Shown: in pieces, positions 1 through 64,000 of the stretch | Numbering within the stretch: the first letter of the stretch is position 1 | Layout of the letters: the number at the start of each line of letters is the position of its first letter | NCBI GenBank assembly: GCA_902790415.1 | Contig: CADARU010000001.1 | Coordinates: 50,071-114,070 of the forward strand | DNA length: 64,000 nucleotides | Direction: 5' to 3' | Source of the DNA: an uncultured Pseudomonadota bacterium | GTDB taxonomy: Bacteria > Pseudomonadota > Alphaproteobacteria > Rs-D84 | Made by a program: the position numbers and the translations under genes | The notes under the pieces: generated by a model | Told to the model about the DNA's origin: nothing | Seen by the model: only the letters and a program-made list of their open reading frames with translations | Database searches by the model: none

Positions 1-1629
1 AATGTTTTGATTTCATCAACCCATTTCATCAAAGTTCCAAAATTACCGGTCAATTCCACAGATACTGTTGGAACCGCACCCGCAATAATTTCGCCCTTGG
101 CACCATCAATAGAAACCCAATCACCTTCGGCAATAGTTACACCCGATGTTGTCTTCATTGTTTTGGTTTCATAATCTATCTTGATGTCTGGGGAGCCAGA
201 TACACATGGTGTACCCATACCACGCGCAACAACCGCCGCGTGTGATGTCATACCACCACGTGCGGTGATAACACCTTGGGCCGCGTTCATACCCGCAATA
301 TCTTCTGGGGATGTTTCAACGCGGATAAGCATAACTTTTTTACCTTCGGATGCCCATTTTTCCGCATCTTCGGCGTTAAATACCGCCTGGCCAACGGCCG
401 CACCTGGGGATGCCGGCAAACCGGTTGCAATAACCTTCTTTTCCGCCTTGGGATCCAACATAGGATGCAACAAGTGATTCAACTGGTCGGCACCAACGCG
501 CAAGATTGCTTCCTGTTTGGTCAACAAACCTTCTTCTACCATTTCAACCGCCATGCGAACCGCCGCCGCCGCTGTACGTTTACCGTTACGGCATTGCAAC
601 ATCCACAATTTTCCATGCTCGATAGTAAATTCCATATCTTGCATATCTTTGTAATGCTTTTCCAATTTTTCACGAACATCGCACAATTCTTTATAAACCG
701 CAGGCATTGCTTCTTCTAATGATACACGACCAGAATTATCTTTGCTCATCGGTTGTGGTGTACGAATACCGGCAACAACGTCTTCACCTTGGGCGTTAAT
801 CAGGTATTCGCCATAGTATTTATTTTCACCGGTTGCAGGATCGCGGCTAAAACATACGCCGGTTGCACTGTCATCGCCAGAATTACCAAACACCATTGCT
901 TGGACGTTTACCGCGGTACCCCAATCACCCGGGATATTATTTAATTTACGATATGTGATGGCCTTTTTGCTCATCCAAGAACCAAATACCGCACCAATAC
1001 CCAATTTTAATTGTTCCCATGGGTCTTGTGGGAAAACTTTGCCAATTTTGACACCGATTTCTTTGAATTTTTCAACCAATTCTTTTAAATCGTCCGCGGT
1101 TAATTCGGTATCAACCTTGTAACCTTTGTCTTCCTTCATGCGTTCCAAAGTGTGTTCGAACAAATCAATATCCGCGCCCAACACAACATCACTAAACATC
1201 ATGATAAAGCGGCGATATGAATCGTATGCAAATCTTTCGTTTCCAGAATGTTTTGCCAATGCCTTGACCGTTTCATCATTTAAACCCAAATTCAAAACCG
1301 TATCCATCATCCCAGGCATAGATACACGCGCACCAGAACGAACGGAAACCAGCAAAGGATTTTCCATATCGGCAAATTTTTTGCCCATAATTTTTTCAAT
1401 ATGACTGATACCGGCACGAACCTGGTCCATCAAATCAGATGGATATGTTTGTTTGTTTTCATAATAATATGTGCAAACTTCGGTTGTAACGGTAAATCCC
1501 GCCGGCACAGGCAACCCGACCAAATTCATTTCGGCCAAATTGGCACCTTTGCCCCCCAAAAGATTACGCATATCAGCACGACCTTCGGCATGTCCATCGC
1601 CAAAAGTATATACCCATTTATTGCTCATG
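1..1629 (-). CDS. ppdK: Pyruvate phosphate dikinase, N-terminal ~543 aa; the 3' part of the gene runs off the window start
   Basis: The reverse complement from ATG at 1627-1629 translates as MSNKWVYTFGDGHAEGRADMRNLLGGKGANLAEMNLVGLPVPAGFTVTTEVC..., the canonical PPDK N-terminus. Plus-strand ORFs in the track here are short and fragmented. The minus ORF is absent from the track because its stop lies outside the window. Confidence 0.85.
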
Positions 1630-1749
1630 GTTTCTCCTTTGTTAGTTTTTTGCGGGGTCATTGTCCAAAAAAAAACACATAATTGCAACGAAAAAACGAA
1701 AAAAATTCTCATTATTTTTATTTTTTTATTATTTCCATCATTTTTTCGT

Positions 1750-1778
1750 TTGGATGGCGATTCGTTTTGTGGTATAAT
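1750..1778 (+). promoter_or_regulatory. Sigma70-like promoter for the 1829 gene: TTGGAT, 17-nt spacer, TGgTATAAT (extended -10)
   Basis: ttggat at 1750-1755 and tataat at 1773-1778, with TG at -15/-14. It sits about 50 nt upstream of the RBS and ATG at 1829, in an AT-rich region divergent from ppdK. Confidence 0.5.
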
Positions 1779-1828
1779 GTTCCCAGAAAAGAACGAAGAA
1801 TTTTGTCGCAAGACAGGGAGAATGTGGG

Positions 1829-3007
1829 ATGTTTCGCAAACATAACTTGTGGTTTTTGACGGTTACATCGTGTTTGATGTTGATGTCTGTTGGTGCATTT
1901 GCTGACCCAACGCCACCTGCCGGCAATTATAATATAATTGGAACCGAAAATTATGCGGCGGGTCGTCCCATTGTTGCCTCCAAGGCCTATGTGGACAATC
2001 GTACGGATTTGGCGTATCATACATTAGATGTTGCAAAACAAGATAATATTGCGGCAAAAAGTGGAACGGCAAAAATCTTGATTCAGCCAGATACCGCGGG
2101 TGGTCAACCGGGAACAACAACCATAGCAACCAGCATCGTAACAACAGGAGCAAACGCCAATGCTGATGACAACTATATCCCAACCGTTGGCGCGGTCGAA
2201 GGGTTAATCAACACCGCGACCACAGATTCACATACACATGCGAACGGGACCCACACAGAAGTAACAACAAACGGCGCAGGTGCAAAAGTTATTGATGTCA
2301 AGGCCTATGGTGATAATGGTGAAGATTTTACAAACGACACTGACATTATTCAGGGTAATATGGCCTCTTGGCATATGGCTAATGACAATAAAATACCAAC
2401 AGTACGTGCGGTAAAGGCCGCATTGGATGCACAAACATCCGCCGCAGGGAACGCATACCAACCAAAATCGACAGGTACCACAAACCAGGTTAGCAATGCC
2501 GGTTCTTGGAAAACGTTGACTGACGGTACATACGTTACACAAACAACAAACGGAAACAATGTAACATTTGATATACCGGCCGCGCAACGCACCAGCGCAA
2601 CATCAGACGTTGTAACAAATGGTCCAAAACTGGTTACTTCGGGTGTTTTGGCAGATTATCATGACGCATCAAAGCAAGATAAATTGCCGTACAATGCAAC
2701 CGCCAAGGTTATTATTGCACCAACAACCGATGGTGGTGCGGCAACTGTGCGTGATATTACAAATTTGGGCACAGAAGTTAACTCAACCGACGACGGTTTG
2801 ACAACTGGTAAAGCAGTTTATGAATACGTTACAAATTATCACGATTCATCCAAGGTTGATGTCGCCCAAGGCACAGGCTACAAAGTTTTAACCACCGGGA
2901 CAAACGGAAATGTTACAACAGAATATTTAAAGGTCCCCGTAACGGCCAGTGGCGAACCAAGCGCAAGCAATGCGCCGACCACTGTTGCATCTATGTGGTT
3001 AGAATAA
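1829..3007 (+). CDS. Secreted Thr/Asn/Gly-rich protein with four internal repeats (fibre- or adhesin-like); hypothetical
   Basis: 392-aa ORF with an N-terminal signal peptide (MFRKHNLWFLTVTSCLMLMSVGAFA). Four repeats share the motif (I/L)-(P/V)-T-(V/S/G)-x-A-V-x-x-(L/Y): DDNYIPTVGAVEGLINT, NDNKIPTVRAVKAALDA, GPKLVTSGVLADYHDA, LTTGKAVYEYVTNYHDS. Own promoter and a downstream hairpin terminator. Confidence 0.6.
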   Translation: MFRKHNLWFLTVTSCLMLMSVGAFADPTPPAGNYNIIGTENYAAGRPIVASKAYVDNRTDLAYHTLDVAKQDNIAAKSGTAKILIQPDTAGGQPGTTTIATSIVTTGANANADDNYIPTVGAVEGLINTATTDSHTHANGTHTEVTTNGAGAKVIDVKAYGDNGEDFTNDTDIIQGNMASWHMANDNKIPTVRAVKAALDAQTSAAGNAYQPKSTGTTNQVSNAGSWKTLTDGTYVTQTTNGNNVTFDIPAAQRTSATSDVVTNGPKLVTSGVLADYHDASKQDKLPYNATAKVIIAPTTDGGAATVRDITNLGTEVNSTDDGLTTGKAVYEYVTNYHDSSKVDVAQGTGYKVLTTGTNGNVTTEYLKVPVTASGEPSASNAPTTVASMWLE

Positions 3008-3024
3008 AAAATACAACAACAAAC

Positions 3025-3058
3025 AAAAAACACCGGCAAAATGTCGGTGATTTTTTAT
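3025..3058. terminator. Rho-independent terminator (bidirectional) between convergent genes
   Basis: caccg-gcaaaatgt-cggtg hairpin at 3031-3049, followed by tttttt on the + strand and preceded by an A-run. Confidence 0.6.
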
Positions 3059-3070
3059 TTATTACTTTCT

Positions 3071-3808
3071 TTATCGTTCGGTCCAATAACATGTAACCAG
3101 TGCATTTTCCGGCGTATCGGCCGTTCGCACCTTGTGATATGTAACCAGACCATCTATTTTAACATCTATGAATACCTCGGGGGTGGTGGGACTGATTTCA
3201 TGTTTATAATTTAATTCTATACGTTGCAATTTATGCGCATCACGATACGCATAGCCAACACTTTCGGTTGCCCAAACCGCATAGACCGCGTTATTTATAT
3301 GCTGATTTTCATCTATGTCGTCAAAACGACATTTAAAGGTGTGCGTTTTTTGCGATTCAAAATCAGCAAACTTTTCAAAAGTCCGTTCGTATGCACGTAC
3401 CCCATCATTTGGCCAACTGTTTTTTATCCAATCGTTTATACGACATGGACGACGGCGCGCCAAATCTATCAACACCCATTGGGATGTTGCGCGAACCTTT
3501 AACGCGCCATCGGCACCACGAATTTCAAAATCACGCGTGGCACGCAGGTTATCTTGGACCGCCGGCCACGATGAATATTCCAACATTTCACCATTGCGTG
3601 GCATTTCAACAATATCAACCAAATAATGCGTTACAACCCATGCAATATTGTTTTCGTGAATAAATGTTCGTCCACAGCCCAACATTTCCGCATGTGTATC
3701 ACCCACGCCCTGTAATTCGTTCATCAAAATACCAGGACGCATGTTACCATACCTGTCGCATTGATAGGTTTGCAATTCACGTTTTATAACCAGTTTTGAA
3801 TTACTCAT
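3071..3808 (-). CDS. Acyl-ACP thioesterase (FAT family, double hotdog)
   Basis: Translation from the ATG at 3806-3808 (MSNSKLVIKRELQTYQCDRYGNMRPGILMNELQGVGDTHAEMLGCG...NIAWVVTHYLVDIVEMP...RDFEIRGADG...FKCRFDDIDENQHINNAVY) follows the acyl-ACP thioesterase pattern (Y..D..G....MG.L.N.L...HA; N..WV...L.EMP; D.D.N.HVNN). The start lies 1 nt after the valS stop. Confidence 0.7.
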   Translation of the reverse strand: MSNSKLVIKRELQTYQCDRYGNMRPGILMNELQGVGDTHAEMLGCGRTFIHENNIAWVVTHYLVDIVEMPRNGEMLEYSSWPAVQDNLRATRDFEIRGADGALKVRATSQWVLIDLARRRPCRINDWIKNSWPNDGVRAYERTFEKFADFESQKTHTFKCRFDDIDENQHINNAVYAVWATESVGYAYRDAHKLQRIELNYKHEISPTTPEVFIDVKIDGLVTYHKVRTADTPENALVTCYWTER

Positions 3809-3809
3809 C

Positions 3810-6209
3810 TTATTTGGTCTCTTGTTCTGCAACAACAAAGTCAACCGCATCCCCGGCAGCAATATCATTTGCACGCGCACCAGATTTAATCAAATCGTAC
3901 AAATTCGCCGGAACATCGCGCGGAACCGTCAATGTCGCCAACTTTGCGCCATTACCAATCTTGCGTTCGGTGCGCAAACCACGTACCGCCTTGATTGTGT
4001 TAATTGCATATTGCATATCGGAAACATCGGTATCATATTCCACGCGCACCGATGGATATTCGGTCAGGTGCAGAGTTTTTCCACCTTCGTATGGTTTGTA
4101 TATCTTTTGCCACAATTCTTCGGTCAGGAACGGAATAAACGGCGCATACAGACCGATTATGCTACGTAACACCGTCCACAATGTCCATTGTGCCGCACGT
4201 TTAGATTCGACACCATACTTTTCCGGCGACCAAAAACGGTCTTTGATAAATTCCAAATACTGGTCGCACAATATATCCCAGAAAAATGTGTCAATCGCTG
4301 CACGTGCGTTATAATTATCAAATTTATCCAAATTTTTGCGCGTTTCGGCAACCGCTTTGTTTAATTCAGACAAAACCCAACGGTCTTCTATTGGACGGCT
4401 AGCAACCGATGGGGCATCGCCAACCGGTTCAAAATCTTCCAAATTACCCAAAACAAATCTTGCAACGTTCCAAAGTTTCGTTAACAGTTTAGAACCACGT
4501 TTAACTTCGTCTTCAACATACGGTAAATTCGTTCCAATTGGTGCAGTTGCAATCCAATAACGCAATGCATCAACACCGAATTTTTCAATAGGTTCTTCGG
4601 GGTCGGTACCATTGCCCTTGGATTTAGACATTTTTTTGCCATGCTTATCTACAACAATTCCATGCATATAAACCGTTTTAAAAGGTACATCGCCCATGAC
4701 ATATATACCCATCATTATCATACGTGCAACCCAAAAGAATATAATATCAAATCCTGTGCACAAATAATCGGTTGGATAATAGTGTTTTAATTCCGGCGTA
4801 TCATCAGGCCAACCCAACGTTGAAAACGGCCACAAACCAGATGAAAACCACGTATCCAATGTATCTGGGTCGCGTGTTAATGTTTTGCCCCCCGATTGTT
4901 TAACCGCCGCTTCTTCGGTTTCGGCAACATAAACATTGCCATCTGCATCATACCATGCCGGTATATGATGTCCCCACCATAATTGACGAGATATGGTCCA
5001 AGGGCGAATATTATTCATCCATGACATAAACAAATTATATCTATGTTCTGGCAAGAATTTTATTTTGCCTTCTTCCACCGCCTTGATTGCAGGTATCGCC
5101 AACTTTTTCGCATCAACAAACCATTGCGTGGTCAACATTGGTTCAACCGGCACCCCGCCACGTTCAGAATATGGGGTTGGAATAACCCGGTCTTCAACCT
5201 TGGTCATCAAGCCGGCGGCCTCTATATCTTCGACAATCGCTTTACGTGCAGTGTATCGGTCCATACCACGATATTTTTCAGGCACAACACTTTCATTATT
5301 TAATTTTGCATCTGGGGTCAAAATACACAACGGCTCCAAATTATGACGAAGTCCAACCTCGTAATCATCGAAATCATGCGCCGGTGTAATTTTTACCGCA
5401 CCGGTTCCTTTTTCTGGGTCTGCGTGTTCATCGGCAACAATAGGAATTTCAATATCGGTAAGTGGAATAATCGCGCGTTTTCCGATTAAATGTTTTAACT
5501 TTTCGTTTTCCGGATGAATCGCAATCGCTTTATCACCAAACAAGGTTTCCGGACGTGTTGTTGCAATTTCAACAAAGCCACCGTCAACCAAAGGATAATT
5601 GAAATAATAAAACTTGCCATGTTCTTCGCGTGTTTCAATTTCCAAATCAGACACAGATGTTTGTTGCTTTGGACACCAATTTACCAACCGTTTATCACGA
5701 TAAATCAGACCTTCGTTATACATTTTAACAAACAGTTTTGTAACTGCACGCGACAAACCTTCGTCCATGGTGAATCTCTCGCGCTTCCATGCAGGTGTTA
5801 CCCCCAATGTATGTAACTGTTTAAAAATCTGGCCACCTTTGTCTGCGCGCCATTTCCACGCGGCATCCAATTTTTCATCCAAAGATAAAGTATGCGGATT
5901 TATACCACGTTTTGACAAATCACGTTCAACCAATAATTGGGTTGCAATCGCCGCATGGTCGGTACCCGGTTGCCACAACACATCAAAACCCGCCATACGT
6001 TTATAGCGACATATAATATCGGTCAAAACATTATCCAACGCATGTCCCATGTGCATATTTCCGGTAACATTTGGTGGTGGCATCATCGTGCAAAAAGATT
6101 TTTTTGATGAATTTACATCATTTGCCCAGAAATCATTTGAATCCCAAAATTCTTGGATACGTGATTCTATATCACGCGCGGCTATGTTTTTACCCAATTC
6201 TATTTTCAT
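3810..6209 (-). CDS. valS: Valyl-tRNA synthetase (short, 799 aa, no C-terminal coiled-coil extension)
   Basis: Class I aaRS motifs are present: PPPNVTGNMHMGHAL (HIGH-type) and KMSKSKGN (KMSKS). The overall ValRS-like sequence includes ...WQPGTDHAAIATQ... and the editing-domain region. Confidence 0.9.
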   Translation of the reverse strand: MKIELGKNIAARDIESRIQEFWDSNDFWANDVNSSKKSFCTMMPPPNVTGNMHMGHALDNVLTDIICRYKRMAGFDVLWQPGTDHAAIATQLLVERDLSKRGINPHTLSLDEKLDAAWKWRADKGGQIFKQLHTLGVTPAWKRERFTMDEGLSRAVTKLFVKMYNEGLIYRDKRLVNWCPKQQTSVSDLEIETREEHGKFYYFNYPLVDGGFVEIATTRPETLFGDKAIAIHPENEKLKHLIGKRAIIPLTDIEIPIVADEHADPEKGTGAVKITPAHDFDDYEVGLRHNLEPLCILTPDAKLNNESVVPEKYRGMDRYTARKAIVEDIEAAGLMTKVEDRVIPTPYSERGGVPVEPMLTTQWFVDAKKLAIPAIKAVEEGKIKFLPEHRYNLFMSWMNNIRPWTISRQLWWGHHIPAWYDADGNVYVAETEEAAVKQSGGKTLTRDPDTLDTWFSSGLWPFSTLGWPDDTPELKHYYPTDYLCTGFDIIFFWVARMIMMGIYVMGDVPFKTVYMHGIVVDKHGKKMSKSKGNGTDPEEPIEKFGVDALRYWIATAPIGTNLPYVEDEVKRGSKLLTKLWNVARFVLGNLEDFEPVGDAPSVASRPIEDRWVLSELNKAVAETRKNLDKFDNYNARAAIDTFFWDILCDQYLEFIKDRFWSPEKYGVESKRAAQWTLWTVLRSIIGLYAPFIPFLTEELWQKIYKPYEGGKTLHLTEYPSVRVEYDTDVSDMQYAINTIKAVRGLRTERKIGNGAKLATLTVPRDVPANLYDLIKSGARANDIAAGDAVDFVVAEQETK

Positions 6210-6282
6210 CTTTATACCCTATGGTTGTTTTCCGAAAAATAATACCAAAACAAAAAAGAAATTCAAGCATCTAGATTACATT

Positions 6283-7008
6283 TTAATCTGCGCGGACAAC
6301 ACGACAAAACACCACGCCATAAACTGCCGCTGCGCCCGCACGTTTTAACACGCGCGACAGTTCGGTAAATGTTGCACCCGATGTCATAACATCATCAACC
6401 AACAAAATCTTTTTACCACGAATTTTTTCTGGTTTTATTACATTAAAAACACCGCGAATATTTTCAAACCTTTGCTTGTGCGTTTTATGTCCCATATTTT
6501 CACGATATTTGCGCCGCACAGAATCAAAATCTAGGTGTGCATTGTATACGGCGGAAATTGGCCGCGCCAACAAAGTCGCCTGGTTATAACCACGATGAAA
6601 CAAACGCCGATTTGCCAATGGCACCGGCATAACAATATCTGGTGAAATATCAACATCACGCAGCGCCCAAATCATTGCACGCGACATAAATGTTGCATAC
6701 TTGATAACCCCACCATGTTTAAACGGCAACATTGCCGACCGCGACATATCATCATAGCGACACGTCGCACGAACAACATCCAATTCCCCCAGACCAGATG
6801 CACACACCGGACACATTGCACCCGGCATATTTTCATAACCATCTGGGAACGGGTAACCACATACCGCACAATGTGGTCCGTCAATCCAATCAAAACAACC
6901 CCAGCAATCACCACATAATTCACCATGAATTGAAACCGGCGCACTGCACAATGGACAAGACGCCGGAAACAAAAAATCTATTAAACGATGAAAAATTTTT
7001 CCTACCAA
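6283..7008 (-). CDS. ComF/GntX-family phosphoribosyltransferase-domain protein
   Basis: N-terminal Cys-rich zinc-finger (CPLCSAPVSIHGELCGDCW...CAVCGYPF) plus a C-terminal PRTase motif KKILLVDDVMTSGATF. Confidence 0.7.
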   Translation of the reverse strand: MVGKIFHRLIDFLFPASCPLCSAPVSIHGELCGDCWGCFDWIDGPHCAVCGYPFPDGYENMPGAMCPVCASGLGELDVVRATCRYDDMSRSAMLPFKHGGVIKYATFMSRAMIWALRDVDISPDIVMPVPLANRRLFHRGYNQATLLARPISAVYNAHLDFDSVRRKYRENMGHKTHKQRFENIRGVFNVIKPEKIRGKKILLVDDVMTSGATFTELSRVLKRAGAAAVYGVVFCRVVRAD

Positions 7009-8393
7009 CTCATACTTTTATATGTTTTGGAATCAACAGCATCCCCGAACATATTTCTTTTTTGTTTTGTTAATGTTTCGTATTGGTCATTAGAAATTAT
7101 TCGCAACAAAAATCCTTCGTCATCGCGCGCACTTAGCACCGGCACCACGCGTTGTTCGGCAACACCGGTATCACGCAAAACCTGTTCAATAATGGCCAGA
7201 CGGCGCGCCGCCAATTTACGACCAGACGATGTTTTGGTAACAGATTCCGGAATTGCAACCTGAATTGCACGTTTTGGATTATTAACAACAATTCCCGCAT
7301 ATTCAGACAACAAATTATAATTTTCACGCGACAAGGCGGAATCCGCACTGCGGAACTTTATCTTTATTTCTAATGGGCGAATCTTGTCTTCTTCGGACAA
7401 ATCACGTGACGAGGTAAACCCTTCAAACGAAGAAGATATATCACTGGCCACATCGAATCTATCGTCCATTGAATACGTAGACAAGTGTTTATTTTCTGAT
7501 AAAAACGTTTTTCTAAATGCCTTGCGTAATTCGGCCGGCGATAATTTTGTCATATCATCACGAACCGCGTGAATATCATAATTTTTTGAACGCGCCGCAG
7601 TACGTACAACAGGCGATGCATCATCATTGCGCGACACCACCATGCGCGATAATTTTACATCATCATCCGAATCGTTTGATGCGATTTTCTGTGATACGGA
7701 TTCATGTTCAAAATCTTGGACATTATCGGCGCGCGCAACATCAAGTGTTTCGATTTCTTTGACAGATTTTTTATCAGAAACACTGGCCTCGGCACGACGT
7801 TGCAATTCAATCAAACGCGCAATTTGTGCATCCAGATTTGAAACGCGATTTGTTAATTCGGCAACTTCATCTTCCGGTACAGATACAGCGGGTGCCGTAG
7901 ATGCTTTCTTGGATTTTACAATTTTTCCAATTTTGGTTTTTTTGGTCCTTGGTGCGGATACAGATGAATATGCATCAGACACCGATACGCCAGACAAACT
8001 TTCTTCTGGCAAAATATCATTAGAAGAAATTAGCGAAAATTCATCCGCACGCGGCATACGCAAAGGCGTATCGTTCTTTGCCCACAAATCAGAACTGGGT
8101 TTATTTGGAATTAAATAATCAGAATTTAATGCGATTTTTTCACCGGTATCTTTTGAAACATTTGCACTTGTTTTTGGTGCAACAGATGTACGCGAAACAA
8201 CACGACGTGTTGCCTTTTTGGCAGCCGTATTTTTTGCGACCGTTTTTGTTGCAACAGGTGCATTTTGAACCGGCACACCAAATTCACTGCGTGCAGACAC
8301 AGCCGCCGCAGACACATTAACCGCCGGCAAACGCGCCCCCGCAAACGCCGGCAAACATAGGAAAATTCCCAACCAAGAAACTTTTGTATGCAT
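7002..8393 (-). CDS. Secreted, largely low-complexity or coiled-coil protein with an OmpA/MotB-like C-terminal domain; hypothetical
   Basis: Signal peptide (MHTKVSWLGIFLCLPAFAGA), long Ser/Lys/Asp-rich region, and a C-terminal segment ...SSGRKLAARRLAIIEQVLRDTGVAEQRVVPV that matches the OmpA_C pattern (LS..RA..V...L...GV...R). Every + strand ORF inside it is short. Confidence 0.45.
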   Translation of the reverse strand: MHTKVSWLGIFLCLPAFAGARLPAVNVSAAAVSARSEFGVPVQNAPVATKTVAKNTAAKKATRRVVSRTSVAPKTSANVSKDTGEKIALNSDYLIPNKPSSDLWAKNDTPLRMPRADEFSLISSNDILPEESLSGVSVSDAYSSVSAPRTKKTKIGKIVKSKKASTAPAVSVPEDEVAELTNRVSNLDAQIARLIELQRRAEASVSDKKSVKEIETLDVARADNVQDFEHESVSQKIASNDSDDDVKLSRMVVSRNDDASPVVRTAARSKNYDIHAVRDDMTKLSPAELRKAFRKTFLSENKHLSTYSMDDRFDVASDISSSFEGFTSSRDLSEEDKIRPLEIKIKFRSADSALSRENYNLLSEYAGIVVNNPKRAIQVAIPESVTKTSSGRKLAARRLAIIEQVLRDTGVAEQRVVPVLSARDDEGFLLRIISNDQYETLTKQKRNMFGDAVDSKTYKSMSW

Positions 8394-8485
8394 AATGTTC
8401 CTTTCCTTCCATCTGCATCATAGAACAAATCACGAATCGCACGCAAGGGGAAAATTAATATCCAAGAACTATAATTTACATTTTT

Positions 8486-9151
8486 TTAACGCAAACGATA
8501 GACCAATGGAACACCGGCACGCAACGCTTCCAACCGCGCCTTGTCCGCACCACGGTTTGCCAAATCTAATAAATATTTAGAAATTATTTGTGCGCGATAT
8601 TCAACAAAAGATGTATATAAATTACTGTTCACAACAATCGCATTTTCATGAATACCATGCGCTAATAATTCATATTTCTGACCACCATTATTATAAATTT
8701 CCCACTGGTCAGAATCACAACATGCCTGATTTACGCGAATCAAACTCTCGTGATAACGACGACGAATTGTTTCTTCGGGGACATCATGCCCCCCCAGCGC
8801 AACCCGTTGACGCACACGTGCGATATTTTGTTCAACCGATGGCAAATACACATATAAAAACATTATTTTATATCCATCGTTTCTTGCACGTGTTATAACC
8901 TTGTTATGAAAACCGCCCGCCAAAGTTGTTTCCAATGCAAAAGAATAATGCGCATCAAAAATATCATGCATATTTTGAATTAAAATACGTCCTGCCTGTA
9001 ATGAAGACACGTTTTGTTCGCGCGCAATATCATCACAATTTAAAAAATGTATTTCTGGGTTTTCACCAATCAATTCACGCGCCAGTGTTGTTTTACCACT
9101 GCCGTTCGCACCACCAATTAGATAAAAAATTTTGTCAGAATAAATATTCAT
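8486..9151 (-). CDS. Zeta-toxin-like / AAA_33 P-loop kinase
   Basis: Walker A (LIGGANGSGKTTLAREL) followed by ...HFLNCDDIARE, which resembles the zeta/PezT catalytic D-D region. The likely ATG start gives MNIYSDK; the track's upstream extension uses a TTG. It sits 38 nt downstream of the 541-aa repeat-protein gene on the same strand. Confidence 0.5.
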   Translation of the reverse strand: MNIYSDKIFYLIGGANGSGKTTLARELIGENPEIHFLNCDDIAREQNVSSLQAGRILIQNMHDIFDAHYSFALETTLAGGFHNKVITRARNDGYKIMFLYVYLPSVEQNIARVRQRVALGGHDVPEETIRRRYHESLIRVNQACCDSDQWEIYNNGGQKYELLAHGIHENAIVVNSNLYTSFVEYRAQIISKYLLDLANRGADKARLEALRAGVPLVYRLR

Positions 9152-9189
9152 GTCTGACAAAGTATAATACAAAAAATCACAAATGTCAA

Positions 9190-19883: not shown

Positions 19884-22800
19884 TTATTCCAAACTGGTCG
19901 TAAAGGAATCACCATAAGTACCGGCTTCATCCGGGCCAACATAGCAGACAATGTGGGAACCAACCTGGTCCAGCCATTCTTGTTGGGCCGCGGTCAATTC
20001 TTTATTATTCTTGGCTTTCAGTGCCTGGGTAACACCGATACCCGCAGCGACCGCACCACCCGTACCAACAATGCTAGATGCCAGCCATGTTCCAATCTTT
20101 GGTTTGTCACCATCATATCCTAATTTTTCTCTCACGGTATTAATGTGATTTTCAACATTAAAATTGCTGTCTACGGCGTTACACCCCTTGGCATTGCTGC
20201 AATGCACCGGTTTTTTCAATACAAACCCGTCAACAATGCCATCCGAAGTCAAAGTATAGCAGTCTTCATATTTATTATCTTCACCAGTTACTGCTTTCTT
20301 CGGTTCGCGTCCGCACAAGACATTACCAGCGTCTTTGAATCCCTCCCAATAATTAAGATTGGTTTCCAATTTTTTAACATCGCTGGATTTTGATACACCC
20401 GCTGTCGTATTCATCAAACCGCCCAAACCGGTTTTACGTTGCAACAGTTCGGTCAAACCATATCCGGCACCCGCCGCACCAATTGTTGATGCCGCAACCG
20501 CCCATTTTTGACCCGCGGTCAACTTGCCGTCTTCAGACAAACCTGTTTTCTTTGCGGCAACCGTTTTGCTAATTTTTTCTAATTCAGTTTGTGGTATCCA
20601 TGAACCGCATGTAATTGGATCACCAACCGCAAAATATGCCGTTGACCAATCTGTTCCATCGCGTAATTCTTTCTGGATATCCGGATCATCAGATTGAACC
20701 ATAACACGCACACGACAGAACGAACCATACAAATCGTTACTGGTTACAAATGCATTCGGTGTCAAACCATTGGTTGCATAGCTGTTCGGGACCTTGTTTG
20801 ATTTTAATTTCACCCATTGATATGTCGAACCCGTCATATCGTTACGTCCCATAATACCACCGTTGTTTTGTGCCAAGCACATTTGTTGTTCTTTGGTGAT
20901 TTTGGCATTATACTTTGCCTGGGCTTCTTTTTCGGCATCGGCCAAAACCTTTTGAAACAAGTTATCGGCCTGCATCTTGACCAGGTATTCTTGTTCTGGC
21001 ATGGTTACTTCAACCGAGAATAAGCACCCAAAATCGTTCATTGTATCACAAGGACCTGTTGCACCAATATCGGCAAACGACTTACACGTTGGTGTAGCAG
21101 ATGATTTATCAATACCACACTCACCTGTTGCAACGGTTTCAGCCTTGTATCCACCGCTGACCGCATCTGCCCATGTGCTGTGCGCCGCATCTGCACCACC
21201 CCATGTAACGGAATATTCATCACCTTTTGCAGCCTGTGATTTTGCAACCTCTACCCCAAAGTATTCTTCGCAGGCCTTGGCATTTACAACCGTTTCCGTA
21301 CACAAACCGGTTACAATAGTGAAATCCAAGACACCACCAACCTTGTTCATACTGTTGTTAAACGCGTTACTGGTATCGTCCGTACTGTATGTGGAACCCA
21401 TAACATCGGTTCTGCTGCGATAGCAATTTGTATAATCTGTTCCGCACATAGATTTAACGCAACTGGATACAGTATTGCGACATTGTTTCGCAAATTTATC
21501 CATTGCCGCATCATTATAAGATGCCGCCAATGTAGCATTTAACGAACCAACAACCGCCAACGGGTCTTTGAAACCGTCTTCGTATTGCGGGAACAAAATA
21601 CCAAATGCCGTCGAATCAGAATAACGATACGTTGAATCTTTGGATGCCGCATATTGACAATTCGCATCGGTGTTTACAACCGCTTCGCAAGCAGTTTTAA
21701 CTTCTTTGTATGCACGACCAGAATTAATACTGTTACCTTCGTTGTTACGAACCAATGCGTAACATACAGAACCAACACCGCCACCACAAGAACGCATCGC
21801 ACAAGATTTTATTGTTTCAACACACTTGTCTTTGGCCTTTTTATCAAACTTATCCGCCAACTGTTGAATTTTTGATGTCGTAACGGGATTGTTCATACGA
21901 GAATTATAGGCCTCGTTGAATATTTCACTGCGGTTATCTTCGTCTAGCAAATCCGCCGCCTTGGGCATTTGACCTTCGCCCAAGAATGTCGCATAACAAT
22001 ATTTGTTTGCACCAATTGTATCCAAACAAGCACCCTTGACATAACCTAAAACCTGGGACTTTTCAACAGTATCACCCGCCATCACACCAGAAATCAATGC
22101 AGATTTGTTAAGAGATGTCGCCGTTCCAGATGTTTGTGCATCCAATGCCTCGGCAATGTTGGCGGAAACTTTGTCAGAACCAACCATACATTTGAACGGG
22201 TTTTGTTCACACGCCGACATAAAGCATTGGTCAACAACCTTGTAACATGTGGAAACCGCGTTAACCGCCGCCAAATTCGCACCTTCGGTAATCATGATAC
22301 CAATACGACTGTCTGTGGCCGGTGTTGCCGCACGATTATCCGAACCGAATAATTCACGAACACCGTCCGCCTGGCAACGTGCCAAAGTGGATTCACAGAA
22401 AACCTTTTGCTTTTTAAATTCGGTATTATCGGTACACAATTCAAAGTCCGCGCCGCAAACACTTTCCTTCTTTAAGCATGATGTATATTTTTTAACACAA
22501 TTACTGGTATCCAAGCGGTTGCTAATCTCACTGGCCGCGATGAATTGACCCAAAATACTGCCCGCGGTGGGATAAATATATTCGCCATTGTTATCTTTGT
22601 TCGCCAAAGCGGTGATATTTGAATTACCAAACAGGGTGTTTACCGCCGCAGAAGAACACTGTAACAATGTGTTATTACAAATCGGTTTCTTGGCATAAAA
22701 CAATGTGTTGTTTGTACATTCTTCAAAATCAGAACCACATGCATCAGACCCGCGGATACATTCCGTATATGCGTCAACACATTCGTTTGCCGTCATCGTA

Positions 22801-23012
22801 GATTTATTTCCCGTCGTTGCGGTCCCCGTTGATGTCGTACCAATCGATGTGATTGTCGGCAAACGACGACTGCGTGCCGCAGCCATACCATTTGTCCCAG
22901 GGACAGTATAACTGACCCTTGATTCATTTGCCGGCGCAGTACGGGCCGCCCAAGACGCGTCAACCGCGCACAAAACCGCCATAAATCCAATGCAATTAGT
23001 CAAGAATTTCAT
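19884..23012 (-). CDS. Giant (1042 aa) cysteine-rich secreted protein with a C-terminal membrane anchor; hypothetical surface protein
   Basis: Signal peptide (MKFLTNCIGFMAVLCAVDASWA). Dozens of Cys, including a duplicated module C..YT.C......CG.DFE.CT.NT.F.K..C..TL..C....V..LFG at about aa 77-130 and 172-225. Two Gly-zipper hydrophobic segments near the C-terminus (WAVAASTIGAAGAGYGLTELLQRK and WLASSIVGTGGAVAAGIGVTQALKAK), then an acidic tail of about 40 aa. RBS AAAGGGGAAACGAGAATG and a TATAAT upstream. Confidence 0.65.
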   Translation of the reverse strand: MKFLTNCIGFMAVLCAVDASWAARTAPANESRVSYTVPGTNGMAAARSRRLPTITSIGTTSTGTATTGNKSTMTANECVDAYTECIRGSDACGSDFEECTNNTLFYAKKPICNNTLLQCSSAAVNTLFGNSNITALANKDNNGEYIYPTAGSILGQFIAASEISNRLDTSNCVKKYTSCLKKESVCGADFELCTDNTEFKKQKVFCESTLARCQADGVRELFGSDNRAATPATDSRIGIMITEGANLAAVNAVSTCYKVVDQCFMSACEQNPFKCMVGSDKVSANIAEALDAQTSGTATSLNKSALISGVMAGDTVEKSQVLGYVKGACLDTIGANKYCYATFLGEGQMPKAADLLDEDNRSEIFNEAYNSRMNNPVTTSKIQQLADKFDKKAKDKCVETIKSCAMRSCGGGVGSVCYALVRNNEGNSINSGRAYKEVKTACEAVVNTDANCQYAASKDSTYRYSDSTAFGILFPQYEDGFKDPLAVVGSLNATLAASYNDAAMDKFAKQCRNTVSSCVKSMCGTDYTNCYRSRTDVMGSTYSTDDTSNAFNNSMNKVGGVLDFTIVTGLCTETVVNAKACEEYFGVEVAKSQAAKGDEYSVTWGGADAAHSTWADAVSGGYKAETVATGECGIDKSSATPTCKSFADIGATGPCDTMNDFGCLFSVEVTMPEQEYLVKMQADNLFQKVLADAEKEAQAKYNAKITKEQQMCLAQNNGGIMGRNDMTGSTYQWVKLKSNKVPNSYATNGLTPNAFVTSNDLYGSFCRVRVMVQSDDPDIQKELRDGTDWSTAYFAVGDPITCGSWIPQTELEKISKTVAAKKTGLSEDGKLTAGQKWAVAASTIGAAGAGYGLTELLQRKTGLGGLMNTTAGVSKSSDVKKLETNLNYWEGFKDAGNVLCGREPKKAVTGEDNKYEDCYTLTSDGIVDGFVLKKPVHCSNAKGCNAVDSNFNVENHINTVREKLGYDGDKPKIGTWLASSIVGTGGAVAAGIGVTQALKAKNNKELTAAQQEWLDQVGSHIVCYVGPDEAGTYGDSFTTSLE

Positions 23013-23074
23013 TCTCGTTTCCCCTTTGGTATCAATTCATTATATCATAGGGTAGAAAAAAATAAAAGTAAAAA

Positions 23075-23160
23075 GTGGAGTGTGTTAGTGGGTAGTGGTA
23101 TCCAGAATAATTTTGTAAATACGAACAGATTCCAGATATCACTACCCACTTACACTAAAC
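23075..23160. repeat. Long imperfect inverted repeat (about 26-bp arms, 26-nt spacer) that is likely the rluD terminator
   Basis: gtggagtgtgttagtgggtagtggtatccag at 23075-23106 pairs with ccagatatcactacccacttacactaaac at 23132-23160. On the minus strand the stem is followed by a T-rich run, then the -10 and RBS of the downstream gene. Confidence 0.45.
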
Positions 23161-24099
23161 GCTAATCACTTCTCGTAATTCCAACATATCATCCGGCAAA
23201 TCCGTTTTGAAACGCATTTTTTCACCGGTTATCGGATGCGCAAATTCTAAAATTTGGGCGTGTAACATTTGTCCGTCATGTTCACGCAAAAATTCCAATA
23301 ATTCTGGATTTTTGACCGAACCCAAACGCGATGCACCACGACCATAAATCGGATCGCATAATACCGGAAAACCATGCGCCGACAAATGAACCCTGATTTG
23401 ATGGGTGCGGCCCGTTAACAACGTGCAACGAAACTCTGATATTCCACTGTGTGGCCAAATGTTTAGAACATCGACAACCGTATGCGCCGGCTTGCCCCCA
23501 GATTTTACCATCGTCATTTTTTGACGATTACGTGAAGAACGTGCAATGTTGCCGGTAATATCCGCCCCCGTCCAATTTGGTATTCCCCAAACAAATGCAA
23601 TATATTTTCGGGTCAAATCATGCGTAGAAAACATTTTTACCAAATTTCTATATGCCGCATCAGATTTTGCAAAAACCATAACACCACTGGTATCCTTGTC
23701 CAAACGATGAACAACGCCAGGACGGGTTTGTCCACCCAGCGCAGATAAATGTGTATGTGCCAAAATATTTTGAACCAATGTGCCGGTCTTGTTCCCCGCA
23801 GACGGATACATCACCACGCCACGCGGTTTGTTTATAACGATAATATCATCGTCTTCGTATAAAATATCTAAATCGAAATCAGACGAAATATTCTCTGATG
23901 CGATATCGGTCTGGGGCTGCGGAATTTCCACAGTGATTGTATCACCAACGCGCAACTTTTCCGCCACGCGCGCCGGCATGCCGTTACGCATTATGGTAAA
24001 ACGCTGGATTTCACTGCGTGAATAATCGGGCATAACGGACACCAAGAATTTATCTAACCTGATTCCTGCATGGTCCGCATCAACAATAAATTCTGACAT
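23155..24099 (-). CDS. rluD: RluA-family 23S rRNA pseudouridine synthase (RluD-like)
   Basis: S4-like N-terminus (MSEFIVDADHAGIRLDKFLV...) and the catalytic motif HRLDKDTSGVMVFAKS. Likely start at MSEF (24099); the longer track ORF overlaps the upstream gene. Confidence 0.8.
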   Translation of the reverse strand: MSEFIVDADHAGIRLDKFLVSVMPDYSRSEIQRFTIMRNGMPARVAEKLRVGDTITVEIPQPQTDIASENISSDFDLDILYEDDDIIVINKPRGVVMYPSAGNKTGTLVQNILAHTHLSALGGQTRPGVVHRLDKDTSGVMVFAKSDAAYRNLVKMFSTHDLTRKYIAFVWGIPNWTGADITGNIARSSRNRQKMTMVKSGGKPAHTVVDVLNIWPHSGISEFRCTLLTGRTHQIRVHLSAHGFPVLCDPIYGRGASRLGSVKNPELLEFLREHDGQMLHAQILEFAHPITGEKMRFKTDLPDDMLELREVISV

Positions 24100-24125
24100 T
24101 TTTAATCCGTTCCCATTGTTTAAGC

Positions 24126-24593
24126 CTATTTGTAATCGCGCCAATCTGGCCCACGCGTACACTTTGATAAATCTATCTTTAATTCACGTTCACCGGTAAC
24201 CGGGCATTTTAAAATACCGGTACTGACCGCCTGGTCTGCGTCACGCGTGGCGTTACGCCATGTAAAACTGATTTCTTGGGGGGCATGCACACACACCAAA
24301 CGCAACTTACCTTCGTCTTGTTTGTTTGGCCCAAGCCAGACGCGAACACTGTCCGCTTCACCATAACATGGGAAGGCATCCAAATAGTATAAAACCAATC
24401 CCTGTTTTACATCAGAATTCGTCCATGAAAACTTACCAGTAAATTGGCGCAACGGCAACCCAGTCAATGCCGCCCAATCGGTTGTTGTAGAAAAAATACT
24501 GACCCTCTTGATAACCGGCGGTGTTGGTGTCGGTGTATCGGCATACGCAACAAAAGGTGATACCATCAACATAAACGCCAAAATTTTCTTCAT
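24126..24593 (-). CDS. Hypothetical secreted protein (155 aa)
   Basis: Signal peptide (MKKILAFMLMVSPFVAYA), three Cys, no recognisable motif. Confidence 0.45.
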   Translation of the reverse strand: MKKILAFMLMVSPFVAYADTPTPTPPVIKRVSIFSTTTDWAALTGLPLRQFTGKFSWTNSDVKQGLVLYYLDAFPCYGEADSVRVWLGPNKQDEGKLRLVCVHAPQEISFTWRNATRDADQAVSTGILKCPVTGERELKIDLSKCTRGPDWRDYK

Positions 24594-25111
24594 CTTGTGC
24601 CCCCTGTGGTATTTTCCAATAATTCAACCGTAACCTTTTTTGCACCGGACATATCGCCCGACAAAGTATGCGAAAAACGAACCGATTGCCCCGCATCCAA
24701 CAATGTCGCAGATGGCATAAAACGTTGGCGCGAAATCGGTGCACCATTTGCATCATGTAAAACAACAATCAAATCCGGCAAACCATAAACATCTTCGGAA
24801 CGATTCGTAACCATACCATTTACAACAATTTTCGTTGTGCCATCATCCGCGGTAATCGTATCAACACGTTCAATGACCGCAACCAATGGTTTCTTGTTAG
24901 GATTATCACCGCGCGACGTAACAATAACCGCAACCGCAAAAACCGTTGCCGCCAACAATGCGCAAACCGCCGCAAAAAACATTAGCAACATACCACGACG
25001 TGATTGTGGCGCGCAATTCCACACGTTGCCGCACACCGCGCAACGAACCGGCCCAGTCGGTGCGGACGGCAAAGAATATTCTGTTTTACAAACATCACAT
25101 TTTACTTTCAT
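24590..25111 (-). CDS. Zinc-ribbon (MJ0042-type) plus DUF3426-like membrane protein
   Basis: The N-terminus has CDVC...C..CG (MKVKCDVCKTEYSLPSAPTGPVRCAVCGNVW). It has one TM helix (LLMFFAAVCALLAATVFAVAVIV) and a C-terminal beta-rich domain, an arrangement typical of zinc-ribbon/DUF3426 proteins. It overlaps the next gene by 4 nt, so both are in the pilin-like operon. Confidence 0.55.
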   Translation of the reverse strand: MKVKCDVCKTEYSLPSAPTGPVRCAVCGNVWNCAPQSRRGMLLMFFAAVCALLAATVFAVAVIVTSRGDNPNKKPLVAVIERVDTITADDGTTKIVVNGMVTNRSEDVYGLPDLIVVLHDANGAPISRQRFMPSATLLDAGQSVRFSHTLSGDMSGAKKVTVELLENTTGGTR

Positions 25112-25133
25112 ATCTTTATCCTTATACCATAAA

Positions 25134-26447
25134 TTATTGCAAATTCAACAAACGATATTTTTCCTGGACGGAATTTTGTATTTCGTGGATTGCGTTCATA
25201 TAATCAGACATTGTCGCGTTTTTATTTGCAACAACAGAACTGAATATACGCGTTGATGCCGAACCAGACACTGATTCACGACGTAAAACCCGACCCCCAA
25301 GGTCTGTTAATGTTGGTGAATTTATATCGTTCAAGTTCGCAATACCGTTTTTCACATCCCAAAAATAATTGGAATTTTCCGAATCTATGATTTTTTCACG
25401 AACCGTTAGGCGCGATGTCAAAGACCCCGCAAAACCAACCGTAACATACAGTGCGGTTATTCGCCCTTCGGTCATATCTAGTGTTTGATTTGCACGCAAA
25501 ATGGCAATGGAATTACTGTCGGTGGACAAACCACTTAACACCAAGTCATTAACCCACAGGTTATCTGTGGCCAGTTCCGAAAATTTACCGTATTCTGATA
25601 AATTGAATACATTTTTCGTAACGATATTTTTGGCATCACCACTAAGGGTGCCTGTTACGGTGGCAAGTCTGGTTTTATAATTTGAATCTAATATTGTTTG
25701 GTTATCAAATATTAAATCACGCGTATCTATATTGTTAACATTTAAAACTTCATCTATGCGCAGACCATTTGCATTTGCAAATGCAATGTTGGTAATATCG
25801 CGCATCCCCAGGTTTAACCCAGACAACATTGTCGCATCTGCCGCACTGTCAGACGGGACACGCCACAGATACAACGAATTATCACGATTCGCATTTGTTG
25901 TTTGAACAATACCAGAAGTCGCATCGATTCCCAAACTGGCCACATCTGTACGCCACGTACCAAACCCACCATAGGCACGCGCACCATCAACAAATCCAAT
26001 TTTGTCATCGCCCAAAGAAACTATTTCGCGCGTACGCATCGGTGTGATTTCCGAATCTGAATATACTATTACGCCTTGCAAGGCGGCCTGGTCGTTTTTA
26101 TCAACAGATTTTAAAATTCGTAACTGGTATTTATCAGACATTTCTTGGACAAAGGTTTCATCCAAGCCATAATCAGTTAAATCAGACAATTTTAACCTGA
26201 TTATATTTCGACCAATTGTTGTTAACATTTTATCTTTGTTATCGGCAATATAACCCTCTAACGCAGATTTAATCTTGTCCATTTGTCGTGTAACGCGTAT
26301 ATTTTCGGCACGCAAAATCGCACGTTGTTGATACTGATAAACAAAAGGCAACAATGTACCCGCCAATGCAATGGTTAATAAAAATTCCATCAACACTGTG
26401 CCGCGACAATTATTAGATTCAAAAAATTTTCGTTTTATTTTTTTCAT
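25134..26447 (-). CDS. Large (437 aa) protein with a TadE/prepilin-like N-terminus, paralog A
   Basis: The N-terminus MKKIKRKFFESNNCRG|TVLMEFLLTIALAGTLLPF has a positively charged leader, Gly, Glu at +5, a hydrophobic helix and Pro at about +19, as in TadE-like pseudopilins. It shares LSDL..YGL and L.L.GM(R/G)DI.N motifs with the two upstream paralogs. Confidence 0.55.
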   Translation of the reverse strand: MKKIKRKFFESNNCRGTVLMEFLLTIALAGTLLPFVYQYQQRAILRAENIRVTRQMDKIKSALEGYIADNKDKMLTTIGRNIIRLKLSDLTDYGLDETFVQEMSDKYQLRILKSVDKNDQAALQGVIVYSDSEITPMRTREIVSLGDDKIGFVDGARAYGGFGTWRTDVASLGIDATSGIVQTTNANRDNSLYLWRVPSDSAADATMLSGLNLGMRDITNIAFANANGLRIDEVLNVNNIDTRDLIFDNQTILDSNYKTRLATVTGTLSGDAKNIVTKNVFNLSEYGKFSELATDNLWVNDLVLSGLSTDSNSIAILRANQTLDMTEGRITALYVTVGFAGSLTSRLTVREKIIDSENSNYFWDVKNGIANLNDINSPTLTDLGGRVLRRESVSGSASTRIFSSVVANKNATMSDYMNAIHEIQNSVQEKYRLLNLQ

Positions 26448-27730
26448 TTTTCTACTTTGCCCGGTTGTATATCAATTATATGTAACTGAGGTGCGCTGGT
26501 TAAACCGGTGCGCCAATCGCTGTTAAACATATTTTTAAAATCTTCTTTGTGCGGCATTGATGGTATGGATGCGCGTGTTAATTTAAATTCCTTGAACGCA
26601 GGTGGCGTATAAGACGGAAATACCCACGAACCGAATCTGATTGGCGGATTGGTTGATACTAACAATTCGCCAGATACGGTCAAACCAAAATCTTGATAGA
26701 AAACAATTTCATCGGTATGAATATACGGTGTATAAACAGTCCCGGCATTTATCCCGGTAAAGGCACCTATTGTTTTTAACGAATCAGATTTTATAACCAA
26801 ATCCCGCCCAACATTTACGGATTTTCCAACTTTGACCCTATCGGCGGTTATACGACCATTTGTTGTAAAACCTGATGCATTTAATGTTCGCACCTGAATA
26901 TTTCTAAACCCACTGATATCACCCATCGCACGCAATATGTCAATGTTAACATCATCGCCACGTATTTCCGCGCCGCCAGAAAAATAAACGTTTTCAGAAT
27001 TTATTTCATTTGCATCTACAAACATTGCATTAACATTGGAAACCTTTAAAGATTTTCCAATTGCACCACCAACATTATAAATATCATTTCCACCCATGTT
27101 TAAATCGCGTTCCATCATATTTAACTTTTCTGTATCCGAAGAAGCGCGATGTAAAAATTTTTCACTGTCAACATCGGAAACATCGCGCGATATTTTATAA
27201 ACCAAACGCCCCGGTTCAAAATCCGGTGATGTAACCGCCCACGAATCGCCATACGCAACCCCATCCATACCAATAATCGCCGCATCGCCACCGATGTTTT
27301 TTGCAATCTGTGCCATGCGTTTTGTTGGCATATCAAAATCAAACATTAAATACACATCAACCACAGAACCATTTTTTATTGAATACTTGTCAATAAATCC
27401 GGCGGTTGCAGAACCAGAAAATGCCGCCAATTCTTCATCAGACAATTTGATTTGTGCCTGTTGTGGCCACAGGTCTTGATTCATACGAACAAAATTCAAC
27501 ACATCGTTTCGTAAACTAATTATATCATTTGCGATTGCCAAATTATGCATCGAATGTGTCGCATCGGTTATCATAGAATACGTAAAAGGTGCCGCAACCG
27601 CAACAATGACAAAAGCCAATAAAACCTCTACCAAACCGCCACCACGTTGGGCGCAAACAGATTCCTTGGTTGGACGAGAAAAAATTCTAAATACACCCAC
27701 TTTTTCCCTCCTTGATACAAATCGCCGCAT
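26444..27730 (-). CDS. Large (428 aa) protein with a TadE/prepilin-like N-terminus, paralog B
   Basis: ...CAQRG|GGLVEVLLAFVIVAVAAPF (Glu at +5, Pro after the helix). It shares motifs with paralogs A and C (KLSDEEL..., RDLNMGGNDIYNVGGAIG). It overlaps paralog A by 4 nt and paralog C by about 44 nt; the exact start is uncertain. Confidence 0.5.
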   Translation of the reverse strand: MRRFVSRREKVGVFRIFSRPTKESVCAQRGGGLVEVLLAFVIVAVAAPFTYSMITDATHSMHNLAIANDIISLRNDVLNFVRMNQDLWPQQAQIKLSDEELAAFSGSATAGFIDKYSIKNGSVVDVYLMFDFDMPTKRMAQIAKNIGGDAAIIGMDGVAYGDSWAVTSPDFEPGRLVYKISRDVSDVDSEKFLHRASSDTEKLNMMERDLNMGGNDIYNVGGAIGKSLKVSNVNAMFVDANEINSENVYFSGGAEIRGDDVNIDILRAMGDISGFRNIQVRTLNASGFTTNGRITADRVKVGKSVNVGRDLVIKSDSLKTIGAFTGINAGTVYTPYIHTDEIVFYQDFGLTVSGELLVSTNPPIRFGSWVFPSYTPPAFKEFKLTRASIPSMPHKEDFKNMFNSDWRTGLTSAPQLHIIDIQPGKVEK

Positions 27731-29060
27731 TTATTCTGGATTCTAGACGTTGCCAAAACACATACTGACATACAATATATTGCGCCAACGATTTTTGGTT
27801 ATATGTGTTTCCATATGATTCTATGATTGTTTTACACGTAACCGTATCAGATGAATCTTGGGTTGGGTATGCCAAAATAGAAAACGCATTATTATCAACC
27901 CCATCAATTAACACATCAGGCAGCATAGATGTCCCGGCCGGCCGCACATCTAAAATCGCCGCACCAGATGCACCACGTTGCAACCCACCAGATGTTTGGT
28001 CACGCAATGTAACATTGGACGAATATAAATACGCGGTGTCTATGCCACTGGATGTGTTATAAGATAAATCATCTTCGTCAATATAAACATCTTGACCACG
28101 CGTTAAATTTATAAAAGAACTGACATCCAAACGTTCGGTACTAAAACTAATACGACTGGTTATGACATTACCACGAACATCCCATTTTTCAGGACCATAA
28201 AATCCAGTTCGGCCTTCACTCATATTCAACGCATCAACCGATGCATCGACCGCCAACATATTTCCTGTATCACCAAATTTAGAAACCGTTTTAGCAAACA
28301 CATCATTGGTGTTTAATGTACCGCGCACCACCGACAACGATGATTTTCCAGATTCATTTTGAAATATCGTCTTGTCCGCATTTATTTGTAGAATTTTATT
28401 TCTGACGTTACGACCCGCCTCGGTTCCAAACACAGACAATTTGTCAAAAATACCGGTATCAAAATTCGCACGTCTGGCGAAAATATTTTCTGTGTTAACA
28501 AAATTAAACCCCCCCATATCTAAATCGGTCAGGAATTCCGCAACATCAGAATTACGTTCATTACGCCGAACAATATCAGAATAGTTTTCCGCCAACGGTA
28601 TACCTATTTCGATAACGTCTGAATCTGATGCCGGGTTATACGATGCATAAAAGCCAATTCGCCGCGCCAATTCTGCACGTTGCATTTTGGTTAATTCACC
28701 ACCCGCAACACGTACCAACGCGTAAACATCCGTTTCGTTTTTTATAATCACCACAGATATATCTTGGCCCAGTGGGGTTCGTGCAATAAATCCCAACGGT
28801 AACCCATACGGTTCCAACAAATCAGATAAATTATTCCCCGACACAACCGTTGTGTCATAAGGTAACGCATCAGAGTTTTCCAAGACATACAAACGTGCCG
28901 CATTTTTAACCGTTTCCAGTTGGTGTGTTGTGGCATACATTTGCGCCCCAATATCACGCGATGCCAACCGCCGGGTAAAGAAAGGCATGAAAGCAAAAAC
29001 CAATGTTAATGCCAATAACGCCTGTAATAAAAAATTTCCCCTCTCGTGATGCAAAAACAT
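27687..29060 (-). CDS. Large (457 aa) protein with a pilin-like hydrophobic N-terminus, paralog C
   Basis: MFLHHERG|NFLLQALLALTLVFAFMPFF (Gln at +5 instead of Glu). It shares LSDLLEPYGL and TDLDMGGFNFVNTENI motifs with paralogs A and B. First gene of the operon, with a divergent promoter region at 29061-29217. Confidence 0.5.
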   Translation of the reverse strand: MFLHHERGNFLLQALLALTLVFAFMPFFTRRLASRDIGAQMYATTHQLETVKNAARLYVLENSDALPYDTTVVSGNNLSDLLEPYGLPLGFIARTPLGQDISVVIIKNETDVYALVRVAGGELTKMQRAELARRIGFYASYNPASDSDVIEIGIPLAENYSDIVRRNERNSDVAEFLTDLDMGGFNFVNTENIFARRANFDTGIFDKLSVFGTEAGRNVRNKILQINADKTIFQNESGKSSLSVVRGTLNTNDVFAKTVSKFGDTGNMLAVDASVDALNMSEGRTGFYGPEKWDVRGNVITSRISFSTERLDVSSFINLTRGQDVYIDEDDLSYNTSSGIDTAYLYSSNVTLRDQTSGGLQRGASGAAILDVRPAGTSMLPDVLIDGVDNNAFSILAYPTQDSSDTVTCKTIIESYGNTYNQKSLAQYIVCQYVFWQRLESRINAAICIKEGKSGCI

Positions 29061-29217
29061 CCCCCTTTTGCATATATATAGTCAAAGCATAGCAATAGAA
29101 AAAAAATATTGCAATCGCTTTTAAGATGCTTTATCATCTGTTTCGTTTAGGTGGTTGGCACAAAATACATACGAATTTTTACCAACGGGTTATTTCCATA
29201 AAAACAAAAGAAATAAA

Positions 29218-29541
29218 ATGCAAAACAAGAAAAATCAAACATCGGTTGGCATGATGATTCAACGCTGTCATAAATGGCGGCAAAAAAGAAAACAATACAT
29301 TGACCAGGCACGTCAAACCGCGGACGAAATCGAACGTGAACGCCTGTTACAGTTGGCGGAACACTATGGCCGCATTGTAAATGCCGAACAATCAAAAATA
29401 GATTCTTCACGCGACCCCAAGGATAAAACCGCTGTTGAATCTGCCCCAGAGAACGCACCAACCGAAGATGCATCTGATACGGGCGAAAATACCGAAGATG
29501 AAGAAATCGGCTTTCCTGATTTCATCACGAATTTGAAATAA
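29218..29541 (+). CDS. DUF4167-like small basic/acidic protein
   Basis: Arg/Lys-rich N-terminus, ...ERLLQLAEHYGRIVNAEQ (close to the DUF4167 motif ...AE.Y.QHAEHY.RI) and an acidic C-terminal tail. The start is uncertain (29155, 29218 or 29251). The antisense 108-aa ORF has no features. Confidence 0.5.
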   Translation: MQNKKNQTSVGMMIQRCHKWRQKRKQYIDQARQTADEIERERLLQLAEHYGRIVNAEQSKIDSSRDPKDKTAVESAPENAPTEDASDTGENTEDEEIGFPDFITNLK

Positions 29542-29619
29542 AAAACGGCATAAATCACACTTTTTAATTCTTGAAATTTAATATAGGTTTGCTATTCTTG
29601 AACACAAAGGAAGTTCTAG

Positions 29620-31152
29620 ATGGATAACAACTATACTGTTTTGGCGCGCAAATACCGCAGCCAAGATTTTGATTCCCTGATTGGCCAAGATGTTTTGGTA
29701 AAAACATTAACAACCGCAATCAACACCGGACGTATCGCGCATGCGTATATTTTTACCGGTATACGCGGTACCGGAAAAACCAGTACGGCACGTATTCTGG
29801 CCAAGGCATTAAATTGCACCGCATCTGATGGACCAACATCAAAACCATGCGGGGTATGTGAAAACTGTCGCGCTATCGCCGCCGGTCAACATATTGACGT
29901 TATGGAAATTGATGCCGCATCACACACCGGTGTCGAAAACATGCGTGAAATATTAGATGCATCGCAATACAGGCCAACAAACGGTCGATACAAGGTTTAT
30001 ATTATTGACGAAGTTCACATGTTATCTATTAGTGCATTTAACGCACTGTTAAAAACATTAGAAGAACCACCTGCACACGTGATATTTATTTTGGCCACAA
30101 CCGAAATTCGCAAGGTACCGGTTACAATCTTATCACGCTGTCAACGTTTTGATTTGGCACGCGTTCCGGTCGAAACATTAAAGAAACACTTTGCATGGAT
30201 TGCAACCCAGGAAAATGTAGAATTATCTGACGCGGCAAACGAATTATTGGCGCGTGCGGCCGATGGTTCTGTTCGCGATGGGTTATCATTACTGGACCAG
30301 GCGATTGCACAAACAGGTGGTCATGTTGACGAAGACGCGGTTATGAATATGTTAAAACGCGCTGATCGTGGGGTTGTTGTTGACCTTATGCAAACATTAT
30401 TGTCTGGCAACGTTGCAACCGCATTGGCCAAAGTGGACGAAATTTATAATAACGGAACCGATTTATCTATGCTGTTAACAGACATGATGGATTGGACACA
30501 CTGGGCAACGCGTATGCACCCAATTTTGCGCACCGGCGACAGTCAAAGTTGTCCATATACCGCCGAACAACGCGAACGTATCAAGGAAATAGATAAACAT
30601 GTTTCACTAAATTCTTTATCCCGTATATGGCAGGTTATGGTTGCCGCCGTACCTGAAATGCAGGCCGCCACAAATCAAAAACAATGTTTTGATATGTTGG
30701 TGATACGTTTGATGCATATTGCGGACATGCCATCGGTACCTGAAATGATGAAGCAACAAGAGGGCAACCGGCCAACACCAAAGGTGGACGCAACCGCCCC
30801 AGAAAAACCAAAAACTATCACGATAAATAGCGCGACAGATTTAGCCAATGCGTTACAGGATGCACGTGAAATGATACTCTATTCCTATTTTTCTAAGAAC
30901 ATAGAAATATCGGAAATCGCCAATAATAAAATATCTTATTTTGACAGGGGGGATGATGCAGATTTTCAATCACGTTTGGCGACATGGTTAAATACAAAAA
31001 CAGGCGCAACGTGGATGCTGAATAAAATTGAAGAATCACCACATTCGCAAACCGTTGTTGAACAAAATATCGCAGAAATAGAAGCAGACCCAATGGTTGC
31101 GGATGCGATGTCTTTATTCCAAGGTGCCGAGATTGTCGGTTCAACCAAATAA
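29620..31152 (+). CDS. dnaX: DNA polymerase III subunit tau/gamma
   Basis: MDNNYTVLARKYRSQDFDSLIGQDVLVKTLTTAINTGRIAHAYIFTGIRGTGKTSTARILAKALNC has the AAA+ clamp-loader Walker A. It also has the C-x-x-C zinc module (CGVCENC) and the SRC motif. Confidence 0.9.
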   Translation: MDNNYTVLARKYRSQDFDSLIGQDVLVKTLTTAINTGRIAHAYIFTGIRGTGKTSTARILAKALNCTASDGPTSKPCGVCENCRAIAAGQHIDVMEIDAASHTGVENMREILDASQYRPTNGRYKVYIIDEVHMLSISAFNALLKTLEEPPAHVIFILATTEIRKVPVTILSRCQRFDLARVPVETLKKHFAWIATQENVELSDAANELLARAADGSVRDGLSLLDQAIAQTGGHVDEDAVMNMLKRADRGVVVDLMQTLLSGNVATALAKVDEIYNNGTDLSMLLTDMMDWTHWATRMHPILRTGDSQSCPYTAEQRERIKEIDKHVSLNSLSRIWQVMVAAVPEMQAATNQKQCFDMLVIRLMHIADMPSVPEMMKQQEGNRPTPKVDATAPEKPKTITINSATDLANALQDAREMILYSYFSKNIEISEIANNKISYFDRGDDADFQSRLATWLNTKTGATWMLNKIEESPHSQTVVEQNIAEIEADPMVADAMSLFQGAEIVGSTK

Positions 31153-31169
31153 AACACATGGGGCGAGAG

Positions 31170-31625
31170 ATGAAAACAGAATCCGGACGTTCTTTGATTG
31201 AAATTATTGGTGTGTTGGCCATTACCGCGGTTATGACGGCGGCGACGATTGCGATGTATAACACCATTCGTAAAAATCAAACGCATACAATCGCATCGGC
31301 CGAACTGCGTGAAGTGGCAAAAAACATAAAATTATTATTTGATATGCGTGGCGATTATACCGGGGTTTCGGTGGACTGGCTGGTCAAGGCCGGCGCATTA
31401 AAAAACGACAAGGCCCCCTTGGGAGAATCTTGGAGTATAGAGCCAACATCAGATGCAAGTGGTTTTGTTATAAACCTGCGTGGGTTGTCGCACAGTAATT
31501 GCGATTTCTTGGCGGTATCGGCCCCCAGTTGGGCATCATCCATTATCGTAAACGGTCAAGAAAACGAATCTTCGCCGATTTGTTTTTCAGGTAACACGAA
31601 CAATATTACATTCATTGCACAATAG
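31170..31625 (+). CDS. Type IV pilin / pseudopilin-like protein (about 151 aa)
   Basis: MKTESG|RSLIEIIGVLAITAVMTAATIAMY is a class III signal peptide-like N-terminus with Glu at +5. A C-terminal Cys pair (NCDFLAV...SSPICF) resembles a pilin D-region. RBS GAGAG 3 nt upstream. It lies 18 nt after dnaX. Confidence 0.55.
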   Translation: MKTESGRSLIEIIGVLAITAVMTAATIAMYNTIRKNQTHTIASAELREVAKNIKLLFDMRGDYTGVSVDWLVKAGALKNDKAPLGESWSIEPTSDASGFVINLRGLSHSNCDFLAVSAPSWASSIIVNGQENESSPICFSGNTNNITFIAQ

Positions 31626-31631
31626 GCAAGC

Positions 31632-32306
31632 ATGAAAAAACTGAACGCATTTTTTATTGGTTGCACAATGACACTGGCGGCATGTATGCAATACACCAGC
31701 CCCAGTCGCAATACATGGCCGCAATATTTACATGGGGCCAGTTTTATGGAAATGACTGAATCTGCACGTGTCGCAAAAAAGCCTATTTTCCAAGGCGATG
31801 GCGGCCGTCTGGTTTCCCAGGTTATAAAACCTGTATCACAATACGGCGATAAAAACGCGAACGATTCGGCAATGTATTTGCAATATATGTCCGAATTGGA
31901 ATTCAAATTATATGATGCACTGCGCAAACCGGGAACATCTGTTCAACGCGCAGGGACGGACGTTGTTGTATTGTTGGTGCGTGATGCGATAATGGAACTG
32001 GATGCGCCGGATATTTCCGCAGATGGTGATAACAATTTGGGTATAATTGCAAAAATATTAAAGAACTATGATGCAACATTTATTGAAATTGCCGGATATA
32101 CAGATTCTATGCGTGACACACATGCCGCCCAGGCATTATCATTAGATATGGCGCAACGTGTAGCGGTGTATTTAGCCAAACATGGTATAAAAACATCGCG
32201 TATGTTTATTGTTGGGCGCGGCGCGGCACGTCCTATTGCCGGCCAAGACGAGATGGGGCGTTTAACCAATCGGCGCGTGGAAATAAGAATTGCACCGGTG
32301 CGATAA
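31632..32306 (+). CDS. OmpA-family lipoprotein (Pal-like peptidoglycan-associated)
   Basis: Lipobox (TLAAC) and a C-terminal OmpA_C motif ...TFIEIAGYTDS...AQALSLDMAQRVAVYLAKHGI...NRRVEIRI. Confidence 0.7.
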   Translation: MKKLNAFFIGCTMTLAACMQYTSPSRNTWPQYLHGASFMEMTESARVAKKPIFQGDGGRLVSQVIKPVSQYGDKNANDSAMYLQYMSELEFKLYDALRKPGTSVQRAGTDVVVLLVRDAIMELDAPDISADGDNNLGIIAKILKNYDATFIEIAGYTDSMRDTHAAQALSLDMAQRVAVYLAKHGIKTSRMFIVGRGAARPIAGQDEMGRLTNRRVEIRIAPVR

Positions 32307-32383
32307 TCGCATGATAAGTTTCTCTTTTATTTTATAAATTTTATTGCTATACTGCCAACGTCAAACAAAAAAAGGATGGAAAA

Positions 32384-33049
32384 ATGTCTGAAAAAAACAA
32401 TAGCAACACACCTGTGGTTGTAAAAAAATACTCTAAAATTGGCATTATTGCGGCAATCGTCATCGCGGTGGCGGCAATTGGTGCATTTATCATCGTTCGT
32501 GCAAATAGACCTGTTGGCATAAACGACGCAATCAGTGAAGTTTCATCTGATGCATTAACGGGTGCCGATTTACGCATCGCGGTTGTTCGTATGGATGCAA
32601 TTCAAAACCAAGCCAAGGTTTTGCAAGATTTGCGCAAACAACGCGAAAATTATGAAGAAAAATTACGTAAAGATTTAACTTCTCAACAAAAAGCATTGGA
32701 AAAAGAAAAAGCAGAAATCGAAAAATCACAAGATGTTTTGTCTCGTGATGCACTGCAACGTCGTGTTATGGACTATCAATCACGTGTTACAAAATTACAA
32801 CGCGATTTGACAGAACGCGCACAGAGCATTGAAAGTTCCTTCCAAAAAGCATTAAACACAATCCAAGAAAAACATTTGGACCCGATAATTGATGGTGTTA
32901 TCGCGAAAAAGAATTTGTCTTTGGTTGTTGATGGGCGTTTCGCACGCACCGGTACAAACACCGAAAAATTGGATATCACCACAGATATTGTGTCTGCGTT
33001 GGACAAAAGGGTATCCAGTTTCAAGATGGATAAACCAAAAGGTTTTTAA
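32384..33049 (+). CDS. skp: Periplasmic chaperone Skp (OmpH family)
   Basis: TM/signal-anchor, then a long coiled-coil (ALEKEKAEIEKSQDVLSRDALQRRVMDYQSRVTKLQRDL), ending with ...LVVDGRF. It sits immediately upstream of lpxD-fabZ, the conserved skp-lpxD-fabZ order. Confidence 0.7.
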   Translation: MSEKNNSNTPVVVKKYSKIGIIAAIVIAVAAIGAFIIVRANRPVGINDAISEVSSDALTGADLRIAVVRMDAIQNQAKVLQDLRKQRENYEEKLRKDLTSQQKALEKEKAEIEKSQDVLSRDALQRRVMDYQSRVTKLQRDLTERAQSIESSFQKALNTIQEKHLDPIIDGVIAKKNLSLVVDGRFARTGTNTEKLDITTDIVSALDKRVSSFKMDKPKGF

Positions 33050-33080
33050 GTGGTTTGTGTAAAAGATTCGTGTTTAGTTT

Positions 33081-33104
33081 GGGGGCTTTGCCCCCGTTTT
33101 ATTT
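33081..33104 (+). terminator. Terminator after skp
   Basis: gggggctttgcccccg hairpin followed by ttttatt. Confidence 0.5.
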
Positions 33105-33148
33105 ACTGATTCACAAATCACTATATTTCACTTTTATTTTATTTTTTT

Positions 33149-34213
33149 TTGTTTATAATGACCTTTATGTTAAGTATTATAAAATCTTGGTTGGCGCCAC
33201 GCGCCACAAAAACAACGGCCGGTGATTTAGCGGAAAAATTTGGATTGGAATTGCGCGGAAACCCGGAAACTGTCGTTTCTGGAATCGCACCAATTGCGGA
33301 TGCAAAACGCGGCCAATTGGCGTTCTATTCCACAGAACAAAACAGTAACGCTTTTAAAATTTTACCTATTTCCGTTTTGGAAAACACGCGCGCATCTGTG
33401 ATTCTGGTTCAACCAGAACAGGCATCGCATGCACCAAAAGGTGCAACTTTGTTGGTGTGCGCCAGTCCGCGTGGTGAAATTGTAAAAATCTTGGGCGAAA
33501 TTTATCGCGAACCGCCACGTTGCGGAATTTCCAAGCGCGCATATATTGAACGCGGTGTTTTCTTTCGTGAACGTAAAACGAACTATGTCGGACAATTTGC
33601 AACAATTGAACGCGGTGCGGTTATTGAACCTGATGTGAAAATATACCCAGGGGCCTACATTGGCAAAAATGTTACAATTGGACGCGGTACGGTTGTTCAT
33701 TCGTGTGCACATATTGAAAACGCAACTATTGGTGCGGATTGTGTTATTCACAATGGCGCGTCTATCGGCAAAGATGGATTTGGATATACACGTCAAAATG
33801 GTCATAACGTATTTATCCCACATGTTGGGCGCGTTGTTTTGGGCAATCGCGTGTCTGTTGGTGCGAACACATGTATTGACCGCGGTGCATTAACCGATAC
33901 ACGCGTTGGAGATGGCACAAAAATTGATAACTTGTGTCAAATTGCACATGGTGTTGTTATTGGGTGCGAATGTTTCTTGGCCGGCGGTGTCGGTATTGCC
34001 GGCGGCGTAACAGTTGGCGACAGGGCTCTATTGGCCGGACACGTTGGTATTGCAAACGGTGTTAAAATTGGAAACGATACCGAAATCGGCGCAAACAGTG
34101 GTGTTTTCAGAAATGTCCCAGACGGCCAAAAACATATGGGATATCCGGCGGCCCCGGGAACGGAATTCTTGCGACATTATGCATGGATAAAAAAACACGT
34201 TAACAAAGATTAG
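33149..34213 (+). CDS. lpxD: UDP-3-O-acylglucosamine N-acyltransferase
   Basis: Left-handed beta-helix hexapeptide repeats throughout (…[37 protein letters not shown]…GANSGVF) with an LpxD-like N-terminal domain. Start ambiguous (33149 or 33167). Confidence 0.85.
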
Positions 34214-34223
34214 GTGTAAAGCA

Positions 34224-34658
34224 ATGATTGATACAAAAGAAGTTGAAAAAGTTATTCCGCATCGTGGCGATATGCGCCTGATTGACGAAATCAGCGAAAT
34301 CACAGACACAACCGCAACCGGTATCAAGCATGTAACAGACCACGAATTTTGGCACGATGGACATTTTCCTGCACATGCTATTATGCCGGGTGTTCTGATT
34401 GTGGAAGCGATGGCGCAAACCGCATGCTTTATGACATTGAATCGTATTGGTAATAACGATGGTAAAACATTGGGGTATTTTGTTTCTATTGAAAGCGCAC
34501 GTTTCAATCGTATGGTGGAACCCGGTGATACGTTGGAATTACACGTGGAAGAACTGGGGTCAAAAATGAAGATGTATAAATATACCGGTACCGCATTTGT
34601 AAATGGGGCCAAGGTTGCATCTGCTACGTTTTCTGCGATTATTGACCGCGGTGAATAA
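34224..34658 (+). CDS. fabZ: 3-hydroxyacyl-ACP dehydratase FabZ
   Basis: IPHRGDMRLIDEI...HFPAHAIMPGVLIVEAMAQ, the FabZ hotdog catalytic motif. Confidence 0.9.
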   Translation: MIDTKEVEKVIPHRGDMRLIDEISEITDTTATGIKHVTDHEFWHDGHFPAHAIMPGVLIVEAMAQTACFMTLNRIGNNDGKTLGYFVSIESARFNRMVEPGDTLELHVEELGSKMKMYKYTGTAFVNGAKVASATFSAIIDRGE

Positions 34659-34682
34659 ACGAAAAAACAATAAAGAAAATAC

Positions 34683-34710
34683 GCACCATCGTTTTGGTGC
34701 GCTTTTTTAT
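34683..34710. terminator. Bidirectional terminator after fabZ; no lpxA follows
   Basis: gcaccatcgttttggtgc hairpin followed by tttttt. Confidence 0.6.
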
Positions 34711-35201
34711 ATTTCTATACCCCATAAAACCTTGGCACATTCACCGATTAAAAACGCGGCCAGTGTTACAACCACACAGATTATTAACATTTCGGTAAAA
34801 TGTGGCCAAAATCGTTCCCCGGAAAGTTTTGATTTCACATAATTGAAAAAGAATATTATCGCGATTGCAACAAAATAACTAAGTAACATCGCCAAGACAG
34901 AATTTGCAATAAACACAAAAGGCATTAAGACCATTGCCGCCGTAAAAATATATGCCACACCGGTTGCCGCACCACAATATCGCGCAACATCAAGTCGGCC
35001 ATCCGCACGCGTTGCCAAATATTCTGATGCAGTCATAGATAATCCAGCTGCAACCGCGGCAATCACACCGGTCAATAGAATCACATATTGGGTGGCATCG
35101 GCCGAAACCAGACCAACAACCAAACCGATTGTTGATACTATCGCATCATGCATCCCCAAAACCGCACAACCCCAAAAACAATTTTTCATTTTCATATACA
35201 A
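34707..35201 (-). CDS. VIT1/CCC1-family membrane protein (short form)
   Basis: DAIVSTIGLVVGLVSA and repeated hydrophobic helices are typical of the VIT family. The start is preceded by a hairpin. Confidence 0.55.
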   Translation of the reverse strand: MYMKMKNCFWGCAVLGMHDAIVSTIGLVVGLVSADATQYVILLTGVIAAVAAGLSMTASEYLATRADGRLDVARYCGAATGVAYIFTAAMVLMPFVFIANSVLAMLLSYFVAIAIIFFFNYVKSKLSGERFWPHFTEMLIICVVVTLAAFLIGECAKVLWGIEI

Positions 35202-35250
35202 AATATTACCCCCTATATCAAGGGGGTGTTATTGGTATAAAATCCGCAAC

Positions 35251-35868
35251 CTACCATGTTGGTGCATGGTCGCCTTCTTTGACGATTGGTTTTTCATCTT
35301 CCCATACGGTCAATCCTGTTTTAACATCGGTCAATGCCAATTGCAGGTAATATTCTACACGCGTATCAACAGATGAAAACCATCCAGATTGCAATTTCAA
35401 ATTGCGCTGTATCATTTTTCCAGACATCGACATATTTGGTGCAATCAAAGTACCCTGAGACACAATAGTTGATGCATCGTATTCACTGTTTCCACGCGTG
35501 GCGCGAACGTTATGCGTTGTTTCGTCTTGGGCAGATTTACCATTTTGAAACGAACTGGAAACCTTGGCACGACCGGAATTTACCAATGTTTTACGAATCT
35601 TTTGTGTTAAAATATCGGTATCAAAACGTTGCATAGTGTCGTTTTTGATTTCACCCATCGCAATAACAGGATTCTTAATTTTTGCAAAAGCACCACTGTT
35701 AATCATAGATTTTGTCATTTCTTCGGCGGTTGCGGTCCAATCACGATATTCCAATTCCATAACATTTTGCATCGCCGCAACTTCTTTTTCGTTATTCAGG
35801 TCAACAACACGTGTTTCACCGCATCCAATCAATGCCGCACATAATGCAACCGGAAATAATTTTTTCAT
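35251..35868 (-). CDS. LpoB-like lipoprotein (penicillin-binding protein activator family)
   Basis: Lipobox (ALIGCG). YRDWTATAEEMTKSMINSGAF...NDTMQRFDTDILTQKIRKTLVNSGRAKVSS and ...EYYLQLALTDVKTGLTVWEDEK are collinear with the conserved blocks of the E. coli LpoB C-terminal domain. Confidence 0.55.
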   Translation of the reverse strand: MKKLFPVALCAALIGCGETRVVDLNNEKEVAAMQNVMELEYRDWTATAEEMTKSMINSGAFAKIKNPVIAMGEIKNDTMQRFDTDILTQKIRKTLVNSGRAKVSSSFQNGKSAQDETTHNVRATRGNSEYDASTIVSQGTLIAPNMSMSGKMIQRNLKLQSGWFSSVDTRVEYYLQLALTDVKTGLTVWEDEKPIVKEGDHAPTW

Positions 35869-35886
35869 ATTTTCCCCCTTTCGTTT

Positions 35887-37131
35887 TTATTTTAACTTTA
35901 TTACCTTGGTATCTTCGTTATTTGGTCCGACACGAACATAAACCAAATAATTAGACCCATCATAAGGTGTATTCATTTTCATAACCAGATTACCACTGCC
36001 ACGCAATTCAATCAAGCCACTTTTATTATTTTCAACCCGCAACACCGATATTGTTTTGGGCAGGGTTGGCCACGTACGAACCTCGGCCGCAGTGGTTACT
36101 TCTGAATAAATCGTTGACAAGATTCCCATCAAAGGTGCGGATGCACTGCGTGAATTATACATGGATGTTTGTAATGCGGTACGCCCTGTTGCGGCGGCCA
36201 ACGCACGCAAAGAATCGTTCGTTCTGTATTCTTTGTATTCGGTCATAAACATTGCATCAACATCAGCCAATTTTTGTGCGCCCGATATATTTGTAAAATT
36301 ATTCGTAAACACCGGTTCTGACATCGCAATAGTAACAATAGACATACCATCACCCATAAACACAGGCACCGACACGCGCCGTTCATGCAGTTTTGGCGCA
36401 AAACCATCTTCGATAAAAACCCAAACTGTATTTTTCGGTGTAATATGTTTTTCCGCCAATGACAAATCGGTGGCAACAAAGGTGTTGTTTGGACTCATCC
36501 CATTTGCGCGTGCCAAATATGTTTTTGCATCACTAAAATCACCGTTGTTTAGGAAATAAATCCCCGACAAATACATTAATGCCGGATTCATAATATCTGT
36601 ATATGCTGCCCACATAGAATTTTCAGATTCTAACTTTTTGTTCAATTCTGCATTTTCAATAATTTTGCTTTGGTTTGATTCAATCGTATTTTTATATGCC
36701 AACGACATATCTTGCTGGCGGCCATAAGATTGATTAATAATTACGCGCGCATCGTTATAACGCCCGGTTGCCAATGCCGCCCATAACTGATAATAAGACA
36801 CAAATAACGCGTCCATCATGTACGGTTTATATTCGTTAACAGATGCACCAAATACCAAAGATGCGGCTTCACGTGAAAAACTGCCCCCGGTGGTATCTAT
36901 GTTACGCCGATTAAATTCTTCATAGGCCGCATCTGCGCCACTGTAATCATCATTATGGAACAATGTATCGGCCGTAATTAACAAGTCCAAATTATTTTGT
37001 GATGAAAAATTTGTATCCGTGGTGGCGGCTGTCATATAATTTTCCCGCACAGAATCAAGACGCGCCTCGGTCGTGGCGGCACACGCAGATAACAAAACAC
37101 ATACAGTTAAAAATTTTATAGAACGAAACAT
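35887..37131 (-). CDS. Hypothetical lipoprotein (414 aa), co-transcribed with the T4CP and LpoB-like genes
   Basis: Lipobox (VLLSACAA). No recognisable catalytic motif. The start lies 3 nt after the stop of the VirD4-like gene. Confidence 0.5.
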   Translation of the reverse strand: MFRSIKFLTVCVLLSACAATTEARLDSVRENYMTAATTDTNFSSQNNLDLLITADTLFHNDDYSGADAAYEEFNRRNIDTTGGSFSREAASLVFGASVNEYKPYMMDALFVSYYQLWAALATGRYNDARVIINQSYGRQQDMSLAYKNTIESNQSKIIENAELNKKLESENSMWAAYTDIMNPALMYLSGIYFLNNGDFSDAKTYLARANGMSPNNTFVATDLSLAEKHITPKNTVWVFIEDGFAPKLHERRVSVPVFMGDGMSIVTIAMSEPVFTNNFTNISGAQKLADVDAMFMTEYKEYRTNDSLRALAAATGRTALQTSMYNSRSASAPLMGILSTIYSEVTTAAEVRTWPTLPKTISVLRVENNKSGLIELRGSGNLVMKMNTPYDGSNYLVYVRVGPNNEDTKVIKLK

Positions 37132-37133
37132 AA

Positions 37134-39398
37134 CTATTGCTTTGCCACCGGTGTCAATTCACGCAATTCTTTTGCCTGGGGGTCAAAGAATTTCGGCGTA
37201 CCTGCATATTCCAATATTGCATGATGGCTTGGTACCAAAAATTCCGGCAACGGGGAACAGCGACCCATTTTTACATAACTAGACATACGTTCATCATTAA
37301 ACGACATCCTGATGTCGGCCTTAATCGGGCGATGATACCAACCTTCGTAAAGAATAATTGCTTCGGATGTCTTGCTTTTTGGACCAACTGTTTTTAATTG
37401 CATAATATCAAATTCGGAAAACAACGGTTCGTCTTTCTTTTCTTCCTCTTCTTTTTCTTTGCCATCCGGCCCTTTTACTTTTTTCTTTTTGATTGTCGTT
37501 TTCTTTGGCATCATTTCCGCGAAACGTTTCGCCGATTCAATATCATTTTGACGCAAAATAATCTTGGCCGCCGTTGTTGATATAATGGTAGATGCCGCAT
37601 CATTACCGTATTTTTCAGAAATCTGGTGTAAATCCTGACCAATCAACAGATAAGATATCTTCTGTCCACGTCCAACGTCTGGCCCCTGGATAACAGCGGT
37701 CATTTTTTGCATCTTGGGCATTTCGTCTAACAAGAACAATACCGGATACGGTCCCATTTTTTGTCCGTTACGTCCAACCTTGTCTGGTGGATTTGCCAAC
37801 AAAAAGTTTGACATTGTTTCAACAAACATTGATGTAATTGGATTCAAGGCCTTGGCATCAACCATGTTAATAGACAAATATACCGTTGCCGGCTTTATTT
37901 TGCCATCGGTCGGGTCAACAATTCCACGCATATCGGAAAAATGAAAGTCAGAATGACTGGTCCGGTTACGTACGGCGGCATTTCTGAATATGGCCAGACC
38001 CGTCAAAATCGTTGATAAAATAGAGCCACGTTCGGTTGACGGGGTGTTGGCTAACTTGGTTAATTCTGCAACCGCACGATTTGAATAAGAAAAGGAACGT
38101 GCTTCGTTAACCGCCGATTCCAACCAGTCCTTCATCGGGTCGGCCATCATAACAGATTGGTCCCCTTGGCGTTGACGTTCCGCCAATTCATTGGCAACGG
38201 CAATTTGCGCTTCGGTAATCCAATCCAACATCAAAGAATATGATGCCTCTTTGCCCAACCATGCCTGGGGAATATTTGCCCAGGAACCAACATGAACGTA
38301 ATTCATGGCATTTAATTGCTTGTTTTTAATAAGCGCCATCGCCGCAAACGCATTTGGGTCATTTACCATTGAAAAATAGTAATCCGATAAAATCGCCGCA
38401 TCTTCATCATCAAATTGCCCCGATTGCAACCGGGAATAGAAATAATCATCGGCCTTGGCACGTTCAATTTTTGAAATAATAAATTGGACAAAACCCGCCA
38501 AACCGGCACGCCCCGCCTGGGTCCAGTGGGGGTCGGCACTGCTGCCTTCGGCATCAGGAACCAAAACATCGCACATATAATCAACGTACAATTCGCGTTG
38601 TTCCGGACTGGCCGGGACATGTTCGGGCGAAAGTGGATTCCACGATGGATAATAAATACCCTTGTCTGGTTCATCTTGGCCACCCCAATCCATAATAAAC
38701 ACCGGTCCAACATGCTTTGAACGATATGCACTGGATTTTGTATCCAATTCAGGTTTGGGGTCGTTAATAATCATCGAAACATCGGTGCATTCAAATATAG
38801 TCGGCAAACACACACCTTCGGTTTTACCGGTTCCCGGAGGTGCCAAACACAAAACAGATGTTGTTTTAGGTAACTTTAAAACCTTGTTCTTGAAATAGCC
38901 CAACACAATGATAATACCATCAAACAGACCCATGGCCTTGACATCTTTTTCGTTTGCGGTACGTCCAGATTTTTTATCATAAATATCTTTACCGTTGGGG
39001 TCAAATTCGTCCATTAACGATTTATCAGTTAACAGGAAATAAGCAATCATCGGGAACAACGGTACCATACAGGCAAAATCAGGATGCATTACACAACGAA
39101 TAAACCAATTCGGCACCCCCGCCAAGACCGAAAAACCCAATGTTGAAAACATTTGTGATAAATACACCTTGGTCCAAACCCATGTTGCGGGCGACCAGCC
39201 ATACCGCCACAAATGTTCAAAAACAAACGAAATTCCAAATGCCAATGCACAAACAATCCAAACCGTTGTCAACCAACGTACCCGCCAAAACGCCTGTGCA
39301 ATCGGTATTTGTAAATGTTCAGTATAAGCACTGGACTTAAAAATATTAAGCCCTTTACTGTCCTTGCCTGCGGATAAAATCTTGAACTTGTCTGGCAT
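37134..39398 (-). CDS. Type IV secretion coupling protein (VirD4/TraG/DotL family ATPase)
   Basis: N-terminal TM helices. Walker A in TraG-like context ...SVLCLAPPGTGKTEGVCLPTIFECTDVSMIINDPKPEL (compare TraG ...APTRSGKGVGLVIPNLL...D.KGE). Walker B VLFLLDEMPKM. Lys/Glu-rich C-terminal tract (KKKKVKGPDGKEKEEEEKKDE). Confidence 0.6.
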   Translation of the reverse strand: MPDKFKILSAGKDSKGLNIFKSSAYTEHLQIPIAQAFWRVRWLTTVWIVCALAFGISFVFEHLWRYGWSPATWVWTKVYLSQMFSTLGFSVLAGVPNWFIRCVMHPDFACMVPLFPMIAYFLLTDKSLMDEFDPNGKDIYDKKSGRTANEKDVKAMGLFDGIIIVLGYFKNKVLKLPKTTSVLCLAPPGTGKTEGVCLPTIFECTDVSMIINDPKPELDTKSSAYRSKHVGPVFIMDWGGQDEPDKGIYYPSWNPLSPEHVPASPEQRELYVDYMCDVLVPDAEGSSADPHWTQAGRAGLAGFVQFIISKIERAKADDYFYSRLQSGQFDDEDAAILSDYYFSMVNDPNAFAAMALIKNKQLNAMNYVHVGSWANIPQAWLGKEASYSLMLDWITEAQIAVANELAERQRQGDQSVMMADPMKDWLESAVNEARSFSYSNRAVAELTKLANTPSTERGSILSTILTGLAIFRNAAVRNRTSHSDFHFSDMRGIVDPTDGKIKPATVYLSINMVDAKALNPITSMFVETMSNFLLANPPDKVGRNGQKMGPYPVLFLLDEMPKMQKMTAVIQGPDVGRGQKISYLLIGQDLHQISEKYGNDAASTIISTTAAKIILRQNDIESAKRFAEMMPKKTTIKKKKVKGPDGKEKEEEEKKDEPLFSEFDIMQLKTVGPKSKTSEAIILYEGWYHRPIKADIRMSFNDERMSSYVKMGRCSPLPEFLVPSHHAILEYAGTPKFFDPQAKELRELTPVAKQ

Positions 39399-39454
39399 TA
39401 TGTTATGATTATATCAGAAAAAACAAAATTTATAAAGACAGGAAATGTATTTTT

Positions 39455-40111
39455 ATGAAAAATATTCCAAGAATTTTTATTGACACAAAAATTGCAACCG
39501 GCGACAAAATCGCAATTGACAAACAAACCGCACATTACCTGGCACACGTTATGCGGACAAATTCTTGTTTATGCTTTAATAACGGGGTGGAATTCAATGC
39601 GACATTGGATACGGACGAAAAAAAACTGATTATCGGCGCACAAACAAATCATATTGACCCCAGTGGCGATATTACACTGATGTTTGCCCCAATCAAAAAA
39701 ACAGATGAATTAGTGAATATGGCAACACAAATGGGTGTAAAAGCATTACAACCGGTCATCACCGAACGAACCGTTGCACATCATGTAAACTGGGGGCGCA
39801 TGAAAAAAATCGCAACCGAGGCCGCCGAACAATCAAACAGAAACAGTGTCCCTGACATTTTGTCCCCAATACCATTTGCAAAAATAGATTTATCGAAAAT
39901 CGCCTTTGCTGATGAACGCGCGGCATACGGACATAAAACCAAAGAAATTTCTGAACGCACAACCGCGGTTTTAATTGGACCCGAAGGTGGATTTTCGGAT
40001 TCTGAATTTGCCGCACTAGATAATGCGGGCGCGGTTGGATTTTCACTGGGGAAAACAATCCTGCGGGCCGAAGTCGCCGCAGTAGTCGCAATAACAAAGA
40101 TAACAAAATGA
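39455..40111 (+). CDS. rsmE: 16S rRNA (uracil1498-N3)-methyltransferase RsmE
   Basis: PUA-like N-terminus (RIFID...GDKIAIDKQTAHYLAHVMR) and the ...AVLIGPEGGFSDSEF motif. Confidence 0.7.
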   Translation: MKNIPRIFIDTKIATGDKIAIDKQTAHYLAHVMRTNSCLCFNNGVEFNATLDTDEKKLIIGAQTNHIDPSGDITLMFAPIKKTDELVNMATQMGVKALQPVITERTVAHHVNWGRMKKIATEAAEQSNRNSVPDILSPIPFAKIDLSKIAFADERAAYGHKTKEISERTTAVLIGPEGGFSDSEFAALDNAGAVGFSLGKTILRAEVAAVVAITKITK

Positions 40112-40809
40112 AAATAAGAATTGCAAAATTTATCGCGGATTCTGGCATGGCATCACGACGTGGTGCAGAAGATTTAATCGCCCAAGGCGCGGTCTCGGTT
40201 AATGGCGAAAAAATTACCAGTCCGGTTACATTTGTTGATGACAACGATAAAATCACAATTACCGGCACACCGGTCCAACAAAGAACAGATACAAAACTGT
40301 ATATGTTCCATAAACCAAATTACACAATGACAACAACCGATGACCCTCGCCGCCGCAAAACAATTTATGACGTTTTGCCAGAAAAATATAAAAACCTGAA
40401 ATACGTTGGACGATTAGATTATAAAACCACCGGTCTGTTATTATTAACCAACGATGGATTGTTGGCACGCAAATTAACACAACCATCAAACAATATTCCA
40501 CGAACCTATGTTGCTGATGTAATCGGAAACAATTTATCAAAATTAGATAAGGCACGCAGTGGTGTTACCATTGACGGAATAAAATATCGCCCCATGGATA
40601 TCGAAGTTATGAAAAATAAAAAATTGCGCATAACCGTAACCGAAGGAAAAAAGAACGAAATCAGAATCGTTTTAAAACATTGTGGCTTGCCCGTAAAAAC
40701 GTTACACCGCATTAGTTTTGGGCCGATTTTGTTGGGAAAATTACCTGTTGGAAAAATTGAAGAAATAGATAAAAAAACAATTGACGTGATTGTAAAAACT
40801 CTTCTATAA
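40108..40809 (+). CDS. RsuA/RluB-family pseudouridine synthase (S4 domain)
   Basis: S4 N-terminus (KFIADSGMASRRGAEDLIAQGAVSVNG), catalytic VGRLDYKTTGLLLLTNDG. It overlaps rsmE by 4 nt. Confidence 0.75.
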   Translation: MKIRIAKFIADSGMASRRGAEDLIAQGAVSVNGEKITSPVTFVDDNDKITITGTPVQQRTDTKLYMFHKPNYTMTTTDDPRRRKTIYDVLPEKYKNLKYVGRLDYKTTGLLLLTNDGLLARKLTQPSNNIPRTYVADVIGNNLSKLDKARSGVTIDGIKYRPMDIEVMKNKKLRITVTEGKKNEIRIVLKHCGLPVKTLHRISFGPILLGKLPVGKIEEIDKKTIDVIVKTLL

Positions 40810-40834
40810 TCAAAATAACGGAAGGGAGATTTAC

Positions 40835-41821
40835 ATGAAAAAAACAACCACAAAAAAAGCAAAAAATACCGCTGTAAAACCCCAAGGGGTCAAGGTTAAA
40901 ACACCTGAACGCAACCAAAATAATCGTTCTTGGTCTGCATCTATTTATTTTTATTGGTTTATAATTTTGTTCTTTATTGCGGCAACGTTCTATATCTTGG
41001 GACGCAGTCATAACGCAATCAAGGTTACACCGGCACAAAATCAGATTGTCGCCGAAGAAACATTAAATACCGCCGCAGATTTCTTCAATAACGGCAAGAA
41101 AAATATTCTGACCGGAAATTTGGAAGATGCGATTATCGACTTAACCGCCGCAGTAAATGCCGACAACAATATGATTGATGCATACCTGTTGCGCGGTGAG
41201 GCATATATGCAAAACGGTGATTGGAAAAACGCAATGGCGGATTTTGATCACGCGATTGAAATGGATGCAAAAAATTCTATCGCATATTACGACCGTTCTT
41301 TGTTGAATACACGTATGGAAGATTATAATGCCGCATTGGCCGATATTAACAACGCATTGGCGGCATATACAACAAATCCAAACGAGGTTTTGCAAATGCG
41401 TGATTTGTACGCAAAACGCGGTCAGTTAAATTTGTGGTTAAAAAATTGGGAAGGTGCGATTGCTGATTACAAAAACTCCTTGGCACGTCCAGAAGGTATT
41501 GTAACCCCATCCGTATATGCAGAACGCGCCGAAGCATACACCGCATTGGGTCAATACAGTGATGCGATTGCCGATTATACATCTGCAATTCGCGTAATCT
41601 CTGAACAAATCCAAGGCGCAACCAGCACCGAACAAAAAGAAGACCTGTCTTCACGTGCAATGACATACTTTGAAAAGTCGGCCGCATTAAACCTGAACGT
41701 TGGTAATACGGCGGCGGCACGTTCTGATTTGGAATCGGCAAATGCAATCGCGACATCTTTGGACGATACGGACACAATGGAAAGATTGCAAAAATTGTTA
41801 TCCGAAATTCCGCAACAATAA
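40835..41821 (+). CDS. Membrane-anchored TPR-repeat protein
   Basis: Basic N-terminus, one TM helix (IYFYWFIILFFIAATFYIL), then several TPR-like units (AIIDLTAAVNADNNMIDAYLLRGEAYMQNGDWKNAMADFDHAIEMD...). Confidence 0.55.
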   Translation: MKKTTTKKAKNTAVKPQGVKVKTPERNQNNRSWSASIYFYWFIILFFIAATFYILGRSHNAIKVTPAQNQIVAEETLNTAADFFNNGKKNILTGNLEDAIIDLTAAVNADNNMIDAYLLRGEAYMQNGDWKNAMADFDHAIEMDAKNSIAYYDRSLLNTRMEDYNAALADINNALAAYTTNPNEVLQMRDLYAKRGQLNLWLKNWEGAIADYKNSLARPEGIVTPSVYAERAEAYTALGQYSDAIADYTSAIRVISEQIQGATSTEQKEDLSSRAMTYFEKSAALNLNVGNTAAARSDLESANAIATSLDDTDTMERLQKLLSEIPQQ

Positions 41822-41837
41822 ATAAAAAACAAAGTAA

Positions 41838-41865
41838 TAAAAACGCCCGTTTGGGCGTTTTTTGT
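41838..41865. terminator. Bidirectional terminator
   Basis: aacgcccgtttgggcgtt hairpin flanked by A- and T-runs. Confidence 0.65.
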
Positions 41866-41871
41866 TTGTCT

Positions 41872-42912
41872 TTAAAAATTCAATCTGATTGCGGCGGCAA
41901 CAAACGGTTCATGACGTGTCAGACCCAACGATGCCCAAAAATCAACGTAACGATTATATTTGCACCGCACAGACCCCACAATCGTATTATCTACATATTC
42001 TGGGGCATCTTTGTGCCATATTCCGGTATCAGACAATATATACGAAACAGATAAACTGTAATTCAACACATCATAACTGACCCCGGCACCCGCAGACAGG
42101 CCGTCTGATACAATGCCTGTTGGATTTTCGTCATATATTGCGCGTCCGTTTATACCGAATACAAAACTGTTATACTGTACATTAAGGCCGGCACCAACCT
42201 GGGCACGCCAATCTGCATAAACCGGTATTCCACCATGAATTGCGTATCCATCGGGGCTATCGATAAAATCACCGCCCAAAGAAAACGCCATTTTTGTTTT
42301 ACCTTCGGAATATTTTAATTTTAATCCAGCGGCAACACCAAAATCATAATCATCGGTTACCCCAGATACAGATAATCCATATTGCACATGTTGACTGGAT
42401 GCAGACACAACATTAACGCGCAACGCGTCATGTCCAGATATTATAACGGTATCACGAATCACCGGGCCATCGGCACCAATTTTTTTGTAAATCAAAGAAT
42501 TTTCATTTATGCGCAATCCACCAACATCTGGCAACCCCAGGGCCAATTTGTGCGCCACAGAATCAGTAAAACCGATTTCCATACGCCCAACACCCTGCCA
42601 TTGCCAAAAACCGAATGCATCGTGTGTCCATTCGTGTTCATCCAACGCGTTTTCATCGTATGTATAAGACAATCCGAATTTCTGTTCGCGGTTTACGTTG
42701 TAGGCGGCCTGGGCACGAACTTTGAAATCACCTAAGAATTTAGGTTCATTAAAATCAGGCTCTATTAAACCGGCCATACCGTATCCGGTCAAACGAAAAT
42801 CAAAATTACCAACCTGTTGCCCAAAGGCATCGGCGCGCATCGGCGAAAAAAAACCGATACCAATCAAAAAAAGAATCCCTGAACCTGATAAAAAACCTTT
42901 ACTCGTTGTCAT
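41872..42912 (-). CDS. Outer-membrane beta-barrel (porin-like) protein
   Basis: Signal peptide (…GILFLIGIGFFSPMRADA), alternating amphipathic beta-strand pattern, C-terminal ...AIRLNF ending in Phe. The start at MTTSKG overlaps the rpoH 3' end by about 13 nt. Confidence 0.5.
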   Translation of the reverse strand: MTTSKGFLSGSGILFLIGIGFFSPMRADAFGQQVGNFDFRLTGYGMAGLIEPDFNEPKFLGDFKVRAQAAYNVNREQKFGLSYTYDENALDEHEWTHDAFGFWQWQGVGRMEIGFTDSVAHKLALGLPDVGGLRINENSLIYKKIGADGPVIRDTVIISGHDALRVNVVSASSQHVQYGLSVSGVTDDYDFGVAAGLKLKYSEGKTKMAFSLGGDFIDSPDGYAIHGGIPVYADWRAQVGAGLNVQYNSFVFGINGRAIYDENPTGIVSDGLSAGAGVSYDVLNYSLSVSYILSDTGIWHKDAPEYVDNTIVGSVRCKYNRYVDFWASLGLTRHEPFVAAAIRLNF

Positions 42913-43825
42913 TTTTGCTCCCTGTGGTGTCTTGTAAAATAGCATCGCGCAATTTGTTATATGCACGTTCTTCTATTTGGCGAACACGTTCGCGTGATAT
43001 ACCGTATTTTTTTGATAAAACCTCTAATGTGGCGGCCGGTTCGGTCAACCTGCGTGCACGCAATATTTCTTGGTCGCGTTGCGGCAAATTGGCCAAATGT
43101 TTTTGCAACAGCGCATATCCACGTTTTCTAAATTCCTGGCGTTCAATATTATCAACAATAGATACCCCGTCATCGGCCAAATTTGATAACATATCCACGC
43201 CTTCTTGTTCGGAATCACGCGCCGGCGCATTTAGCGATAAATCGCGCGCAACAATACGCGTAGACATACGTTTTACGTCATCGGCCGGAACTTCTAAATA
43301 ATCTGCGATTTGTTGCGCCTGGTCATCAGACAGGTTTCCGTTCATAATCCCCAATGCACGTTTAGCGCGCGCCAGATTAAAGAAAACGCGTTTCTGGTTC
43401 GCCGATGTCCCAATTTTCACAATAGACCAATTGTTTAATATATTTTCGTATATTTCTGCACGAATCCAAAACATAGCATAGGTTGAAAAACGAAAACCAC
43501 GTTCCGGGTCAAATTTTTGTAATGCCTGCATCAGGCCCATATTACCACTGGCCACTAAATCTTGGACGGGAATACCATAATGACGGAAATCATACGCAAC
43601 CGACACAACCAGACGTAAATGACTGACCAGTAATTTTTCCGCCGCATCTTGGTCATGATTCTTTACCCATTGGGATGCGTATTCGTATTCTTGTTCGGCC
43701 GAAAGTATAGGGAATTGTTGAATTGTACGAATATAATTCGCCAACCCAGCATCATCGGTAGCCGGAATCATTATACCTGTTCCGGTAACTTTTGTTGGCA
43801 AAGCGGTCTTGATTTGTTTCGTCAT
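42899..43825 (-). CDS. rpoH: RNA polymerase sigma-32 factor RpoH
   Basis: Sigma70 regions 2-4 (…LVVSVAYDFRHYGIPVQDLVASGNMGLMQALQKFDPERGFRFSTYAMFWIRAEI…), an RpoH-box-like QKRVFFNLARAKRAL, and a C-terminal HTH (…ATLEVLSKKYGISRERVRQIE). Confidence 0.85.
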   Translation of the reverse strand: MTKQIKTALPTKVTGTGIMIPATDDAGLANYIRTIQQFPILSAEQEYEYASQWVKNHDQDAAEKLLVSHLRLVVSVAYDFRHYGIPVQDLVASGNMGLMQALQKFDPERGFRFSTYAMFWIRAEIYENILNNWSIVKIGTSANQKRVFFNLARAKRALGIMNGNLSDDQAQQIADYLEVPADDVKRMSTRIVARDLSLNAPARDSEQEGVDMLSNLADDGVSIVDNIERQEFRKRGYALLQKHLANLPQRDQEILRARRLTEPAATLEVLSKKYGISRERVRQIEERAYNKLRDAILQDTTGSKNDNE

Positions 43826-43889
43826 TATGTTTATAGTATAGCAAGAAAATAAGATTTATCAAGGGCACCATTTAAAAGGAGATAACCCG

Positions 43890-44540
43890 ATGGCAACAAT
43901 TTTAGAAAGAAATAAAAACATCAAACCCAAGAAAAAAACTATGCAAGAACACGCCGAAGATGCCTTGTACCGTGAAGTTTGGGAAGATGTGAACAACGAA
44001 AAAACGCAACAATTTTTGAAAAAATATGCAAAACATATGATTGTTGGTGTGATTGTCATTATGATTGCGGTTGTTTCAATACAAATTGGTGTGCGTTCTT
44101 ATCGTGCATCTAAAATTGCCACCGCAGAAAGTTATGAAACCGCGATTCGCAACGGTGATGTAAACGCATTGGTCGGGTTATCTAAAAATACGGGTGGTGC
44201 AACATCTGATTTGGCGCTGTTCAACGCATACGTAACCGACAAAGATGTTAAAAAATTAGAAGAATTGGCCAAAAATGGCAAAACACGTGATTTTCGCGAT
44301 TTGGCAAAAATTCATATAATTGGAATCAAAGGCGATGAAATGTCTGGGGCCGATGTTGAAAAATACTTGTCAGATTTGAATACAAAATCTTCACCATATT
44401 ACTATACCGCGTGTTTGACCATCGCACAAAAATACCTGGCCGAAGGCGCACGTGAAAACGCAAATAAATGGTTGGACAAAATTATAAACGATGCTGATGC
44501 ACCGGCACTGATTGTTGCAGATGCACAAAACATTAGGTAA
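43890..44540 (+). CDS. YfgM-like membrane-anchored TPR-like protein
   Basis: N-terminal region, one TM helix (MIVGVIVIMIAVVSIQIGV) and a helical-repeat C-terminus. It is immediately followed by a BamB-like PQQ lipoprotein gene, matching the conserved yfgM-bamB arrangement. Confidence 0.4.
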   Translation: MATILERNKNIKPKKKTMQEHAEDALYREVWEDVNNEKTQQFLKKYAKHMIVGVIVIMIAVVSIQIGVRSYRASKIATAESYETAIRNGDVNALVGLSKNTGGATSDLALFNAYVTDKDVKKLEELAKNGKTRDFRDLAKIHIIGIKGDEMSGADVEKYLSDLNTKSSPYYYTACLTIAQKYLAEGARENANKWLDKIINDADAPALIVADAQNIR

Positions 44541-44548
44541 TACAGGAA

Positions 44549-45277
44549 ATGAAAAAGAATCTGATTTTTGTTTTATCTGTTCTGGCATTGGCGGCATGTG
44601 ATAAACATGACCCTATTTTGCCCGGTGTGCGCGACCCTATTTTTGATACAAATAATATGGTTATGCTAAATACAGATGCCCCGGTGGTATCTGGTGAATT
44701 TGCAACCAGTGGCGATGATGCATGTGAATATAAATTAGATTCCAGAAACACAATCTGGGCGGACACGCGCCGTATATTTACCGGTTTTGCCACGGATAAT
44801 TCTGTGGCGGGTCAACGGCATGTATATTGCCAAAAACAACATATTTATGCGGGGTTAACCACCGGTGAATTGGTCAAGGTCAACCCCACAACCAGACAAA
44901 TTAAGTGGATTGCCGACATTTATCGCCCCAGCAATATGACCGGTGGCGCAGCGGTTTTGGATATTGTTGCCCCGATTGTTTTTGATAAAAACTATGTTTA
45001 TGCCGGTGGCCTGGACAAGGCATTTTGTAAAATATCTGATAACACAGGCAAAACATCATGGTGTCTAGATTTGGGAATTGAACATAGGTTTTTGGTTAAT
45101 AACTCTGTGATTTTTGTCTTGGATACCGATAAAAATTTGTATGCTCTGCGACCAACAGATGGTGCGGCCTACTGGCATACAACGGTCAAAAAAACCGCAG
45201 ATTTGGAATACATAGATGGATATATAATTGTCGACCGCCAAAAGTTTGATGCAAAAAATGGCGAAATTGCTAACTAA
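44549..45277 (+). CDS. Short BamB-like PQQ beta-propeller lipoprotein
   Basis: Lipobox (VLALAACD) and repeated PQQ-like blades (…IYAGLTTGELVKVNPTTRQIKW…YVYAGGLDKAFCKISDNTGKTSW…NLYALRPTDGAAYW). Only 242 aa, versus about 380 for canonical BamB. Confidence 0.5.
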   Translation: MKKNLIFVLSVLALAACDKHDPILPGVRDPIFDTNNMVMLNTDAPVVSGEFATSGDDACEYKLDSRNTIWADTRRIFTGFATDNSVAGQRHVYCQKQHIYAGLTTGELVKVNPTTRQIKWIADIYRPSNMTGGAAVLDIVAPIVFDKNYVYAGGLDKAFCKISDNTGKTSWCLDLGIEHRFLVNNSVIFVLDTDKNLYALRPTDGAAYWHTTVKKTADLEYIDGYIIVDRQKFDAKNGEIAN

Positions 45278-45320
45278 AACTTGCAATTAGTAAATTCTTT
45301 GTTATAATTCGCGTTGCTTT

Positions 45321-45378
45321 GGGTGGTTAGCGCAGTTGGGAAGCCGCGTTACGTTGATATCGTAAAGGTCGTTGGTTC
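45321..45378 (+). pseudogene. Truncated tRNA-Val-like fragment (5' about 58 nt copy) upstream of tRNA-Val
   Basis: GGGTGGTTAGCGCAGTTGGGAAGCCGCGTTACGTTGATATCGTAAAGGTCGTTGGTTC is about 90% identical to the first 58 nt of the tRNA-Val at 45405, then diverges. It has no acceptor 3' strand or T-arm pairing, so it cannot fold as a tRNA. Confidence 0.5.
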
Positions 45379-45404
45379 CCGGTTCGATAGCACTTGGAGT
45401 ATAT

Positions 45405-45481
45405 GGGTGGTTAGCTCAGTTGGTTAGAGCGTTACGTTGACATCGTAAAGGTCGTTGGTTCGAGTCCAATACCACCCACCA
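45405..45481 (+). tRNA. tRNA-Val (anticodon GAC)
   Basis: GGGTGGTTAGCTCAGTTGGTTAGAGCGTTACGTTGACATCGTAAAGGTCGTTGGTTCGAGTCCAATACCACCCACCA is a perfect cloverleaf with anticodon loop TTGACAT. Promoter-like TTGCAA...TATAAT lies upstream at about 45281-45313. Confidence 0.85.
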
Positions 45482-45590
45482 CAAATTTTCACCGAAGCGT
45501 AACGTTCGCGAAGGCAGGCAAGATTTTAAAAAAAAACAACGATGAAACGAATGCAAATATAATTTTTACAAACAATTAAACGGGATTCGG

Positions 45591-45620
45591 TTGGACACCC
45601 CGTTTGGTGTCCATTTTTTA
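45591..45620 (+). terminator. Terminator after tRNA-Val
   Basis: ggacacccc-gttt-ggtgtcc hairpin followed by tttttt. Confidence 0.6.
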
Positions 45621-45639
45621 TAATCAAAGGACAAAAAAC

Positions 45640-47289
45640 ATGGCAAAAAAATATCTTATTACATCTGCTTTACCATACGTAAATAATATTTTACATATTG
45701 GGCATTTGATTGGTTGTTTATTACCATCTGATGTTTATGCACGTTTTTGCCGTGCGATGGGTCGTGATGTTTTATATATTGGCGGATCCGACGAACATGG
45801 AACTCCGTCTGAAATTGGTGCTGCACGTGAAGGAATTTCTATTGAAGAATATGTTGATAAATATCGTGCGAAACATTTGGATGCGGTGCGCGATTTCAAA
45901 TTGTCCTTTGATTTATATGGTCGCACACATACAAAACTGCACGAAAAACTGATTCACGAATTGTTTAACCGCCTTGATTCCCTTGGCATGATAGAGGAAA
46001 AAACTTCACGCCAACCATATTCGGTAAACGAAAAGAAATTCTTGGCGGACCGATATGTTATTGGAACATGTCCAAAATGTGGCTATGAACGCGCATACGG
46101 TAACGAATGTGAAAAATGTGGCGCATCCTTGGACCCAGATGAACTTATCAACCCACACAGTGCGGTTGACCCAACATCCCCGGTTGAAATGCGCGAAACA
46201 AAACACCTGTATTTCAAATTAAGCAAAATGCAGGATAAATTACGGGCATGGATAAATTCACGCGTGGGATGGCCCAAAACTGCAATCAAAATTGCAAACA
46301 AATGGTTAGACGAAGGTTTGCGGGATAACCCAATTACCCGTGATTTGAAATGGGGAATTCCGGTAAATAAACCAGGATTCGAAGACAAGGTTTTCTATGT
46401 ATGGTTTGATGCACCATGGGGATACGTTTCAATATCCCAAGCGGCAACTGATGATTGGGCATCTTGGTGGAAAAATCCGGATTGTCATTACACAGAATTT
46501 ATGGGTAAGGATAATGTATCTTTTCATTCGGTGTTTTTCCCGGCATACGAATTGGCTATGAACGATGGATGGAAAACCGTTGATGTTTTAAAAGGATTCA
46601 ACTTTTTGAATTTTAATGGTGCCAAGGTATCAAAATCTGCGAACAACGGTATTTTTCTGGACGAAGCCTTGGACATTGCACCAGCGGACTGTTGGCGTTA
46701 TGCTCTGATTGCGTCAACCCCAGAAACAGACGATACAGATTTTACAATGACACGATTTACAGAAATCGTAAACAAAGATTTAAACGGATTGTTGGGGAAC
46801 TTTGTTTCACGCGTGTGCAAATTAACCGACAAAAATTTTGGATTAAATGTTCCAAAATCAAATGGCACAGATTCCGCGTTGGCGGCACGTTTGGATGAAA
46901 AAATTGCCGAATTGACATCTATGTTGGATGCGTGCGAATTTCGCAAATCTATTGCGGCGTTACGCGAAATATACGGTATTGCAAACGAATATATGACCGC
47001 ACGCGAACCATGGGCATTGGTTAAAAATGGCGATACAGATGGTGCGGCCGCGGTATTAAACGAATGTTTTCAAATGATAGATTTGTTTGCGCGTGTATCG
47101 GCACCGTTTATTCCGGATACAGCGGAAAAAATCAAAAATATATTTGGCGGTAACCACGATTTATCTTGGCCAACAAAATACGAACACAGAATTGCGGACG
47201 GCGAAAAATTCATCGTGCCAGAAAACCTGTTTACGCGTATTGAAGATACATTGGTTACCAAAACAACAAATGACAATGTTACAAAATAA
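45640..47289 (+). CDS. metG: Methionyl-tRNA synthetase (short form without the C-terminal tRNA-binding domain)
   Basis: MAKKYLITSALPYVNNILHIGHLIG (HIGH), the zinc knuckle CPKCGYERAYGNECEKCG, and KVSKSANNG (KMSKS). The start at 45640 has a better RBS than the track start at 45604. Confidence 0.9.
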   Translation: MAKKYLITSALPYVNNILHIGHLIGCLLPSDVYARFCRAMGRDVLYIGGSDEHGTPSEIGAAREGISIEEYVDKYRAKHLDAVRDFKLSFDLYGRTHTKLHEKLIHELFNRLDSLGMIEEKTSRQPYSVNEKKFLADRYVIGTCPKCGYERAYGNECEKCGASLDPDELINPHSAVDPTSPVEMRETKHLYFKLSKMQDKLRAWINSRVGWPKTAIKIANKWLDEGLRDNPITRDLKWGIPVNKPGFEDKVFYVWFDAPWGYVSISQAATDDWASWWKNPDCHYTEFMGKDNVSFHSVFFPAYELAMNDGWKTVDVLKGFNFLNFNGAKVSKSANNGIFLDEALDIAPADCWRYALIASTPETDDTDFTMTRFTEIVNKDLNGLLGNFVSRVCKLTDKNFGLNVPKSNGTDSALAARLDEKIAELTSMLDACEFRKSIAALREIYGIANEYMTAREPWALVKNGDTDGAAAVLNECFQMIDLFARVSAPFIPDTAEKIKNIFGGNHDLSWPTKYEHRIADGEKFIVPENLFTRIEDTLVTKTTNDNVTK

Positions 47290-47309
47290 ATATAAAAGGA
47301 ATATAAAAC

Positions 47310-47612
47310 ATGATAGACACAAAAAATAATCCGATAATGGACAAGGTTATAAAAGTTATTTCAAAAACAATTTCTTTTAACGGGTTAGAGGCATCAGAAA
47401 ACAGCACATTAGCCGAAGATTTACATCTTGGTTCTTTGGATGTTTGTGAAATTTTTGTTAACCTGGAAACCGAATTTGGCATAGAAATTCCATTTTTTAT
47501 GAGTAAAAATATATCGATTAAATATTTGTCTGATTATATCCAAGCGACTATAAAAAGGCGCGATATTAGAAATAACTTGGTATTGAATAAAACGGCAGAA
47601 ATTAAAAAATAA
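47310..47612 (+). CDS. Acyl carrier protein-like (atypical, 100 aa)
   Basis: ...AEDLHLGSLDVCEIFVNLETEFGIEIP resembles the ACP phosphopantetheine-site helix (DLGLDSLD...E.EF..EIP), but with GSLD instead of DSLD and a 30-aa C-terminal extension. Confidence 0.5.
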   Translation: MIDTKNNPIMDKVIKVISKTISFNGLEASENSTLAEDLHLGSLDVCEIFVNLETEFGIEIPFFMSKNISIKYLSDYIQATIKRRDIRNNLVLNKTAEIKK

Positions 47613-47614
47613 AA

Positions 47615-48157
47615 ATGTTGAACAAAACAAAACTGGTTTTGGTATCTTGTTGTGCGCCATGCAGCGCGGGCGCAATAAAACAACTGGCGGATGGCGAAAT
47701 CCCTGGCATAGAAGATTTTATCGTTTTGTTTTTTAATCCGAACATTTACCCCGAATCCGAATACACAAAACGTATGCAAGAACAGATTAAATACTGTGAA
47801 AAATTAGGGGTAAAATATCATATTGGTCAATACGACCATGATGCGTGGCGCGCGGCGGTACGTGGATTGGAAACCGAACCCGAACGTGGCGCGCGTTGCA
47901 GTGTTTGCTTTGCATACAGATTTGAATACGCAAAAAAATTTGCGCGTGAAAACGGCTATAATGCGATTGCATCCGTTCTGGGGGTATCGCGACATAAAGA
48001 CCAATCTCAGGTTGATGCGGCCGGGGAATCTGCGCCCGGCGAAATAGAATATTTACCAATTAAATGGGATGAAAAATTGCGCACACAAATTAACCGCGCA
48101 AGTGATTTTTACCGTCAAAATTATTGTGGCTGTGAATTCAGCATAAGAAAAATATAA
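47615..48157 (+). CDS. queH: Epoxyqueuosine reductase QueH (DUF208)
   Basis: LVLVSCCAPCS N-terminal motif and C-terminal ...RQNYCGCEFS cysteines, characteristic of QueH. Confidence 0.7.
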   Translation: MLNKTKLVLVSCCAPCSAGAIKQLADGEIPGIEDFIVLFFNPNIYPESEYTKRMQEQIKYCEKLGVKYHIGQYDHDAWRAAVRGLETEPERGARCSVCFAYRFEYAKKFARENGYNAIASVLGVSRHKDQSQVDAAGESAPGEIEYLPIKWDEKLRTQINRASDFYRQNYCGCEFSIRKI

Positions 48158-48221
48158 AACTTTACTATTATTTGCATAGTGAAATTTTGATTGCTATAAT
48201 CAAAAAAAAGGAGCAACGATT

Positions 48222-49097
48222 ATGTCATCGATACTTGTATTCCCCGGCCAGGGGTCTCAAACAGTTGGTATGGGACGTGATTTATATGAAAATAATGCCG
48301 CCGCACGCGCGGTCTTTGATGAAGTTGATGATGCGTTGGGGCAAAAATTATCAGACATTATTTTTAATGGTCCAATGGAAGATTTAACATTAACCACAAA
48401 TGTTCAGCCGGCAATTATGGCAACATCTATTGCAATGTTTCGTGCATCGGGTGTACCACTAACCGAATATGTTGCTGGGCACTCATTAGGTGAATACACC
48501 GCATTATGTGCGGCTGGCGCATTATCGGTTGCAGATACGGCAAAATTGTTACGTCTGCGTGGGGATGCGATGCAACGCGCGGTTCCGGTTGGTCGTGGGT
48601 TAACCGCGGTTATTTTGGGATTGGATATCGATGTTGTTCGTGATATTTGTGCAAAAAATGATTGCGATGTTGCAAATGATAATTCCCCAGGACAAGTTGT
48701 AATTTCAGGCAGTAAAGAAATTGTTGAAAAAACATTGGAAGATGCCAAAGCGGCGGGTGCAAAACGCGCAATGCCATTGGCGCTGTCTGTTCCGGTTCAT
48801 TGCCGTATTCAACAACCGGCCGCCGAAGAAATGCGCGTGGCATTGGCAAATACAGAAATAAAAACACCAGTGGCAGCATTGATATCAAACAAAACATGCA
48901 CGCCAATATCCGACCCGGATGAAATTCGCGATTGCTTGGTCTATCAAATAACCCACGGCGTTCGTTGGCGCGAAAGTGTTTTGGCAATGCACGAACTTGG
49001 TATCACAGAAACAATTGAAGTTGGACCGGGCGCGGTACTGACCGGCCTTACCAAGCGTATTTGTCCGGAAATGGATGGCAAGAAATTAGAGGTGTAA
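48222..49097 (+). CDS. fabD: Malonyl-CoA:ACP transacylase
   Basis: VFPGQGSQ..GMG and the active-site GHSLGEY motif. Confidence 0.9.
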   Translation: MSSILVFPGQGSQTVGMGRDLYENNAAARAVFDEVDDALGQKLSDIIFNGPMEDLTLTTNVQPAIMATSIAMFRASGVPLTEYVAGHSLGEYTALCAAGALSVADTAKLLRLRGDAMQRAVPVGRGLTAVILGLDIDVVRDICAKNDCDVANDNSPGQVVISGSKEIVEKTLEDAKAAGAKRAMPLALSVPVHCRIQQPAAEEMRVALANTEIKTPVAALISNKTCTPISDPDEIRDCLVYQITHGVRWRESVLAMHELGITETIEVGPGAVLTGLTKRICPEMDGKKLEV

Positions 49098-49100
49098 TAC

Positions 49101-49328
49101 ATGCCAGAAATAAAAAGAGAAAACGGTATCATAATATTTCAGCCATATGCAGGATGGACTGTGGATGATGCAATTTCTAAATCTATAGATTTGGCTGTAC
49201 AAGAAAAAACGACTGTTAAACTTGTTGCAAATGATATTATTTTGGAACTTGATGCGAAATCTACATTTGCACAAGCCAGAGAATTATTCACACAAAAGAT
49301 AAATGCAAAATATGCAAAGAAAAAATAA
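49101..49328 (+). CDS. Small hypothetical protein (75 aa) inserted between fabD and fabG
   Basis: MPEIKRENGIIIFQPYAGWTVDDAISKSIDLAVQEKTTVKLVANDIILELDAKSTFAQARELFTQKINAKYAKKK. It has tight spacing: 3 nt after fabD and 11 nt before fabG. Confidence 0.45.
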   Translation: MPEIKRENGIIIFQPYAGWTVDDAISKSIDLAVQEKTTVKLVANDIILELDAKSTFAQARELFTQKINAKYAKKK

Positions 49329-49339
49329 ACGAGGGAAAA

Positions 49340-50068
49340 ATGTTCAATTTGAAAGATAAAGTTGTTTTAATTACCGGCGCAACCGGTGGAATTGGTGGCG
49401 CAATCGCACATAAAATGAAGGAAGCCGGTGCAACGGTTGTTGTGTCGGGCCGCAACGAAACCAAGATGAACGCGGAATTTGATGATTCTTATATAAAAAT
49501 TCCATGCGATTTGGCCGCCGAAGGCGGTGCGGTTGAATTAGTCATGGACACGATTGAAAAATGCGGCCGATTGGACGTACTGATAAACAATGCGGGTATT
49601 ACCGCGGATACATTGCTGATGCGTATGACGGACGAACAATTTGATAATGTTATTAACACTAATTTGCGTTCTTGTTTTAAAATGTGCAGGGCCGCAATTA
49701 TGCCGATGATGAAGCAACGCGCAGGCCGTATTATAAATATGGCATCTATTATCGGTGTTATTGGTGGTCCAGGCCAGGCAAATTATGCGGCAAGTAAAGG
49801 CGGTATGATTGCGATGACAAAATCCATCGCGGCCGAGGTTGCATCCCGCGGTATTACCGCAAACGCAATCGCACCGGGATTTATCAAAACCCCAATGACT
49901 GATGTTTTATCCGAAGAATTAAAGAAAAACTATCTGGCGCAAATACCGGCGGGCCGTTTCGGCGAACCCGAAGATATTGCCAACGCATGTGTTTTCTTGG
50001 CATCTGATGAAGCGTCTTATATCAATGGTCAAACACTGCACATCAACGGTGGCATGGGGAGATTTTAA
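49340..50068 (+). CDS. fabG: 3-oxoacyl-ACP reductase
   Basis: SDR motifs: VVLITGATGGIGGAIA (TGxxxGIG), NNAG, and a Y-x3-K catalytic pair (…NYAASKGG…). Confidence 0.85.
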   Translation: MFNLKDKVVLITGATGGIGGAIAHKMKEAGATVVVSGRNETKMNAEFDDSYIKIPCDLAAEGGAVELVMDTIEKCGRLDVLINNAGITADTLLMRMTDEQFDNVINTNLRSCFKMCRAAIMPMMKQRAGRIINMASIIGVIGGPGQANYAASKGGMIAMTKSIAAEVASRGITANAIAPGFIKTPMTDVLSEELKKNYLAQIPAGRFGEPEDIANACVFLASDEASYINGQTLHINGGMGRF

Positions 50069-51711
50069 TGCAAGAATTTGATGTCATTATTATTGGTGGT
50101 GGGCACGCCGGCGTTGAAGCCGCCGCGGCATCTGCGCGGCGCGGTGCAAAAACACTGTTGATAACAATGCACAAATCTGATTTGGGCGCAATGTCATGCA
50201 ACCCATCTATTGGGGGGCCGGGCAAATCACAAATGGTGGCAGAACTGGATGCGTTTGGTGGTGTTATGCCGCGCGCCGCCGATATGGCCGGTATTCATTT
50301 TCGCATGCTTAACGCATCACATGGGCCGGCAACGCGCGCACTGCGCGCGCAAATAGACCGCGAAATGTATCATAATGCGGTCGTCCAAATTTTATCAGAA
50401 TATAAAAATTTAACCATTTATTATGAAACAGTTAATGATTTAGATATTCAAAACAAAATCGTAAACAACAAATATCATGGCCGCGCATTGGTTTTAACCA
50501 CCGGTACATTTTTGGGCGGACTGGTTACTATGGGGGGCGAAAAAACACCATCTGGACGTATTTGCGATGACGGTTCTTATCAACAGCCCGACACGAAAAT
50601 ATCCGCGATTTTGCGTGGGGCGGGGTTTGATTTAATGCGGCTTAAAACCGGGACACCGGCACGTATATATCGTGATTCTATCGATTTTACGGTATGCGAA
50701 AAACAATTACCCGACAATCCACACGATTGGTTTTCGGATGGTTGTAAAACCGATAACAATACCGCGGTTTGTTATATCACACATACCGATTCCAAAACAC
50801 ATGATATAATTCGTGAAAACATTTCCGCCGCACCAATGTATAATGGTGATATTTCTGGTATTGGACCACGTTATTGCCCATCATTGGAAGACAAGGTTAT
50901 GCGTTTTCCAGAACATACTTCACACCATGTTTTTCTTGAACCCGAAGGATTGGACAGCGATTTAATCTACCCTAACGGTATATCAACCAGTTTTGGTCGC
51001 GACATCCAAGACAAATGGATACGCACAATTCCCGGCCTTGAAAACGCGCGTATTGCACGTTTCGGATACGCAATAGAATACGATGCAATAGACGCACGTG
51101 TGTTAAATTCTAATTTGATGTCTGACCAATACAACGGTTTGTTTTTTGCCGGGCAAATTAACGGCACATCGGGGTATGAAGAAGCCGCCGCCCAAGGAAT
51201 CGTTGCCGGTGCAAATGCCGCCGCGATTGCGTTAAATAAACCAACATTGGATTTAAATCGAACAAATTCTATGATTGGGGTGTTAATTGACGATATAACA
51301 ACCCTTGGGGTTGATGAGCCGTATCGTATGTTTACATCACGCGCAGAATACAGGTTATCTTTACGCGCAGATAATGCCATCGCACGTTTGGGACCATTGG
51401 CGGTTGAATTGGGGTTGTTATCACAAGAATCTTTTGAACAAAAAATTCAAATGCGTAAATCACAAATAGAAGAAAATGATAAATTCTATGCCGGGTATAT
51501 AATGCGCAACGAACGCGAAATGGAATCTTATCGGCGCGATTTAGAAATAAAAATTCCACGCGATTTTGAATATAAAAACCTGCCGGGGTTAACAAATGAA
51601 CTGTGTGAAAAATTGTCGCGCACACGTCCAGAAAATATCGCGGCATTATCACGCATACCAGGAATGACCCCCGCCGGCGTTATGGTAATTTTACGCAAAA
51701 TAAAAAATTAA
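50068..51711 (+). CDS. mnmG: tRNA uridine 5-carboxymethylaminomethyl modification enzyme MnmG/GidA (short, 547 aa)
   Basis: FAD motif DVIIIGGGHAGVEAA, SCNPSIGGPGKSQMVAELDAFGG and C-terminal ...LSRIPGMTPAGVMVIL, typical of MnmG. Confidence 0.8.
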   Translation: MQEFDVIIIGGGHAGVEAAAASARRGAKTLLITMHKSDLGAMSCNPSIGGPGKSQMVAELDAFGGVMPRAADMAGIHFRMLNASHGPATRALRAQIDREMYHNAVVQILSEYKNLTIYYETVNDLDIQNKIVNNKYHGRALVLTTGTFLGGLVTMGGEKTPSGRICDDGSYQQPDTKISAILRGAGFDLMRLKTGTPARIYRDSIDFTVCEKQLPDNPHDWFSDGCKTDNNTAVCYITHTDSKTHDIIRENISAAPMYNGDISGIGPRYCPSLEDKVMRFPEHTSHHVFLEPEGLDSDLIYPNGISTSFGRDIQDKWIRTIPGLENARIARFGYAIEYDAIDARVLNSNLMSDQYNGLFFAGQINGTSGYEEAAAQGIVAGANAAAIALNKPTLDLNRTNSMIGVLIDDITTLGVDEPYRMFTSRAEYRLSLRADNAIARLGPLAVELGLLSQESFEQKIQMRKSQIEENDKFYAGYIMRNEREMESYRRDLEIKIPRDFEYKNLPGLTNELCEKLSRTRPENIAALSRIPGMTPAGVMVILRKIKN

Positions 51712-51789
51712 ATTTGTTTAATTTCTGCGCCAAGTTTTTTGTTATTACTCATACCTGCCCCCTTTTTTGCGATAAAAATAAACCACCTA

Positions 51790-51805
51790 AAAAAATAAAA
51801 TGCCC
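51790..51805 (-). terminator. Hairpin terminator after mreB
   Basis: atgcccaaccgggcat, followed on the minus strand by a T-run. Confidence 0.5.
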
Positions 51806-51818
51806 AACCGGGCATTTA

Positions 51819-52892
<1,074 letters not shown>

Positions 52893-52986
52893 TTATGTTA
52901 ACTATAAACGTCAATATTTGAAAAATCAAGCGTAACAGATTCTTTTTTTATTTGATTTTATTTGAATTTTGTTATTATAGGCCATT

Positions 52987-53361
52987 ATGCGAGATACAAT
53001 AAAAAAACATAGCGATTTTTTAACCGCGCCCGAAGGCCCAGGTGCCATAACGGCATTGTTCTTTGTGCATGCCAAGGCGGCAAAAATACCAAATAATGCC
53101 AGGTATGGTTTGGTTGCGGCCAAGCGCACCTTTAAACTTGCGGTTCATCGTAACCGCGCAAAACGCCTGTTGCGCGATTGGATTGCCTATGCAGATGCCA
53201 ATAATTTGTTGGCCCCAGAATTTGATTATATCTTTATTGCGCGTGGCGCAATTCTGAACGCATCACGCGACCAAGGACGTGCAGAAATGGCCAAGGCCTT
53301 GCAACACATTATGCAAAAATATGTCATTAAATACCGCAAATCTTTACAAAAAAATTCTTAA
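52987..53361 (+). CDS. rnpA: RNase P protein component
   Basis: …GLVAAKRTFKLAVHRNRAKRLLRDW…, the RnpA signature motif. No rpmH ORF fits in the 110-nt upstream spacer. Confidence 0.75.
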   Translation: MRDTIKKHSDFLTAPEGPGAITALFFVHAKAAKIPNNARYGLVAAKRTFKLAVHRNRAKRLLRDWIAYADANNLLAPEFDYIFIARGAILNASRDQGRAEMAKALQHIMQKYVIKYRKSLQKNS

Positions 53362-53380
53362 TTTGCCCCGCAAAATTGGC

Positions 53381-53581
53381 ATGGCAACGATAACATTTTA
53401 CCAACGCGGCATATCACCGATAATTGGGGGGCGCGCAACATGCAGATTTACCCCAACCTGCAGTGAATATACCAAAACCGCAATAGAACGTTACGGATTG
53501 GTACGCGGAACAATAATGGGAATAAAAAGAATTTCACGTTGTCGCCCGGGCGGTGGGTTTGGGTTTGACCCCGTCCCTTGA
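53381..53581 (+). CDS. yidD: Membrane protein insertion efficiency factor YidD
   Basis: MATITFYQRGISPIIGGRATCRFTPTCSEYTKTAIERYGLVRGTIMGIKRISRCRPGGGFGFDPVP is collinear with the YidD consensus (FYQ..ISP......CRF.PTCS.Y...A....G...G....KR..RC.P...GG.DPVP). Confidence 0.8.
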   Translation: MATITFYQRGISPIIGGRATCRFTPTCSEYTKTAIERYGLVRGTIMGIKRISRCRPGGGFGFDPVP

Positions 53582-53646
53582 CAATGTCGGTTATTATGTT
53601 AGAATCTTGGGTGATATAAGTGTAATTTTACAAAAGGATTGAAGAA

Positions 53647-54093
53647 ATGTCATTTCGTGCAACTGTAGAATCTATGTCTAAGATTATGGACGACATGGGA
53701 ATTACAGAATTGGACCTGGAACGCCAGTTTTTGTTTGGTGTGTATCGTAAACACATTCATTTATCAAAACAATCGGGGGCAACCGTTGCAATGCCTGCGT
53801 TGCCAACATCCGATGATGCCAAACACACAAACAGCGAACCTGCCGATGAATCTGTATCTGGGTATGCATTAAAATCGCCGATGGTTGGTGTCGCATATTT
53901 ATCCCCAGAACCGGGTGCGAAACCATTTACCAAGGTTGGCGCACACATCAAGGCCGGCGATACCGTTATTTTGGTAGAAGCAATGAAAACATTTAACCCA
54001 ATTAAATCAGACAAAGATGGTGTGGTCAAAGATATCTTGGTTACCGATGGCCAGGCCGTTGAATTTGACCAACCTTTGATTATTATTGAATAA
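53647..54093 (+). CDS. accB: Biotin carboxyl carrier protein
   Basis: C-terminal lipoyl/biotinyl domain with the biotinyl-Lys motif VILVEAMKTFNPI (EAMK). Confidence 0.8.
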   Translation: MSFRATVESMSKIMDDMGITELDLERQFLFGVYRKHIHLSKQSGATVAMPALPTSDDAKHTNSEPADESVSGYALKSPMVGVAYLSPEPGAKPFTKVGAHIKAGDTVILVEAMKTFNPIKSDKDGVVKDILVTDGQAVEFDQPLIIIE

Positions 54094-54110
54094 AAATATC
54101 GGTTAAAATT

Positions 54111-55469
54111 ATGCCTAAGATAAAAAAAGTTTTAATTGCGAACCGCGGTGAAATTGCACTGCGAATAATTCGTGCATGTCGTGATATGGGTATTCGGACG
54201 GTTGCGGTATATTCAACCGTTGACCGCGCGGCGATGCATGTTCAACTGGCCGATGAATCTGTGTGCATTGGGCCGGGCCCATCCAAAGATTCTTACTTAA
54301 ATGAATCCGCAATTTTGACGGCGGCGTTGTTAACAAATGCCGATGCAATTCATCCGGGATACGGTTTTTTATCAGAACGCGCGGACTTTGTTCAAAAGGT
54401 CGAACAACATGGTCTGATTTGGATTGGACCTGATGCCGCAATGATAAACAAAATGGGCGACAAGGTTAACGCAAAACGCACCGCGATTGAGTGCGGATTA
54501 CCGGTTGTACCGGGGTCTGATGGTGCGGTTGAAACATTGGAAGACGCGTTAAAATGGGGCGAAAAAATCGGGTACCCGGTAATGCTAAAAGCCGCCGCCG
54601 GTGGTGGTGGTCGCGGTATGCGCCCGGTAATGTCTGCCGATCAAATGGCCGAAGCGTTTGAAATCACAAAAAACGAAGCACGCAGTGGTTTCGGTGATGA
54701 TACGTTGTATATGGAAAAATTGTTGTTACACCCACGTCATATTGAATTTCAGGTTTTGGGCGACAAACATGGCAACGTTGTTATATTTGGCGAACGCGAT
54801 TGTTCACTGCAACGCAAAAACCAAAAAGTTATGGAAGAATGTCCGGCGGCGGCATTAACACAAAAACAACGCGATGACATGATTGAAACATGTAAAACGG
54901 CCGCAAAAAAAATGGGCTATACCAATGCCGGCACGTTTGAATTCATGTATGAAAATGGCAAGTTTTATTTCTTGGAAATGAACACCAGATTGCAAGTGGA
55001 ACATCCGGTAACAGAAATGGTCTATGGTGTTGATTTGGTACGCGAACAAATTAGAATCGCCGCCGGCGAAAAATTGGGCTATACGCAATCCAATGTTATT
55101 CCACATGGCCATGCGATTGAATTTCGTATAAATGCCGAAGACCCGGAAACATTTATTCCAAACCCGGGTAAAATAACATTGTACGCGCCATCTGGCGGTT
55201 TGGGTGTTCGCGTGGATAGCGCGGTCTATACAGGTTACACAATTCCGCCAACCTATGATTCTATGATTGCAAAACTGATTGTCCATGCACAATCACGTTC
55301 GGCATGTATTATGCGTGCAGAACGCGCGTTGGACGAATTTGTTATTGAAGGTGTAAAAACAACAATTCCTTTACAGAAAAAGTTGTTAAACAATCGTGAT
55401 GTTCGCACGTTGAACTTTGACAATCACTGGTTGGAAGAATATTTGAAAAAAGAAAATAAAAAGAAATAG
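54111..55469 (+). CDS. accC: Biotin carboxylase
   Basis: MPKIKKVLIANRGEIALRIIRACRDMGIRTVAVYS..., an ATP-grasp with ...EMNTRLQVEHPVTEM... Confidence 0.9.
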   Translation: MPKIKKVLIANRGEIALRIIRACRDMGIRTVAVYSTVDRAAMHVQLADESVCIGPGPSKDSYLNESAILTAALLTNADAIHPGYGFLSERADFVQKVEQHGLIWIGPDAAMINKMGDKVNAKRTAIECGLPVVPGSDGAVETLEDALKWGEKIGYPVMLKAAAGGGGRGMRPVMSADQMAEAFEITKNEARSGFGDDTLYMEKLLLHPRHIEFQVLGDKHGNVVIFGERDCSLQRKNQKVMEECPAAALTQKQRDDMIETCKTAAKKMGYTNAGTFEFMYENGKFYFLEMNTRLQVEHPVTEMVYGVDLVREQIRIAAGEKLGYTQSNVIPHGHAIEFRINAEDPETFIPNPGKITLYAPSGGLGVRVDSAVYTGYTIPPTYDSMIAKLIVHAQSRSACIMRAERALDEFVIEGVKTTIPLQKKLLNNRDVRTLNFDNHWLEEYLKKENKKK

Positions 55470-55507
55470 TGGTTAGTGATTTCCGGAATTTTTATCTCTT
55501 AAAATAC

Positions 55508-55535
55508 AAAAAACGGTGCGCTGCACCGTTTTTAT
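55508..55535. terminator. Bidirectional terminator between accC and the sspB-like gene
   Basis: acggtgcgctgcaccgt hairpin flanked by A- and T-runs. Confidence 0.6.
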
Positions 55536-55554
55536 TAGACACCAACATGGTCCA

Positions 55555-56019
55555 CTAATCATTTTTCTTTCGTTTTCTAAACTCGTCCAACGAAACGACA
55601 CGACCAGTATCGGGGATTGTTCCCGGTGTTTCGTCCAACGGCAATTCAATATCATTATCGGGTGCGGATTTTTCCGGTTTCTTGTGAAACGACAACATAA
55701 AATCAACCGATGGATCTTTGAATTCAACCAATGCAGAAAACGGGACACGAATAAAAAACGGACGACCATCAAAAGTTAACTGAACACCGAATTCTTTGTC
55801 CGACACATGCAAATTATTATAAGAATATTGCAGTACAATCGTCATTACATCAGGGTATCTAATCCGTAAAAAGTCAGGCAACACAACACCGGCATCGTGC
55901 GTTCTAAATGTTATAAAAAAATGCGCACCATCGCCCAGACCATTTATTTGCGCATAAATCAGTGCCTCGCGCACAACGGATTTTAATGCGTTATCTAATA
56001 ACGATTGATAATCTATCAT
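55555..56019 (-). CDS. sspB: ClpXP adaptor SspB (alpha-proteobacterial type)
   Basis: …GDGAHFFITFRTHDAGVVLPDFLRIRYPDVMTIVLQYSYNNLHVSDKEFGVQLTFDGRPFFIRVPFSALVEFKDPSVDFMLSF… is collinear with Caulobacter-type SspB. C-terminal ClpX-binding-like tail …RVVSLDEFRKRKK. Confidence 0.7.
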   Translation of the reverse strand: MIDYQSLLDNALKSVVREALIYAQINGLGDGAHFFITFRTHDAGVVLPDFLRIRYPDVMTIVLQYSYNNLHVSDKEFGVQLTFDGRPFFIRVPFSALVEFKDPSVDFMLSFHKKPEKSAPDNDIELPLDETPGTIPDTGRVVSLDEFRKRKKND

Positions 56020-56045
56020 TTTTTCTTCCCTTTACTTTGGACGAA

Positions 56046-57107
56046 TTATATTTTGATTTCCCCACCAAGGCAAGCAACAAATGTTGCATCGGCAACATCA
56101 CGAAAAACATCCGCATCCAATCCTGTTGCCCAAACCTGGGCGTTTGCCATGGCCAAACTGTGGAATAAATTTTTTCTGGCATCGGCATCTAGATGCGCGG
56201 CCGCTTCGTCCAACAATATAATTGGTTCATGTCCTGTTTTTATAAAGACCAATTTTGCATGTGCCAAAATTAAAGCAATCAATGTGGTTTTTTGCTGTCC
56301 AGTACTGGTCAAATTTGCCGGCAAATTTAATTTTTTATTAAAAACACCAAAATCAGATTTATTAACACCGTCTAAAACCATTTTATCATAAACCAATGTT
56401 CTGTTTTGTTTTAAATATTCCAAATATTCGCGTTCTGCATTGGCGGCATTTGTTTTTAAAATCATCGATTCCACCATACCGGTTACAGACACCGCATAAT
56501 CCGACAAAAAGAAATTTATTTCCCCCGCATATTGAATTCTGGCCGCGGCGATTGCGACACTGGTTGCGGCAATTTGTGCATCCAGCGCATCTAACCAATG
56601 TGCATCAGCATTATTTTTTAATGCCCCTGCCCTTTCTGATAATAATTTTGCCAAACGCGCAACACGCCCCGAATGTGCGGAATCAAATCCGGCCGCCAAT
56701 CTGTCAAAAAAAGCGCGTCTGTCGGTTGTACCATCAACAAAAATCCTGTCTTCGCGTGGGGTCAACCATATAATACGCAATAAATTTCCTAATTCGCCAA
56801 TGGTGGCATTATCGCCGTCTATCTTGGCATGCCTGTTTGCATCACCAGAATTAAAATACACGCATACATCCGTATCATCAGATAACGTTGCAAAAACCGA
56901 AAAACCACCTGTACCGTCAAAACGCGCAATATCAGACATCGGCGCACCACGCATACCACGATCACCCCCCAGCATGGACACCGCTTCAATAATTGCGGTT
57001 TTGCCTGCACCGTTTGGACCGGTAATAATAACATTATGCCGCCCGTCCGTTTCCACCCGACAGGATATATGATTTCTGAAATCAGTAAGAGTAAGATTTT
57101 TAATCAT
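56046..57107 (-). CDS. recF: DNA replication/repair protein RecF
   Basis: MIKNLTLTDFRNH...ITGPNGAGKTAIIEAVSML (Walker A), an SMC-like ABC ATPase. The start at 57107 avoids overlap with tRNA-Cys. Confidence 0.8.
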   Translation of the reverse strand: MIKNLTLTDFRNHISCRVETDGRHNVIITGPNGAGKTAIIEAVSMLGGDRGMRGAPMSDIARFDGTGGFSVFATLSDDTDVCVYFNSGDANRHAKIDGDNATIGELGNLLRIIWLTPREDRIFVDGTTDRRAFFDRLAAGFDSAHSGRVARLAKLLSERAGALKNNADAHWLDALDAQIAATSVAIAAARIQYAGEINFFLSDYAVSVTGMVESMILKTNAANAEREYLEYLKQNRTLVYDKMVLDGVNKSDFGVFNKKLNLPANLTSTGQQKTTLIALILAHAKLVFIKTGHEPIILLDEAAAHLDADARKNLFHSLAMANAQVWATGLDADVFRDVADATFVACLGGEIKI

Positions 57108-57116
57108 AACAAAAAA

Positions 57117-57190
57117 TGGAGGCCTAGGTCGGAATCGAACCGGCTTACAAGGATTTGCAGTCCTCTGCATAACCATTCTGCCACCAGGCC
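57117..57190 (-). tRNA. tRNA-Cys (anticodon GCA)
   Basis: The minus strand reads GGCCTGGTGGCAGAATGGTTATGCAGAGGACTGCAAATCCTTGTAAGCCGGTTCGATTCCGACCTAGGCCTCCA, a cloverleaf with anticodon loop CTGCAAA. Confidence 0.85.
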
Positions 57191-57303
57191 TTTATCCATA
57201 CGCAGATATTAAAGGAAAAAAAAACCTTTTTCAACATAAAAAATTATTGTTTTTATATCAAAAAAAATAAATAATGTTTCATATAAAAAAAAGAGTCGAG
57301 AGA

Positions 57304-58629
57304 ATGAAGTTTCGTTTTTTTTCAATGTGTTGTGCATTGTTTCCTTGTGTCGCTGTTGCGGCCAACGATGATTGTATGTACAGAAAAAACGTACCTGATA
57401 CCGTTATGGATTTACAGGCGGTAATTGAAATGGGACTGTGCCGCAATCCGGAAACCGCGTCTGCATATTATTCATTGGAGGCCGCGCGTTTAAACAAAAA
57501 CACCGGGTATGCATCATACCTGCCATCGGTAAATGCAAAAGCATCCATGGACAAAGATTGGCATAATCACGAATGGGACAAATGGTCGTACGGTGCATCT
57601 ATATCGGCATCTTATCTGATTTTCGATTTTGGGAAACGTTTGGCTGATTTGAACCAGATGTCGGCAACATGGCGCGCAACAGGATTTGAATACGACGAAC
57701 GCGTACAAAACTATGTCTATGGTTTAATCGGGTCTTATTACGCGTTGTTAAATGCGGATGCCGATGTAGAAAGTGCAAAATCTCTGCAATCTGTTGCACA
57801 AACCGCATTAGATACCGCAAACAAAAAATTCAAGGCCGGTGTCGTTGCCAAGGCCGATGTATTAAAGGCCGAAACAACCAAGGCATCTCGTGATTTAGAC
57901 CTGGAACGTGCAAAAAATAATCGCGAAATCGCCAAGGGTACACTATTAACCAAAATGGCTTTTCCGGCCGACCAAGAAATTGTTATCGCAGATATGTCTC
58001 ACGATTTTGGCAGTGTGCGCGAAAACAAAAACATAGATGAACTGATTAAAATTGCACGCGAAAAACGCCCTGACCTGTTACGCGCAACAGCCAGCAAAGA
58101 TGCCGCATGGCACCGCAGAAACAGTGCGTTTTTGAAAAATCTGCCCAGTATTAGCGCAACCGGAACATTATCATGGAACGATGACGAAGCCCGCTTTTTT
58201 GGCACTGGCAGTGAACACGTCAACGGTTCGATTGGTATTCGTGCATCTATGCCGATATTTGCCGGTTTTGCAAACATTTATGGTCTGCGCAGCGCCCAGG
58301 CATCTTATGACAGTGCCAAAGAGCAACTGCGCGGAACAAATGATGCCGCAATGTTAGACGTATTTACCGCATACCAGAATTATAAAACCGCCCAGACCGT
58401 TTTAACACAAACCGAAACACTGTTGAAATCCGCAACGGAAAGTGAACGTGTTACCGCCGGTATGTACAAGGTTGGACGCGCAACAATGTTGGATTGGCAA
58501 ACCGCACAATCAGAACTGGTGTCCGCACAAAAACAAAATAATGCGGCAAAATATGACCTGTTTACAAAACGTGCGGCGGTCGCATTGGCTATTGGTGATA
58601 TAAAATCAGAATTAGAAAAGGATAATTAA
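57304..58629 (+). CDS. TolC-like outer-membrane efflux protein (OEP family)
   Basis: Signal peptide (MKFRFFSMCCALFPCVAVAA) and two coiled-coil/beta repeats with OEP-like motifs (…LLNADADVESAKSLQSVAQTALDTANKKFKAGVVAKADVLKAE… repeated in the second half). Confidence 0.7.
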   Translation: MKFRFFSMCCALFPCVAVAANDDCMYRKNVPDTVMDLQAVIEMGLCRNPETASAYYSLEAARLNKNTGYASYLPSVNAKASMDKDWHNHEWDKWSYGASISASYLIFDFGKRLADLNQMSATWRATGFEYDERVQNYVYGLIGSYYALLNADADVESAKSLQSVAQTALDTANKKFKAGVVAKADVLKAETTKASRDLDLERAKNNREIAKGTLLTKMAFPADQEIVIADMSHDFGSVRENKNIDELIKIAREKRPDLLRATASKDAAWHRRNSAFLKNLPSISATGTLSWNDDEARFFGTGSEHVNGSIGIRASMPIFAGFANIYGLRSAQASYDSAKEQLRGTNDAAMLDVFTAYQNYKTAQTVLTQTETLLKSATESERVTAGMYKVGRATMLDWQTAQSELVSAQKQNNAAKYDLFTKRAAVALAIGDIKSELEKDN

Positions 58630-59861
58630 TGAAAAAAAATCCGAAAAAAGATTCTAACGCAGAAATTGTGCAAACAACTGAAAAGAAAGCCACGTTTGTT
58701 AAACGTTTCTTTCGGTGGATTTGGCGACATAAATGGTGGTCGTCTTTGATATTGTTGGCATTGATTGGTGGGGCAATATTTTTATTTATCGGCGGAAAAT
58801 CTGCCAAGCCAGAATATGTTACGGTAAATATTGTTCGTGGCAATATTCGCCAGGTTGTAACCGCAACCGGTGAAATAAACCCGGTAAATACGGTCAGTGT
58901 CGGTTCTCAAGTTTCTGGCACAATCGAAGATATATTTGTGGACTATAATTCACATGTAACCCAAGGACAAATTTTATTAAAAATCGAACCATCTGTTCTG
59001 CAAGCATCTGTGGACGAGGCCAAGGCCGCATTAGATTCGGCGCAATCACAATTAACATTGGCAAAAAACGAATACAACCGTAATCGCTCACTGTTCCAAG
59101 ATGGTTTTATCGCACGTGCCGAAATGGAACAATCCCAGGCAACATACGAACAGGCAACACAAACCGTTAAGCGTATGCAATCACAATATGAACGCGCGGT
59201 TACAAACCTGGGGTATGCGACAATTTCTTCACCGGTTGATGGCACCGTTATTTCGCGCAAGGTCGACAAAGGGCAAACAGTTGCCGCATCGTTCCAAACG
59301 CCTGACTTGTTCGAAATTGCCGAAGATTTAACAAAAATGCAAATCGAAACCGCCGTATCCGAGGCCGATATTGGTGTTATCAAAGAAGGTCAAAATGTTA
59401 CTTTTACTGTTGATGCATACCCAACCAAGACCTTTAACGGTACCGTACGTCAAATTAGATTATCACCAACAACGACATCTAACGTTGTTGTTTATACCGT
59501 TATCATCGATGTTGATAATTCTGATTTAAGTTTAATGCCGGGAATGACCGCATTTGTAACCATACTTATTGCCGAAGCCAAGGATATTTGGAAAACCCAA
59601 AATGCGGCACTGTTAGTTCGTAACTTTGCAAATATTATTCCTGATGCGCCAAAAGATTTAGACCCCAAAAATCATATGGCCATATTGCGTGATGGCAAAG
59701 TTATATACATTGAATACACCAAGGGGTTGGTTACCGCAACCGAAACCCAAATTATTTCAGACCAACTGCAAAAAGGCGACAAGGCCATCGTTGGTCGCAT
59801 CGGTCAATCAACCAGTTCTGCCGCAACCCAGGGCAAACGTCGTGGGCCGGGACCAATGTAA
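58629..59861 (+). CDS. Periplasmic adaptor (HlyD/MacA membrane-fusion protein)
   Basis: N-terminal TM, the …TATGEINPVNTVSVGSQVSGTIEDIFVDYNSHVTQGQILLKIE… lipoyl/barrel motif and a long coiled-coil hairpin. It overlaps the stop of the TolC-like gene. Confidence 0.8.
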   Translation: MKKNPKKDSNAEIVQTTEKKATFVKRFFRWIWRHKWWSSLILLALIGGAIFLFIGGKSAKPEYVTVNIVRGNIRQVVTATGEINPVNTVSVGSQVSGTIEDIFVDYNSHVTQGQILLKIEPSVLQASVDEAKAALDSAQSQLTLAKNEYNRNRSLFQDGFIARAEMEQSQATYEQATQTVKRMQSQYERAVTNLGYATISSPVDGTVISRKVDKGQTVAASFQTPDLFEIAEDLTKMQIETAVSEADIGVIKEGQNVTFTVDAYPTKTFNGTVRQIRLSPTTTSNVVVYTVIIDVDNSDLSLMPGMTAFVTILIAEAKDIWKTQNAALLVRNFANIIPDAPKDLDPKNHMAILRDGKVIYIEYTKGLVTATETQIISDQLQKGDKAIVGRIGQSTSSAATQGKRRGPGPM

Positions 59862-59881
59862 AAAAACAAAAATATAACACA

Positions 59882-64000: not shown

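Follow-up and report, generated by a model that had tools for sequence, protein, structure and literature searches.

The 64,000-nt window, i.e., the whole stretch of DNA analyzed, carries on its minus strand a 221-aa open reading frame that runs from an ATG at 9151 to a stop codon at 8486. The longest possible frame reaches upstream to a TTG at 9172, and the start at MNIY is that of all homologues. A homology search returned 1069 homologues of the gene, and comparison with a homologue of 92% identity (locus L029) gave a dN/dS of 0.13, indicating purifying selection. Given more than 1000 homologues and purifying selection, the frame is not a chance ORF. The gene encodes a zeta-family kinase followed by a short C-terminal tail (Table 1).

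Table 1. Features of the kinase gene and of the gap upstream of it, in window coordinates.
Feature	Position	Strand	Basis
Whole gene: 221-aa zeta-family kinase with fused, partner-derived tail	8486..9151	-	ORF, Pfam Zeta_toxin, homologues, AF2 model
Kinase domain, residues 1-188	8588..9151	-	Alignment with stand-alone kinase; Foldseek matches
Walker A / P-loop GGANGSGKTT (K20, T21/T22), residues 13-22	9086..9115	-	Translation check
NCDD motif, presumed catalytic base D40	9029..9040	-	NCDD(IARE) is residues 38-45
ETTLAG, where zeta/PezT have the E-GTXR substrate motif	8915..8932	-	Family alignment; motif definition of PMC6362051
Lid motif RVRQRVALGGH (R112, R116, G120, G121, H122)	8786..8818	-	All five residues invariant
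RRR, R130-R132 (R132 invariant, R131 nearly so)	8756..8764	-	Family alignment
C-terminal tail, residues 189-221 and stop codon	8486..8587	-	Partner-homologous part: residues 190-218, 8498-8584
Putative sigma-70-like promoter TTGACA-17-TATACT	9161..9189	-	Consensus match only (11/12 matches)

As reported in a first-pass annotation of the window, no epsilon-type antitoxin gene precedes the kinase. Upstream there is a gap of 38 nt and then a gene on the same strand (9190-10815) for a 541-aa protein with four repeats of about 60 aa, which had no match in Pfam, NCBIfam, PADLOC, PHROG or PDB. No small ORF fits beside the kinase gene, the flanking gaps being 38 nt (upstream) and 92 nt. The earlier remark on a weak ribosome-binding site also held, with no recognizable Shine-Dalgarno sequence before the ATG. 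The 38-nt gap holds a putative promoter, the top-scoring site within 6900-12000, which is identical in L029; in the other lineages examined, promoter-like sequences (TTGACA/TTGCAA...TATNAT) were located upstream of the kinase gene. The putative -10 box and the ATG are 9 nt apart, a spacing that would explain the weak ribosome-binding site and suggests a leaderless-type transcript. The kinase gene appears to be a transcription unit of its own, presumably with an essentially leaderless mRNA.

Kinase family, fold and catalytic motifs

The window protein is a zeta-toxin-family kinase. Only two Pfam models scored above their cut-offs: Zeta_toxin (PF06414; 35.3 bits, above its gathering threshold of 22.3, and aligned over positions 16-189 of the 199 in the model) and the generic AAA_33 (30.2 bits, cut-off 27). 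The AF2 model of the protein (pLDDT 92) was most similar in Foldseek searches of the PDB to PezT (2p5t), zeta (3q8x/1gvn) and AvrRxo1 (4z8q-v), with E-values of about 1e-7 and TM-scores of 0.53-0.63. Residues 9-182 aligned with a stand-alone 183-aa kinase (L024:2776-3327) at 46% identity (E=7e-52). The zeta/PezT/AAA_33-type architecture that the first-pass annotation had read from GGANGSGKTT and NCDDIARE was thus borne out, with both motifs located.

Among 92 aligned sequences 15 residues were invariant, every one within the catalytic motifs. These included G14, N16, G17, G19, K20 and T22 of the P-loop, as well as D40, with N38 nearly invariant; the invariance of K20 and D40 answers the earlier suggestion that conservation of the zeta catalytic residues be checked. 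From the match ranges (4-101 against 30-143) and the description in PMC6362051 we infer that D40 corresponds to D66 of PezT and D36 of Mycobacterium tuberculosis Rv0366c. At the position of the E-GTXR motif, E74 and T76 were invariant, residue 75 was Thr or Ser and residue 78 Ala or Ser, giving a family pattern of [ST]-T-[LI]-[SA]. In this register, which is partly inferred, the Gly and Arg of the UDP-GlcNAc-binding GTXR are replaced, and the Glu and Thr are retained. A family profile from which the Walker A region had been removed matched no solved kinase in the PDB; the correspondences proposed for GTXR and the Asp therefore rest on the match ranges, Pfam and the published description.

The zeta and PezT toxins of Streptococcus (1gvn, 3q8x, 2p5t) share with the window protein the P-loop phosphotransferase fold, Walker A, the catalytic Asp (D67 in zeta, D66 in PezT) and the Glu and Thr of the E-G-T-x-R region, and they are its top Foldseek matches and Pfam family. 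They differ from it in length (250-290 aa), in having GTXR and phosphorylating UDP-GlcNAc, and in their upstream three-helix antitoxin; identity to the window protein is 12-16%, and the window has no epsilon or PezA gene. The analogy to a UDP-GlcNAc kinase drawn in the first-pass annotation is weak, as GTXR reads TTLA. The branch to which the protein belongs is zeta-like with a substrate that is probably other than UDP-GlcNAc, and zeta-family chemistry may for this reason exceed the three substrates known so far.

The sequence features place the window kinase in a short "RVxxGGH" branch, probably that of Rv0366c. Rv0366c and Rv0367c (PezAT-Mtb) were studied by Tandon et al. (2019), who showed by experiment that Rv0366c is bacteriostatic and is neutralized by its partner (PMC6362051). 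Compared by published description, the Rv0366c kinase is likewise zeta-like and short (~190-200 aa), has a P-loop and a catalytic Asp and lacks GTXR; two of its conserved residues, Arg116 and His122, are numbered identically to R116 and H122 of the window protein. The invariant D40, R116 and H122 and the 188-aa kinase part of the window protein are PezT-Mtb features listed in PMC6362051. An actinomycete relative (L013, 31% identity) has a ParD-like gene upstream (ParD_like, 44.5 bits), as in Rv0366c-Rv0367c. Rv0367c is a separate, upstream RHH/ParD-like antitoxin of 129 aa; the window, in contrast, has no upstream antitoxin, and the C-terminal partner described below is unrelated to ParD.

The C-terminal tail and a family of small partner proteins

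Downstream of short relatives of the kinase (~188 aa) lay a small ORF of 43-106 aa that overlaps or abuts the kinase stop codon. Such loci included: L010, L011, L012, the P0094 locus, a split pair in the alphaproteobacterial locus L024, and a Persephonella plasmid (L027). The small proteins have no Pfam match and are annotated as hypothetical only; clustered at 90%, they make up a new family of small proteins with at least 233 members. In the family a single helix leads into G-[VI]-P-x-V-Y and from there into a beta-hairpin; the consensus is MPEIVEKMTRIGNTAVHAAQEENRRKGIPNVYVLNGKIVWQLPDG. An HMM of the family matched the L024 ORF at E=1.4e-9 and the Persephonella ORF at E=2e-21. In E. coli plasmid relatives an 83-aa ORF upstream contains a partner-like string (GVPIYY...PDG); its match to the partner HMM (E=0.025) was not significant, and so homology with the partner is not claimed. 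A search of literature full text returned nothing on COG4185, nor on zeta toxin together with NetFlax.

The homology between tail and partner was settled by the split pair of L024. Its separate 47-aa ORF matched residues 190-218 of the window protein in BLASTP (17 of 29 residues identical, 59%; E=1e-8), and tblastn of the same ORF found the match at 8584..8498. Against a fused protein of 228 aa (P0058), which holds the entire partner, the 47-aa ORF was 51% identical over 41 aa (E=5e-12), a match that takes in the whole tail to the C-terminus. Profile alignment of tails against partners with hhalign gave P=2.7e-4, a score reached by none of 60 column shuffles. The partner HMM itself matched the long kinases only weakly (E 0.1-4), yet every match fell within the tail and shared one register. 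Among the 120 homologues listed, the tail was present in 77 of the 79 that were 205-260 aa long. Since residues 190-218 are homologous to a separate partner ORF, the window gene is a kinase-partner fusion. Both of its parts were under purifying selection (dN/dS: kinase domain 0.14, tail 0.10).

In the AF2 model a helix spans residues 176-211 with pLDDT above 90, and the tail helix is continuous with the last helix of the kinase. In view of this continuity the tail might project outward or mediate dimerization and not fold onto the active site. Model confidence was low for the last ~10 residues (GVPLVYRLR). The window tail is without the beta-hairpin of the partner, so it may bind weakly or have another purpose.

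Zeta toxins without a recognizable epsilon or PezA have been called orphans in recent surveys, and a 2023 FEMS review examined only upstream genes for new antitoxins (PMC10532202). The arrangement found here suggests that some orphan zeta toxins are no true orphans, their partner being downstream or inside the toxin gene.

Partner retention, kinase loss and distribution

The 49 distinct partner loci considered here came from partner searches of metagenomes, which tempers the comparison; a converse, kinase-first census comprised six loci only. Among the 49, the kinase was intact in 25, disrupted in 11 and absent in 13; the partner ORF was open in all 49. Locus L021 also fits this pattern. Such an asymmetry, in which the kinase is lost and the partner kept, is as expected of a toxin-antitoxin pair, and the same pattern has been published for avrRxo1/arc1, where the toxin is often inactivated and the downstream gene intact (PMC4938570). 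The frequent survival of the partner after kinase loss adds a small data point on the decay of toxin-antitoxin loci. If the antitoxin reading is true, many orphan partner genes would be anti-addiction remnants.

Relatives of the kinase had a patchy distribution. They occurred on 503 plasmid records, among them E. coli conjugative plasmids, where they lie in the kle/kor/par maintenance region. A search of 50,697 phage records gave two weak matches only, making a phage origin unlikely. PADLOC gave P-loop matches only on the window, so that a known defence system is unsupported. Scanning genome contigs with the kinase alignment was dominated by the generic P-loop pattern and recovered six distant loci. 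These included L012, with the partner downstream of the kinase, and L013, with the ParD-like gene upstream.

A proposed single-chain toxin-antitoxin-like module and other readings

We consider it slightly more probable than its opposite that the gene packs into one self-contained chain what is elsewhere a two-gene kinase/partner module of the zeta-toxin superfamily, and that it is toxin-antitoxin-like, a reading in which toxicity, cis-inhibition and substrate are putative. Residues 1-188 would form an ATP-dependent P-loop kinase in which K20 and T21 bind ATP and Mg and D40, as general base, deprotonates a substrate hydroxyl; E74, T76, R112, R116, H122, R131 and R132 would make up the lid and substrate pocket. 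The ancestor would have been a two-gene locus in which a small deletion took out the stop codon, fusing the partner in frame in an alphaproteobacterial clade, and in the window lineage the fused partner would later have been cut down to its helix and GVPLVY. Unrestrained, the kinase would inhibit growth by phosphorylating an essential nucleotide-type metabolite, with a UDP-sugar or NAD-like compound likelier than UDP-GlcNAc specifically. The partner-derived tail would restrain the kinase in cis, and activity might be freed when the tail is proteolysed or displaced. The first-pass annotation had offered three options for the gene: a domesticated kinase, an effector or a non-canonical toxin-antitoxin pair. 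The last came closest; its details changed, since the partner lies in cis as a C-terminal tail.

Two known systems resemble this arrangement. EzeT of E. coli (Rocker and Meinhart, 2015) is a single-chain toxin-antitoxin with a cis-acting antitoxin, as summarized in PMC10532202. Like the window protein it joins a kinase and a partner segment in one polypeptide, and the cis-inhibition proposed for the window tail is modeled on that by the N-terminal domain of EzeT. EzeT differs in having its antitoxin domain at the N-terminus of a canonical UNAG kinase, whereas the window protein has a C-terminal helix of ~30 residues, derived from an unrelated small-protein family, on a kinase without GTXR. AvrRxo1-Arc1 of Xanthomonas oryzae (PDB 4z8q-4z8v) gave the best superposition (TM 0.58-0.63, rmsd 4.3-5.6 Å, ~212 columns). 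In that system the toxin gene precedes a small antitoxin gene, an order matched by kinase and partner in the split relatives of the window gene; in the window the two are fused. AvrRxo1 differs in being ~420 aa long and in having a type III secretion region, and its sequence identity to the window protein is 14-15%. Arc1, 81-98 aa long and built of 3-4 helices, has the motif KExFD...(Y/L)ExxYY (PMC4938570), which is absent from the partner family.

More tentatively, and at a little under an even chance, we propose that the partner family as a whole is a hitherto undescribed antitoxin of a widespread, toxin-first, zeta-like branch with a substrate other than UDP-GlcNAc. Its C-terminal fusion in an uncultured alphaproteobacterial clade would then be a second, independent single-chain zeta toxin-antitoxin that mirrors EzeT.

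The strongest of the alternatives, unlikely in our view but with an appreciable share of the probability, is a regulated, non-toxic kinase with the partner or tail as a structural, specificity or activating subunit, serving metabolite salvage or repair or small-molecule resistance, with no toxin-antitoxin function. The chromosomal order of kinase, ~450-aa gene, ComF and ValRS was kept in three lineages (the window, L005/L006 and L024), and this conserved position is also compatible with a domesticated, non-toxic function. Purifying selection on both kinase domain and tail, the position of the window gene outside defence and mobile contexts (with no real PADLOC match) and the fusion of two subunits, a classic mark of an obligate complex, point the same way, and a putative promoter that looks strong and constitutive would be surprising for a toxin. 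Against this, about half of the 49 partner loci had a missing or broken kinase, and such regular survival without the enzyme would not be expected of an activating subunit. Relatives also occur in plasmid maintenance regions, the Rv0366c-type relative is bacteriostatic (PMC6362051), and the kinase diverges much faster than its neighbors (65% identity between the window and L024, vs. 88% for ValRS).

A polynucleotide 5'-kinase of the T4 Pnk or Pnkp type, with RNA or DNA ends as its target and a role in repair or as a toxin directed at RNA, is improbable. The best match of the sequence profile to the PDB was the Pnkp1 kinase domain (4xrp; E=6.5e-9, positions 6-132), with PezT at 1e-4, and single-sequence searches of PDB sequences gave matches at the level of the P-loop only. 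The window protein shares with Pnkp1 and T4 Pnk (4xrp, 1ltq) the elements G-x-x-G-S-G-K-[ST]-T, N-x-D-D and R-x-x-x-R...G..(V/I)P, which are common to many P-loop kinases, and its RVRQRVALGGH lid aligns with the RxxxR lid of Pnkp1. Foldseek aligned the T4 and C. thermocellum enzymes over ~150-161 columns (rmsd 3.1-3.7 Å) and gave T4 Pnk the highest identity (22-23%); in PHROG a 'polynucleotide kinase' family matched at 2.9e-5. Full-length Foldseek ranks and TM-scores, however, favored PezT, zeta and AvrRxo1, and neither Pfam model above cut-off is that of a polynucleotide kinase. Once the P-loop was removed the sequence similarity to solved kinases vanished, so that the Pnkp1 match rests largely on generic kinase motifs. 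Pnkp1 and T4 Pnk work on the ends of nucleic acids and come with phosphatase and ligase partners; the window protein is single-domain, and no phosphatase, ligase, Hen1 or Rnl domain or neighbor was found at the locus.

It is very improbable that the 541-aa repeat protein serves the kinase as antitoxin, chaperone or co-effector in a pair of genes, or that the kinase is itself a secreted effector. The two genes lie on one strand, 38 nt apart and with no terminator between them, they are also adjacent in L029, and AvrRxo1 is a zeta-like kinase that acts as an effector. The first-pass annotation had treated the 541-aa protein as the upstream partner. As a conserved partner it was rejected on synteny: neither its gene nor a 204-aa gene is present in L005/L006 or L024, where kinases of 57-65% identity directly follow a homologue of the window ORF at 11532-11834. 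Neighborhoods were different again in L001 and L007/L025, and the kinase has its own putative promoter in the gap. The surroundings of the kinase showed neither a secretion signal nor any gene of a secretion system.

Least probable of all is an ordinary housekeeping kinase (gluconate, shikimate, adenylate or guanylate) that is zeta-like by its P-loop only, since the weak NCBIfam matches to gluconokinase, adenylate kinase and shikimate kinase fell far below their cut-offs and were confined to the P-loop (residues ~8-75), the best of them being gluconokinase at 20.3 bits against 113.75, which leaves unobserved the housekeeping best match that the first-pass annotation had named as the contrary outcome, and since the relatives are patchily distributed and in part plasmid-borne and the Zeta_toxin match covers nearly the entire model.

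Zeta-family kinase gene

The minus-strand ORF with GGANGSGKTT and NCDDIARE reported in the first-pass annotation was present (see table). It could be extended to a TTG at 9172, yet all homologues in the alignment start MNIY.../M..IY... and have ~221 residues. The assignment to the zeta/PezT/AAA_33 class was right: the protein matched Pfam Zeta_toxin at 35.3 bits (gathering score 22.3; model positions 16-189/199) and AAA_33 at 30.2 bits (27). A housekeeping kinase, the alternative named earlier, did not emerge as the best match; NCBIfam returned P-loop-level matches alone, far under cut-offs, the best being gluconokinase (20.3 vs 113.75 bits). A PADLOC search gave no meaningful match.

Features of the kinase locus and of compared loci
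Feature	Location	Strand	Remarks
463-aa secreted protein	7002-8393	-	weak OmpA-like C-terminal match only
Kinase ORF	8486-9151	-	221 codons, start ATG 9151
Walker A GGANGSGKTT	residues 13-22	-	translation check
NCDDIARE	residues 38-45	-	translation check
Sigma-70-like site TTGACA-17-TATACT	9189-9161	-	11/12 matches, in 38-nt gap before kinase
541-aa repeat protein	9190-10815	-	four ~60-aa repeats, two per end
~100-aa Cys-containing secreted protein	11532-11834	-	conserved at island border
Five small paralogue-like genes	11930-12190, 12308-12502, 13052-13270, 13276-13503, 13525-13773	-	
150-aa gene	12514-12966	-	among the five small genes
rRNA operon, complete (16S, tRNA-Ile, 23S, 5S)	14283-19227	-	
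Split kinase + 47-aa partner pair	L024:2776-3471		
Fused 221-aa gene	L024:6001-6666		
Partner ORF at kinase stop	L010		62 aa
Partner ORF at kinase stop	L011		53 aa
Partner ORF at kinase stop	P0094 locus		106 aa
Partner ORF at kinase stop	L012		47 aa
Partner ORF at kinase stop	L018-L020, L022-L023		
Partner ORF at kinase stop	Persephonella marina plasmid		71 aa

Conservation of the zeta catalytic residues held in part. Invariant across 92 family members were G14, N16, G17, G19, K20 and T22 of Walker A, D40 of NxDD, E74 and T76 of E-[TS]-T-[LI]-[SA]-G, R112, R116, G120, G121 and H122 of RVxxRVxxGGH, and R132; the GTXR position reads T-T-L-A. The protein almost certainly belongs to the zeta superfamily, but by its sequence lacks one of the features that define canonical UNAG kinases.

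AlphaFold2 modelling from 92 homologues gave a confident structure, with a pLDDT of 92 and a pTM of 0.84. The top Foldseek matches in the PDB were PezT (2p5t), zeta (3q8x, 1gvn) and AvrRxo1 (4z8q-v), at E about 1e-7, followed by PFK-2, T4 Pnk and bacterial Pnk kinase domains; the best superposition was with AvrRxo1 (TM 0.58-0.63, rmsd 4.3-5.6 A). A sequence profile searched against the PDB placed the Pnkp1 kinase domain first (E=6.5e-9), then PezT (1e-4) and zeta (1e-3), and similarity to solved kinases was gone once the P-loop was left out.

Rv0366c (PezT-Mtb) of M. tuberculosis, compared here through its published description, conserves Asp36, Arg116 and His122, lacks the UDP-GlcNAc motif GTXR, and is by experiment bacteriostatic and neutralisable (PMC6362051). 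The window kinase shares the conserved Asp, Arg116 and His122 and the missing GTXR, which fits placement on the same branch. Rv0366c also resembles L013, an actinomycete relative (31% identity), in having a ParD_like gene directly upstream of the kinase (44.5 bits in L013).

Fusion of the partner to the kinase

As the first-pass annotation noted, no epsilon-type antitoxin gene adjoins the kinase; the flanking gaps of 38 nt and 92 nt leave no space for one. Compared with ~188-aa relatives, close homologues from uncultured Alphaproteobacteria (205-260 aa) are extended at the C-terminus by ~35 residues. In all short relatives with a readable locus, the kinase stop codon was overlapped or immediately followed by a small ORF. 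This partner family (consensus MPEIVEKMTRIGNTAVHAAQEENRRKGIPNVYVLNGKIVWQLPDG) comprises at least 233 clusters, every one of them annotated hypothetical and without a match in Pfam, and is previously unannotated.

L024, whose fused kinase is 65% identical to that of the window, also encodes a split pair 2.7 kb upstream. The split kinase (183 aa) matched residues 9-182 of the window protein with 46% identity (E=7e-52). The 47-aa ORF directly 3' of it, MQKKNYELSAKLLRLANRGAHRAQERARRAGVPVTYAIGDKLIEVKL, matched the partner HMM (1.4e-9), was identical to window residues 190-218 at 17/29 positions (E=1e-8), and aligned with the entire tail of the 228-aa fused homologue P0058 to its last residue (51% over 41 aa, E=5e-12). 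When 77 tails were compared with the partner family, profile against profile, P was 2.7e-4; the score was attained by 0/60 column shuffles, and the reversed alignment scored far lower. The split pair and the profile comparison thus indicate that the tail is, very probably, a fused partner, and this fusion would account for the "missing antitoxin".

In the window lineage the partner is shortened to a helix and GVPLVY; the tail is predicted to form part of a long helix (176-211, pLDDT above 90). Purifying selection was evident in both parts (dN/dS 0.10 in the tail vs 0.14 in the kinase domain). Against the 92%-identical L029, tail dS (window 8486-8593) was 1.26 over 27 synonymous sites, far above the 0.17 of the kinase domain, which may reflect a 3'-end recombination breakpoint or small-sample noise. 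In L024, the fused form might buffer the split pair, or the reverse.

Proposed antitoxin role and mechanism

We lean towards the partner and tail acting as an antitoxin, given the toxicity of Rv0366c, the plasmid relatives, the AvrRxo1-Arc1 gene order and kinase loss with the partner kept. Plasmid records with relatives numbered 503, among them conjugative plasmids of E. coli that have one in their kle/kor/par maintenance region. For AvrRxo1-Arc1, within the zeta superfamily, it is established that the toxin gene comes first and a small antitoxin gene follows; toxin loss with the partner kept is also published for this pair (PMC4938570).

Scanning metagenomes with the partner alignment yielded 80 loci, of which 65 had enough upstream sequence and formed 49 distinct clusters. 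In 25 clusters the upstream kinase was intact; in another 11 it was truncated, frameshifted or carried an internal deletion, and in 13 it was undetectable. Several of these 13 keep only a few codons from the beginning or end of the kinase, joined to the partner start. In 49/49 clusters the partner ORF was open; L021 is a further such locus. Repeated independent kinase loss with the partner retained is what a toxin-antitoxin pair predicts. The converse, no intact kinase without a partner, covers the six loci found by kinase search.

Orphan partner genes were numerous (L021, L037, L038, L043, L054, L058, L083 and others within L032-L111), independent deletions having removed the kinase and left its promoter or first or last few codons joined to the open ORF. 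In L054 the last ~10 kinase codons are fused to an unrelated ORF. On conjugative enterobacterial plasmids of ~41 kb, a 196-aa zeta-family gene is overlapped from upstream by an 83-aa ORF whose GVPIYY...PDG recalls the partner motif; its match to the partner HMM was not significant (E=0.025). This pair (9945-10786 in the E. coli plasmid NZ_CP075702.1) lies between kleE and TrfB-related/ParA/ParB genes.

In the proposed mechanism, ATP bound by K20 and T21 would supply the phosphate, D40 would be the general base, and the RxxxR...GGH lid with R131/R132 would bind substrate phosphates. Given a fold like that of AvrRxo1 and the loss of the GTXR Arg, the likely substrate is an essential metabolite of nucleotide type, resembling a UDP-sugar or NAD, which would be phosphorylated on a hydroxyl. 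The partner-derived tail would restrain the enzyme in cis until released by proteolysis or displacement. Cis restraint by a fused partner is described for the zeta-family kinase EzeT of E. coli (PMC10532202), whereas the window partner sits at the opposite end and is of unrelated origin. Against such restraint, the partner's hairpin is missing from the window tail, and in the model the tail is continuous with the kinase's last helix, so that folding back on the active site may not occur. A domesticated, regulated enzyme instead of a toxin-antitoxin module would also suit the conserved chromosomal position and strong predicted promoter. Our verdict is a single-chain variant of a zeta-family toxin-antitoxin system, with the antitoxin role inferred; zeta systems themselves are known and the partner family is new.

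Promoter and flanking genes

The weak RBS noted earlier was borne out, a Shine-Dalgarno sequence being missing. The best sigma-70-like site within 5 kb lies directly before the kinase, its -10 box ending 9 nt ahead of the ATG, and is unchanged in L029; other lineages examined also have a promoter-like TTGACA/TTGCAA...TATNAT element 5' of the kinase gene. From this consensus match, the candidate promoter would give an essentially leaderless transcript, which would account for the absent Shine-Dalgarno sequence.

The 541-aa repeat protein, earlier proposed as partner, is ruled out by synteny: its gene is found in L029 and missing from L005/L006 (kinase 57% identical) and L024. These loci retain the downstream order kinase, ~450-aa secreted protein, ComF, ValRS, and immediately 5' of the kinase have a homologue of the ~100-aa secreted protein. 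The 541-aa and 204-aa genes, missing there, are therefore cargo in the variable island that separates the rRNA operon from the kinase. Kinase context is quite different in other lineages (L001, L007, L025). The repeats (residues 9-68, 81-140, 397-456 and 465-524, approximately; consensus sKNFdkYlenFLktGen.G.p.erls..dW..in..LksrGvgL) surround a ~250-aa central domain, and the protein had zero matches in Pfam, NCBIfam, PADLOC, PHROG and PDB sequences.

The variable island also contains the 150-aa gene and five tandem small genes (64-86 aa) with a recurrent F-I/V-I/V...G...Y...MP motif, none with a PHROG match. The same island of L024 has similar genes, its 67-aa ORF being 56% identical to 12314-12484. 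In the 16S-23S spacer, tRNA-Ile(GAT) alone was detected, and no tRNA-Ala. Downstream, the 463-aa gene is always between the kinase and ComF in the window's lineage, and its protein is only 57% identical where ValRS is 88%. Its upstream region (8394-8470) has a promoter-like TTGCGT...TATGAT and a strong RBS, GGAAGGAAAGGAACAT, kept in L024 and L005.

What the first reader, a model, noticed from the sequence alone, without database searches (positions are those of the whole stretch)
19884..23012. 1042-aa cysteine-rich membrane-anchored surface protein with duplicated Cys modules
It has a signal peptide and an ectodomain with very many Cys in regular spacing. The module C..YT.C......CG.DFE.CT.NT.F.K..C..TL..C appears twice. 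Two Gly-zipper-like hydrophobic segments sit near the C-terminus (W-A/L-x-A/S-S-T/I-I/V-G-x-x-G-A...), and a short acidic tail ends the protein. It looks like a disulfide-cross-linked envelope protein (compare chlamydial cysteine-rich OMPs) or a eukaryote-like adhesin. It lies directly upstream of the rRNA operon with a strong RBS.
Basis: seen in the sequence. Interest (0 to 1): 0.6.

Follow-up and report, generated by a model that had tools for sequence, protein, structure and literature searches.

The report
Hypervariable disulfide-rich envelope protein of Enterousia
This is a real 1,042-residue exported protein, the founding example of an unnamed family restricted to small-genome gut alphaproteobacteria (Candidatus Enterousia, order Rs-D84); its cysteines are almost certainly all paired in disulfides and parts of it are swapped between near-identical strains, which points to a surface protein that meets the outside world.

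Summary
The ORF at 19884-23012 (-) is intact. It has a signal peptide, 44 Cys, two Gly-zipper segments and an acidic tail, as described. It matches no Pfam or NCBIfam family, PDB sequence or PDB fold. Homologues are numerous (over 890 clusters at 90% identity, found in 195 species-representative genomes). All come from uncultured Rs-D84/Enterousia gut MAGs and all are called 'hypothetical'.

New points:
1. Residues 75-590 consist of five related six-Cys helical modules, not two.
2. The mature protein has an even number of Cys in 182 of 185 relatives. Variable parts gain or lose Cys in steps of two, which indicates disulfides rather than metal sites.
3. The Gly-zipper segments are too polar to be Sec-type membrane anchors. 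They probably form an antiparallel hairpin that flanks a hypervariable, disulfide-bonded loop.
4. In strains whose upstream 5 kb is 98-100% identical in DNA, blocks inside this gene fall to 42-80% identity. This is a recombination mosaic.

Best reading: a polymorphic, disulfide-stapled surface or envelope protein, either an adhesin/partner-recognition protein or a coat. Chlamydial, EGF and TNFR homology is not supported, and an inner-membrane anchor is unlikely. Localisation and function remain inferred.

The parts
19884..23012 (-). Whole gene: 1042-aa Cys-rich exported protein (stop codon included)
   Evidence: ORF list. A 100%-identical protein is in another assembly, and there are over 890 homologous clusters.
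23044..23072 (-). Promoter-like site (TTTACT-17-TATGAT, with a TATAAT 4 nt further on)
   Evidence: Consensus scan; sequence read. This is a consensus match only.
23020..23027 (-). Ribosome-binding site AAAGGGGA, 8 nt before the ATG
   Evidence: The 16S 3' end is ...GATCACCTCCTTT.
22941..23012 (-). Residues 1-24: Sec-type signal peptide (MKFLTNCIGFMAVLCAVDASWA|A)
   Evidence: Sequence. The N-terminal hydrophobic stretch is conserved across the family. The cleavage site is inferred.
22788..22940 (-). Residues 25-75: disordered Thr/Ser-rich linker. It carries the family-wide short motifs (A)RPS(V) and R(R/M)LPT.
   Evidence: pLDDT below 30. R50 is invariant and P52/T53 are nearly so.
22608..22787 (-). 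Residues 76-135: six-Cys helical module A1 (C78, C85, C92, C99, C112, C119)
   Evidence: Distant family members lack this module.
22326..22508 (-). Residues 169-229: six-Cys helical module A2 (C172, C179, C186, C193, C206, C213)
   Evidence: Present in all family members.
21978..22265 (-). Residues 250-345: module B1 (C256, C263, C268, C275 ... C329, C339). It has a variable insert at about 276-325.
   Evidence: The insert is swapped in allele P0004.
21639..21842 (-). Residues 391-458: module B2 (C397, C404, C409, C417 ... C442, C452)
21252..21500 (-). Residues 505-587: module B3 (C511, C518, C523, C530 ... C571, C581)
20997..21251 (-). Residues 588-672: hypervariable cassette 'var1'. It is partly disordered and includes a small four-Cys beta-rich knob (C632, C643, C655, C663).
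   Evidence: Mean identity to 39 homologues is 26%. The region holds 2 or 4 Cys in 180/185 relatives. Strains with 99%-identical flanks are only 30% identical here, and the same alleles recur on different backbones.
20508..20996 (-). Residues 673-835: long helix (673-714) plus a conserved alpha/beta domain with three invariant Cys (C712, C766, C802)
   Evidence: AF2. The Cys count is odd in 181/185 relatives. No fold match.
20439..20507 (-). Residues 836-858: Gly-zipper segment 1 (WAVAASTIGAAGAGYGLTELL)
   Evidence: dG19 +6.2. Couplings to zipper 2 have i+j of about 1830 (weak).
20097..20438 (-). Residues 859-972: hypervariable inter-zipper domain (99-311 aa in relatives; 4 Cys here)
   Evidence: 18% mean identity. 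The Cys count is even (0/2/4/6/8) in 180/185 relatives. The region carries CxxC-rich repeats in L085. It is swapped in allele P0005, and dN/dS is about 1.3 between near-identical alleles.
20019..20096 (-). Residues 973-998: Gly-zipper segment 2 (WLASSIVGTGGAVAAGIGVTQAL)
   Evidence: dG19 +4.0.
19887..20018 (-). Residues 999-1042: conserved acidic tail with the single invariant Cys1023 (...AAQQEWLDQVGSHIVCYVGPDEAGTYGDSFTTSLE). Zipper 2 plus this tail also occurs as a separate small ORF in some genomes.
   Evidence: This Cys restores even parity.
19841..19865 (-). Intrinsic terminator-like hairpin (11-bp stem, 6 G-C pairs, then a T-run) starting 18 nt after the stop codon
   Evidence: sequence.

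Best explanation
The gene encodes a lineage-specific structural protein of the cell envelope of an Enterousia-like (Rs-D84) gut alphaproteobacterium.

Proposed mechanism:
1. The protein is exported by Sec.
2. It folds oxidatively into a rod or bundle of five related helical modules. Each module is stapled by three disulfides. Pairs of Cys seven residues apart on one helix bond to a matching pair on a partner helix.
3. A conserved alpha/beta domain follows.
4. The C-terminal part is an antiparallel hairpin of two Gly-zipper helices. The hairpin holds out a hypervariable, disulfide-bonded domain.
5. The conserved tail comes back and is probably locked to the alpha/beta domain by the last disulfide.
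6. The hairpin most likely sits in, or on, the outer membrane. The hypervariable parts (var1 and the inter-zipper domain) would then face outward.
7. There they act in attachment or recognition (partner cell, host mucus or surface) or as a protective coat, and are diversified by recombination under pressure from phages, host antibody or partner specificity.

Shown:
- The ORF and the family exist.
- The Cys pattern and parity hold.
- There is no known domain.
- The predicted secondary structure is helical.
- The zippers have low hydrophobicity.
- The inter-zipper region is exported.
- The intraspecies mosaic is real.

Inferred: the actual disulfide pairing, outer-membrane or surface location, the route across the outer membrane, and the adhesin/coat function.
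For: Export:
- The signal peptide is conserved family-wide.

Disulfides:
- The mature Cys count is even in 182/185 relatives, over 10 different even totals from 22 to 48.
- Variable regions carry 0/2/4/6/8 Cys. They change in steps of two, not four.
- All scaffold Cys are invariant.
- Without the tail the count is odd in 183/185.
- In the naturally split version, the big ORF has 53 Cys and the small ORF's mature part has 1.

Helical modules:
- AF2 pLDDT is 70-85 over residues 72-600. C-x6-C pairs lie on helices, and the third pair of every module straddles a helix break.
- hhalign gives A1-A2 E=4e-25, B1-B3 E=2.7e-5, B2-B3 E=3e-5, and A1-B3 E=5.6e-6.

The zippers are not inner-membrane anchors:
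- dG19 is +4.0 and +6.2 for this protein. Family medians are +4.4 and +4.7, and none is below +1. Neighbouring real TM helices score -3.6 to +1.7.
- In L085/L086 the part before zipper 2 has its own signal peptide.

Hairpin:
- Zipper1-zipper2 couplings have a nearly constant i+j.

Exposure and diversifying selection:
- Three strains are 98-100% identical in DNA over 5 kb upstream but drop to 42-80% in blocks inside the gene.
- dS is about 0-0.05 in shared blocks and 0.3 to saturated in swapped blocks.
- The same var1 allele is found on different backbones in independent samples.
- Overall the protein evolves faster (median 46.6% identity) than RluD (72.9%) or DnaX (75%).

Transcription and context:
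- The gene has its own promoter-like site and a strong terminator, so it looks like an independent unit.
- Rs-D84 genomes are under 1 Mb, lack respiratory chains and standard transporters, and are thought to depend on a partner (PMC12306168).
- Gly-zipper helices that span the outer membrane are documented for the E. coli lipoproteins YfgH and SlyB (bioRxiv 10.64898/2025.12.22.696046).
Against: - There is no direct evidence of localisation. No lipobox, beta-barrel or known surface-sorting signal is present, so the route across the outer membrane is unexplained.
- The organism is an anaerobe reported to lack a respiratory chain (PMC12306168). The oxidant for about 21 disulfides is therefore unknown, and no Dsb-like gene lies in this 64-kb window (the rest of the genome was not searchable).
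- The AF2 model is of moderate quality (mean pLDDT 62.6). Its coordinates could not be inspected, so no Cys-Cys distance was checked.
- The coupling analysis is underpowered (Neff about 74).
- dN/dS of about 1.3 in the inter-zipper region rests on few substitutions.
- Hypervariability could in principle also arise in a periplasmic protein targeted by phage or bacteriocin proteins.
- The query's zipper segments do not match the Pfam Gly-zipper families.
Confidence: 0.5

Rival explanations
1. Inner-membrane-anchored periplasmic protein. One or both Gly-zipper segments would span the cytoplasmic membrane, with the large Cys-rich part in the periplasm and the tail (or the inter-zipper loop) in the cytoplasm.
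For: - There are two hydrophobic stretches near the C-terminus, and zipper 2 is followed by KAKNNK, which fits the positive-inside rule.
- The tail holds a single Cys, which would be compatible with a reduced cytoplasmic location.
- With one TM (zipper 2), the topology would also fit the small signal-peptide + zipper + tail proteins.
Against: - The summed Hessa dG over 19 residues is +4.0 to +6.2 here and never below +2.1 in about 185 relatives. Real TM helices in neighbouring genes score -3.6 to +1.7.
- The inter-zipper region has an even Cys count in 180/185 relatives. In L085 it carries extracellular-type CxxC repeats and is followed by a second signal peptide, so it is exported and zipper 1 cannot span the inner membrane.
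- Total Cys parity becomes even only when the tail Cys is included (183/185 odd without it).
- Extreme strain-level mosaicism is unusual for a purely periplasmic protein.
Confidence: 0.17
2. Released or contact-delivered membrane-active protein (toxin, effector or fusogen-like). The Gly/Ala-rich segments would insert into a target membrane of a partner or prey cell, rather than anchoring the protein to the producer. The Cys-rich helical part would serve as a stable stalk and the variable parts as receptor-binding domains.
For: - Gly-zipper segments are typical of membrane-inserting toxins, for example a T7SS effector that damages membranes (PMC12955049).
- There is a faint profile resemblance of residues 819-1012 to the alpha-pore-forming toxins YaxA/XaxA (E=1.5-3.5).
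- The lineage lacks standard transporters and is thought to live off a partner (PMC12306168).
- A VirD4-type coupling protein is encoded 14 kb away.
- Hypervariable receptor-type domains are present.
Against: - The PDB matches are statistically insignificant.
- No immunity-like gene is consistently adjacent. The neighbours are rluD and an rRNA operon or other housekeeping genes.
- The protein is present as a single copy at a fixed chromosomal position in essentially every genome of the lineage, which is more typical of a structural component.
- A Sec signal peptide argues against T4SS or T1SS delivery.
Confidence: 0.15
3. Metal- or cluster-binding protein. The regularly spaced Cys would ligate Zn, Fe or Fe-S clusters (a storage, redox or electron-transfer role) instead of forming disulfides. 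This would suit an anaerobe that has no obvious oxidant for disulfide formation.
For: - The habitat is anaerobic and a respiratory chain is reported absent (PMC12306168).
- The protein has many invariant Cys.
- No Dsb-like gene lies in the window.
Against: - Modules contain six Cys and variable regions change by two, not by the four expected for tetra-Cys sites.
- There are no CxxC/CxxCH-type or ferredoxin-like motifs in the conserved part, and no His is conserved with the Cys (only 4 His in 1042 residues).
- No Pfam metal-binding family matches.
- An i/i+7 spacing on helices suits interhelical staples.
Confidence: 0.06

Closest known systems
CHCH-type twin-Cx9C (and twin-Cx3C) helical hairpins of the mitochondrial intermembrane space (reviewed in PMC12114033)
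   Same: Short helix-turn-helix units in which two Cys, spaced by a whole number of helical turns on one helix, are thought to bond to two Cys on the antiparallel helix. Here the pairs are C78/C85 with C112/C119 and C172/C179 with C206/C213, each giving a constant i+j. The third pair of the B modules is C-x9-C.
   Different: - The spacing is C-x6-C, not C-x9-C or C-x3-C.
- Each module has six Cys, with an extra C-x6-C loop pair.
- There are five modules in tandem in a 1042-aa bacterial exported protein.
- There is no Pfam CHCH match.
- The pairing is inferred, not observed.
Helicobacter cysteine-rich proteins (Hcp) and other Sel1-like-repeat proteins (own knowledge)
   Same: Secreted bacterial alpha-helical repeat proteins in which each helix pair is cross-linked by a disulfide, and which are implicated in host interaction.
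   Different: - No Sel1 (PF08238) match, even at E<=10.
- The Cys pattern differs: three disulfides per module.
- A C-terminal Gly-zipper hairpin and hypervariable cassettes are present here.
Chlamydial cysteine-rich envelope proteins OmcA/OmcB
   Same: Cys-rich envelope proteins of a Gram-negative bacterium with a small genome. Disulfide cross-linking is thought to give mechanical stability.
   Different: - No sequence relation. The Pfam Chlam_OMP3 and Chlam_OMP6 families do not match.
- This protein is predicted helical.
- Even Cys parity points to intramolecular pairs rather than a cross-linked lattice.
- The protein is strongly polymorphic within a species.
Outer-membrane glycine-zipper lipoproteins (SlyB, YfgH, Pcp, Rickettsia 17-kDa antigen; Pfam PF05433, PF13488, PF13441; bioRxiv 10.64898/2025.12.22.696046)
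   Same: Sec-exported proteins whose weakly hydrophobic Gly/Ala/Ser-rich helices escape inner-membrane retention and form a two-helix hairpin in the outer membrane.
   Different: - There is no lipobox. 'AVLC' is non-canonical and the Cys is absent in distant relatives.
- The two zippers are separated by a 99-311-aa domain instead of a tight turn.
- The query segments do not match the Pfam models. Only 2 of 40 homologues give E of about 1e-3 to Gly-zipper_Omp.
Cassette-type hypervariable surface proteins (for example the Clostridioides difficile slpA S-layer cassette, and mosaic neisserial or streptococcal surface antigens; own knowledge)
   Same: A single-copy gene at a fixed locus with its own promoter and terminator. 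Its alleles are exchanged by recombination between otherwise near-identical strains, giving a mosaic of conserved scaffold and divergent blocks.
   Different: - There is no homology.
- The protein is Cys-rich, whereas classical S-layer proteins are Cys-poor.
- The host is a diderm alphaproteobacterium.
- No silent cassettes were found in the window.

Membership tests
Chlamydial cysteine-rich outer membrane proteins (OmcA/OmcB) | Sequence match to Pfam Chlam_OMP3 (PF03503) or Chlam_OMP6 (PF03504) | tested here: not met
   No Pfam family matches at E<=10 for the query or at E<=0.01 for 40 homologues.
Chlamydial cysteine-rich outer membrane proteins (OmcA/OmcB) | Intermolecular disulfide cross-linking into an envelope lattice | not testable with these tools
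   Even Cys parity in 182/185 relatives favours intramolecular pairing but does not exclude cross-links.
EGF-like / TNFR-type cysteine-rich repeats (eukaryote-like adhesin) | Match to the EGF, TNFR_c6, furin-like or GCC2_GCC3 profiles; small beta-rich knotted fold | tested here: not met
   No Pfam hit. The Cys modules are helical in the AF2 model. One relative (L085) has C..CP.GK.CAGG repeats in its variable region, but these do not match Pfam either.
CHCH (twin Cx9C) domain | Two C-x9-C motifs on the two helices of a hairpin; Pfam CHCH match | tested here: not met
   The spacing is C-x6-C on both helices of the A modules. Only the third pair of the B modules is C-x9-C. No Pfam match.
Sel1-like repeat / Helicobacter cysteine-rich proteins | Sel1 repeat profile (PF08238), with one disulfide per alpha/alpha repeat | tested here: not met
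   No Sel1 match. Each module has six Cys.
Glycine-zipper outer-membrane lipoproteins (SlyB/Pcp/YfgH type) | Lipobox [LVI][ASTVI][GAS]C at the end of the signal peptide | tested here: not met
   The sequence is A-V-L-C15, with L at position -1. This Cys is absent in distant family members.
Glycine-zipper outer-membrane lipoproteins (SlyB/Pcp/YfgH type) | Match to PF05433, PF13488 or PF13441 (two adjacent Gly-zipper helices) | tested here: not met
   The query segments scanned alone give no such match at E<=10. Two of 40 homologues reach E of about 1e-3 to Gly-zipper_Omp. The zippers are 99-311 residues apart.
Glycine-zipper outer-membrane lipoproteins (SlyB/Pcp/YfgH type) | Weakly hydrophobic Gly/Ala-rich helices that pair as a hairpin | tested here: inconclusive
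   dG19 is +4.0 and +6.2. Couplings have constant i+j, but Neff is only about 74.
Bitopic or hairpin inner-membrane protein | At least one segment hydrophobic enough for Sec-mediated membrane integration | tested here: not met
   The minimum summed Hessa dG over 19 residues is at least +2.1 for both segments in all relatives. Known TM helices of neighbouring proteins score -3.6 to +1.7. This is an approximate, position-independent scale.
Autotransporter / beta-barrel outer membrane protein | C-terminal beta-barrel domain ending in an aromatic residue | tested here: not met
   No Pfam barrel family matches. The C-terminus is helical or short-strand in AF2 and ends ...TSLE.
ClyA/YaxA/XaxA alpha-pore-forming toxins | Significant sequence or fold similarity to the coiled-coil stalk plus hydrophobic foot | tested here: not met
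S-layer protein | Known S-layer or anchoring domains (SLH, RsaA-type RTX and similar); paracrystalline surface array | tested here: inconclusive
   No such Pfam domains are found. One of 40 homologues gives E=0.0058 to SbsC_spectrin-like. Array formation cannot be tested here.

The most novel reading that the evidence does not exclude
The protein could be the partner-contact device of an obligately partner-dependent gut bacterium. In this reading a disulfide-stapled helical stalk presents strain-specific recognition knobs (var1 and the inter-zipper domain). Its two fusion-peptide-like Gly/Ala-rich helices insert into the membrane of another cell (a bacterium, protist or host cell), not into the producer's own membrane. 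This would create the attachment or conduit through which a lineage without standard transporters obtains metabolites. As a corollary, an anaerobe without a respiratory chain must have an unrecognised way to make about 21 disulfides per molecule.
Probability: 0.08. Interest if true: 0.85.

Novelty: new variant of a known kind. Interest (0 to 1): 0.5.

Why it matters
- Rs-D84/Enterousia bacteria are widespread in human, ruminant, equine and poultry guts. They have genomes under 1 Mb, have never been cultured, and their way of life (free scavenger, epibiont or parasite) is unknown.
- This family is one of their largest proteins and is present in 195 species-representative genomes of the lineage. 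It has no detectable relatives elsewhere.
- It is the one gene in the compared 8.6 kb that is scrambled by recombination between near-clonal strains. That makes it the best current candidate for the molecule through which these cells meet phages, host immunity or a partner.
- It therefore gives concrete handles: a strain-typing locus, an antigen for cell sorting and enrichment, and a test case for oxidative protein folding in a respiratory-chain-free anaerobe.
- The six-Cys 'twin C-x6-C' helical module is also a candidate new domain definition.

Tried and rejected
Searches that found nothing:
- Pfam and NCBIfam scans of the query, 40 homologues, 8 long or split relatives, and the isolated zipper/tail segments found no meaningful family.
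- A profile search against PDB sequences gave only insignificant hits.
- Foldseek against PDB gave best E of 0.26 for the full AF2 model and 1.5 for a separate model of residues 600-840.
- A profile of the zipper-2 + tail module searched against the 5.8-billion-protein collection gave nothing at E<=0.01. The query is probably too short and of too low complexity for that database size.

Analyses that were weak or negative:
- Mutual information over the whole alignment was dominated by presence or absence of module A1, that is by phylogeny. I discarded it.
- Mean-field DCA on the C-terminal 270 columns is underpowered. I use it only as a weak hint for the zipper hairpin, and the tail-to-domain contacts were inconsistent.
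- A search for silent cassettes or paralogous fragments in the window was negative.
- A search for Dsb-type CxxC oxidoreductases in the window was negative and uninformative about the rest of the genome.

Ideas considered and rejected:
- A lipoprotein reading, because 'AVLC' is non-canonical and not conserved.
- A functional link to the rRNA operon, because a terminator and a separate promoter lie between them and the adjacency is not conserved.
- An operon with the upstream pseudopilin-like genes. The block is syntenic in 69-75 of 84 loci, but rluD, an inverted repeat and a promoter-like site intervene. I keep this only as an untested lead.
- The idea that the mosaic is an assembly chimera. 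The same var1 allele and junctions recur in independent samples, and identity grades from 0.89-0.96 into the divergent block.

Full report

The ORF runs from 23012 down to 19884 on the minus strand. It starts with ATG and encodes 1042 residues without interruption. An identical protein (P0001) is present in an independent ENA assembly.

The protein has 44 Cys, or 4.2% of residues. Credible genes elsewhere in the window have 0-2.6%.

The spacing is regular. C-x6-C-x6-C-x6-C-x12-C-x6-C occurs twice (residues 78-119 and 172-213). It is followed by three copies of C-x6-C-x4-C-x6/7-C ... C-x9-C (256-339, 397-452, 511-581).

The written motif has small spacing errors.

The N-terminus looks like a Sec signal peptide. 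Two Gly/Ala-rich hydrophobic stretches lie at 836-858 and 973-998, and the protein ends in an acidic tail.

The 16S gene of a 16S-tRNA(Ile)-23S-5S operon begins 656 nt downstream.

**2. Whose gene is it, and how widespread is the family?**

A word-indexed search found 892 clusters (90% identity level) with E<=0.001. Most are full length at 1,020-1,230 aa, and none carries a Pfam domain or any name other than 'hypothetical protein'.

An exhaustive phmmer scan of 1.84 billion cluster representatives found only 205 hits, 103 of them below 1e-30. The family is therefore deep but narrow.

In the GTDB species-representative genomes, 195 stretches encode a relative. The 80 best lie in MAGs labelled Candidatus Enterousia, or uncultured Alphaproteobacteria, Rickettsiales or proteobacterium. 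They come from rumen, hindgut and faeces of ruminants, chickens and humans. One is a closed 958,618-bp chromosome.

More distant members (20-31% identity) come from other MAGs labelled Alphaproteobacteria or Rickettsiales.

According to PMC12306168, Enterousia and the whole Rs-D84 order have genomes of about 0.7-1.0 Mb. They lack the TCA cycle, respiratory chains and standard nutrient transporters, and may depend on a partner organism.

The window itself encodes BamB-, TolC-, LpxD-, OmpH-, OmpA- and LpoB-like proteins. The cell is therefore diderm.

**3. Architecture**

AF2 with a 40-sequence alignment gave mean pLDDT 62.6, but 70-85 over residues 72-600, which are entirely helical.

The first C-x6-C pair of each module lies on one helix. 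The second pair lies in the following turn or helix end. The third pair straddles a helix break (118-120, 212-214, 335-336, 449 and 578). This holds for all five modules.

For the A modules, the outer pairs have constant i+j (78+119 = 85+112, and 172+213 = 179+206). This is what an antiparallel hairpin stapled twice would give.

Profile-profile comparison supports the repeat structure: A1-A2 E=4e-25; B1-B3 E=2.7e-5 over 67 columns; B2-B3 E=3e-5 over 63 columns; A1-B3 E=5.6e-6 over 22 columns. The A-B link rests largely on Cys columns.

So residues 75-590 are best described as five diverged copies of one six-Cys helical module. Distant relatives have one A module instead of two.

The remaining parts, in order:
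- A poorly conserved stretch, var1 (588-672), which is partly disordered and includes a small four-Cys beta-rich knob.
- A 42-residue helix and a conserved alpha/beta domain with three invariant Cys (673-835).
- Zipper 1.
- A hypervariable domain of 99-311 residues.
- Zipper 2.
- A conserved 44-residue tail with one invariant Cys.

No part matches Pfam or NCBIfam, PDB sequences or PDB folds by Foldseek.

**4. Are the cysteines disulfide-bonded?**

I aligned 185 full-length relatives locally and counted Cys.
- After the signal peptide the total is even in 182 of 185. It takes ten different even values between 22 and 48.
- The hypervariable inter-zipper domain is only 18% identical on average, yet it has 0, 2, 4, 6 or 8 Cys in 180 of 185.
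- var1 has 2 or 4 Cys in 180 of 185.

Changes in steps of two, six-Cys modules, and the near absence of His (4 in 1042 residues) all argue for disulfides rather than tetra-Cys metal sites.

The alpha/beta region has an odd count in 181/185, and the tail has exactly one Cys in 180/185. Without the tail, parity is odd in 183/185.

The most economical reading is that Cys1023 in the tail pairs with one of C712, C766 or C802. This is an inference. I could not inspect the model coordinates.

**5. Are the Gly-zipper segments membrane anchors?**

Their summed Hessa free energies over 19 residues are +6.2 and +4.0 kcal/mol. Family medians are +4.7 and +4.4, and no relative is below +2.1. The real transmembrane helices of neighbouring proteins score -3.6 to +1.7 on the same simple scale.

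A natural experiment helps. In two independent assemblies (L085, L086) the large protein stops inside an expanded, CxxC-rich inter-zipper domain. A 128-aa ORF downstream then supplies signal peptide + about 50 residues + zipper 2 + tail. The large ORF has 53 Cys and the small mature protein has one.

The region before zipper 2 is therefore exported, so zipper 1 cannot cross the cytoplasmic membrane. Parity and the split version are both most simply explained if the whole mature protein is extracytoplasmic.

A mean-field coupling analysis (Neff about 74, weak) gives zipper1-zipper2 pairs with i+j of about 1830 +/- 10. That suggests an antiparallel hairpin.

Weakly hydrophobic Gly-zipper hairpins that pass Sec and end up spanning the outer membrane are known from the E. 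coli lipoproteins SlyB and YfgH (bioRxiv 10.64898/2025.12.22.696046). This protein, however, has no canonical lipobox and does not match the Pfam Gly-zipper models.

**6. Genomic context**

A TTTACT-17-TATGAT promoter-like site, an AAAGGGGA ribosome-binding site and an 11-bp-stem terminator bracket the gene. A separate TTGACT-17-CATAGT site precedes the 16S gene. The gene looks like its own transcription unit.

Upstream lies a block that is conserved on the same strand in 69-75 of 84 loci. It contains:
- Three lineage-specific 428-457-aa proteins with prepilin-like N-termini.
- A Zn-ribbon/DUF3426 (FxLYD) protein.
- A 155-aa exported protein.
- rluD.

A 16S gene follows within 4 kb in only 6 of 58 loci that have enough downstream sequence. 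In another 26 loci the contig ends just after the gene, which is what an rRNA operon often causes in assemblies.

In such small, stable genomes synteny alone is weak evidence for a functional link.

**7. The most informative result: a strain-level mosaic**

Three relatives (P0002, P0004, P0005; 87, 82 and 74% identical in protein) come from genomes whose upstream 5 kb is 98-100% identical in DNA to the window. That stretch covers rluD, the 155-aa gene, DUF3426 and two pseudopilin-like genes.

Identity collapses only inside this gene:
- To 0.60-0.63 around var1 in L087.
- To 0.60-0.80 over B1-B3 in L089.
- To 0.42-0.57 over var1 and zipper-loop-zipper in L088.

Block by block, dS is about 0-0.05 where alleles are shared and 0.3 to saturated where they differ. 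The differences were therefore imported by recombination from old, divergent alleles.

P0002 and P0005 come from different samples and carry the same var1 allele on a query-like backbone. The query's var1 type recurs in P0004 and P0006. This recurrence argues against assembly chimeras.

Between near-identical alleles, the zipper-loop-zipper region has dN/dS of about 1.3, against 0.1-0.26 in the scaffold. This rests on few substitutions.

Across species the protein is 46.6% identical at the median, against 72.9% for RluD and 75% for DnaX.

No silent copies exist in the window.

A conserved scaffold with exchangeable cassettes is what one sees in surface proteins under frequency-dependent selection by phages, antibodies or partner specificity.

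**8. What it most likely is**

Putting this together, the protein is best explained as follows:
- It is Sec-exported.
- It is a disulfide-stapled helical scaffold protein of the envelope.
- Its var1 knob and inter-zipper domain are displayed to the exterior.
- The Gly-zipper hairpin serves as the outer-membrane association or oligomerisation element.
- The tail is locked back onto the alpha/beta domain.
- Its role is attachment or recognition, or a protective coat.

Shown:
- The ORF is intact and the family exists.
- The Cys pattern and its even parity hold across the family.
- There is no known domain.
- The predicted secondary structure is helical.
- The zippers have low hydrophobicity.
- The inter-zipper region is exported.
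- The strain-level mosaic is real.

Inferred:
- The disulfide map.
- Localisation.
- The route across the outer membrane. A type-II-like route using the adjacent pseudopilin-like genes is a lead only.
- Function.

I put about 0.5 on this overall picture. Rivals:
- An inner-membrane-anchored periplasmic protein (about 0.17).
- A released or contact-delivered membrane-inserting protein (about 0.15).
- A metal-binding protein (about 0.06).

An open problem for any disulfide model is the source of oxidising power in an anaerobe reported to lack a respiratory chain. No Dsb-like gene lies in this window, and the rest of the genome could not be searched.

**9. Comparison with known families**

By mechanism, the modules resemble CHCH twin-Cx9C hairpins and the disulfide-bridged helix pairs of Helicobacter Hcp/Sel1 proteins. 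The C-terminal part resembles Gly-zipper outer-membrane lipoproteins. The population genetics resemble cassette-type surface proteins.

By membership, the protein belongs to none of them. Every sequence-defined criterion that I could test failed (see the membership table).

The C-x6-C motif also occurs in the chain-reversal loop of gamma-retroviral Env (PMC11575397). That is an analogy only.

**10. Verdict**

This is a real, intact gene and an uncharacterised, lineage-restricted family with a clear internal logic and strong signs of being a polymorphic surface molecule. It is a new variant of a known kind (disulfide-rich variable bacterial surface proteins), built from a module not yet described. 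Interest is moderate (0.5). It would rise sharply if the protein proved to mediate contact with a partner cell.

Noticed in passing
window 25134-29060 (-): ORFs 27687-29060, 26444-27730, 25134-26447: Three lineage-specific 428-457-aa proteins with prepilin-like N-termini (for example RG|TVLMEFLLTIALAG, with E at +5) and repetitive beta-rich C-terminal parts. No Pfam family matches; the only hint is a weak XpsI N-terminal hit (E=0.019). They are conserved upstream of the Cys-rich gene in 69-74 of 84 loci. They may be pseudopilins of an unrecognised secretion or pilus system.
   Followed up: partly
window 24590-25111 (-) and 24126-24593 (-): A Zn-ribbon + TM + DUF3426/FxLYD protein (173 aa) and a 155-aa exported protein with 4 Cys, with overlapping stop and start codons. 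Both belong to the same conserved block between the pseudopilin-like genes and rluD.
   Followed up: partly
window 37134-39398 (-): A 754-aa VirD4/TraG-type type IV secretion coupling protein (Pfam T4SS-DNA_transf, E=1.7e-44). This lineage therefore probably has a T4SS, as Rickettsiales do.
   Followed up: no
window 31158-31625 (+): A 155-aa protein with a textbook type IV pilin/pseudopilin N-terminus (G|RSLIEIIGVLAITAV), lying between dnaX and an OmpA-family gene. The published survey of Rs-D84 genomes did not report type IV pili.
   Followed up: no
window 23088-23149: A 62-nt imperfect inverted repeat (16-nt arms, 14/16 complementary, about 30-nt loop) between the rluD stop codon and the promoter-like site of the Cys-rich gene. 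It could be the rluD terminator or a regulatory site.
   Followed up: no
window 22860-22940 (residues 25-52 of the protein) and 7002-8393 (-): Short motifs (A)RPS(V/I) and R(R/M)LPT are conserved across the whole family, in the disordered stretch just after the signal peptide. A 463-aa OmpA-like exported protein in the window also has ARLPA directly after its signal peptide. This may be a shared sorting or processing motif.
   Followed up: partly
L085 214-4208 and L086 107-4119: In two independent assemblies the family gene is split. A 1067/1073-aa ORF ends in C..CP.GK.CAGG repeats. A 128-aa ORF lies 404 nt downstream and carries its own signal peptide, zipper 2 and the tail. The spacer contains more Cys-rich coding remnants in other frames.
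   Followed up: partly
window 14283-19227 (-): The rRNA operon has only tRNA-Ile(GAT) in the 16S-23S spacer, with no tRNA-Ala.
   Followed up: no
window about 8500-14200: The stretch downstream of the rRNA operon has low G+C from about 10 to 14 kb (35-37%, against 41-48% for most of the window). It holds a zeta-toxin-like P-loop protein (8486-9172) and several ORFs without any family match. It may be a variable island. A zeta-toxin-like gene also lies downstream in locus L001.
   Followed up: no
L024 (CAVGNU010000002.1): A contig carrying a full-length family member and the Enterousia-type neighbourhood is deposited under the name Bacteroides fragilis. This is probably a mislabelled or contaminated bin.
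   Followed up: no

Follow-up and report, generated by a model that had tools for sequence, protein, structure and literature searches.

A Conserved Chromosomal Triplet of PilV-Like Modular Pilins in Rs-D84/Enterousia Is a Candidate Tip Complex of a Type IV Filament

Gene Content and Organization of the Locus

The window analysed here (the whole stretch of DNA, 64,000 nucleotides of contig CADARU010000001.1, from Candidatus Enterousia, a gut bacterium with a very small genome) contains three tandem ORFs on the minus strand, A, B and C, all of which are present as initially annotated. They belong to a string of genes that ends at a single hairpin, and a small pilin gene lies nearby on the plus strand:

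27687..29060, minus strand: A, PilV-like modular pilin of 457 aa; short leader (MFLHHERG), Gln at +5 without exception, C-terminal part with four invariant Cys
26444..27700, minus strand: B, PilV-like modular pilin of 418 aa; leader of 20 residues with RG at its end, Glu at +5
25134..26447, minus strand: C, PilV-like modular pilin of 437 aa; leader of 16 residues with RG at its end, Glu at +5
24590..25111, minus strand: D, 173-aa ZitP-like bitopic protein; predicted cytoplasmic CxxC...CxxC zinc ribbon, one transmembrane segment, periplasmic DUF3426
24126..24593, minus strand: E, exported protein of 155 aa; Sec signal peptide, N-terminal linker rich in Pro, 4 Cys
23155..24162, minus strand: RluD-type pseudouridine synthase gene (PF00849)
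19884..23012, minus strand: 1042-aa exported Cys-rich protein; 44 Cys, C-x6-C-x6-C-x6-C modules
19841..19865, minus strand: intrinsic-terminator-like hairpin just 3' of the 1042-aa gene; 11-bp stem with 6 GC pairs, T-run
31158..31625, plus strand: 155-aa canonical type IV pilin; leader MGREMKTESG followed by RSLIEIIGVLAI, Glu at +5, Cys115/Cys142 pair

The ORF of B was listed as 26444–27730, but its most likely start, judged from the preceding SD sequence AAGGAGGG, is the GTG at 27700, which gives a protein of 418 aa with a leader of 20 residues. The three paralogous proteins of 430–460 aa that the initial annotation described therefore stand as ORFs and as paralogs, with the size of B corrected. 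Translational coupling had been claimed within the triplet and to the adjacent zinc-ribbon protein; A and B indeed overlap by 14 nt and B and C by ATGA, whereas C and D are separated by a gap of 22 nt. D and E again overlap by ATGA.

The window copy of D scores just under the Pfam cut-offs for DUF3426 and Zn_ribbon_4, but its orthologues exceed them (38.1 vs 27.7 bits and 32.3 vs 30.3 bits, respectively). D was found in 80/80 loci, and its CxxC pairs are conserved. With a transmembrane segment at residues 39–68 of the window copy, it combines the zinc ribbon, single transmembrane segment and C-terminal DUF3426 of ZitP-type proteins. ZitP is known to bind PopZ and recruit CpaM only in Caulobacter, where it serves the Tad/Cpa pilus and where pilus assembly needs its DUF3426 (PMC5182063). 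D and ZitP of Caulobacter crescentus are both alphaproteobacterial and have the same N-terminal CxxC...CxxC ribbon, single transmembrane segment and periplasmic DUF3426, but ZitP has 311 aa and D 173 aa, and the likeness is one of domain layout.

E has a conserved RVSIFSTTTDW domain, matched no known family and is present in 80/80 loci. The RluD-type gene, collinear in 80/80 loci and part of the same gene string, is probably a co-transcribed housekeeping passenger. The gene for the 1042-aa protein was detected in 71/80 loci and is the last one ahead of the sole strong terminator, which is likely the end of the transcription unit. Versions of 1211–1239 aa occupy the same position in distant lineages, and the protein is a possible partner or cargo of the pilin complex.

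The 155-aa pilin gene had been overlooked in the initial annotation. It always lies between dnaX and a gene for an OmpA-family lipoprotein, and it was detected in 54/80 loci with its motif conserved wherever detected. Against the PDB, the protein weakly matched the N-terminal helices of pilins (E = 0.02), and it is a candidate major subunit. A type IV secretion system coupling protein is encoded 8 kb from the triplet.

Prepilin Signature

A, B and C each have a single N-terminal hydrophobic segment behind a leader of about 6, 20 and 16 residues, respectively. Gly at −1, Glu at +5 in B and C, Gln at +5 in A and Pro at +18 are invariant among hundreds of orthologues. B and C have the Glu(+5) of the type IV pilin class and A does not; in tip complexes, the cap subunit is known to depart from the class in this way (PMC10191384). 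The signature was scored by a PilFind-like rule in 120 orthologues each of A, B and C and in 150 representatives of the superfamily. It was present in 116/120, 117/120 and 119/120 orthologues of A, B and C, respectively (352/360 overall), and in 117/150 representatives. Only E, Q or D occurred at +5, and 116 of the 117 rule-passing representatives had their first Pro at +18. In the B family G, E(+5) and P(+18) were invariant over 852 matches, and the cleavage-site Gly and the buried Glu/Gln at +5 were invariant over more than 1,000 sequence clusters. Scanning the window with the same rule returned A, B, C, the 155-aa pilin and four weak or non-coding matches.

At +1 the three proteins carry T, G or N in place of F or M, which is atypical for classical pilins, and C has an E-F pair at +5/+6, like TadE-like proteins. 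The N-methylation model (PF07963/IPR012902) matched B only, at E = 0.23 and 11.6 bits against a cut-off of 21.2 bits, and gave no match for A and C. The prepilin-like signature is not due to chance. The Gly, hydrophobic helix and Glu/Gln at +5 that had been read in all three proteins are borne out, while the Pro placed at about +19 sits at +18.

Paralogy and Predicted Fold

Pairwise BLASTP similarity among A, B and C is weak (2e-7, 7e-7 and 3e-3), but profile alignment with hhalign makes the relation clear. B and C align with 98% probability over 374 columns (E = 2e-13), A and B with 96% (6e-9) and A and C with 95% (7e-8); by these profiles the three are paralogs. The D-L-N/D-M-G-G motif, already noted as shared by the triplet, is genuine and lines up with a motif of PilV.

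Two independent AF2 models (pLDDT 70–87) predict a long α1 helix with an α/β head, and in both modelled paralogs the long N-terminal α-helix lies on an antiparallel β-sheet, as in the pilin fold. The best structural matches of both models were type IVb pilins, TcpB and CofB among them, and the C model also matched the T2SS tip pseudopilins EpsI, GspI and XcpV. The prepilin leader, hydrophobic α1 and pilin head take up the first ~150–240 residues and are followed by a β-rich module of ~200–300 residues. The C-terminal halves of A, B and C are conserved to the same degree as the N-terminal halves, unlike the variable receptor-binding ends of PilV. This is a point against a tip adhesin, as it fits a structural role no less than one in adhesion. 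With the class III signature and the predicted pilin fold, the earlier placement of the three among type IV pilin-class proteins holds.

Relationship to PilV and Other Minor Pilins

A, B and C belong to the type IV pilin class, probably as a divergent chromosomal branch of PilV. We regard as established the pilin signature, the predicted pilin fold, a distant homology to PilV, the paralogy, the Q5/E5 pattern, the synteny and the conservation. The superfamily comprises more than 1,200 sequence clusters that are annotated as hypothetical and have no Pfam or NCBIfam model. Shufflon_N (PF04917), the PilV family, was its only recurrent Pfam family, found in 7/102 representatives with a best E of 2.8e-11; one distant triplet member contains it over 187 residues (5.2e-6) and another matches outright. 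The window proteins themselves stay below every Pfam and NCBIfam threshold and did not match Shufflon_N in Pfam even at E ≤ 1. Aligned with genuine PilV by hhalign, the C family gave 90.8% probability (E = 1.2e-6) and the B family 72% (E = 3.4e-5), while the match of A to the PilV profile was weak (15%); a tblastn search with PilV against C orthologues gave 3.5e-10. This indicates distant homology at the sequence level, not membership by the curated Pfam threshold.

PilV, known from the IncI plasmids R64 and TP114 and from related type IVb thin pili, is a large minor pilin and the adhesin at the pilus tip, where it attaches to structures on the surface of other gut bacteria. It is of similar size class (reference PilV, 451 aa) and has the same R-G|xxxxE prepilin N-terminus. 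The first ~240 residues show distant homology to those of the triplet, including the AYGxW, LYRY/YLWR and (I/L)(D/N)(M/L) motifs, and in both a pilin module is followed by a C-terminal module. However, PilV is plasmid-borne and is encoded by one gene with a DNA-inversion shufflon, at the end of the pilL-V machinery operon, and its C-terminal ends vary. The triplet is chromosomal and core and consists of three fixed tandem paralogs outside such an operon, with conserved C-terminal halves and one member (A) without Glu5. No recurring inverted-repeat family (sfx) was found in 23000–29600 and no recombinase in the neighbourhood, and type IVb pil operon genes for secretin, ATPase, platform protein, major pilin and peptidase were absent from the window and the related loci.

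TcpB of the Vibrio cholerae TCP and CofB of the ETEC CFA/III pilus have, like the triplet, a pilin module followed by β-rich modules. As tip trimers they start assembly and bind a co-encoded, Sec-exported protein, TcpF or CofJ. They are, however, homotrimers of one product that keeps Glu5, where the triplet has three diverged paralogs, one with Gln5; there is no detectable sequence similarity, and machinery genes are neighbours in the tcp and cof operons but do not adjoin the triplet. In the core minor-pilin tip complexes GspK-GspI-GspJ of the T2SS and PilHIJK of type IVa pili, most subunits are small, GspI having about 120 aa, and they are not close paralogs of one another. No sequence relationship of these to the triplet was detected, and their machineries are absent from the window.

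Conservation of the Triplet and Search for Assembly Machinery

The initial annotation had proposed checking the triplet in related genomes. It is indeed kept in 80/80 loci of Enterousia species, and five alphaproteobacterial loci from farther afield have it too, always with three genes. The order A(Q5)-B(E5)-C(E5) is retained in divergent lineages, and Q5 is confined to A-type members (27/27). In Enterousia and its closer Rs-D84 relatives the ZitP-like gene follows the triplet and the 155-aa pilin gene is near; the most distant triplet loci lack E and the large Cys-rich protein. Every triplet locus is set among housekeeping genes. What is new is the arrangement, a chromosomal, fixed and translationally coupled triplet with an invariant Glu5-less first member.

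Neither the 64-kb window nor 1.78 Mb of related loci, a search covering less than 10% of a genome, contained a prepilin peptidase, extension ATPase, platform protein or secretin, in agreement with what had been noted for the window. The only genomic survey of the order names type IV pili in a different lineage and does not mention any for Rs-D84. A divergent pilus or pseudopilus-like apparatus, as suggested initially, is still the best reading, but it is unproven because the assembly machinery was not found.

Proposed Function and Alternatives

We propose, with about even confidence, that A, B and C assemble as a heterotrimer that tips or primes a type IV filament and is capped by A. In known systems the core minor pilins form a tip complex that is capped by a Glu5-less subunit and at which assembly starts (PMC10191384). 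We infer cleavage, trimer formation, tip location, filament formation and a role in adhesion as follows. A prepilin peptidase would cleave A, B and C after the invariant Gly, and the mature proteins, made in roughly equal amounts from the overlapping genes, would come together in the inner membrane as a staggered heterotrimer, joined through their α1 helices. A would lie on top, since it alone has Gln for Glu at +5 and, as the cap, would have no subunit above it for the Glu5 salt bridge. By analogy with the tip complexes described above, the trimer would prime a filament, either a thin type IV one or a short pseudopilus, and then form its tip. The 155-aa pilin, whose gene lies 2 kb away, is the probable subunit of the shaft. 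At the tip, the C-terminal modules may recognise some conserved ligand of a partner cell or carry E and the 1042-aa protein, and D could position or license assembly from the inner membrane. The structure would probably serve as a thin surface filament for holding on to partner cells, on which Enterousia, with a genome of 0.75–1.0 Mb, is proposed to depend.

The loci could also be read as encoding relics. The machinery would then be lost, and A, B and C would be anchored in the inner membrane, possibly uncleaved, with a non-polymerising role in the envelope or in cell contact and perhaps organised at the pole by the ZitP-like protein. The extremely reduced genomes, the survey, the housekeeping surroundings, the uniform conservation of the three proteins and the lack of machinery in any sequence examined agree with this, but the invariant Gly and +5 Glu/Gln are hard to explain for a plain anchor, a small canonical pilin that shares this signature and has a terminal Cys pair has been kept, and the absence of machinery rests on less than 10% of a genome; we consider it possible but unlikely. 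It is unlikely, too, that the triplet and the small pilin make up a short periplasmic pseudopilus, a T2SS-like piston or stub that drives the two exported proteins, E and that of 1042 aa, through the outer membrane, with adhesion not primary. The predicted structure of C points to this through its pseudopilin matches, GspK-I-J is a tip trimer with a Glu5-less cap, type IVb minor pilins export TcpF and CofJ, two Sec-dependent exported proteins lie in the gene string, and evenly conserved C-terminal modules would suit a machine part. However, no secretin or T2SS component was found in the window or the related loci, the sequence affinity is to a pilus adhesin and not to GspH-K, and both putative substrates are missing from the most distant loci. 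Quite unlikely, in our view, is that type IV filament machinery (prepilin peptidase, assembly ATPase, platform and secretin) is missing altogether from Enterousia and its relatives, although four pilin-class genes are under strong constraint that extends to the cleavage-site Gly and residue +5, and that the trio works without it in a new way, as a ZitP-positioned, membrane-anchored heterotrimeric contact organ or as a tip built by another system such as the type IV secretion system whose coupling protein is encoded 8 kb from the triplet. Through either structure, the reduced bacterium would attach to the partner cell that it depends on and exchange material with it.

The initial label of TadE-type proteins, and with it a place among the TadE/TadF/TadG pseudopilins of a Tad (type IVc) pilus, is very improbable. 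The host is alphaproteobacterial, where Tad is the usual pilus type, D resembles a protein that serves such a pilus, and C has the E-F pair. However, TadE (PF07811) and Tad (PF13400) gave no match to A, B or C at E ≤ 1 and none among the 102 superfamily representatives at E ≤ 0.01, the window holds no tad genes, the recurrent sequence link is to Shufflon_N/PilV and the best structural matches are type IVb pilins; moreover, the companion pilin has 155 aa, a globular head and a Cys pair, against 50–70 aa for a Flp pilin. That the proteins are ordinary secreted or membrane-anchored ones that look like prepilins by chance is scarcely credible. Their atypical +1 residues and the lack of above-threshold family matches could be taken that way, but the same G(−1), E/Q(+5), P(+18) register in three paralog families and in 117/150 distant representatives, the pilin fold predicted by both models and the significant homology to PilV refute it for practical purposes.

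Significance for Rs-D84/Enterousia

Rs-D84/Enterousia are widespread in rumen and gut. With genomes of about 0.9 Mb, they have neither respiration nor standard transporters, and a life at the expense of partner cells has been suggested for them (PMC12306168). About 4 kb of such a reduced genome is given to a universally conserved PilV-like trio, which together with the small pilin and the ZitP-like gene is the first concrete candidate for a cell-contact apparatus in this group. As a heterotrimeric tip, the trio would be the natural counterpart of the homotrimeric TcpB/CofB tip, and its built-in Glu5-less cap would allow a test, in a minimal system, of the model in which assembly is primed by the tip complex. 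Defining the superfamily would improve the annotation of many gut MAGs.

Organization of the gene string

The window carries three tandem genes (A, B and C) with prepilin-like N-termini, and the initial annotation was right about the presence of this triplet. It is followed on the same strand by a ZitP-like gene (D), a second small gene (E) and two larger ones.

Gene string in the window
27687-29060, minus strand: A, 457 aa
26444-27730, minus strand: B, longest open reading frame
25134-26447, minus strand: C, 437 aa
24590-25111, minus strand: D, 173 aa
24126-24593, minus strand: E, 155 aa
23155-24162, minus strand: RluD-type pseudouridine synthase
19884-23012, minus strand: 1042-aa protein

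The true start of B is most probably the GTG at 27700, which has AAGGAGGG on its 5' side; from this codon B encodes 418 aa and overlaps A by 14 nt. ATGA overlaps are present at the B/C and D/E junctions. Translational coupling, earlier proposed for the triplet and D together, is borne out in part: A/B and B/C overlap, and a gap of 22 nt separates C and D. The single strong terminator-like hairpin of the string lies at 19841-19865, directly 3' of the 1042-aa gene. Between that gene and the RluD-type gene is a near-perfect palindrome (23082-23155; 36-nt arms, 78% complementary, 2-nt spacer) that may act in attenuation or as a regulatory site internal to the operon. An inverted repeat of 25 nt and 92% complementarity, which may be due to chance, pairs a site within A (27842-27866) with one within the divergent DUF4167 gene (29458-29482).

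Paralogy and N-terminal signature

Pairwise similarity between A, B and C is weak. They are nevertheless paralogs, as previously suggested, since comparing profiles built from 47-49 orthologues per family matched B with C at 98% (E=2e-13, 374 columns), A with B at 96% (6e-9) and A with C at 95% (7e-8). Each protein has one hydrophobic segment, at the N-terminus, and the three families have an invariant register in common, counted from the predicted prepilin peptidase cleavage site: Gly at -1, mostly after an Arg, a constrained residue at +5 and Pro at +18. Residue +5 is Glu in all C and, with one exception, in B, and Gln in all A. A PilFind-like rule, run on every retrieved sequence, recognized 116 A, 117 B and 119 C orthologues out of 120 each. 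Of 150 representatives of the broader superfamily it recognized 117, and many of those it missed are short and apparently partial. Four invariant Cys at the C-terminal end of A are consistent with an extracytoplasmic C-terminus.

Relationship to PilV

Pfam and NCBIfam scans of the three window proteins gave nothing above threshold, and the Pfam models for TadE and Tad did not match them even at E<=1. Clustered at 50% identity, the superfamily retrieved by an exhaustive profile search with the merged A+B+C alignment comprises 1,271 clusters at E<=1e-3, of which 415 reach E<=1e-10. Lengths of 500-650 aa are frequent, and where a source is named, it is an Alphaproteobacteria MAG. The sole Pfam family to recur (7 of 102 superfamily representatives, best E=2.8e-11) was Shufflon_N (PF04917), which models the constant part of PilV, the large type IVb minor pilin and tip adhesin. 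One member of a distant triplet matched it at 5.2e-6 over residues 39-225 and another matches outright.

A genuine PilV of 451 aa (leader ...KIHRG/MVSIE), taken from a Serratia plasmid with its complete type IVb operon, was used as reference. The C-family profile matched it with 90.8% probability (E=1.2e-6, 223 columns), the B family with 72% and the A family weakly (15%), and tblastn of PilV on the Enterousia loci found the C orthologues at 3.5e-10. The motif (D/T)L(N/D)MGG, pointed out earlier as common to the triplet, aligns to IDMNNNNLNN of PilV. The TadE/TadF identity is therefore rejected, since no such model matches and the affinities are with PilV, and the sizes of A, B and C, considered unusual in the initial annotation, are not anomalous for PilV-like proteins. 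The broader claim that they are pilin-like was upheld by the signature register and by the modelled N-terminal domain.

Confidence was only partial for the AlphaFold2 models of C and A computed from the family alignments (mean pLDDT 63 and 57). In both, the first ~150-180 residues reach pLDDT 70-87 and form a helix of 50-57 residues followed by an alpha/beta domain. The top five structural matches of the C model were PilM, CFA/III pilin, EpsI, GspI and TcpB; scores are modest, and the match lists are coherent across independent models. The middle part of A and C was modelled with low confidence, and weak matches to beta-helix adhesins there are unreliable. Searched against PDB sequences, the A, B and C family profiles gave sub-significant matches to pilin N-terminal helices or none. 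Overall, the initial interpretation is upheld in part: A, B and C are pilin-class proteins, but PilV-like rather than TadE-like.

The C-terminal modules of PilV are hypervariable, whereas the C-terminal halves of A, B and C are conserved as strongly as their pilin modules, which rules out PilV-style variation. A shufflon was also ruled out, as there are neither sfx-type repeats nor a recombinase.

Distribution and synteny

The host, Candidatus Enterousia, belongs to the order Rs-D84, uncultured Alphaproteobacteria of gut and rumen with genomes of 0.75-1.0 Mb. Enterousia lacks flagella, the TCA cycle and respiration, and a partner-dependent lifestyle has been proposed. Relatives of C occur in at least 212 species genomes. 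Conservation in related genomes, raised in the initial annotation, is extensive: the triplet is kept in all 80 Enterousia species loci retrieved and in five more divergent ones. In all 80, A-B-C-D-E-RluD are collinear, with the 1042-aa gene next in 71. In two Rs-D84 lineages that diverge further, the gene order is unchanged and the proteins are larger (531/455/653 and 526/403/612 aa), and three still more distant loci have exactly three paralogs (487/423/544, 469/455/489 and 488/479/431 aa). In these last three, given here by their locus handles, the tandem PilV-like genes lie amid housekeeping genes and adjoin RecO or EF-P; D, E and the large protein are absent.

Triplets of the three most distant loci
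L091, 5447-9809: alphaproteobacterial MAG GCA_016936785.1
L094, 7220-11470: distant alphaproteobacterial MAG, JGI/NCBI contig
L096, 374-4587: alphaproteobacterial MAG GCA_031549365.1

Since three paralogs persist in these loci where D, E and the large protein are missing, the triplet itself is the conserved unit, always amid housekeeping genes. Classification by family HMMs confined Gln5 to A-type proteins (27/27), and the order A(Q5)-B(E5)-C(E5) is kept. In L091, the most distant triplet so classified, the first gene has Glu5 and is also the member that matches Shufflon_N, which suggests that this is the ancestral state.

Companion genes

A canonical type IV pilin gene, overlooked in the initial annotation, is located elsewhere in the window.

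31158-31625, plus strand: 155-aa type IV pilin, class III signal MGREMKTESG/RSLIEIIGVLAI...

Its neighbours are invariably dnaX on one side and an OmpA-family lipoprotein gene on the other; the slot directly 3' of dnaX is the usual place of ybaB/recR. Wherever the gene was detected (54 of 80 species loci), the class III signal is kept and the dnaX-pilin-OmpA-OmpH block is intact. The protein has a Cys115/Cys142 pair close to its C-terminus and is a candidate major subunit.

D has the architecture of Caulobacter ZitP, with a zinc ribbon, a TM segment and DUF3426 in both, and its orthologues exceed the Pfam thresholds, in agreement with the zinc-ribbon/DUF3426 membrane protein of the initial annotation. 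In ZitP, the periplasmic DUF3426 domain is needed for pilus assembly (PMC5182063). E and the 1042-aa protein carry Sec signal peptides. The latter has 44 Cys in repeated C-x6-C-x6-C-x6-C modules and no relative in Pfam, NCBIfam or PDB; its gene is kept at the end of the pilin string and encodes 1211-1239 aa in distant lineages.

Assembly machinery

None of four machinery components (prepilin peptidase, assembly ATPase, platform protein, secretin) was found within the 64-kb window, which confirms the earlier remark that no secretin, ATPase or prepilin peptidase lies near the triplet. Signature-motif regexes were negative in the window and 88 loci, and Pfam found no machinery among all unannotated window genes. 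A screen of polytopic membrane ORFs returned VIT1 and FtsX and nothing else. Nor were any of these four components detected in 1.78 Mb of related loci by motifs or by tblastn queries from a complete type IVb reference set; these loci cover well below 10% of a genome because they are mostly the same region in different species. A marginal tblastn peptidase match (E=0.077) was spurious, as it is antisense within dnaX. The only genomic survey of Rs-D84 mentions type IV pili for a lineage other than that of Enterousia, and none for the latter. Strict conservation of the cleavage-site Gly and of residue +5 suggests that a peptidase and polymerization probably exist. It seems unlikely that the machinery is truly absent; if it were, the system would be much more exceptional.

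Other features of the window

Directly 3' of the terminator of the 1042-aa gene is a complete rRNA operon, and metagenome contigs of the strain stop near it. A low-GC stretch (35-37% versus ~43%) with many small ORFs without family matches is possibly a mobile or defence island; in one metagenome assembly it is found on a separate 13.6-kb contig.

Further features
14283-19227, minus strand: rRNA operon (16S 17724-19227, tRNA 17530-17603, 23S 14478-17227, 5S 14283-14397)
~8486-14000: low-GC stretch, with a Zeta_toxin-like gene (8486-9172) and unannotated 463-aa and 541-aa genes
37134-39398, minus strand: TraG/VirD4-type T4SS coupling protein
35887-37131 and 35251-35868: adjoining genes, for a 414-aa TPR-like and an LpoB-like protein

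The coupling protein gene has no further T4SS genes next to it, which suggests that the T4SS is scattered, as it is in Rickettsiales. The coupling protein may be functionally linked to the PilV-like candidate adhesins.

A putative tip complex

Assembly of type IV filaments runs from tip to base and begins with the core minor pilins, which form a tip complex capped by a subunit without Glu5 (PMC10191384). In type IVb systems fewer, larger minor pilins replace the four-pilin complex, one example being the tip trimer of CofB, to which secreted CofJ binds (PMC10191384), and large 'modular' pilins are common (PMC8179133). PilV is an adhesin: its conserved N-terminal region incorporates it into the pilus, and through its C-terminal domain it attaches to the surfaces of other bacteria, also in the gut (PMC9045228).

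In the arrangement we propose, A, B and C would assemble as a heterotrimer that tips or primes a type IV filament; A would cap the heterotrimer and the 155-aa pilin would build the shaft. Because the C-terminal halves are conserved and a shufflon is absent, any ligand of A-B-C would be a conserved one. The three proteins may instead have a structural function or act in export. Chromosomal, core, triplicated PilV-like pilins with a Gln5 first member are a newly seen arrangement, and in Rs-D84 the triplet is coupled to a ZitP-like gene in a genome-reduced and probably partner-dependent lineage.

Follow-up and report, generated by a model that had tools for sequence, protein, structure and literature searches.

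A gene behind dnaX in Candidatus Enterousia very likely encodes a small type IVb-class pilin that begins with arginine

In Escherichia coli, the slot behind dnaX is occupied by ybaB-recR. In the 64-kb stretch of DNA analyzed here (the whole of which is called the window below), a small ORF follows dnaX, and the question raised by this locus is what kind of protein it encodes. The window belongs to Candidatus Enterousia, a prevalent uncultured gut and rumen lineage of the order Rs-D84, whose genomes of 0.75 to 1 Mb specify neither flagella nor respiration nor any evident nutrient transporter and which is suspected to depend on partner cells (PMC12306168). The original prediction had remarked that ybaB/recR is replaced here by a type IV pilin-like gene, and E. 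coli YbaB and RecR queries indeed matched nothing in the window or in any related Enterousia locus. The genes at issue are the following.

29620 to 31152, plus strand: dnaX (DNA polymerase III tau/gamma), with the Pfam domains DNA_pol3_delta2, gamma3, and DnaX lid
31170 to 31625, plus strand: predicted prepilin gene, 151 aa, with the leader MKTESG encoded by positions 31170 to 31187
31632 to 32306, plus strand: OmpA-family peptidoglycan-binding lipoprotein with the lipobox ...TLAAC (Pfam OmpA, 52.5 bits)
32384 to 33049, plus strand: Skp/OmpH periplasmic chaperone (Pfam OmpH, 55.9 bits)

The ORF behind dnaX is intact, with an ATG at 31170, 17 nt past the dnaX stop codon (dnaX end, 31152), and a stop codon ending at 31625; an alternative in-frame ATG at 31158 would add four residues (155 aa). 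Class III signal peptides begin with a short hydrophilic leader whose last residue is Gly or Ala; about 20 to 25 mainly hydrophobic residues come next, often with Glu at position +5 (PMC10191384). The protein has a leader of this kind, MKTESG, ending in Gly6, and continues with RSLIEIIGVLAITAVMTAATIAMY, in which Arg is residue +1 and Glu is residue +5; the stretch after Arg+1, SLIEIIGVLAITAVMTAATIAMY, is mainly hydrophobic over the length given above. The predicted mature pilin thus comprises 145 aa and starts with Arg (RSLIE...), and its N-terminus RSLIEI... can be set against MKTESGRSLIEI.... A Cys pair is found at residues 111 and 138. The hydrophobic helix with Glu+5, the Arg after Gly, and the C-terminal Cys pair had been read from the sequence in the original prediction and were recovered here. 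The PROSITE prepilin pattern requires a hydrophobic residue at +1 (Phe, Met, Leu, Ile, Val, or Tyr); it fits the protein everywhere but at this position, where Arg7 is invariant, and fits completely once +1 is freed. As Arg at +1 departs from the pattern, the Pfam N_methyl model scored below threshold (12.7 bits versus a cut-off of 21.2). When the window protein was used alone, only such sub-threshold N-terminal matches were obtained, no Pfam or NCBIfam pilin model was above threshold, and neither Pfam Bundlin nor PilS matched at E<1.

Evidence beyond the N-terminus came from the predicted fold. The family alignment was used to build an AlphaFold2 model (pLDDT 83.8), which consists of a helix of about 50 residues (residues 9 to 58) followed by a four-strand sheet, i.e., the lollipop fold of a long N-terminal helix on an antiparallel sheet. 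A Foldseek search of this model against the PDB gave 14 matches at E<3e-3, all of which are type IVb pilins. The best match was CofA in the CFA/III filament (9iuf, E 4.7e-6), and TcpA (TCP filament 8uhf and crystals) was matched with TM values of up to 0.75, normalized to the query. The first structure after these 14 was PilS (1q5f, E 0.66), and this and all remaining matches were non-significant. In a comparison of the family profile with the PDB, TcpA was found over residues 8 to 118 and CofA over residues 59 to 117. The two invariant Cys residues could form the usual disulfide. The protein is thus a small relative of the bundle-forming and toxin-co-regulated pilins. Although its leader of 6 residues has the length seen in type IVa pilins, it falls into the type IVb subclass. 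A long leader is the traditional type IVb criterion, which the 6 residues fall short of, but it is acknowledged to be non-discriminatory (PMC10191384). The type II secretion pseudopilins GspG and GspH were considered as candidate relatives and rejected: GspH scored 11.7 bits versus a cut-off of 80, over residues 9 to 41 only, and the fold search returned no pseudopilin.

Close homologues of the pilin (n = 198) are nearly all 151 to 152 aa long, and each of those with a named source is from uncultured gut or rumen Alphaproteobacteria. A scan of one genome per GTDB species assigned the source organisms to Candidatus Enterousia, from which all of the >120 homologues compared derive. Six residues, G6, R7, L9, E11, C111, and C138, are invariant across 121 aligned homologues, and the leader has 6 residues in 116 of 120. 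The mean frequency of the majority residue is highest in the N-terminal helix (0.83) and lowest in the segment between Cys111 and Cys138 (0.58); such a conserved helix with a variable C-terminal half is the usual pattern of, and suggests, a surface-exposed major pilin.

Searching more remotely, we found that the family belongs to a much larger clade. An exhaustive HMM search of 1.84 billion representatives returned 893 clusters at E<=1e-3, whose remote members typically begin ...SG↓RSM(I/V)EMLGVLAI(I/V)GVLS, the arrow marking the predicted cleavage site. Among 85 remote relatives tested, matches at E<=0.01 were obtained with Pfam PilS in 48 cases, with Bundlin in 43, and with N_methyl in 34; one of them (P0306) exceeded the Pfam thresholds with both Bundlin (75 bits) and PilS (69 bits). 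The Enterousia family aligned with the remote set in hhalign over the full length (99.9% probability, E 6e-32), including both Cys, so that Cys111 and Cys138 correspond to the two Cys of the Bundlin/PilS-positive clade. Fold, profile homology to Bundlin/PilS-type pilins, conservation of the signal motif, and the assembly genes described below all agree with the reading of the ORF as a type IV pilin. The refuting case named in the original prediction, a non-pilin periplasmic protein with an ordinary signal anchor, would also explain why no curated pilin model reached threshold with the window protein. It is hardly conceivable, as fold, profile-profile match, motif conservation, and genomic association all say pilin.

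The residue at +1 had been singled out in the original prediction as unusual. This holds for pilins in general, but it is no oddity of this gene, because Arg+1 was present in 132 of 140 clade representatives with a recognizable motif (from the best 150 of the 893). Judged by these alignments, Arg+1 is a hallmark of a large alphaproteobacterial type IVb pilin clade while being atypical for pilins overall. To our knowledge, there is no characterized precedent for a charged Arg opening the segment that normally lies in the membrane and in the filament core. All organism-named members among the 30 of 893 representatives looked up were from Alphaproteobacteria or "Rickettsiales" metagenome-assembled genomes (MAGs). 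In other MAGs, the remote homologues are scattered among housekeeping genes, and assembly machinery is not adjacent. Text searches of the literature found the strings GRSMIEM and GRSLIEI in no paper, and searches combining Bundlin with Rickettsiales or type IVb with Alphaproteobacteria gave nothing relevant, as judged by title and abstract. A mobile-element origin was considered and rejected: the pilin had no tblastn match in plasmids or phages and no fold match in BFVD, and base composition is uniform around its gene.

The position of the gene is also conserved. The order dnaX-pilin-OmpA lipoprotein-Skp (OmpH) was found in 80 of 80 Enterousia loci, and also in the far more distant "Rickettsiales bacterium" MAG L083, where the pilin gene and ompA overlap by 4 nt. 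In the window, the OmpA lipoprotein gene begins 6 nt past the pilin stop codon; NCBIfam matches of its product were all under the equivalog cut-offs. The four genes look co-transcribed, because the sole terminator-like hairpin on the plus strand from the start of dnaX to lpxD follows skp (33080 to 33096), and dnaX is the first large gene of this apparent transcription unit. A promoter scan gave nothing above the shuffled expectation.

In a six-frame scan of the whole window for the motif G-x4-[EQ] followed by a hydrophobic stretch, exactly four ORFs were found, namely the pilin gene and three large ORFs upstream of dnaX. With only four such ORFs in the scan, the invariant residues, and the fixed gene order, the pilin motif is not a chance occurrence. 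The enrichment of pilin-like genes around dnaX that had been proposed is thus borne out, as all four motif ORFs of the window cluster there. The three large ORFs are part of a five-gene block.

27687 to 29060, minus strand: large pilin-like protein, 457 aa, ...ERG↓NFLLQALLAL, Gln+5, candidate tip-capping minor pilin
26444 to 27730, minus strand: large pilin-like protein, 428 aa, ...QRG↓GGLVEVLLAF, Glu+5, candidate minor pilin
25134 to 26447, minus strand: large pilin-like protein, 437 aa, ...CRG↓TVLMEFLLTIAL, Glu+5, candidate minor pilin or adhesin
24590 to 25111, minus strand: protein with a zinc ribbon, one transmembrane segment, and DUF3426/FxLYD (Pfam, NCBIfam)
24126 to 24593, minus strand: 155-aa secreted protein that matched no family and whose gene overlaps the zinc-ribbon gene by 4 nt, part of the same conserved block

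This block is divergent from dnaX and tightly packed, with mostly overlapping genes, and is followed by rluD. The zinc-ribbon gene lies 22 nt downstream of the triplet on the same strand and travels with it, and the five genes move as a unit, which in some genomes is located behind skp and otherwise upstream of dnaX. Orthologues retain the processing motif in all three large families: G↓NFL(L/V)Q in the 457-aa family, RG↓(G/A/S/T)xxxE in the 428-aa family, and (R/Q/C/G)G↓(T/S/G)(V/M)LxE in the 437-aa family. The 437-aa protein is distantly paralogous to the 428-aa protein (E 7e-7) and to the 457-aa protein (E 3e-4), and it has 601 homologues, one of which is called PilE by JGI. The 428-aa protein showed weak N-terminal matches to N_methyl and XpsI. 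In an AlphaFold2 model of the 437-aa protein, a long N-terminal helix and a sheet were predicted for residues 13 to 185 (pLDDT 70 to 83), the remainder being poorly predicted; Foldseek found no match for this model, which is poor beyond residue 185. N-terminal motif, conservation, size class, and linkage make the three proteins candidate minor pilins. Large minor pilins such as TcpB, CofB, and PilV are of comparable size, and the PilV annotated in Bosea has 508 aa. The triplet had been taken for TadE-like, a designation that does not hold: the proteins are 428 to 457 aa long, carry type IV pilin-style N-termini, and gave no match to TadE (PF07811) at E<1.

Among all gene-like ORFs of at least 110 aa in the 64-kb window, no assembly gene was found. 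A BLAST screen with E. coli reference proteins detected a GspE-like ATPase gene 4 kb downstream of the pilin gene in a related Enterousia locus, L073. In this locus and in a second one, L099, pilin-ompA-skp is directly followed by genes for PilO (Pfam PAP_PilO, 28.0 bits versus a cut-off of 26.7), PilP (TIGR03021, 35.5 bits versus a cut-off of 34.65), an assembly ATPase (T2SSE, 210 bits, 543 aa), and a platform protein (T2SSF, a single two-domain protein of 356 aa). The ATPase aligns over about 400 residues with the GspE and PilB assembly ATPases, and a paired-CxxC (tetracysteine) motif was spotted by eye at its C-terminal end. Locus L099, from a Candidatus Enterousia-series assembly, shows the whole arrangement in one stretch, with the three large pilin-like genes on the minus strand and DUF4167, dnaX, pilin, ompA, skp, pilO, pilP, ATPase, and platform genes on the plus strand. 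Nine genes are common to L099 and the window and are orthologous at 46 to 73% identity; counterparts of the four assembly genes are absent from the window.

The usual location of the assembly genes is a different one: in most genomes, they follow lpxK-lpxC and two genes whose products are a lipoprotein of 138 aa and an outer-membrane beta-barrel protein of about 320 aa. The lipoprotein and beta-barrel pair occupies the place where a secretin gene would be. A search with the ATPase gave 5053 matches, and all 120 clusters (at 90% identity) that were listed were 85 to 100% identical to the query; hence, the machine appears to be widespread in the genus. The identity among these 120 clusters points to strong purifying selection on the ATPase throughout the genus. 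By extension from the genus, the machine is inferred to be present in the genome of this window as well. The closest plasmid relatives of the ATPase are type IVb ATPases, i.e., those of the Bosea PilO2 cluster (36 to 37%), of IncI type (34%), and BfpD (33%). The Bosea cluster has the order TcpQ-secretin-PilO2-PilP-ATPase-platform-second ATPase-...-PilV, and its proteins matched the Enterousia PilO (E 7e-12), ATPase (E 1e-96), and platform protein (E 7e-71).

Further components were sought with motif regular expressions and with E. coli GspO, GspD, HofB, HofC, GspE, and GspF and the Bosea secretin and TcpQ as queries. In the window and all loci, these queries matched nothing but the ATPase, the platform protein, and PilO. 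The window, the related loci (about 1.5 Mb), and the surroundings of the assembly genes yielded neither a prepilin peptidase (A24 homologue or GxGDxK-type polytopic protein) nor a secretin. No PilT-like ATPase or PilV homologue was detected in the window or related Enterousia loci, and no lytic transglycosylase near the pilin or assembly genes.

These gaps bear on an alternative reading, in which the protein would build a short pseudopilus within the periplasm. Such an endopilus, similar to that of type II secretion, would export proteins or work like a piston and would form no external adhesive pilus. Neither a retraction ATPase nor a secretin is encoded beside the Enterousia assembly genes, and some homologues carry names such as "type II secretion system GspH family protein" or PulG (NCBI, JGI). 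Moreover, the type IVb systems TCP and CFA/III secrete a protein too (PMC10191384). However, the GspH/GspG matches cover only the N-terminal helix and are far under the cut-off, the fold search returned type IVb pilins and not one pseudopilin, the machine belongs to the PilO/PilP (R64/ICE) type, homologues of GspC, GspL, and GspM were not detected in the searched loci, and the variable C-terminal half suggests surface exposure. We therefore consider a pseudopilus improbable.

In another alternative, the protein would be derived from a pilin but form no filament, remaining anchored in the inner membrane and helping to maintain the envelope together with Skp and the OmpA-like lipoprotein. This would explain the fixed place in a housekeeping operon, dnaX-x-ompA-skp(-lpxD-fabZ), which instead of a pilus operon harbors the gene in most genomes, the window included; Arg+1 might prevent the usual processing, and no prepilin peptidase was found in the searched sequence. 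Against this, Gly at -1 is kept in all four families, and among the orthologues sampled Glu+5 is kept in three of them and Gln+5 in the 457-aa family. Because Gly-1 and the +5 residue have been kept across deep divergence, selection for processing and assembly is indicated. In addition, the assembly genes directly adjoin the pilin block in two genomes (L073 and L099), and the strong purifying selection on the assembly ATPase also speaks against this reading. A non-filament envelope protein is accordingly very improbable.

We conclude that the gene behind dnaX very likely specifies the small and probably major pilin of a Candidatus Enterousia pilus of the type IVb class. As a recognizable type IVb filament system, this pilus does not constitute a new category. 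In the model that we propose for the type IVb-class pilus, the prepilin would insert into the inner membrane, and a prepilin peptidase would remove MKTESG by cleavage after Gly6. The machine of ATPase, platform protein, PilO, and PilP would then extract the 145-aa pilin from the membrane and polymerize it. The three large paralogues may form a tip complex that primes assembly. GspK and PilK lack Glu5 and take the tip position; by analogy with these and with the CofB tip trimer, the 457-aa protein with Gln+5 would be located at the very tip. The usual contact in pilin filaments is a salt bridge between the N-terminal amine and Glu5, and in the filament core of the Enterousia pilus Arg1 may pair with Glu5 beside or in place of this bridge. 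The OmpA-like lipoprotein, the synthesis of which is putatively coupled in translation to that of the pilin, may tie the apparatus to peptidoglycan. The use of the filament could be attachment to partner cells or host surfaces, a proposal that derives solely from the lifestyle of this non-motile gut lineage and its metabolic dependence.

A more far-reaching version of this model would place the pili of Enterousia and of a broad range of uncultured Alphaproteobacteria in a distinct "Arg1" filament subclass, characterized by an Arg1-Glu5 core pair, a non-canonical or highly divergent peptidase, passage across the outer membrane without a classical secretin, and a heterotrimeric tip of three large pilins serving as an attachment organelle. 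We regard this version as rather unlikely.

Several features set the type IVb-class system apart: the invariant Arg+1 in a large undescribed clade; the combination of a 6-residue leader and a 145-aa mature pilin with a type IVb fold; the fixed position of the pilin gene between dnaX and an OmpA lipoprotein gene; the three large paralogues; and the scattered assembly genes, for which neither a secretin nor a peptidase was seen in the sequences searched. A genome survey of Rs-D84 mentioned a type IV pilus solely for another lineage, so that pilus genes are added here to a lineage for which the survey mentioned none (PMC12306168). Standard pipelines label the pilin as "hypothetical," and motif-based pilin finders miss the whole Arg+1 clade. 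A type IVb-like pilus that is genus-wide and strongly conserved is a concrete candidate for attachment to partners or host, and its pilin is a potential surface antigen for enrichment or imaging. With about 900 clusters in which Arg+1 is the rule, the clade offers a natural experiment on the tolerance of the prepilin peptidase and of the filament core. Finally, leader length and gene clustering fail here to separate type IVa from type IVb, which adds a further case to an earlier one in Streptococcus sanguinis (PMC10191384).

Among known systems, Bundlin (BfpA, PF05307) and PilS of the R64 and Salmonella Typhi thin pili (PF08805) share profile-level homology with the Enterousia pilin over the full length. 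The machine likewise corresponds to the R64/ICE type in having PilO and PilP, in the order PilO-PilP-ATPase-platform. The differences are that Bundlin/PilS family members are larger than the mature Enterousia pilin of 145 aa, that they have Leu, Met, or another hydrophobic residue at +1 in place of Arg, and that the Enterousia gene is part of a dnaX-ompA-skp unit, as a rule at a great distance from the assembly genes. TcpA of the Vibrio cholerae TCP and CofA of the ETEC CFA/III pilus are the best structural matches of the predicted model (TM 0.67 to 0.75, query-normalized), and their weak profile matches reach the globular domain up to the Cys at residue 111. At 15 to 20% identity, however, both are about 40 to 50 residues longer than the Enterousia pilin, start with Met+1, have long leaders, and are encoded in single operons, whereas the pilin gene here is usually apart from the assembly genes. 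In TCP and CFA/III, one large minor pilin (TcpB or CofB) forms a tip trimer (PMC10191384); this homotrimer of one protein differs from the three distinct large paralogues of Enterousia, although the two are alike in kind. GspG and GspH resemble the Enterousia pilin in their class III signal peptide and their N-terminal helix and show no likeness beyond the helix. The TadE/TadF proteins of Tad (type IVc) pili likewise represent a small cluster of pilin-like N-termini in an alphaproteobacterium, but they are roughly 150 to 200 aa in size, compared to 428 to 457 aa for the Enterousia triplet. The Tad platform is formed by TadB and TadC, whereas Enterousia has a single 356-aa platform protein and an ATPase whose closest plasmid relatives are those of type IVb systems.

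In at least two genomes of Candidatus Enterousia, all recognised pilus genes lie within a single contiguous stretch of about 12.7 kb:

L099, 1-12701 (JAZQVS010000011.1): contiguous pilus stretch
L073, 8924-15583: contiguous pilus stretch

Three large pilin-like genes come first, and DUF4167, dnaX, the pilin gene, ompA, skp, pilO, pilP, the ATPase gene and the platform gene follow in that order. In most other Enterousia genomes the pilOPQR assembly block adjoins lpxK-lpxC, whereas in L099 and L073 it is contiguous with the pilin gene.

The three large pilin-like genes are followed in the window by two further genes on the same strand:

24126-25111 (-): zinc-ribbon/DUF3426 (FxLYD) membrane protein and 155-aa secreted protein

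The zinc-ribbon/DUF3426 gene lies directly 3′ of the pilin-like genes with a 22-nt gap, and the 155-aa gene comes next with a 4-nt overlap. Across genomes, both keep company with the three pilin-like genes and move with them as a single block; their products may or may not take part in the pilus system.

Genes of type IV secretion were also observed:

35251-39398 (-): VirD4/TraG-type coupling protein (754 aa), LpoB-like lipoprotein and 414-aa lipoprotein

The coupling protein, which accompanies these two lipoproteins in many genomes, is encoded 5.5 kb away from the pilin in the window, and a VirB4 gene is located 8 kb upstream of pilO in the related locus L091 (1-1873). Both pilus loci are therefore near type IV secretion genes.

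Pilin homologues were observed in other MAGs. P0257 (MKNESG|RTLMETLGVLAI...) is encoded within a T7-like prophage of a 'Rickettsiales bacterium' MAG (L082, 10001-10456), flanked by a terminase-like gene and the gene for the head-tail connector; genes for capsid and lysozyme are close by. The marine-type alphaproteobacterial MAG GCA_024222595.1 (L081, L085, L086; locus tags GY804_...) has at least six dispersed Arg+1 Bundlin-like pilin paralogues, scattered amid housekeeping genes and in some cases forming tandem pairs.

Elsewhere in the window, an ORF-free stretch is explained by an rRNA operon:

14283-19227 (-): complete rRNA operon with 16S, spacer tRNA (17530-17603), 23S and 5S

At 56046-57190 (-), the longest ORF call for recF (56046-57176) runs at its 5′ end into a tRNA (57120-57190), and the true start of recF probably lies further downstream. 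Several large secreted proteins (19884-23012 (-), 7002-8393 (-), 1829-3007 (+)) had no Pfam match; one of the proteins of this kind has 1042 aa and an N-terminal region rich in Cys. Their presence agrees with a published comment that uncharacterised envelope proteins are numerous in these genomes.

Immediately upstream of pilO, two envelope proteins are encoded in L091, and the arrangement is identical in L092-L097:

L091, 6437-7969, immediately 5′ of pilO: 138-aa lipoprotein and ~320-aa beta-barrel outer-membrane protein

Neither protein of L091 had a family match; the beta-barrel protein ends in ...LGLRFEF. The pair may represent an alternative outer-membrane component or be mere neighbours of pilO: in R64 or Bosea-type clusters the slot upstream of pilO is occupied by the secretin, whereas Enterousia has the lipoprotein and the beta-barrel protein there.

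Follow-up and report, generated by a model that had tools for sequence, protein, structure and literature searches.

A solitary chromosomal VirD4/TraG-family coupling protein of Candidatus Enterousia and its probable place in a scattered type IV secretion system

Three closely spaced minus-strand genes lie in the window, the whole 64-kb stretch of DNA analyzed here. ORF calls give a VirD4/TraG-family type IV coupling protein (T4CP, 754 aa; 37134..39398), a 414-aa lipoprotein with lipobox LLSAC (35887..37131) and a 205-aa LpoB-family lipoprotein with lipobox LIGC (35251..35868), all as described in an earlier note on this DNA. The T4CP probably serves a chromosomal, dispersed type IV secretion system (T4SS) to which the lipoprotein pair is an accessory add-on, a reading to which we give a probability of roughly 0.6. 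The source lineage is Candidatus Enterousia of the order Rs-D84, gut and rumen Alphaproteobacteria with genomes of <1 Mb.

The Coupling Protein

Profile searches identify the 754-aa protein as a genuine type IV secretion coupling protein of the VirD4/TraG family. It matches Pfam T4SS-DNA_transf (PF02534; E 1.7e-44, 152.9 bits with a cut-off of 20.1), TraG-D_C (PF12696; 4.8e-19) and TrwB_AAD_bind (PF10412; 4.8e-17), all far over the respective cut-offs. The top matches in Pfam and NCBIfam are T4CP families only, with no FtsK or other AAA+ family among them, and the family call made earlier is borne out; none of the curated NCBIfam T4CP subfamily cut-offs is passed. Walker A (APPGTGKT, residues 186-193; 38820..38843, minus strand) aligns with that of canonical VirD4. 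Its core residues P188, G189, G191, K192 and T193 are invariant among 22 aligned orthologues, as are DPKPE (residues 213-217) and D558 and E559 of Walker B (LFLLDEMP, residues 554-561; 37716..37739, minus strand), and from these intact motifs the protein is predicted to be ATPase-competent. Identity to an operon-encoded VirD4 is 32% over residues 146-721, which span all of the ATPase motifs. The expected N-terminal helices were also recovered, as a hydrophobic, putatively membrane-anchoring region (residues 42-124; 39027..39275, minus strand) that is conserved among the aligned orthologues and comprises a strong segment at residues 42-60 (mean hydropathy 2.07), with less pronounced peaks at 86-104 (1.25) and 106-124 (1.48).

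More than 1,300 homologues of the T4CP were found, with identity of 59-78% across 84 related loci. The gene adjoins rsmE-rluB in 83 of these; the exception, locus L047, has just 146 bp of upstream sequence. GC content is similar to that of the surroundings, and no integrase, relaxase, tRNA junction or repeats were found nearby. The synteny, sequence conservation and native GC content, together with the lack of an integrase or relaxase in the vicinity, mark the T4CP as a core gene that is inherited vertically rather than as part of a mobile element.

Alignment further assigns the protein to a distinct, new subfamily, made up of solitary chromosomal T4CPs with a characteristic insertion of ~58 aa (residues 318-377; 38268..38447, minus strand) with the pattern DYF...YY..M...NY.H.G.W..IP. 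The insertion is present in 16/16 aligned solitary chromosomal T4CPs, at identities down to 28%, and is missing from two operon-encoded plasmid VirD4s; a search of 72,556 plasmids returned zero matches. It is positioned inside the TrwB_AAD_bind match region, and probably sits in the all-alpha domain. All subfamily members examined stand alone among housekeeping genes, without any vir gene within 10 kb, and the Walker motifs of some distant members are degenerate. A Lys/Glu-rich C-terminal tract, previously flagged as unusual, is real (residues 633-659; 37422..37502, minus strand; charged fraction 0.59 across residues 629-662) but is no distinguishing feature: it is a loop whose position is conserved and whose length and sequence vary among T4CPs, and its counterpart in canonical VirD4 is an uncharged loop.

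The Lipoprotein Genes

The T4CP stop codon lies close to the 414-aa lipoprotein gene, as noted before, although the spacer is 2 nt (TAG-TT-ATG) and not 3 nt; 18 nt separate this gene from that of the 205-aa protein, which is preceded by a strong Shine-Dalgarno sequence, AAAGGGGG. Median spacers in the 50 loci with the pair are 5.5 and 15 nt, and the tightest trio spacing is a 4-nt overlap. Directly upstream of the T4CP start, inside a 56-nt divergent intergenic region common with rsmE, is a predicted promoter-like site (39408..39436, minus strand; TTTATA, 17 nt, extended -10 TG-TATAAT) with 10/12 consensus matches plus the TG, although such sites are no commoner in the region than in shuffles. 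Between the LpoB-family gene and the VIT1 gene is a terminator-like hairpin, ACCCCCTTGATATAGGGGGT, with a T-rich tail behind it (35208..35227, minus strand); the region has more terminator-like sites than its shuffles (15 vs 6.1 +/- 2.7). The short spacers, Shine-Dalgarno sequence, promoter-like site and hairpin together suggest that the three genes form one transcription unit.

The 414-aa lipoprotein matches no known family in profile and structure searches. Its AF2 model (pLDDT 78, pTM 0.79) has an N-terminal TPR-like helical domain and a C-terminal alpha/beta domain, TPR matches in Pfam and NCBIfam are all sub-threshold, and Foldseek against the PDB gave generic TPR matches only (E >= 0.022). 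Its 470 homologues, every one annotated as hypothetical, are confined to Rs-D84-type MAGs. For the 205-aa protein the LpoB-like assignment is right at family level, with E 3.1e-32 to Pfam LpoB (PF13036) and 128.9 bits against an NCBIfam TIGR02722 cut-off of 110.55. The 414-aa protein has no profile similarity to VirB8, VirB9 or VirB10 (hhalign probabilities <1%).

The pair follows the T4CP in 50/79 informative loci and is absent in 29/79, where it was not found within 10 kb either. Presence and absence imply at least eight state changes on the T4CP tree. Outgroup T4CP loci lack the pair, and the T4CPs of the same subfamily there have other partners, including abutting or overlapping pentapeptide-repeat genes. 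At the same time the trio occurs in all major clades of the tree, with a root state left ambiguous by parsimony, and is kept together where the flanks are rearranged; within T4CP loci, 50/50 homologues of the 414-aa protein lie directly behind the T4CP, as does one separately checked divergent homologue. At least eight losses with the T4CP retained, absence from outgroups, dissimilarity to VirB8/9/10 and the occurrence of an independent pair in Campylobacterota (see below) argue that the lipoproteins are an optional accessory with no fixed tie to the T4CP, although linkage across rearranged flanks could indicate a closer functional connection than “accessory” implies.

Other Secretion Genes of the Lineage

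Searches with Pfam and with HMMs built from a canonical VirB operon detected no other T4SS genes within the 64-kb window, in agreement with the earlier observation that none is adjacent. The T4CP is thus an orphan in its local neighborhood, but the label does not extend genome-wide, since relatives carry virB3-virB4 at separate chromosomal sites. At locus L049 a VirB4 (E 5e-123 to a plasmid VirB4) is preceded by a VirB3-like ORF, and more than 1,400 VirB4 homologues at 78-96% identity are found in Alphaproteobacteria MAGs. This VirB4 is divergent, with a Pfam E of just 4.6e-7, and is annotated as hypothetical. The islet is followed by a conserved secreted protein of ~207 aa with an HExxH motif. 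On one Ca. Enterousia MAG contig, linked through the 100% overlap of L070 and L093, the T4CP and virB3-virB4 are 15.1 kb apart; in a second and a third lineage the distances are ~15.8 kb and 6 kb, respectively. No second T4CP was found near virB4 in 83 virB4 loci. All demonstrated co-occurrences of T4CP and virB4 fall in lineages without the lipoprotein pair, so that the virB4 evidence comes from these relatives and covers neither the window's own genome nor trio-bearing genomes.

The window and ~2.9 Mb of retrieved T4CP and virB4 neighborhoods, the latter a small and biased share of each genome, yielded no homologue of VirB2, VirB5, VirB6, VirB8, VirB9, VirB10 or VirB11 (the VirB8-11 search reached locus L094), and VirB7 is likewise undetected so far in the neighborhoods searched. 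The search for further components proposed earlier thus yielded virB3-virB4 in relatives and no VirB6 or VirB8-11. Other components could have escaped detection because the Vir proteins of this lineage are divergent, as the Pfam score of VirB4 illustrates. No T4SS operon that is contiguous and includes a VirD4 of its own was found.

Comparison With Known Systems

The VirD4s of alphaproteobacterial megaplasmids with VirB/VirD4-type T4SSs (Erythrobacter aureus, WP_115418087.1; Sphingosinicella sp. p1, WP_165356653.1) share with the window T4CP the family and the domain order (N-terminal anchor, Walker A, DPKPE, all-alpha domain, Walker B, GQD/TTAAK motifs), down to a C-terminal PLPE motif. They differ in closing a contiguous VirB2-B3-B4-...-B11-VirD4 operon on a plasmid, whereas the window gene is a chromosomal core gene apart from vir genes, with the ~58-aa insertion and with lipoprotein genes downstream.

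The closest analogy for the arrangement is found in the Rickettsiales. Wolbachia, Anaplasma and Ehrlichia have two separate vir operons, virB3-B6 and virB8-D4, and the virD4 transcript also includes a 3' gene, missing in many strains, for an outer-membrane protein (PMC4705124). Both systems are chromosomal and vertically inherited in a reduced-genome alphaproteobacterium, with split loci, a virB3-virB4 islet and a virD4-type gene followed by an envelope gene that many strains lack (wspB in Wolbachia). The earlier suggestion of a scattered rvh-type T4SS finds support for the scattering, given the separate virB3-virB4 sites in relatives, but not for the rvh type: the order is Rs-D84 and not Rickettsiales (PMC12306168), the T4CP is not joined to virB8-B11 as in the rvh virB8-virB11-virD4 operon, and neither VirB6/8/9/10/11 genes nor the hallmark virB4/6/8/9 paralogue families were seen in the Rs-D84 data. 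In addition, rvh virB3-virB4 is followed by virB6 paralogues instead of the HExxH protein, and the gene downstream of rvh virD4 encodes a Wsp/Msp beta-barrel instead of TPR-type and LpoB-fold lipoproteins.

The lipoprotein pair itself resembles an operon of Helicobacter and Campylobacter in which HP0018/Cj0089, a TPR lipoprotein, is encoded with the LpoB homologue HP1457/Cj0091, and which is implicated in cell-envelope maintenance (PMC11394524; PMC3100323). In both cases a TPR lipoprotein of ~410-470 aa is directly upstream of an LpoB-family lipoprotein of ~205 aa, but that operon belongs to another phylum, Campylobacterota, and has no T4CP link, and the likeness of the 414-aa protein to HP0018/Cj0089 is one of layout, with no common family model matched. 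E. coli LpoB, the outer-membrane lipoprotein that activates PBP1B, is similar in size to the 205-aa protein, is recognized by the Pfam and NCBIfam models that the latter also matches, and can be aligned with it in the globular domain at 23% identity over 153 aa (pairwise E 4e-5). The window protein does without the Pro-rich linker of ~50 residues seen in E. coli LpoB, has different gene neighbors (ycfL-lpoB-thiK-nagZ in E. coli) and gave zero matches to solved LpoB structures by sequence.

Role of the Coupling Protein

Could the lipoproteins be integral to a minimal, divergent T4SS, the operon being its functional unit? An outer-membrane-anchored pair would then stand in for the VirB7/VirB9/VirB10 core complex or add to it, or else fasten the machine to peptidoglycan. 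The failure to detect those three proteins so far, the very tight spacing, a linkage that survives broken synteny and a trio that is probably ancestral are in keeping with this idea. We nevertheless consider it unlikely, as the T4CP outlived the pair in at least eight independent events, all lineages with a demonstrated virB4 link do without it, hhalign gives no VirB8/9/10 relationship, T4CPs of this subfamily in outgroups are partnered differently and the same kind of pair exists independently of a T4SS in Campylobacterota. Slightly less likely again is that the subfamily left the T4SS channel for a different task in translocation or in the envelope, with partners that vary by lineage (lipoproteins in Rs-D84, pentapeptide-repeat proteins elsewhere). 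The subfamily-specific insertion, the uniformly solitary housekeeping context, the changing partner genes, the degenerate Walker motifs of some distant members and the fact that most T4SS core genes were not located in the searched neighborhoods would fit such a history. However, VirB3-VirB4 is conserved lineage-wide, lies on the same contig as the T4CP and has no other T4CP nearby, and to assume a VirB4 without a coupling protein would be less economical. The window protein also retains its full set of catalytic motifs and can be aligned from end to end with an operon-encoded VirD4, and Rickettsiales offer familiar examples of vir genes at split loci. Recruitment to an envelope function, also raised in the earlier note, found no positive evidence here, given that the pair was lost repeatedly while the T4CP stayed, is absent at outgroup T4CP loci and resembles the independent Campylobacterota operon (PMC11394524).

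T4CPs are typical cargo of conjugative elements and no relaxase or mating-pair genes are adjacent, which would fit a decaying remnant of an integrated conjugative element that lies next to lipoprotein genes by accident. This origin is very improbable, and is effectively refuted by conserved synteny and sequence conservation: the ORF is full-length, its motifs are invariant and it occupies the same position beside rsmE in nearly all related loci, with native GC content and no sign of an integrase, tRNA junction or repeats.

Most likely, then, the T4CP acts as substrate receptor for a T4SS that is encoded on the chromosome and inherited vertically, working with the VirB3/VirB4 machinery of the lineage. 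The secretion genes would be scattered around the reduced Ca. Enterousia genome, with the virB3-virB4 islet 6-16 kb or more from the T4CP in relatives. The coupling protein would have no need of the two lipoproteins, which most likely form an accessory cell-envelope module comparable to that of HP0018/Cj0089 and its LpoB homologue; riding on the T4CP transcript, they may help to fit or stabilize the machine in the envelope.

Identity of the coupling protein

The earlier note described a 754-aa coupling protein gene followed by two lipoprotein genes, and the three minus-strand ORFs sit exactly where it placed them. Its assignment of the first of these (37134-39398, minus strand) to the VirD4/TraG family of type IV coupling proteins (T4CPs) is borne out by matches far above the curated thresholds of Pfam PF02534 (1.7e-44, 152.9 bits, threshold 20.1), PF12696 (4.8e-19, 69 bits, threshold 22) and PF10412 (4.8e-17, 62.3 bits, threshold 20.5). 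A Walker A motif (APPGTGKT, residues 186-193), the T4CP-typical segment DPKPE (residues 213-217) and a Walker B motif (LFLLDEMP, residues 554-561) are conserved in 22 orthologues and align with canonical VirD4. By simple hydropathy the N-terminus carries one strong hydrophobic segment (residues 42-60, 2.07) and two weaker ones (86-104 and 106-124), consistent with a membrane anchor. By profile, motifs and anchor alike, the window protein counts among the T4CPs; ATP hydrolysis, hexamer formation and the recruitment of a substrate (relaxase or effector) would be expected of such a protein.

The protein falls below the cut-off of every curated NCBIfam T4CP subfamily (PRK13897/PRK13850 VirD4, IncP TraG, Ti TraG, F TraD and CD1115). 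CD1115 is the best of these, at 128.9 against a cut-off of 250, with VirD4 at 80.3 against 728 and IncP TraG at 84.9 against 674. On these scores the window T4CP belongs to no named subfamily. For a putative TrwB-like fold (RecA-like nucleotide-binding domain and all-alpha domain), a PDB sequence search returned no match, and an AF2 model built from a 22-sequence alignment was poor (pLDDT 50, pTM 0.37). The Lys/Glu-rich tract of the protein is not diagnostic, as the loop that contains it differs from one T4CP to another.

A subfamily of solitary chromosomal T4CPs

When 1.84 billion representative proteins were searched exhaustively, full-length relatives emerged in a graded series between 63% and 28% identity, and all five whose context was examined are solitary, in housekeeping neighbourhoods. 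An insertion of ~58 aa (window T4CP residues 318-377; ...DYF...YY..M...NY.x.G.W..IP..W.G) is common to all 16 solitary T4CPs aligned. The alignment shows it to be missing from the two operon-encoded plasmid VirD4s, though overall similarity is about equal, and the segment had no match among 72,556 plasmids. These proteins are a new, signature-bearing subfamily of solitary chromosomal T4CPs.

Members at 30-45% identity have no lipoprotein pair. In four of the five contexts, a pentapeptide-repeat-type gene lies immediately 5' of the T4CP gene, with stop and start abutting or overlapping. These four genes form one homologous family of 330-413 aa (L086 9006-9998, L087 8772-10001, L089 8747-9988 and L088 4227-5429, in outgroup loci); three of them match pentapeptide-repeat Pfam families, and their T4CPs are 30-39% identical. 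Neither the window nor any of the Enterousia loci has a homologue of these partners. We know of no earlier case of a pentapeptide-repeat-type gene as a T4CP partner.

Seven distant members (P0247, P0257, P0294, P0305, P0308, P0261 and P0263) are extended at the C-terminus by long stretches of acidic, low-complexity sequence, near the end of which they share a WW(L/M)D(D/E)..F motif. Degenerate Walker motifs in several distant T4CPs (for example DN for DE in P0261 and P0263) suggest that ATPase activity has been lost in some of them; the motifs of the window T4CP are intact.

Source lineage and inheritance

The T4CP has >1,300 homologues, the closest of which (63-78% identical) come from uncultured Alphaproteobacteria. 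A scan of species-representative genomes gave 80 T4CP loci from Candidatus Enterousia or unnamed alphaproteobacterial MAGs of rumen and gut, one of them on a 716-kb complete chromosome. Some of these MAGs are labelled ‘Rickettsiales bacterium’; the loci are those of Ca. Enterousia and the order Rs-D84. Enterousia belongs to Rs-D84, has a genome of <1 Mb and is presumed to be partner-dependent (PMC12306168). The same study, the one genomic account found, reports no secretion system and names only ‘hypothetical membrane proteins’ as possible tools of interaction (PMC12306168).

The T4CP gene is divergent to the adjoining rsmE-rluB genes, amid housekeeping genes, in almost every related locus that extends far enough on that flank. 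Its GC content is like that of its surroundings, and neither an integrase nor a relaxase was found near it. The possibility that it is the remnant of a mobile element was rejected because of this conserved synteny, the conservation of its sequence and its native GC content. The T4CP gene is a vertically inherited core gene and not mobile-element cargo.

A probable scattered type IV secretion system

Where, then, are the other components of a type IV secretion system (T4SS)? Within the 64-kb window, neither Pfam searches of essentially all sizeable ORFs nor HMMs built on a canonical VirB operon picked up a further T4SS gene. The nearest annotated T4CPs (~30% identity) are encoded at the end of canonical VirB2-VirB11-VirD4 operons, on megaplasmids of Erythrobacter and Sphingosinicella, and the VirB proteins of these operons were used as probes against all fetched loci. 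They gave one strong match, a VirB4 in locus L049 (32% identity over 790 aa, E 5e-123), which is preceded by a VirB3-like ORF in an islet ~6 kb from the T4CP gene. With this VirB4 as query, >1,400 homologues at 78-96% identity were retrieved from the same kind of MAGs; where the VirB4s of the lineage bear an NCBI name, it is ‘hypothetical protein’.

In a Ca. Enterousia MAG, a T4CP locus (L070) and a virB4 locus (L093) overlap with 100% identity over 4,630 bp, and the T4CP and virB3-virB4 genes are therefore on one contig, where virB3-virB4 lies 15.1 kb downstream of the T4CP gene on the same strand. A second lineage (L073/L114, 98.8% overlap) has the two ~15.8 kb apart. L075 and L094 were also considered as a single contig, both being 23,525 bp long, yet they have no sequence overlap and the equal length is a coincidence. 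Two other pairs of equal length, P0087/P0414 (418,380) and L081/P0404 (201,727), were left out of the evidence.

Across 83 virB4 neighbourhoods (L092-L174), virB3 is present in 80 and a gene for a secreted protein of ~207 aa, placed after virB3-virB4, in 78; the latter protein carries the HExxH motif SHEDEHIR and belongs to no Pfam family. The islet spans, for example, 9704-13034 in L092 and 9701-13038 in L093. In the latter MAG a probable integrated element comes next (L093 14251-21894), with Bro-N, a phage integrase, an AAA_15/AAA_21 ATPase, an autotransporter, a REP_ORF2-G2P-like replication protein and HTH_17.

None of the 83 loci has a second T4CP or the lipoproteins within 10 kb of virB4. 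VirB8-11 were not found within 10 kb of virB4 or the T4CP in the loci searched (up to L094), and canonical VirB HMMs with tblastn found no VirB2, 5, 6, 8, 9, 10 or 11 in the window or the searched loci. What was fetched around these genes is a small and biased sample of each genome, and further components may have been missed, the Vir proteins of this lineage being divergent. Flank overlaps and a metagenome scan with the VirB4 alignment could link T4CP and virB4 within one genome only for lineages that lack the lipoprotein pair; every proven link comes from a pair-less lineage and not from the window's own genome.

The simplest reading of these gene positions is that the T4SS is scattered over several chromosomal sites, with the T4CP as its predicted coupling protein. 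The earlier note called the T4CP an orphan, which is true within the 64-kb window but not in the lineage, where relatives keep virB3-virB4 at distances of 6, 15.1 and ~15.8 kb. The scattered T4SS that it offered as an alternative now has evidence in the separate siting of virB3-virB4 and T4CP in these relatives.

The note likened such a system to the Rickettsiales vir homologue (rvh) T4SS. The likeness lies in the distribution of vir genes over several chromosomal islets, T4CP and virB3-virB4 being separate among housekeeping genes in the relatives of the window. However, rvh virD4 ends a virB8-B9-B10-B11-D4 operon, whereas the window T4CP gene heads its own unit, divergent from rsmE, and no VirB8-11 lies within 10 kb of the T4CP in the T4CP loci searched. 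In Rs-D84 relatives virB3-virB4 is followed by the gene for the ~207-aa protein and not by virB6 paralogues. The term ‘rvh-type’ is unsupported: Rs-D84 is not Rickettsiales, virD4 stands apart from virB8-B11, and the loci searched showed no families of virB4, virB6, virB8 or virB9 paralogues.

A parallel may be drawn for gene organisation. Wolbachia has its T4SS genes in two operons, virB3-B6 and virB8-D4, and the virD4 transcript extends into wspB, a 3' outer-membrane protein gene that is missing in 17 of 21 supergroup-B strains; the situation in Anaplasma and Ehrlichia is similar (PMC4705124). In organisation, the window T4CP with its predicted transcription unit resembles the Rickettsiales vir homologue systems.

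The lipoprotein pair

The T4CP gene is followed by a gene for a 414-aa lipoprotein (35887-37131, minus strand), with a lipobox and sub-threshold TPR matches only, and by one for a 205-aa LpoB-family lipoprotein (35251-35868, minus strand). The gap between the T4CP stop and the ATG of the first lipoprotein gene, earlier put at 3 nt, is 2 nt. An extended -10 promoter-like site lies just 5' of the T4CP gene, a strong Shine-Dalgarno sequence occupies the 18-nt spacer 5' of the LpoB-like gene, and the latter gene is followed by a terminator-like hairpin, rich in GC and with a run of mostly T behind it. These features point to a single, predicted three-gene transcription unit.

The LpoB-like call stands, with PF13036 (3.1e-32, 111.9 bits against 22.3) and TIGR02722 (128.9 against a cut-off of 110.55) both above threshold and a lipobox, LIGC. 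E. coli LpoB is 23% identical to the 205-aa protein over 153 aa of the globular domain, which begins ~20 residues after the lipid-anchored Cys here and ~55 in E. coli, so that the long linker is missing. A PDB sequence search with the protein gave no match. As for a cognate PBP1B with a UB2H domain, the loci of relatives showed only PBP2/RodA. Because of the low identity to E. coli LpoB and the missing linker, a role as PBP1B activator should not be assumed.

The 414-aa family has 470 matches, all hypothetical and confined to the lineage at the sequence level. An AF2 model (pLDDT 78) has a TPR-like helical domain and an alpha/beta domain, and its PDB matches are to generic TPR structures only. 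Comparison with VirB8, VirB9 and VirB10 by hhalign gave probabilities of 0.2-0.5% and no profile similarity.

What is the relationship of this pair to the T4CP? The pair lies directly 3' of the T4CP gene in 50 of 79 informative loci, where the spacers have medians of 5.5 and 15 nt and overlaps of 4 nt also occur. Every major clade of the T4CP tree contains the trio, even the most divergent one (59-61% identity, with altered downstream synteny), and so does a divergent MAG that was found by way of the lipoprotein. The root state is ambiguous by parsimony, but an ancestral trio is probable. In the other 29 informative loci both pair genes are missing within 10 kb. The tree requires at least eight independent changes of state, among them precise deletions of the pair that leave the T4CP gene directly beside VIT1, the gene beyond the LpoB-like gene in the window, or beside fabZ.

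The pair could be envisaged as part of a stripped-down machine in which Rs-D84 keeps only VirB3, VirB4 and the insertion-bearing T4CP; the lipoproteins, and in other Alphaproteobacteria the partner of pentapeptide-repeat type, would then be novel structural or adaptor parts, specific to their lineages, that join the ATPases of the inner membrane to the outer envelope, and the whole would be a tool to exploit partner cells. We regard this as improbable because the pair has been lost repeatedly. The suggestion that the T4CP was itself recruited to another envelope function found no evidence. In Campylobacterota, a TPR-containing lipoprotein gene (HP0018/Cj0089) lies immediately 5' of an LpoB homologue (HP1457/Cj0091); this operon is implicated in cell-envelope maintenance and has no link to a T4SS (PMC11394524, PMC3100323). 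The order of a TPR-type lipoprotein gene and an LpoB-family gene, here 18 nt downstream, matches that operon in layout. Repeated loss, the outgroup T4CPs without the pair, the Campylobacterota parallel and the lack of similarity to VirB8, VirB9 or VirB10, among others, favour reading the pair as an accessory envelope module, predicted to be co-transcribed with the T4CP gene and dispensable for it. The recurrent but dispensable operon of T4CP, TPR-lipoprotein and LpoB-fold genes is new.

Other features of the window

Three large proteins of 457, 428 and 437 aa (25134-29060, minus strand), distant paralogues of one another without a Pfam family, begin with a type IV prepilin-like N-terminus (Gly, hydrophobic helix, Glu/Gln near +5). 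A 155-aa protein encoded next to dnaX and an OmpA-like lipoprotein gene (31158-31625, plus strand) has a like N-terminus. Matches to N_methyl are sub-threshold only (E 0.1-0.23), and unannotated orthologues lie beside dnaX in relatives (L001). These genes may represent a divergent pilus or pseudopilus system, absent from the published account of Rs-D84 (PMC12306168). A ComFC-like protein (6283-7008, minus strand; double zinc ribbon and phosphoribosyltransferase), adjoining a familyless protein of 463 aa, together with the pilin-like genes hints at a capability for DNA uptake.

A TolC-like, HlyD-like and MacB-type ABC (ATPase and permease) tripartite efflux or export set (57274-61842, plus strand) is the sole other recognisable envelope-spanning transporter in the window. 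A complete rRNA operon (16S, 23S, 5S; 14283-19227, minus strand) has only tRNA-Ile in its 16S-23S spacer, where tRNA-Ala was not found. Beside it, a stretch of GC 0.35-0.37 against ~0.42 elsewhere (8486-14000) holds a zeta-toxin-like P-loop protein (8486-9172) and familyless ORFs of 541, 204 and 150 aa, and is possibly foreign or fast-evolving DNA. Between the operon and a pseudouridine synthase gene lies an ORF of 1042 aa (19884-23012, minus strand) without a Pfam match even at permissive settings.

Significance

The literature searched contains no link between Rs-D84 and type IV secretion, nor between VirD4 and LpoB, and within it this is the first indication of T4SS ATPases in Rs-D84/Enterousia. 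For annotation, the 205-aa protein is a warning against equating ‘LpoB’ with ‘PBP1B activator’. For T4SS biology, the T4CP subfamily is chromosomal and solitary, with a ~58-aa insertion and unusual partner genes. After wspB and msp2 in Wolbachia and Anaplasma, the trio offers a second, independent case of virD4 with dispensable envelope-protein genes, here with predicted co-transcription. Rs-D84/Enterousia are widespread in gut and rumen, have genomes of <1 Mb and are presumed to live off partner cells; two conserved T4SS ATPases, the T4CP and a VirB4 annotated as hypothetical, provide a testable candidate for their interaction with hosts or neighbours.
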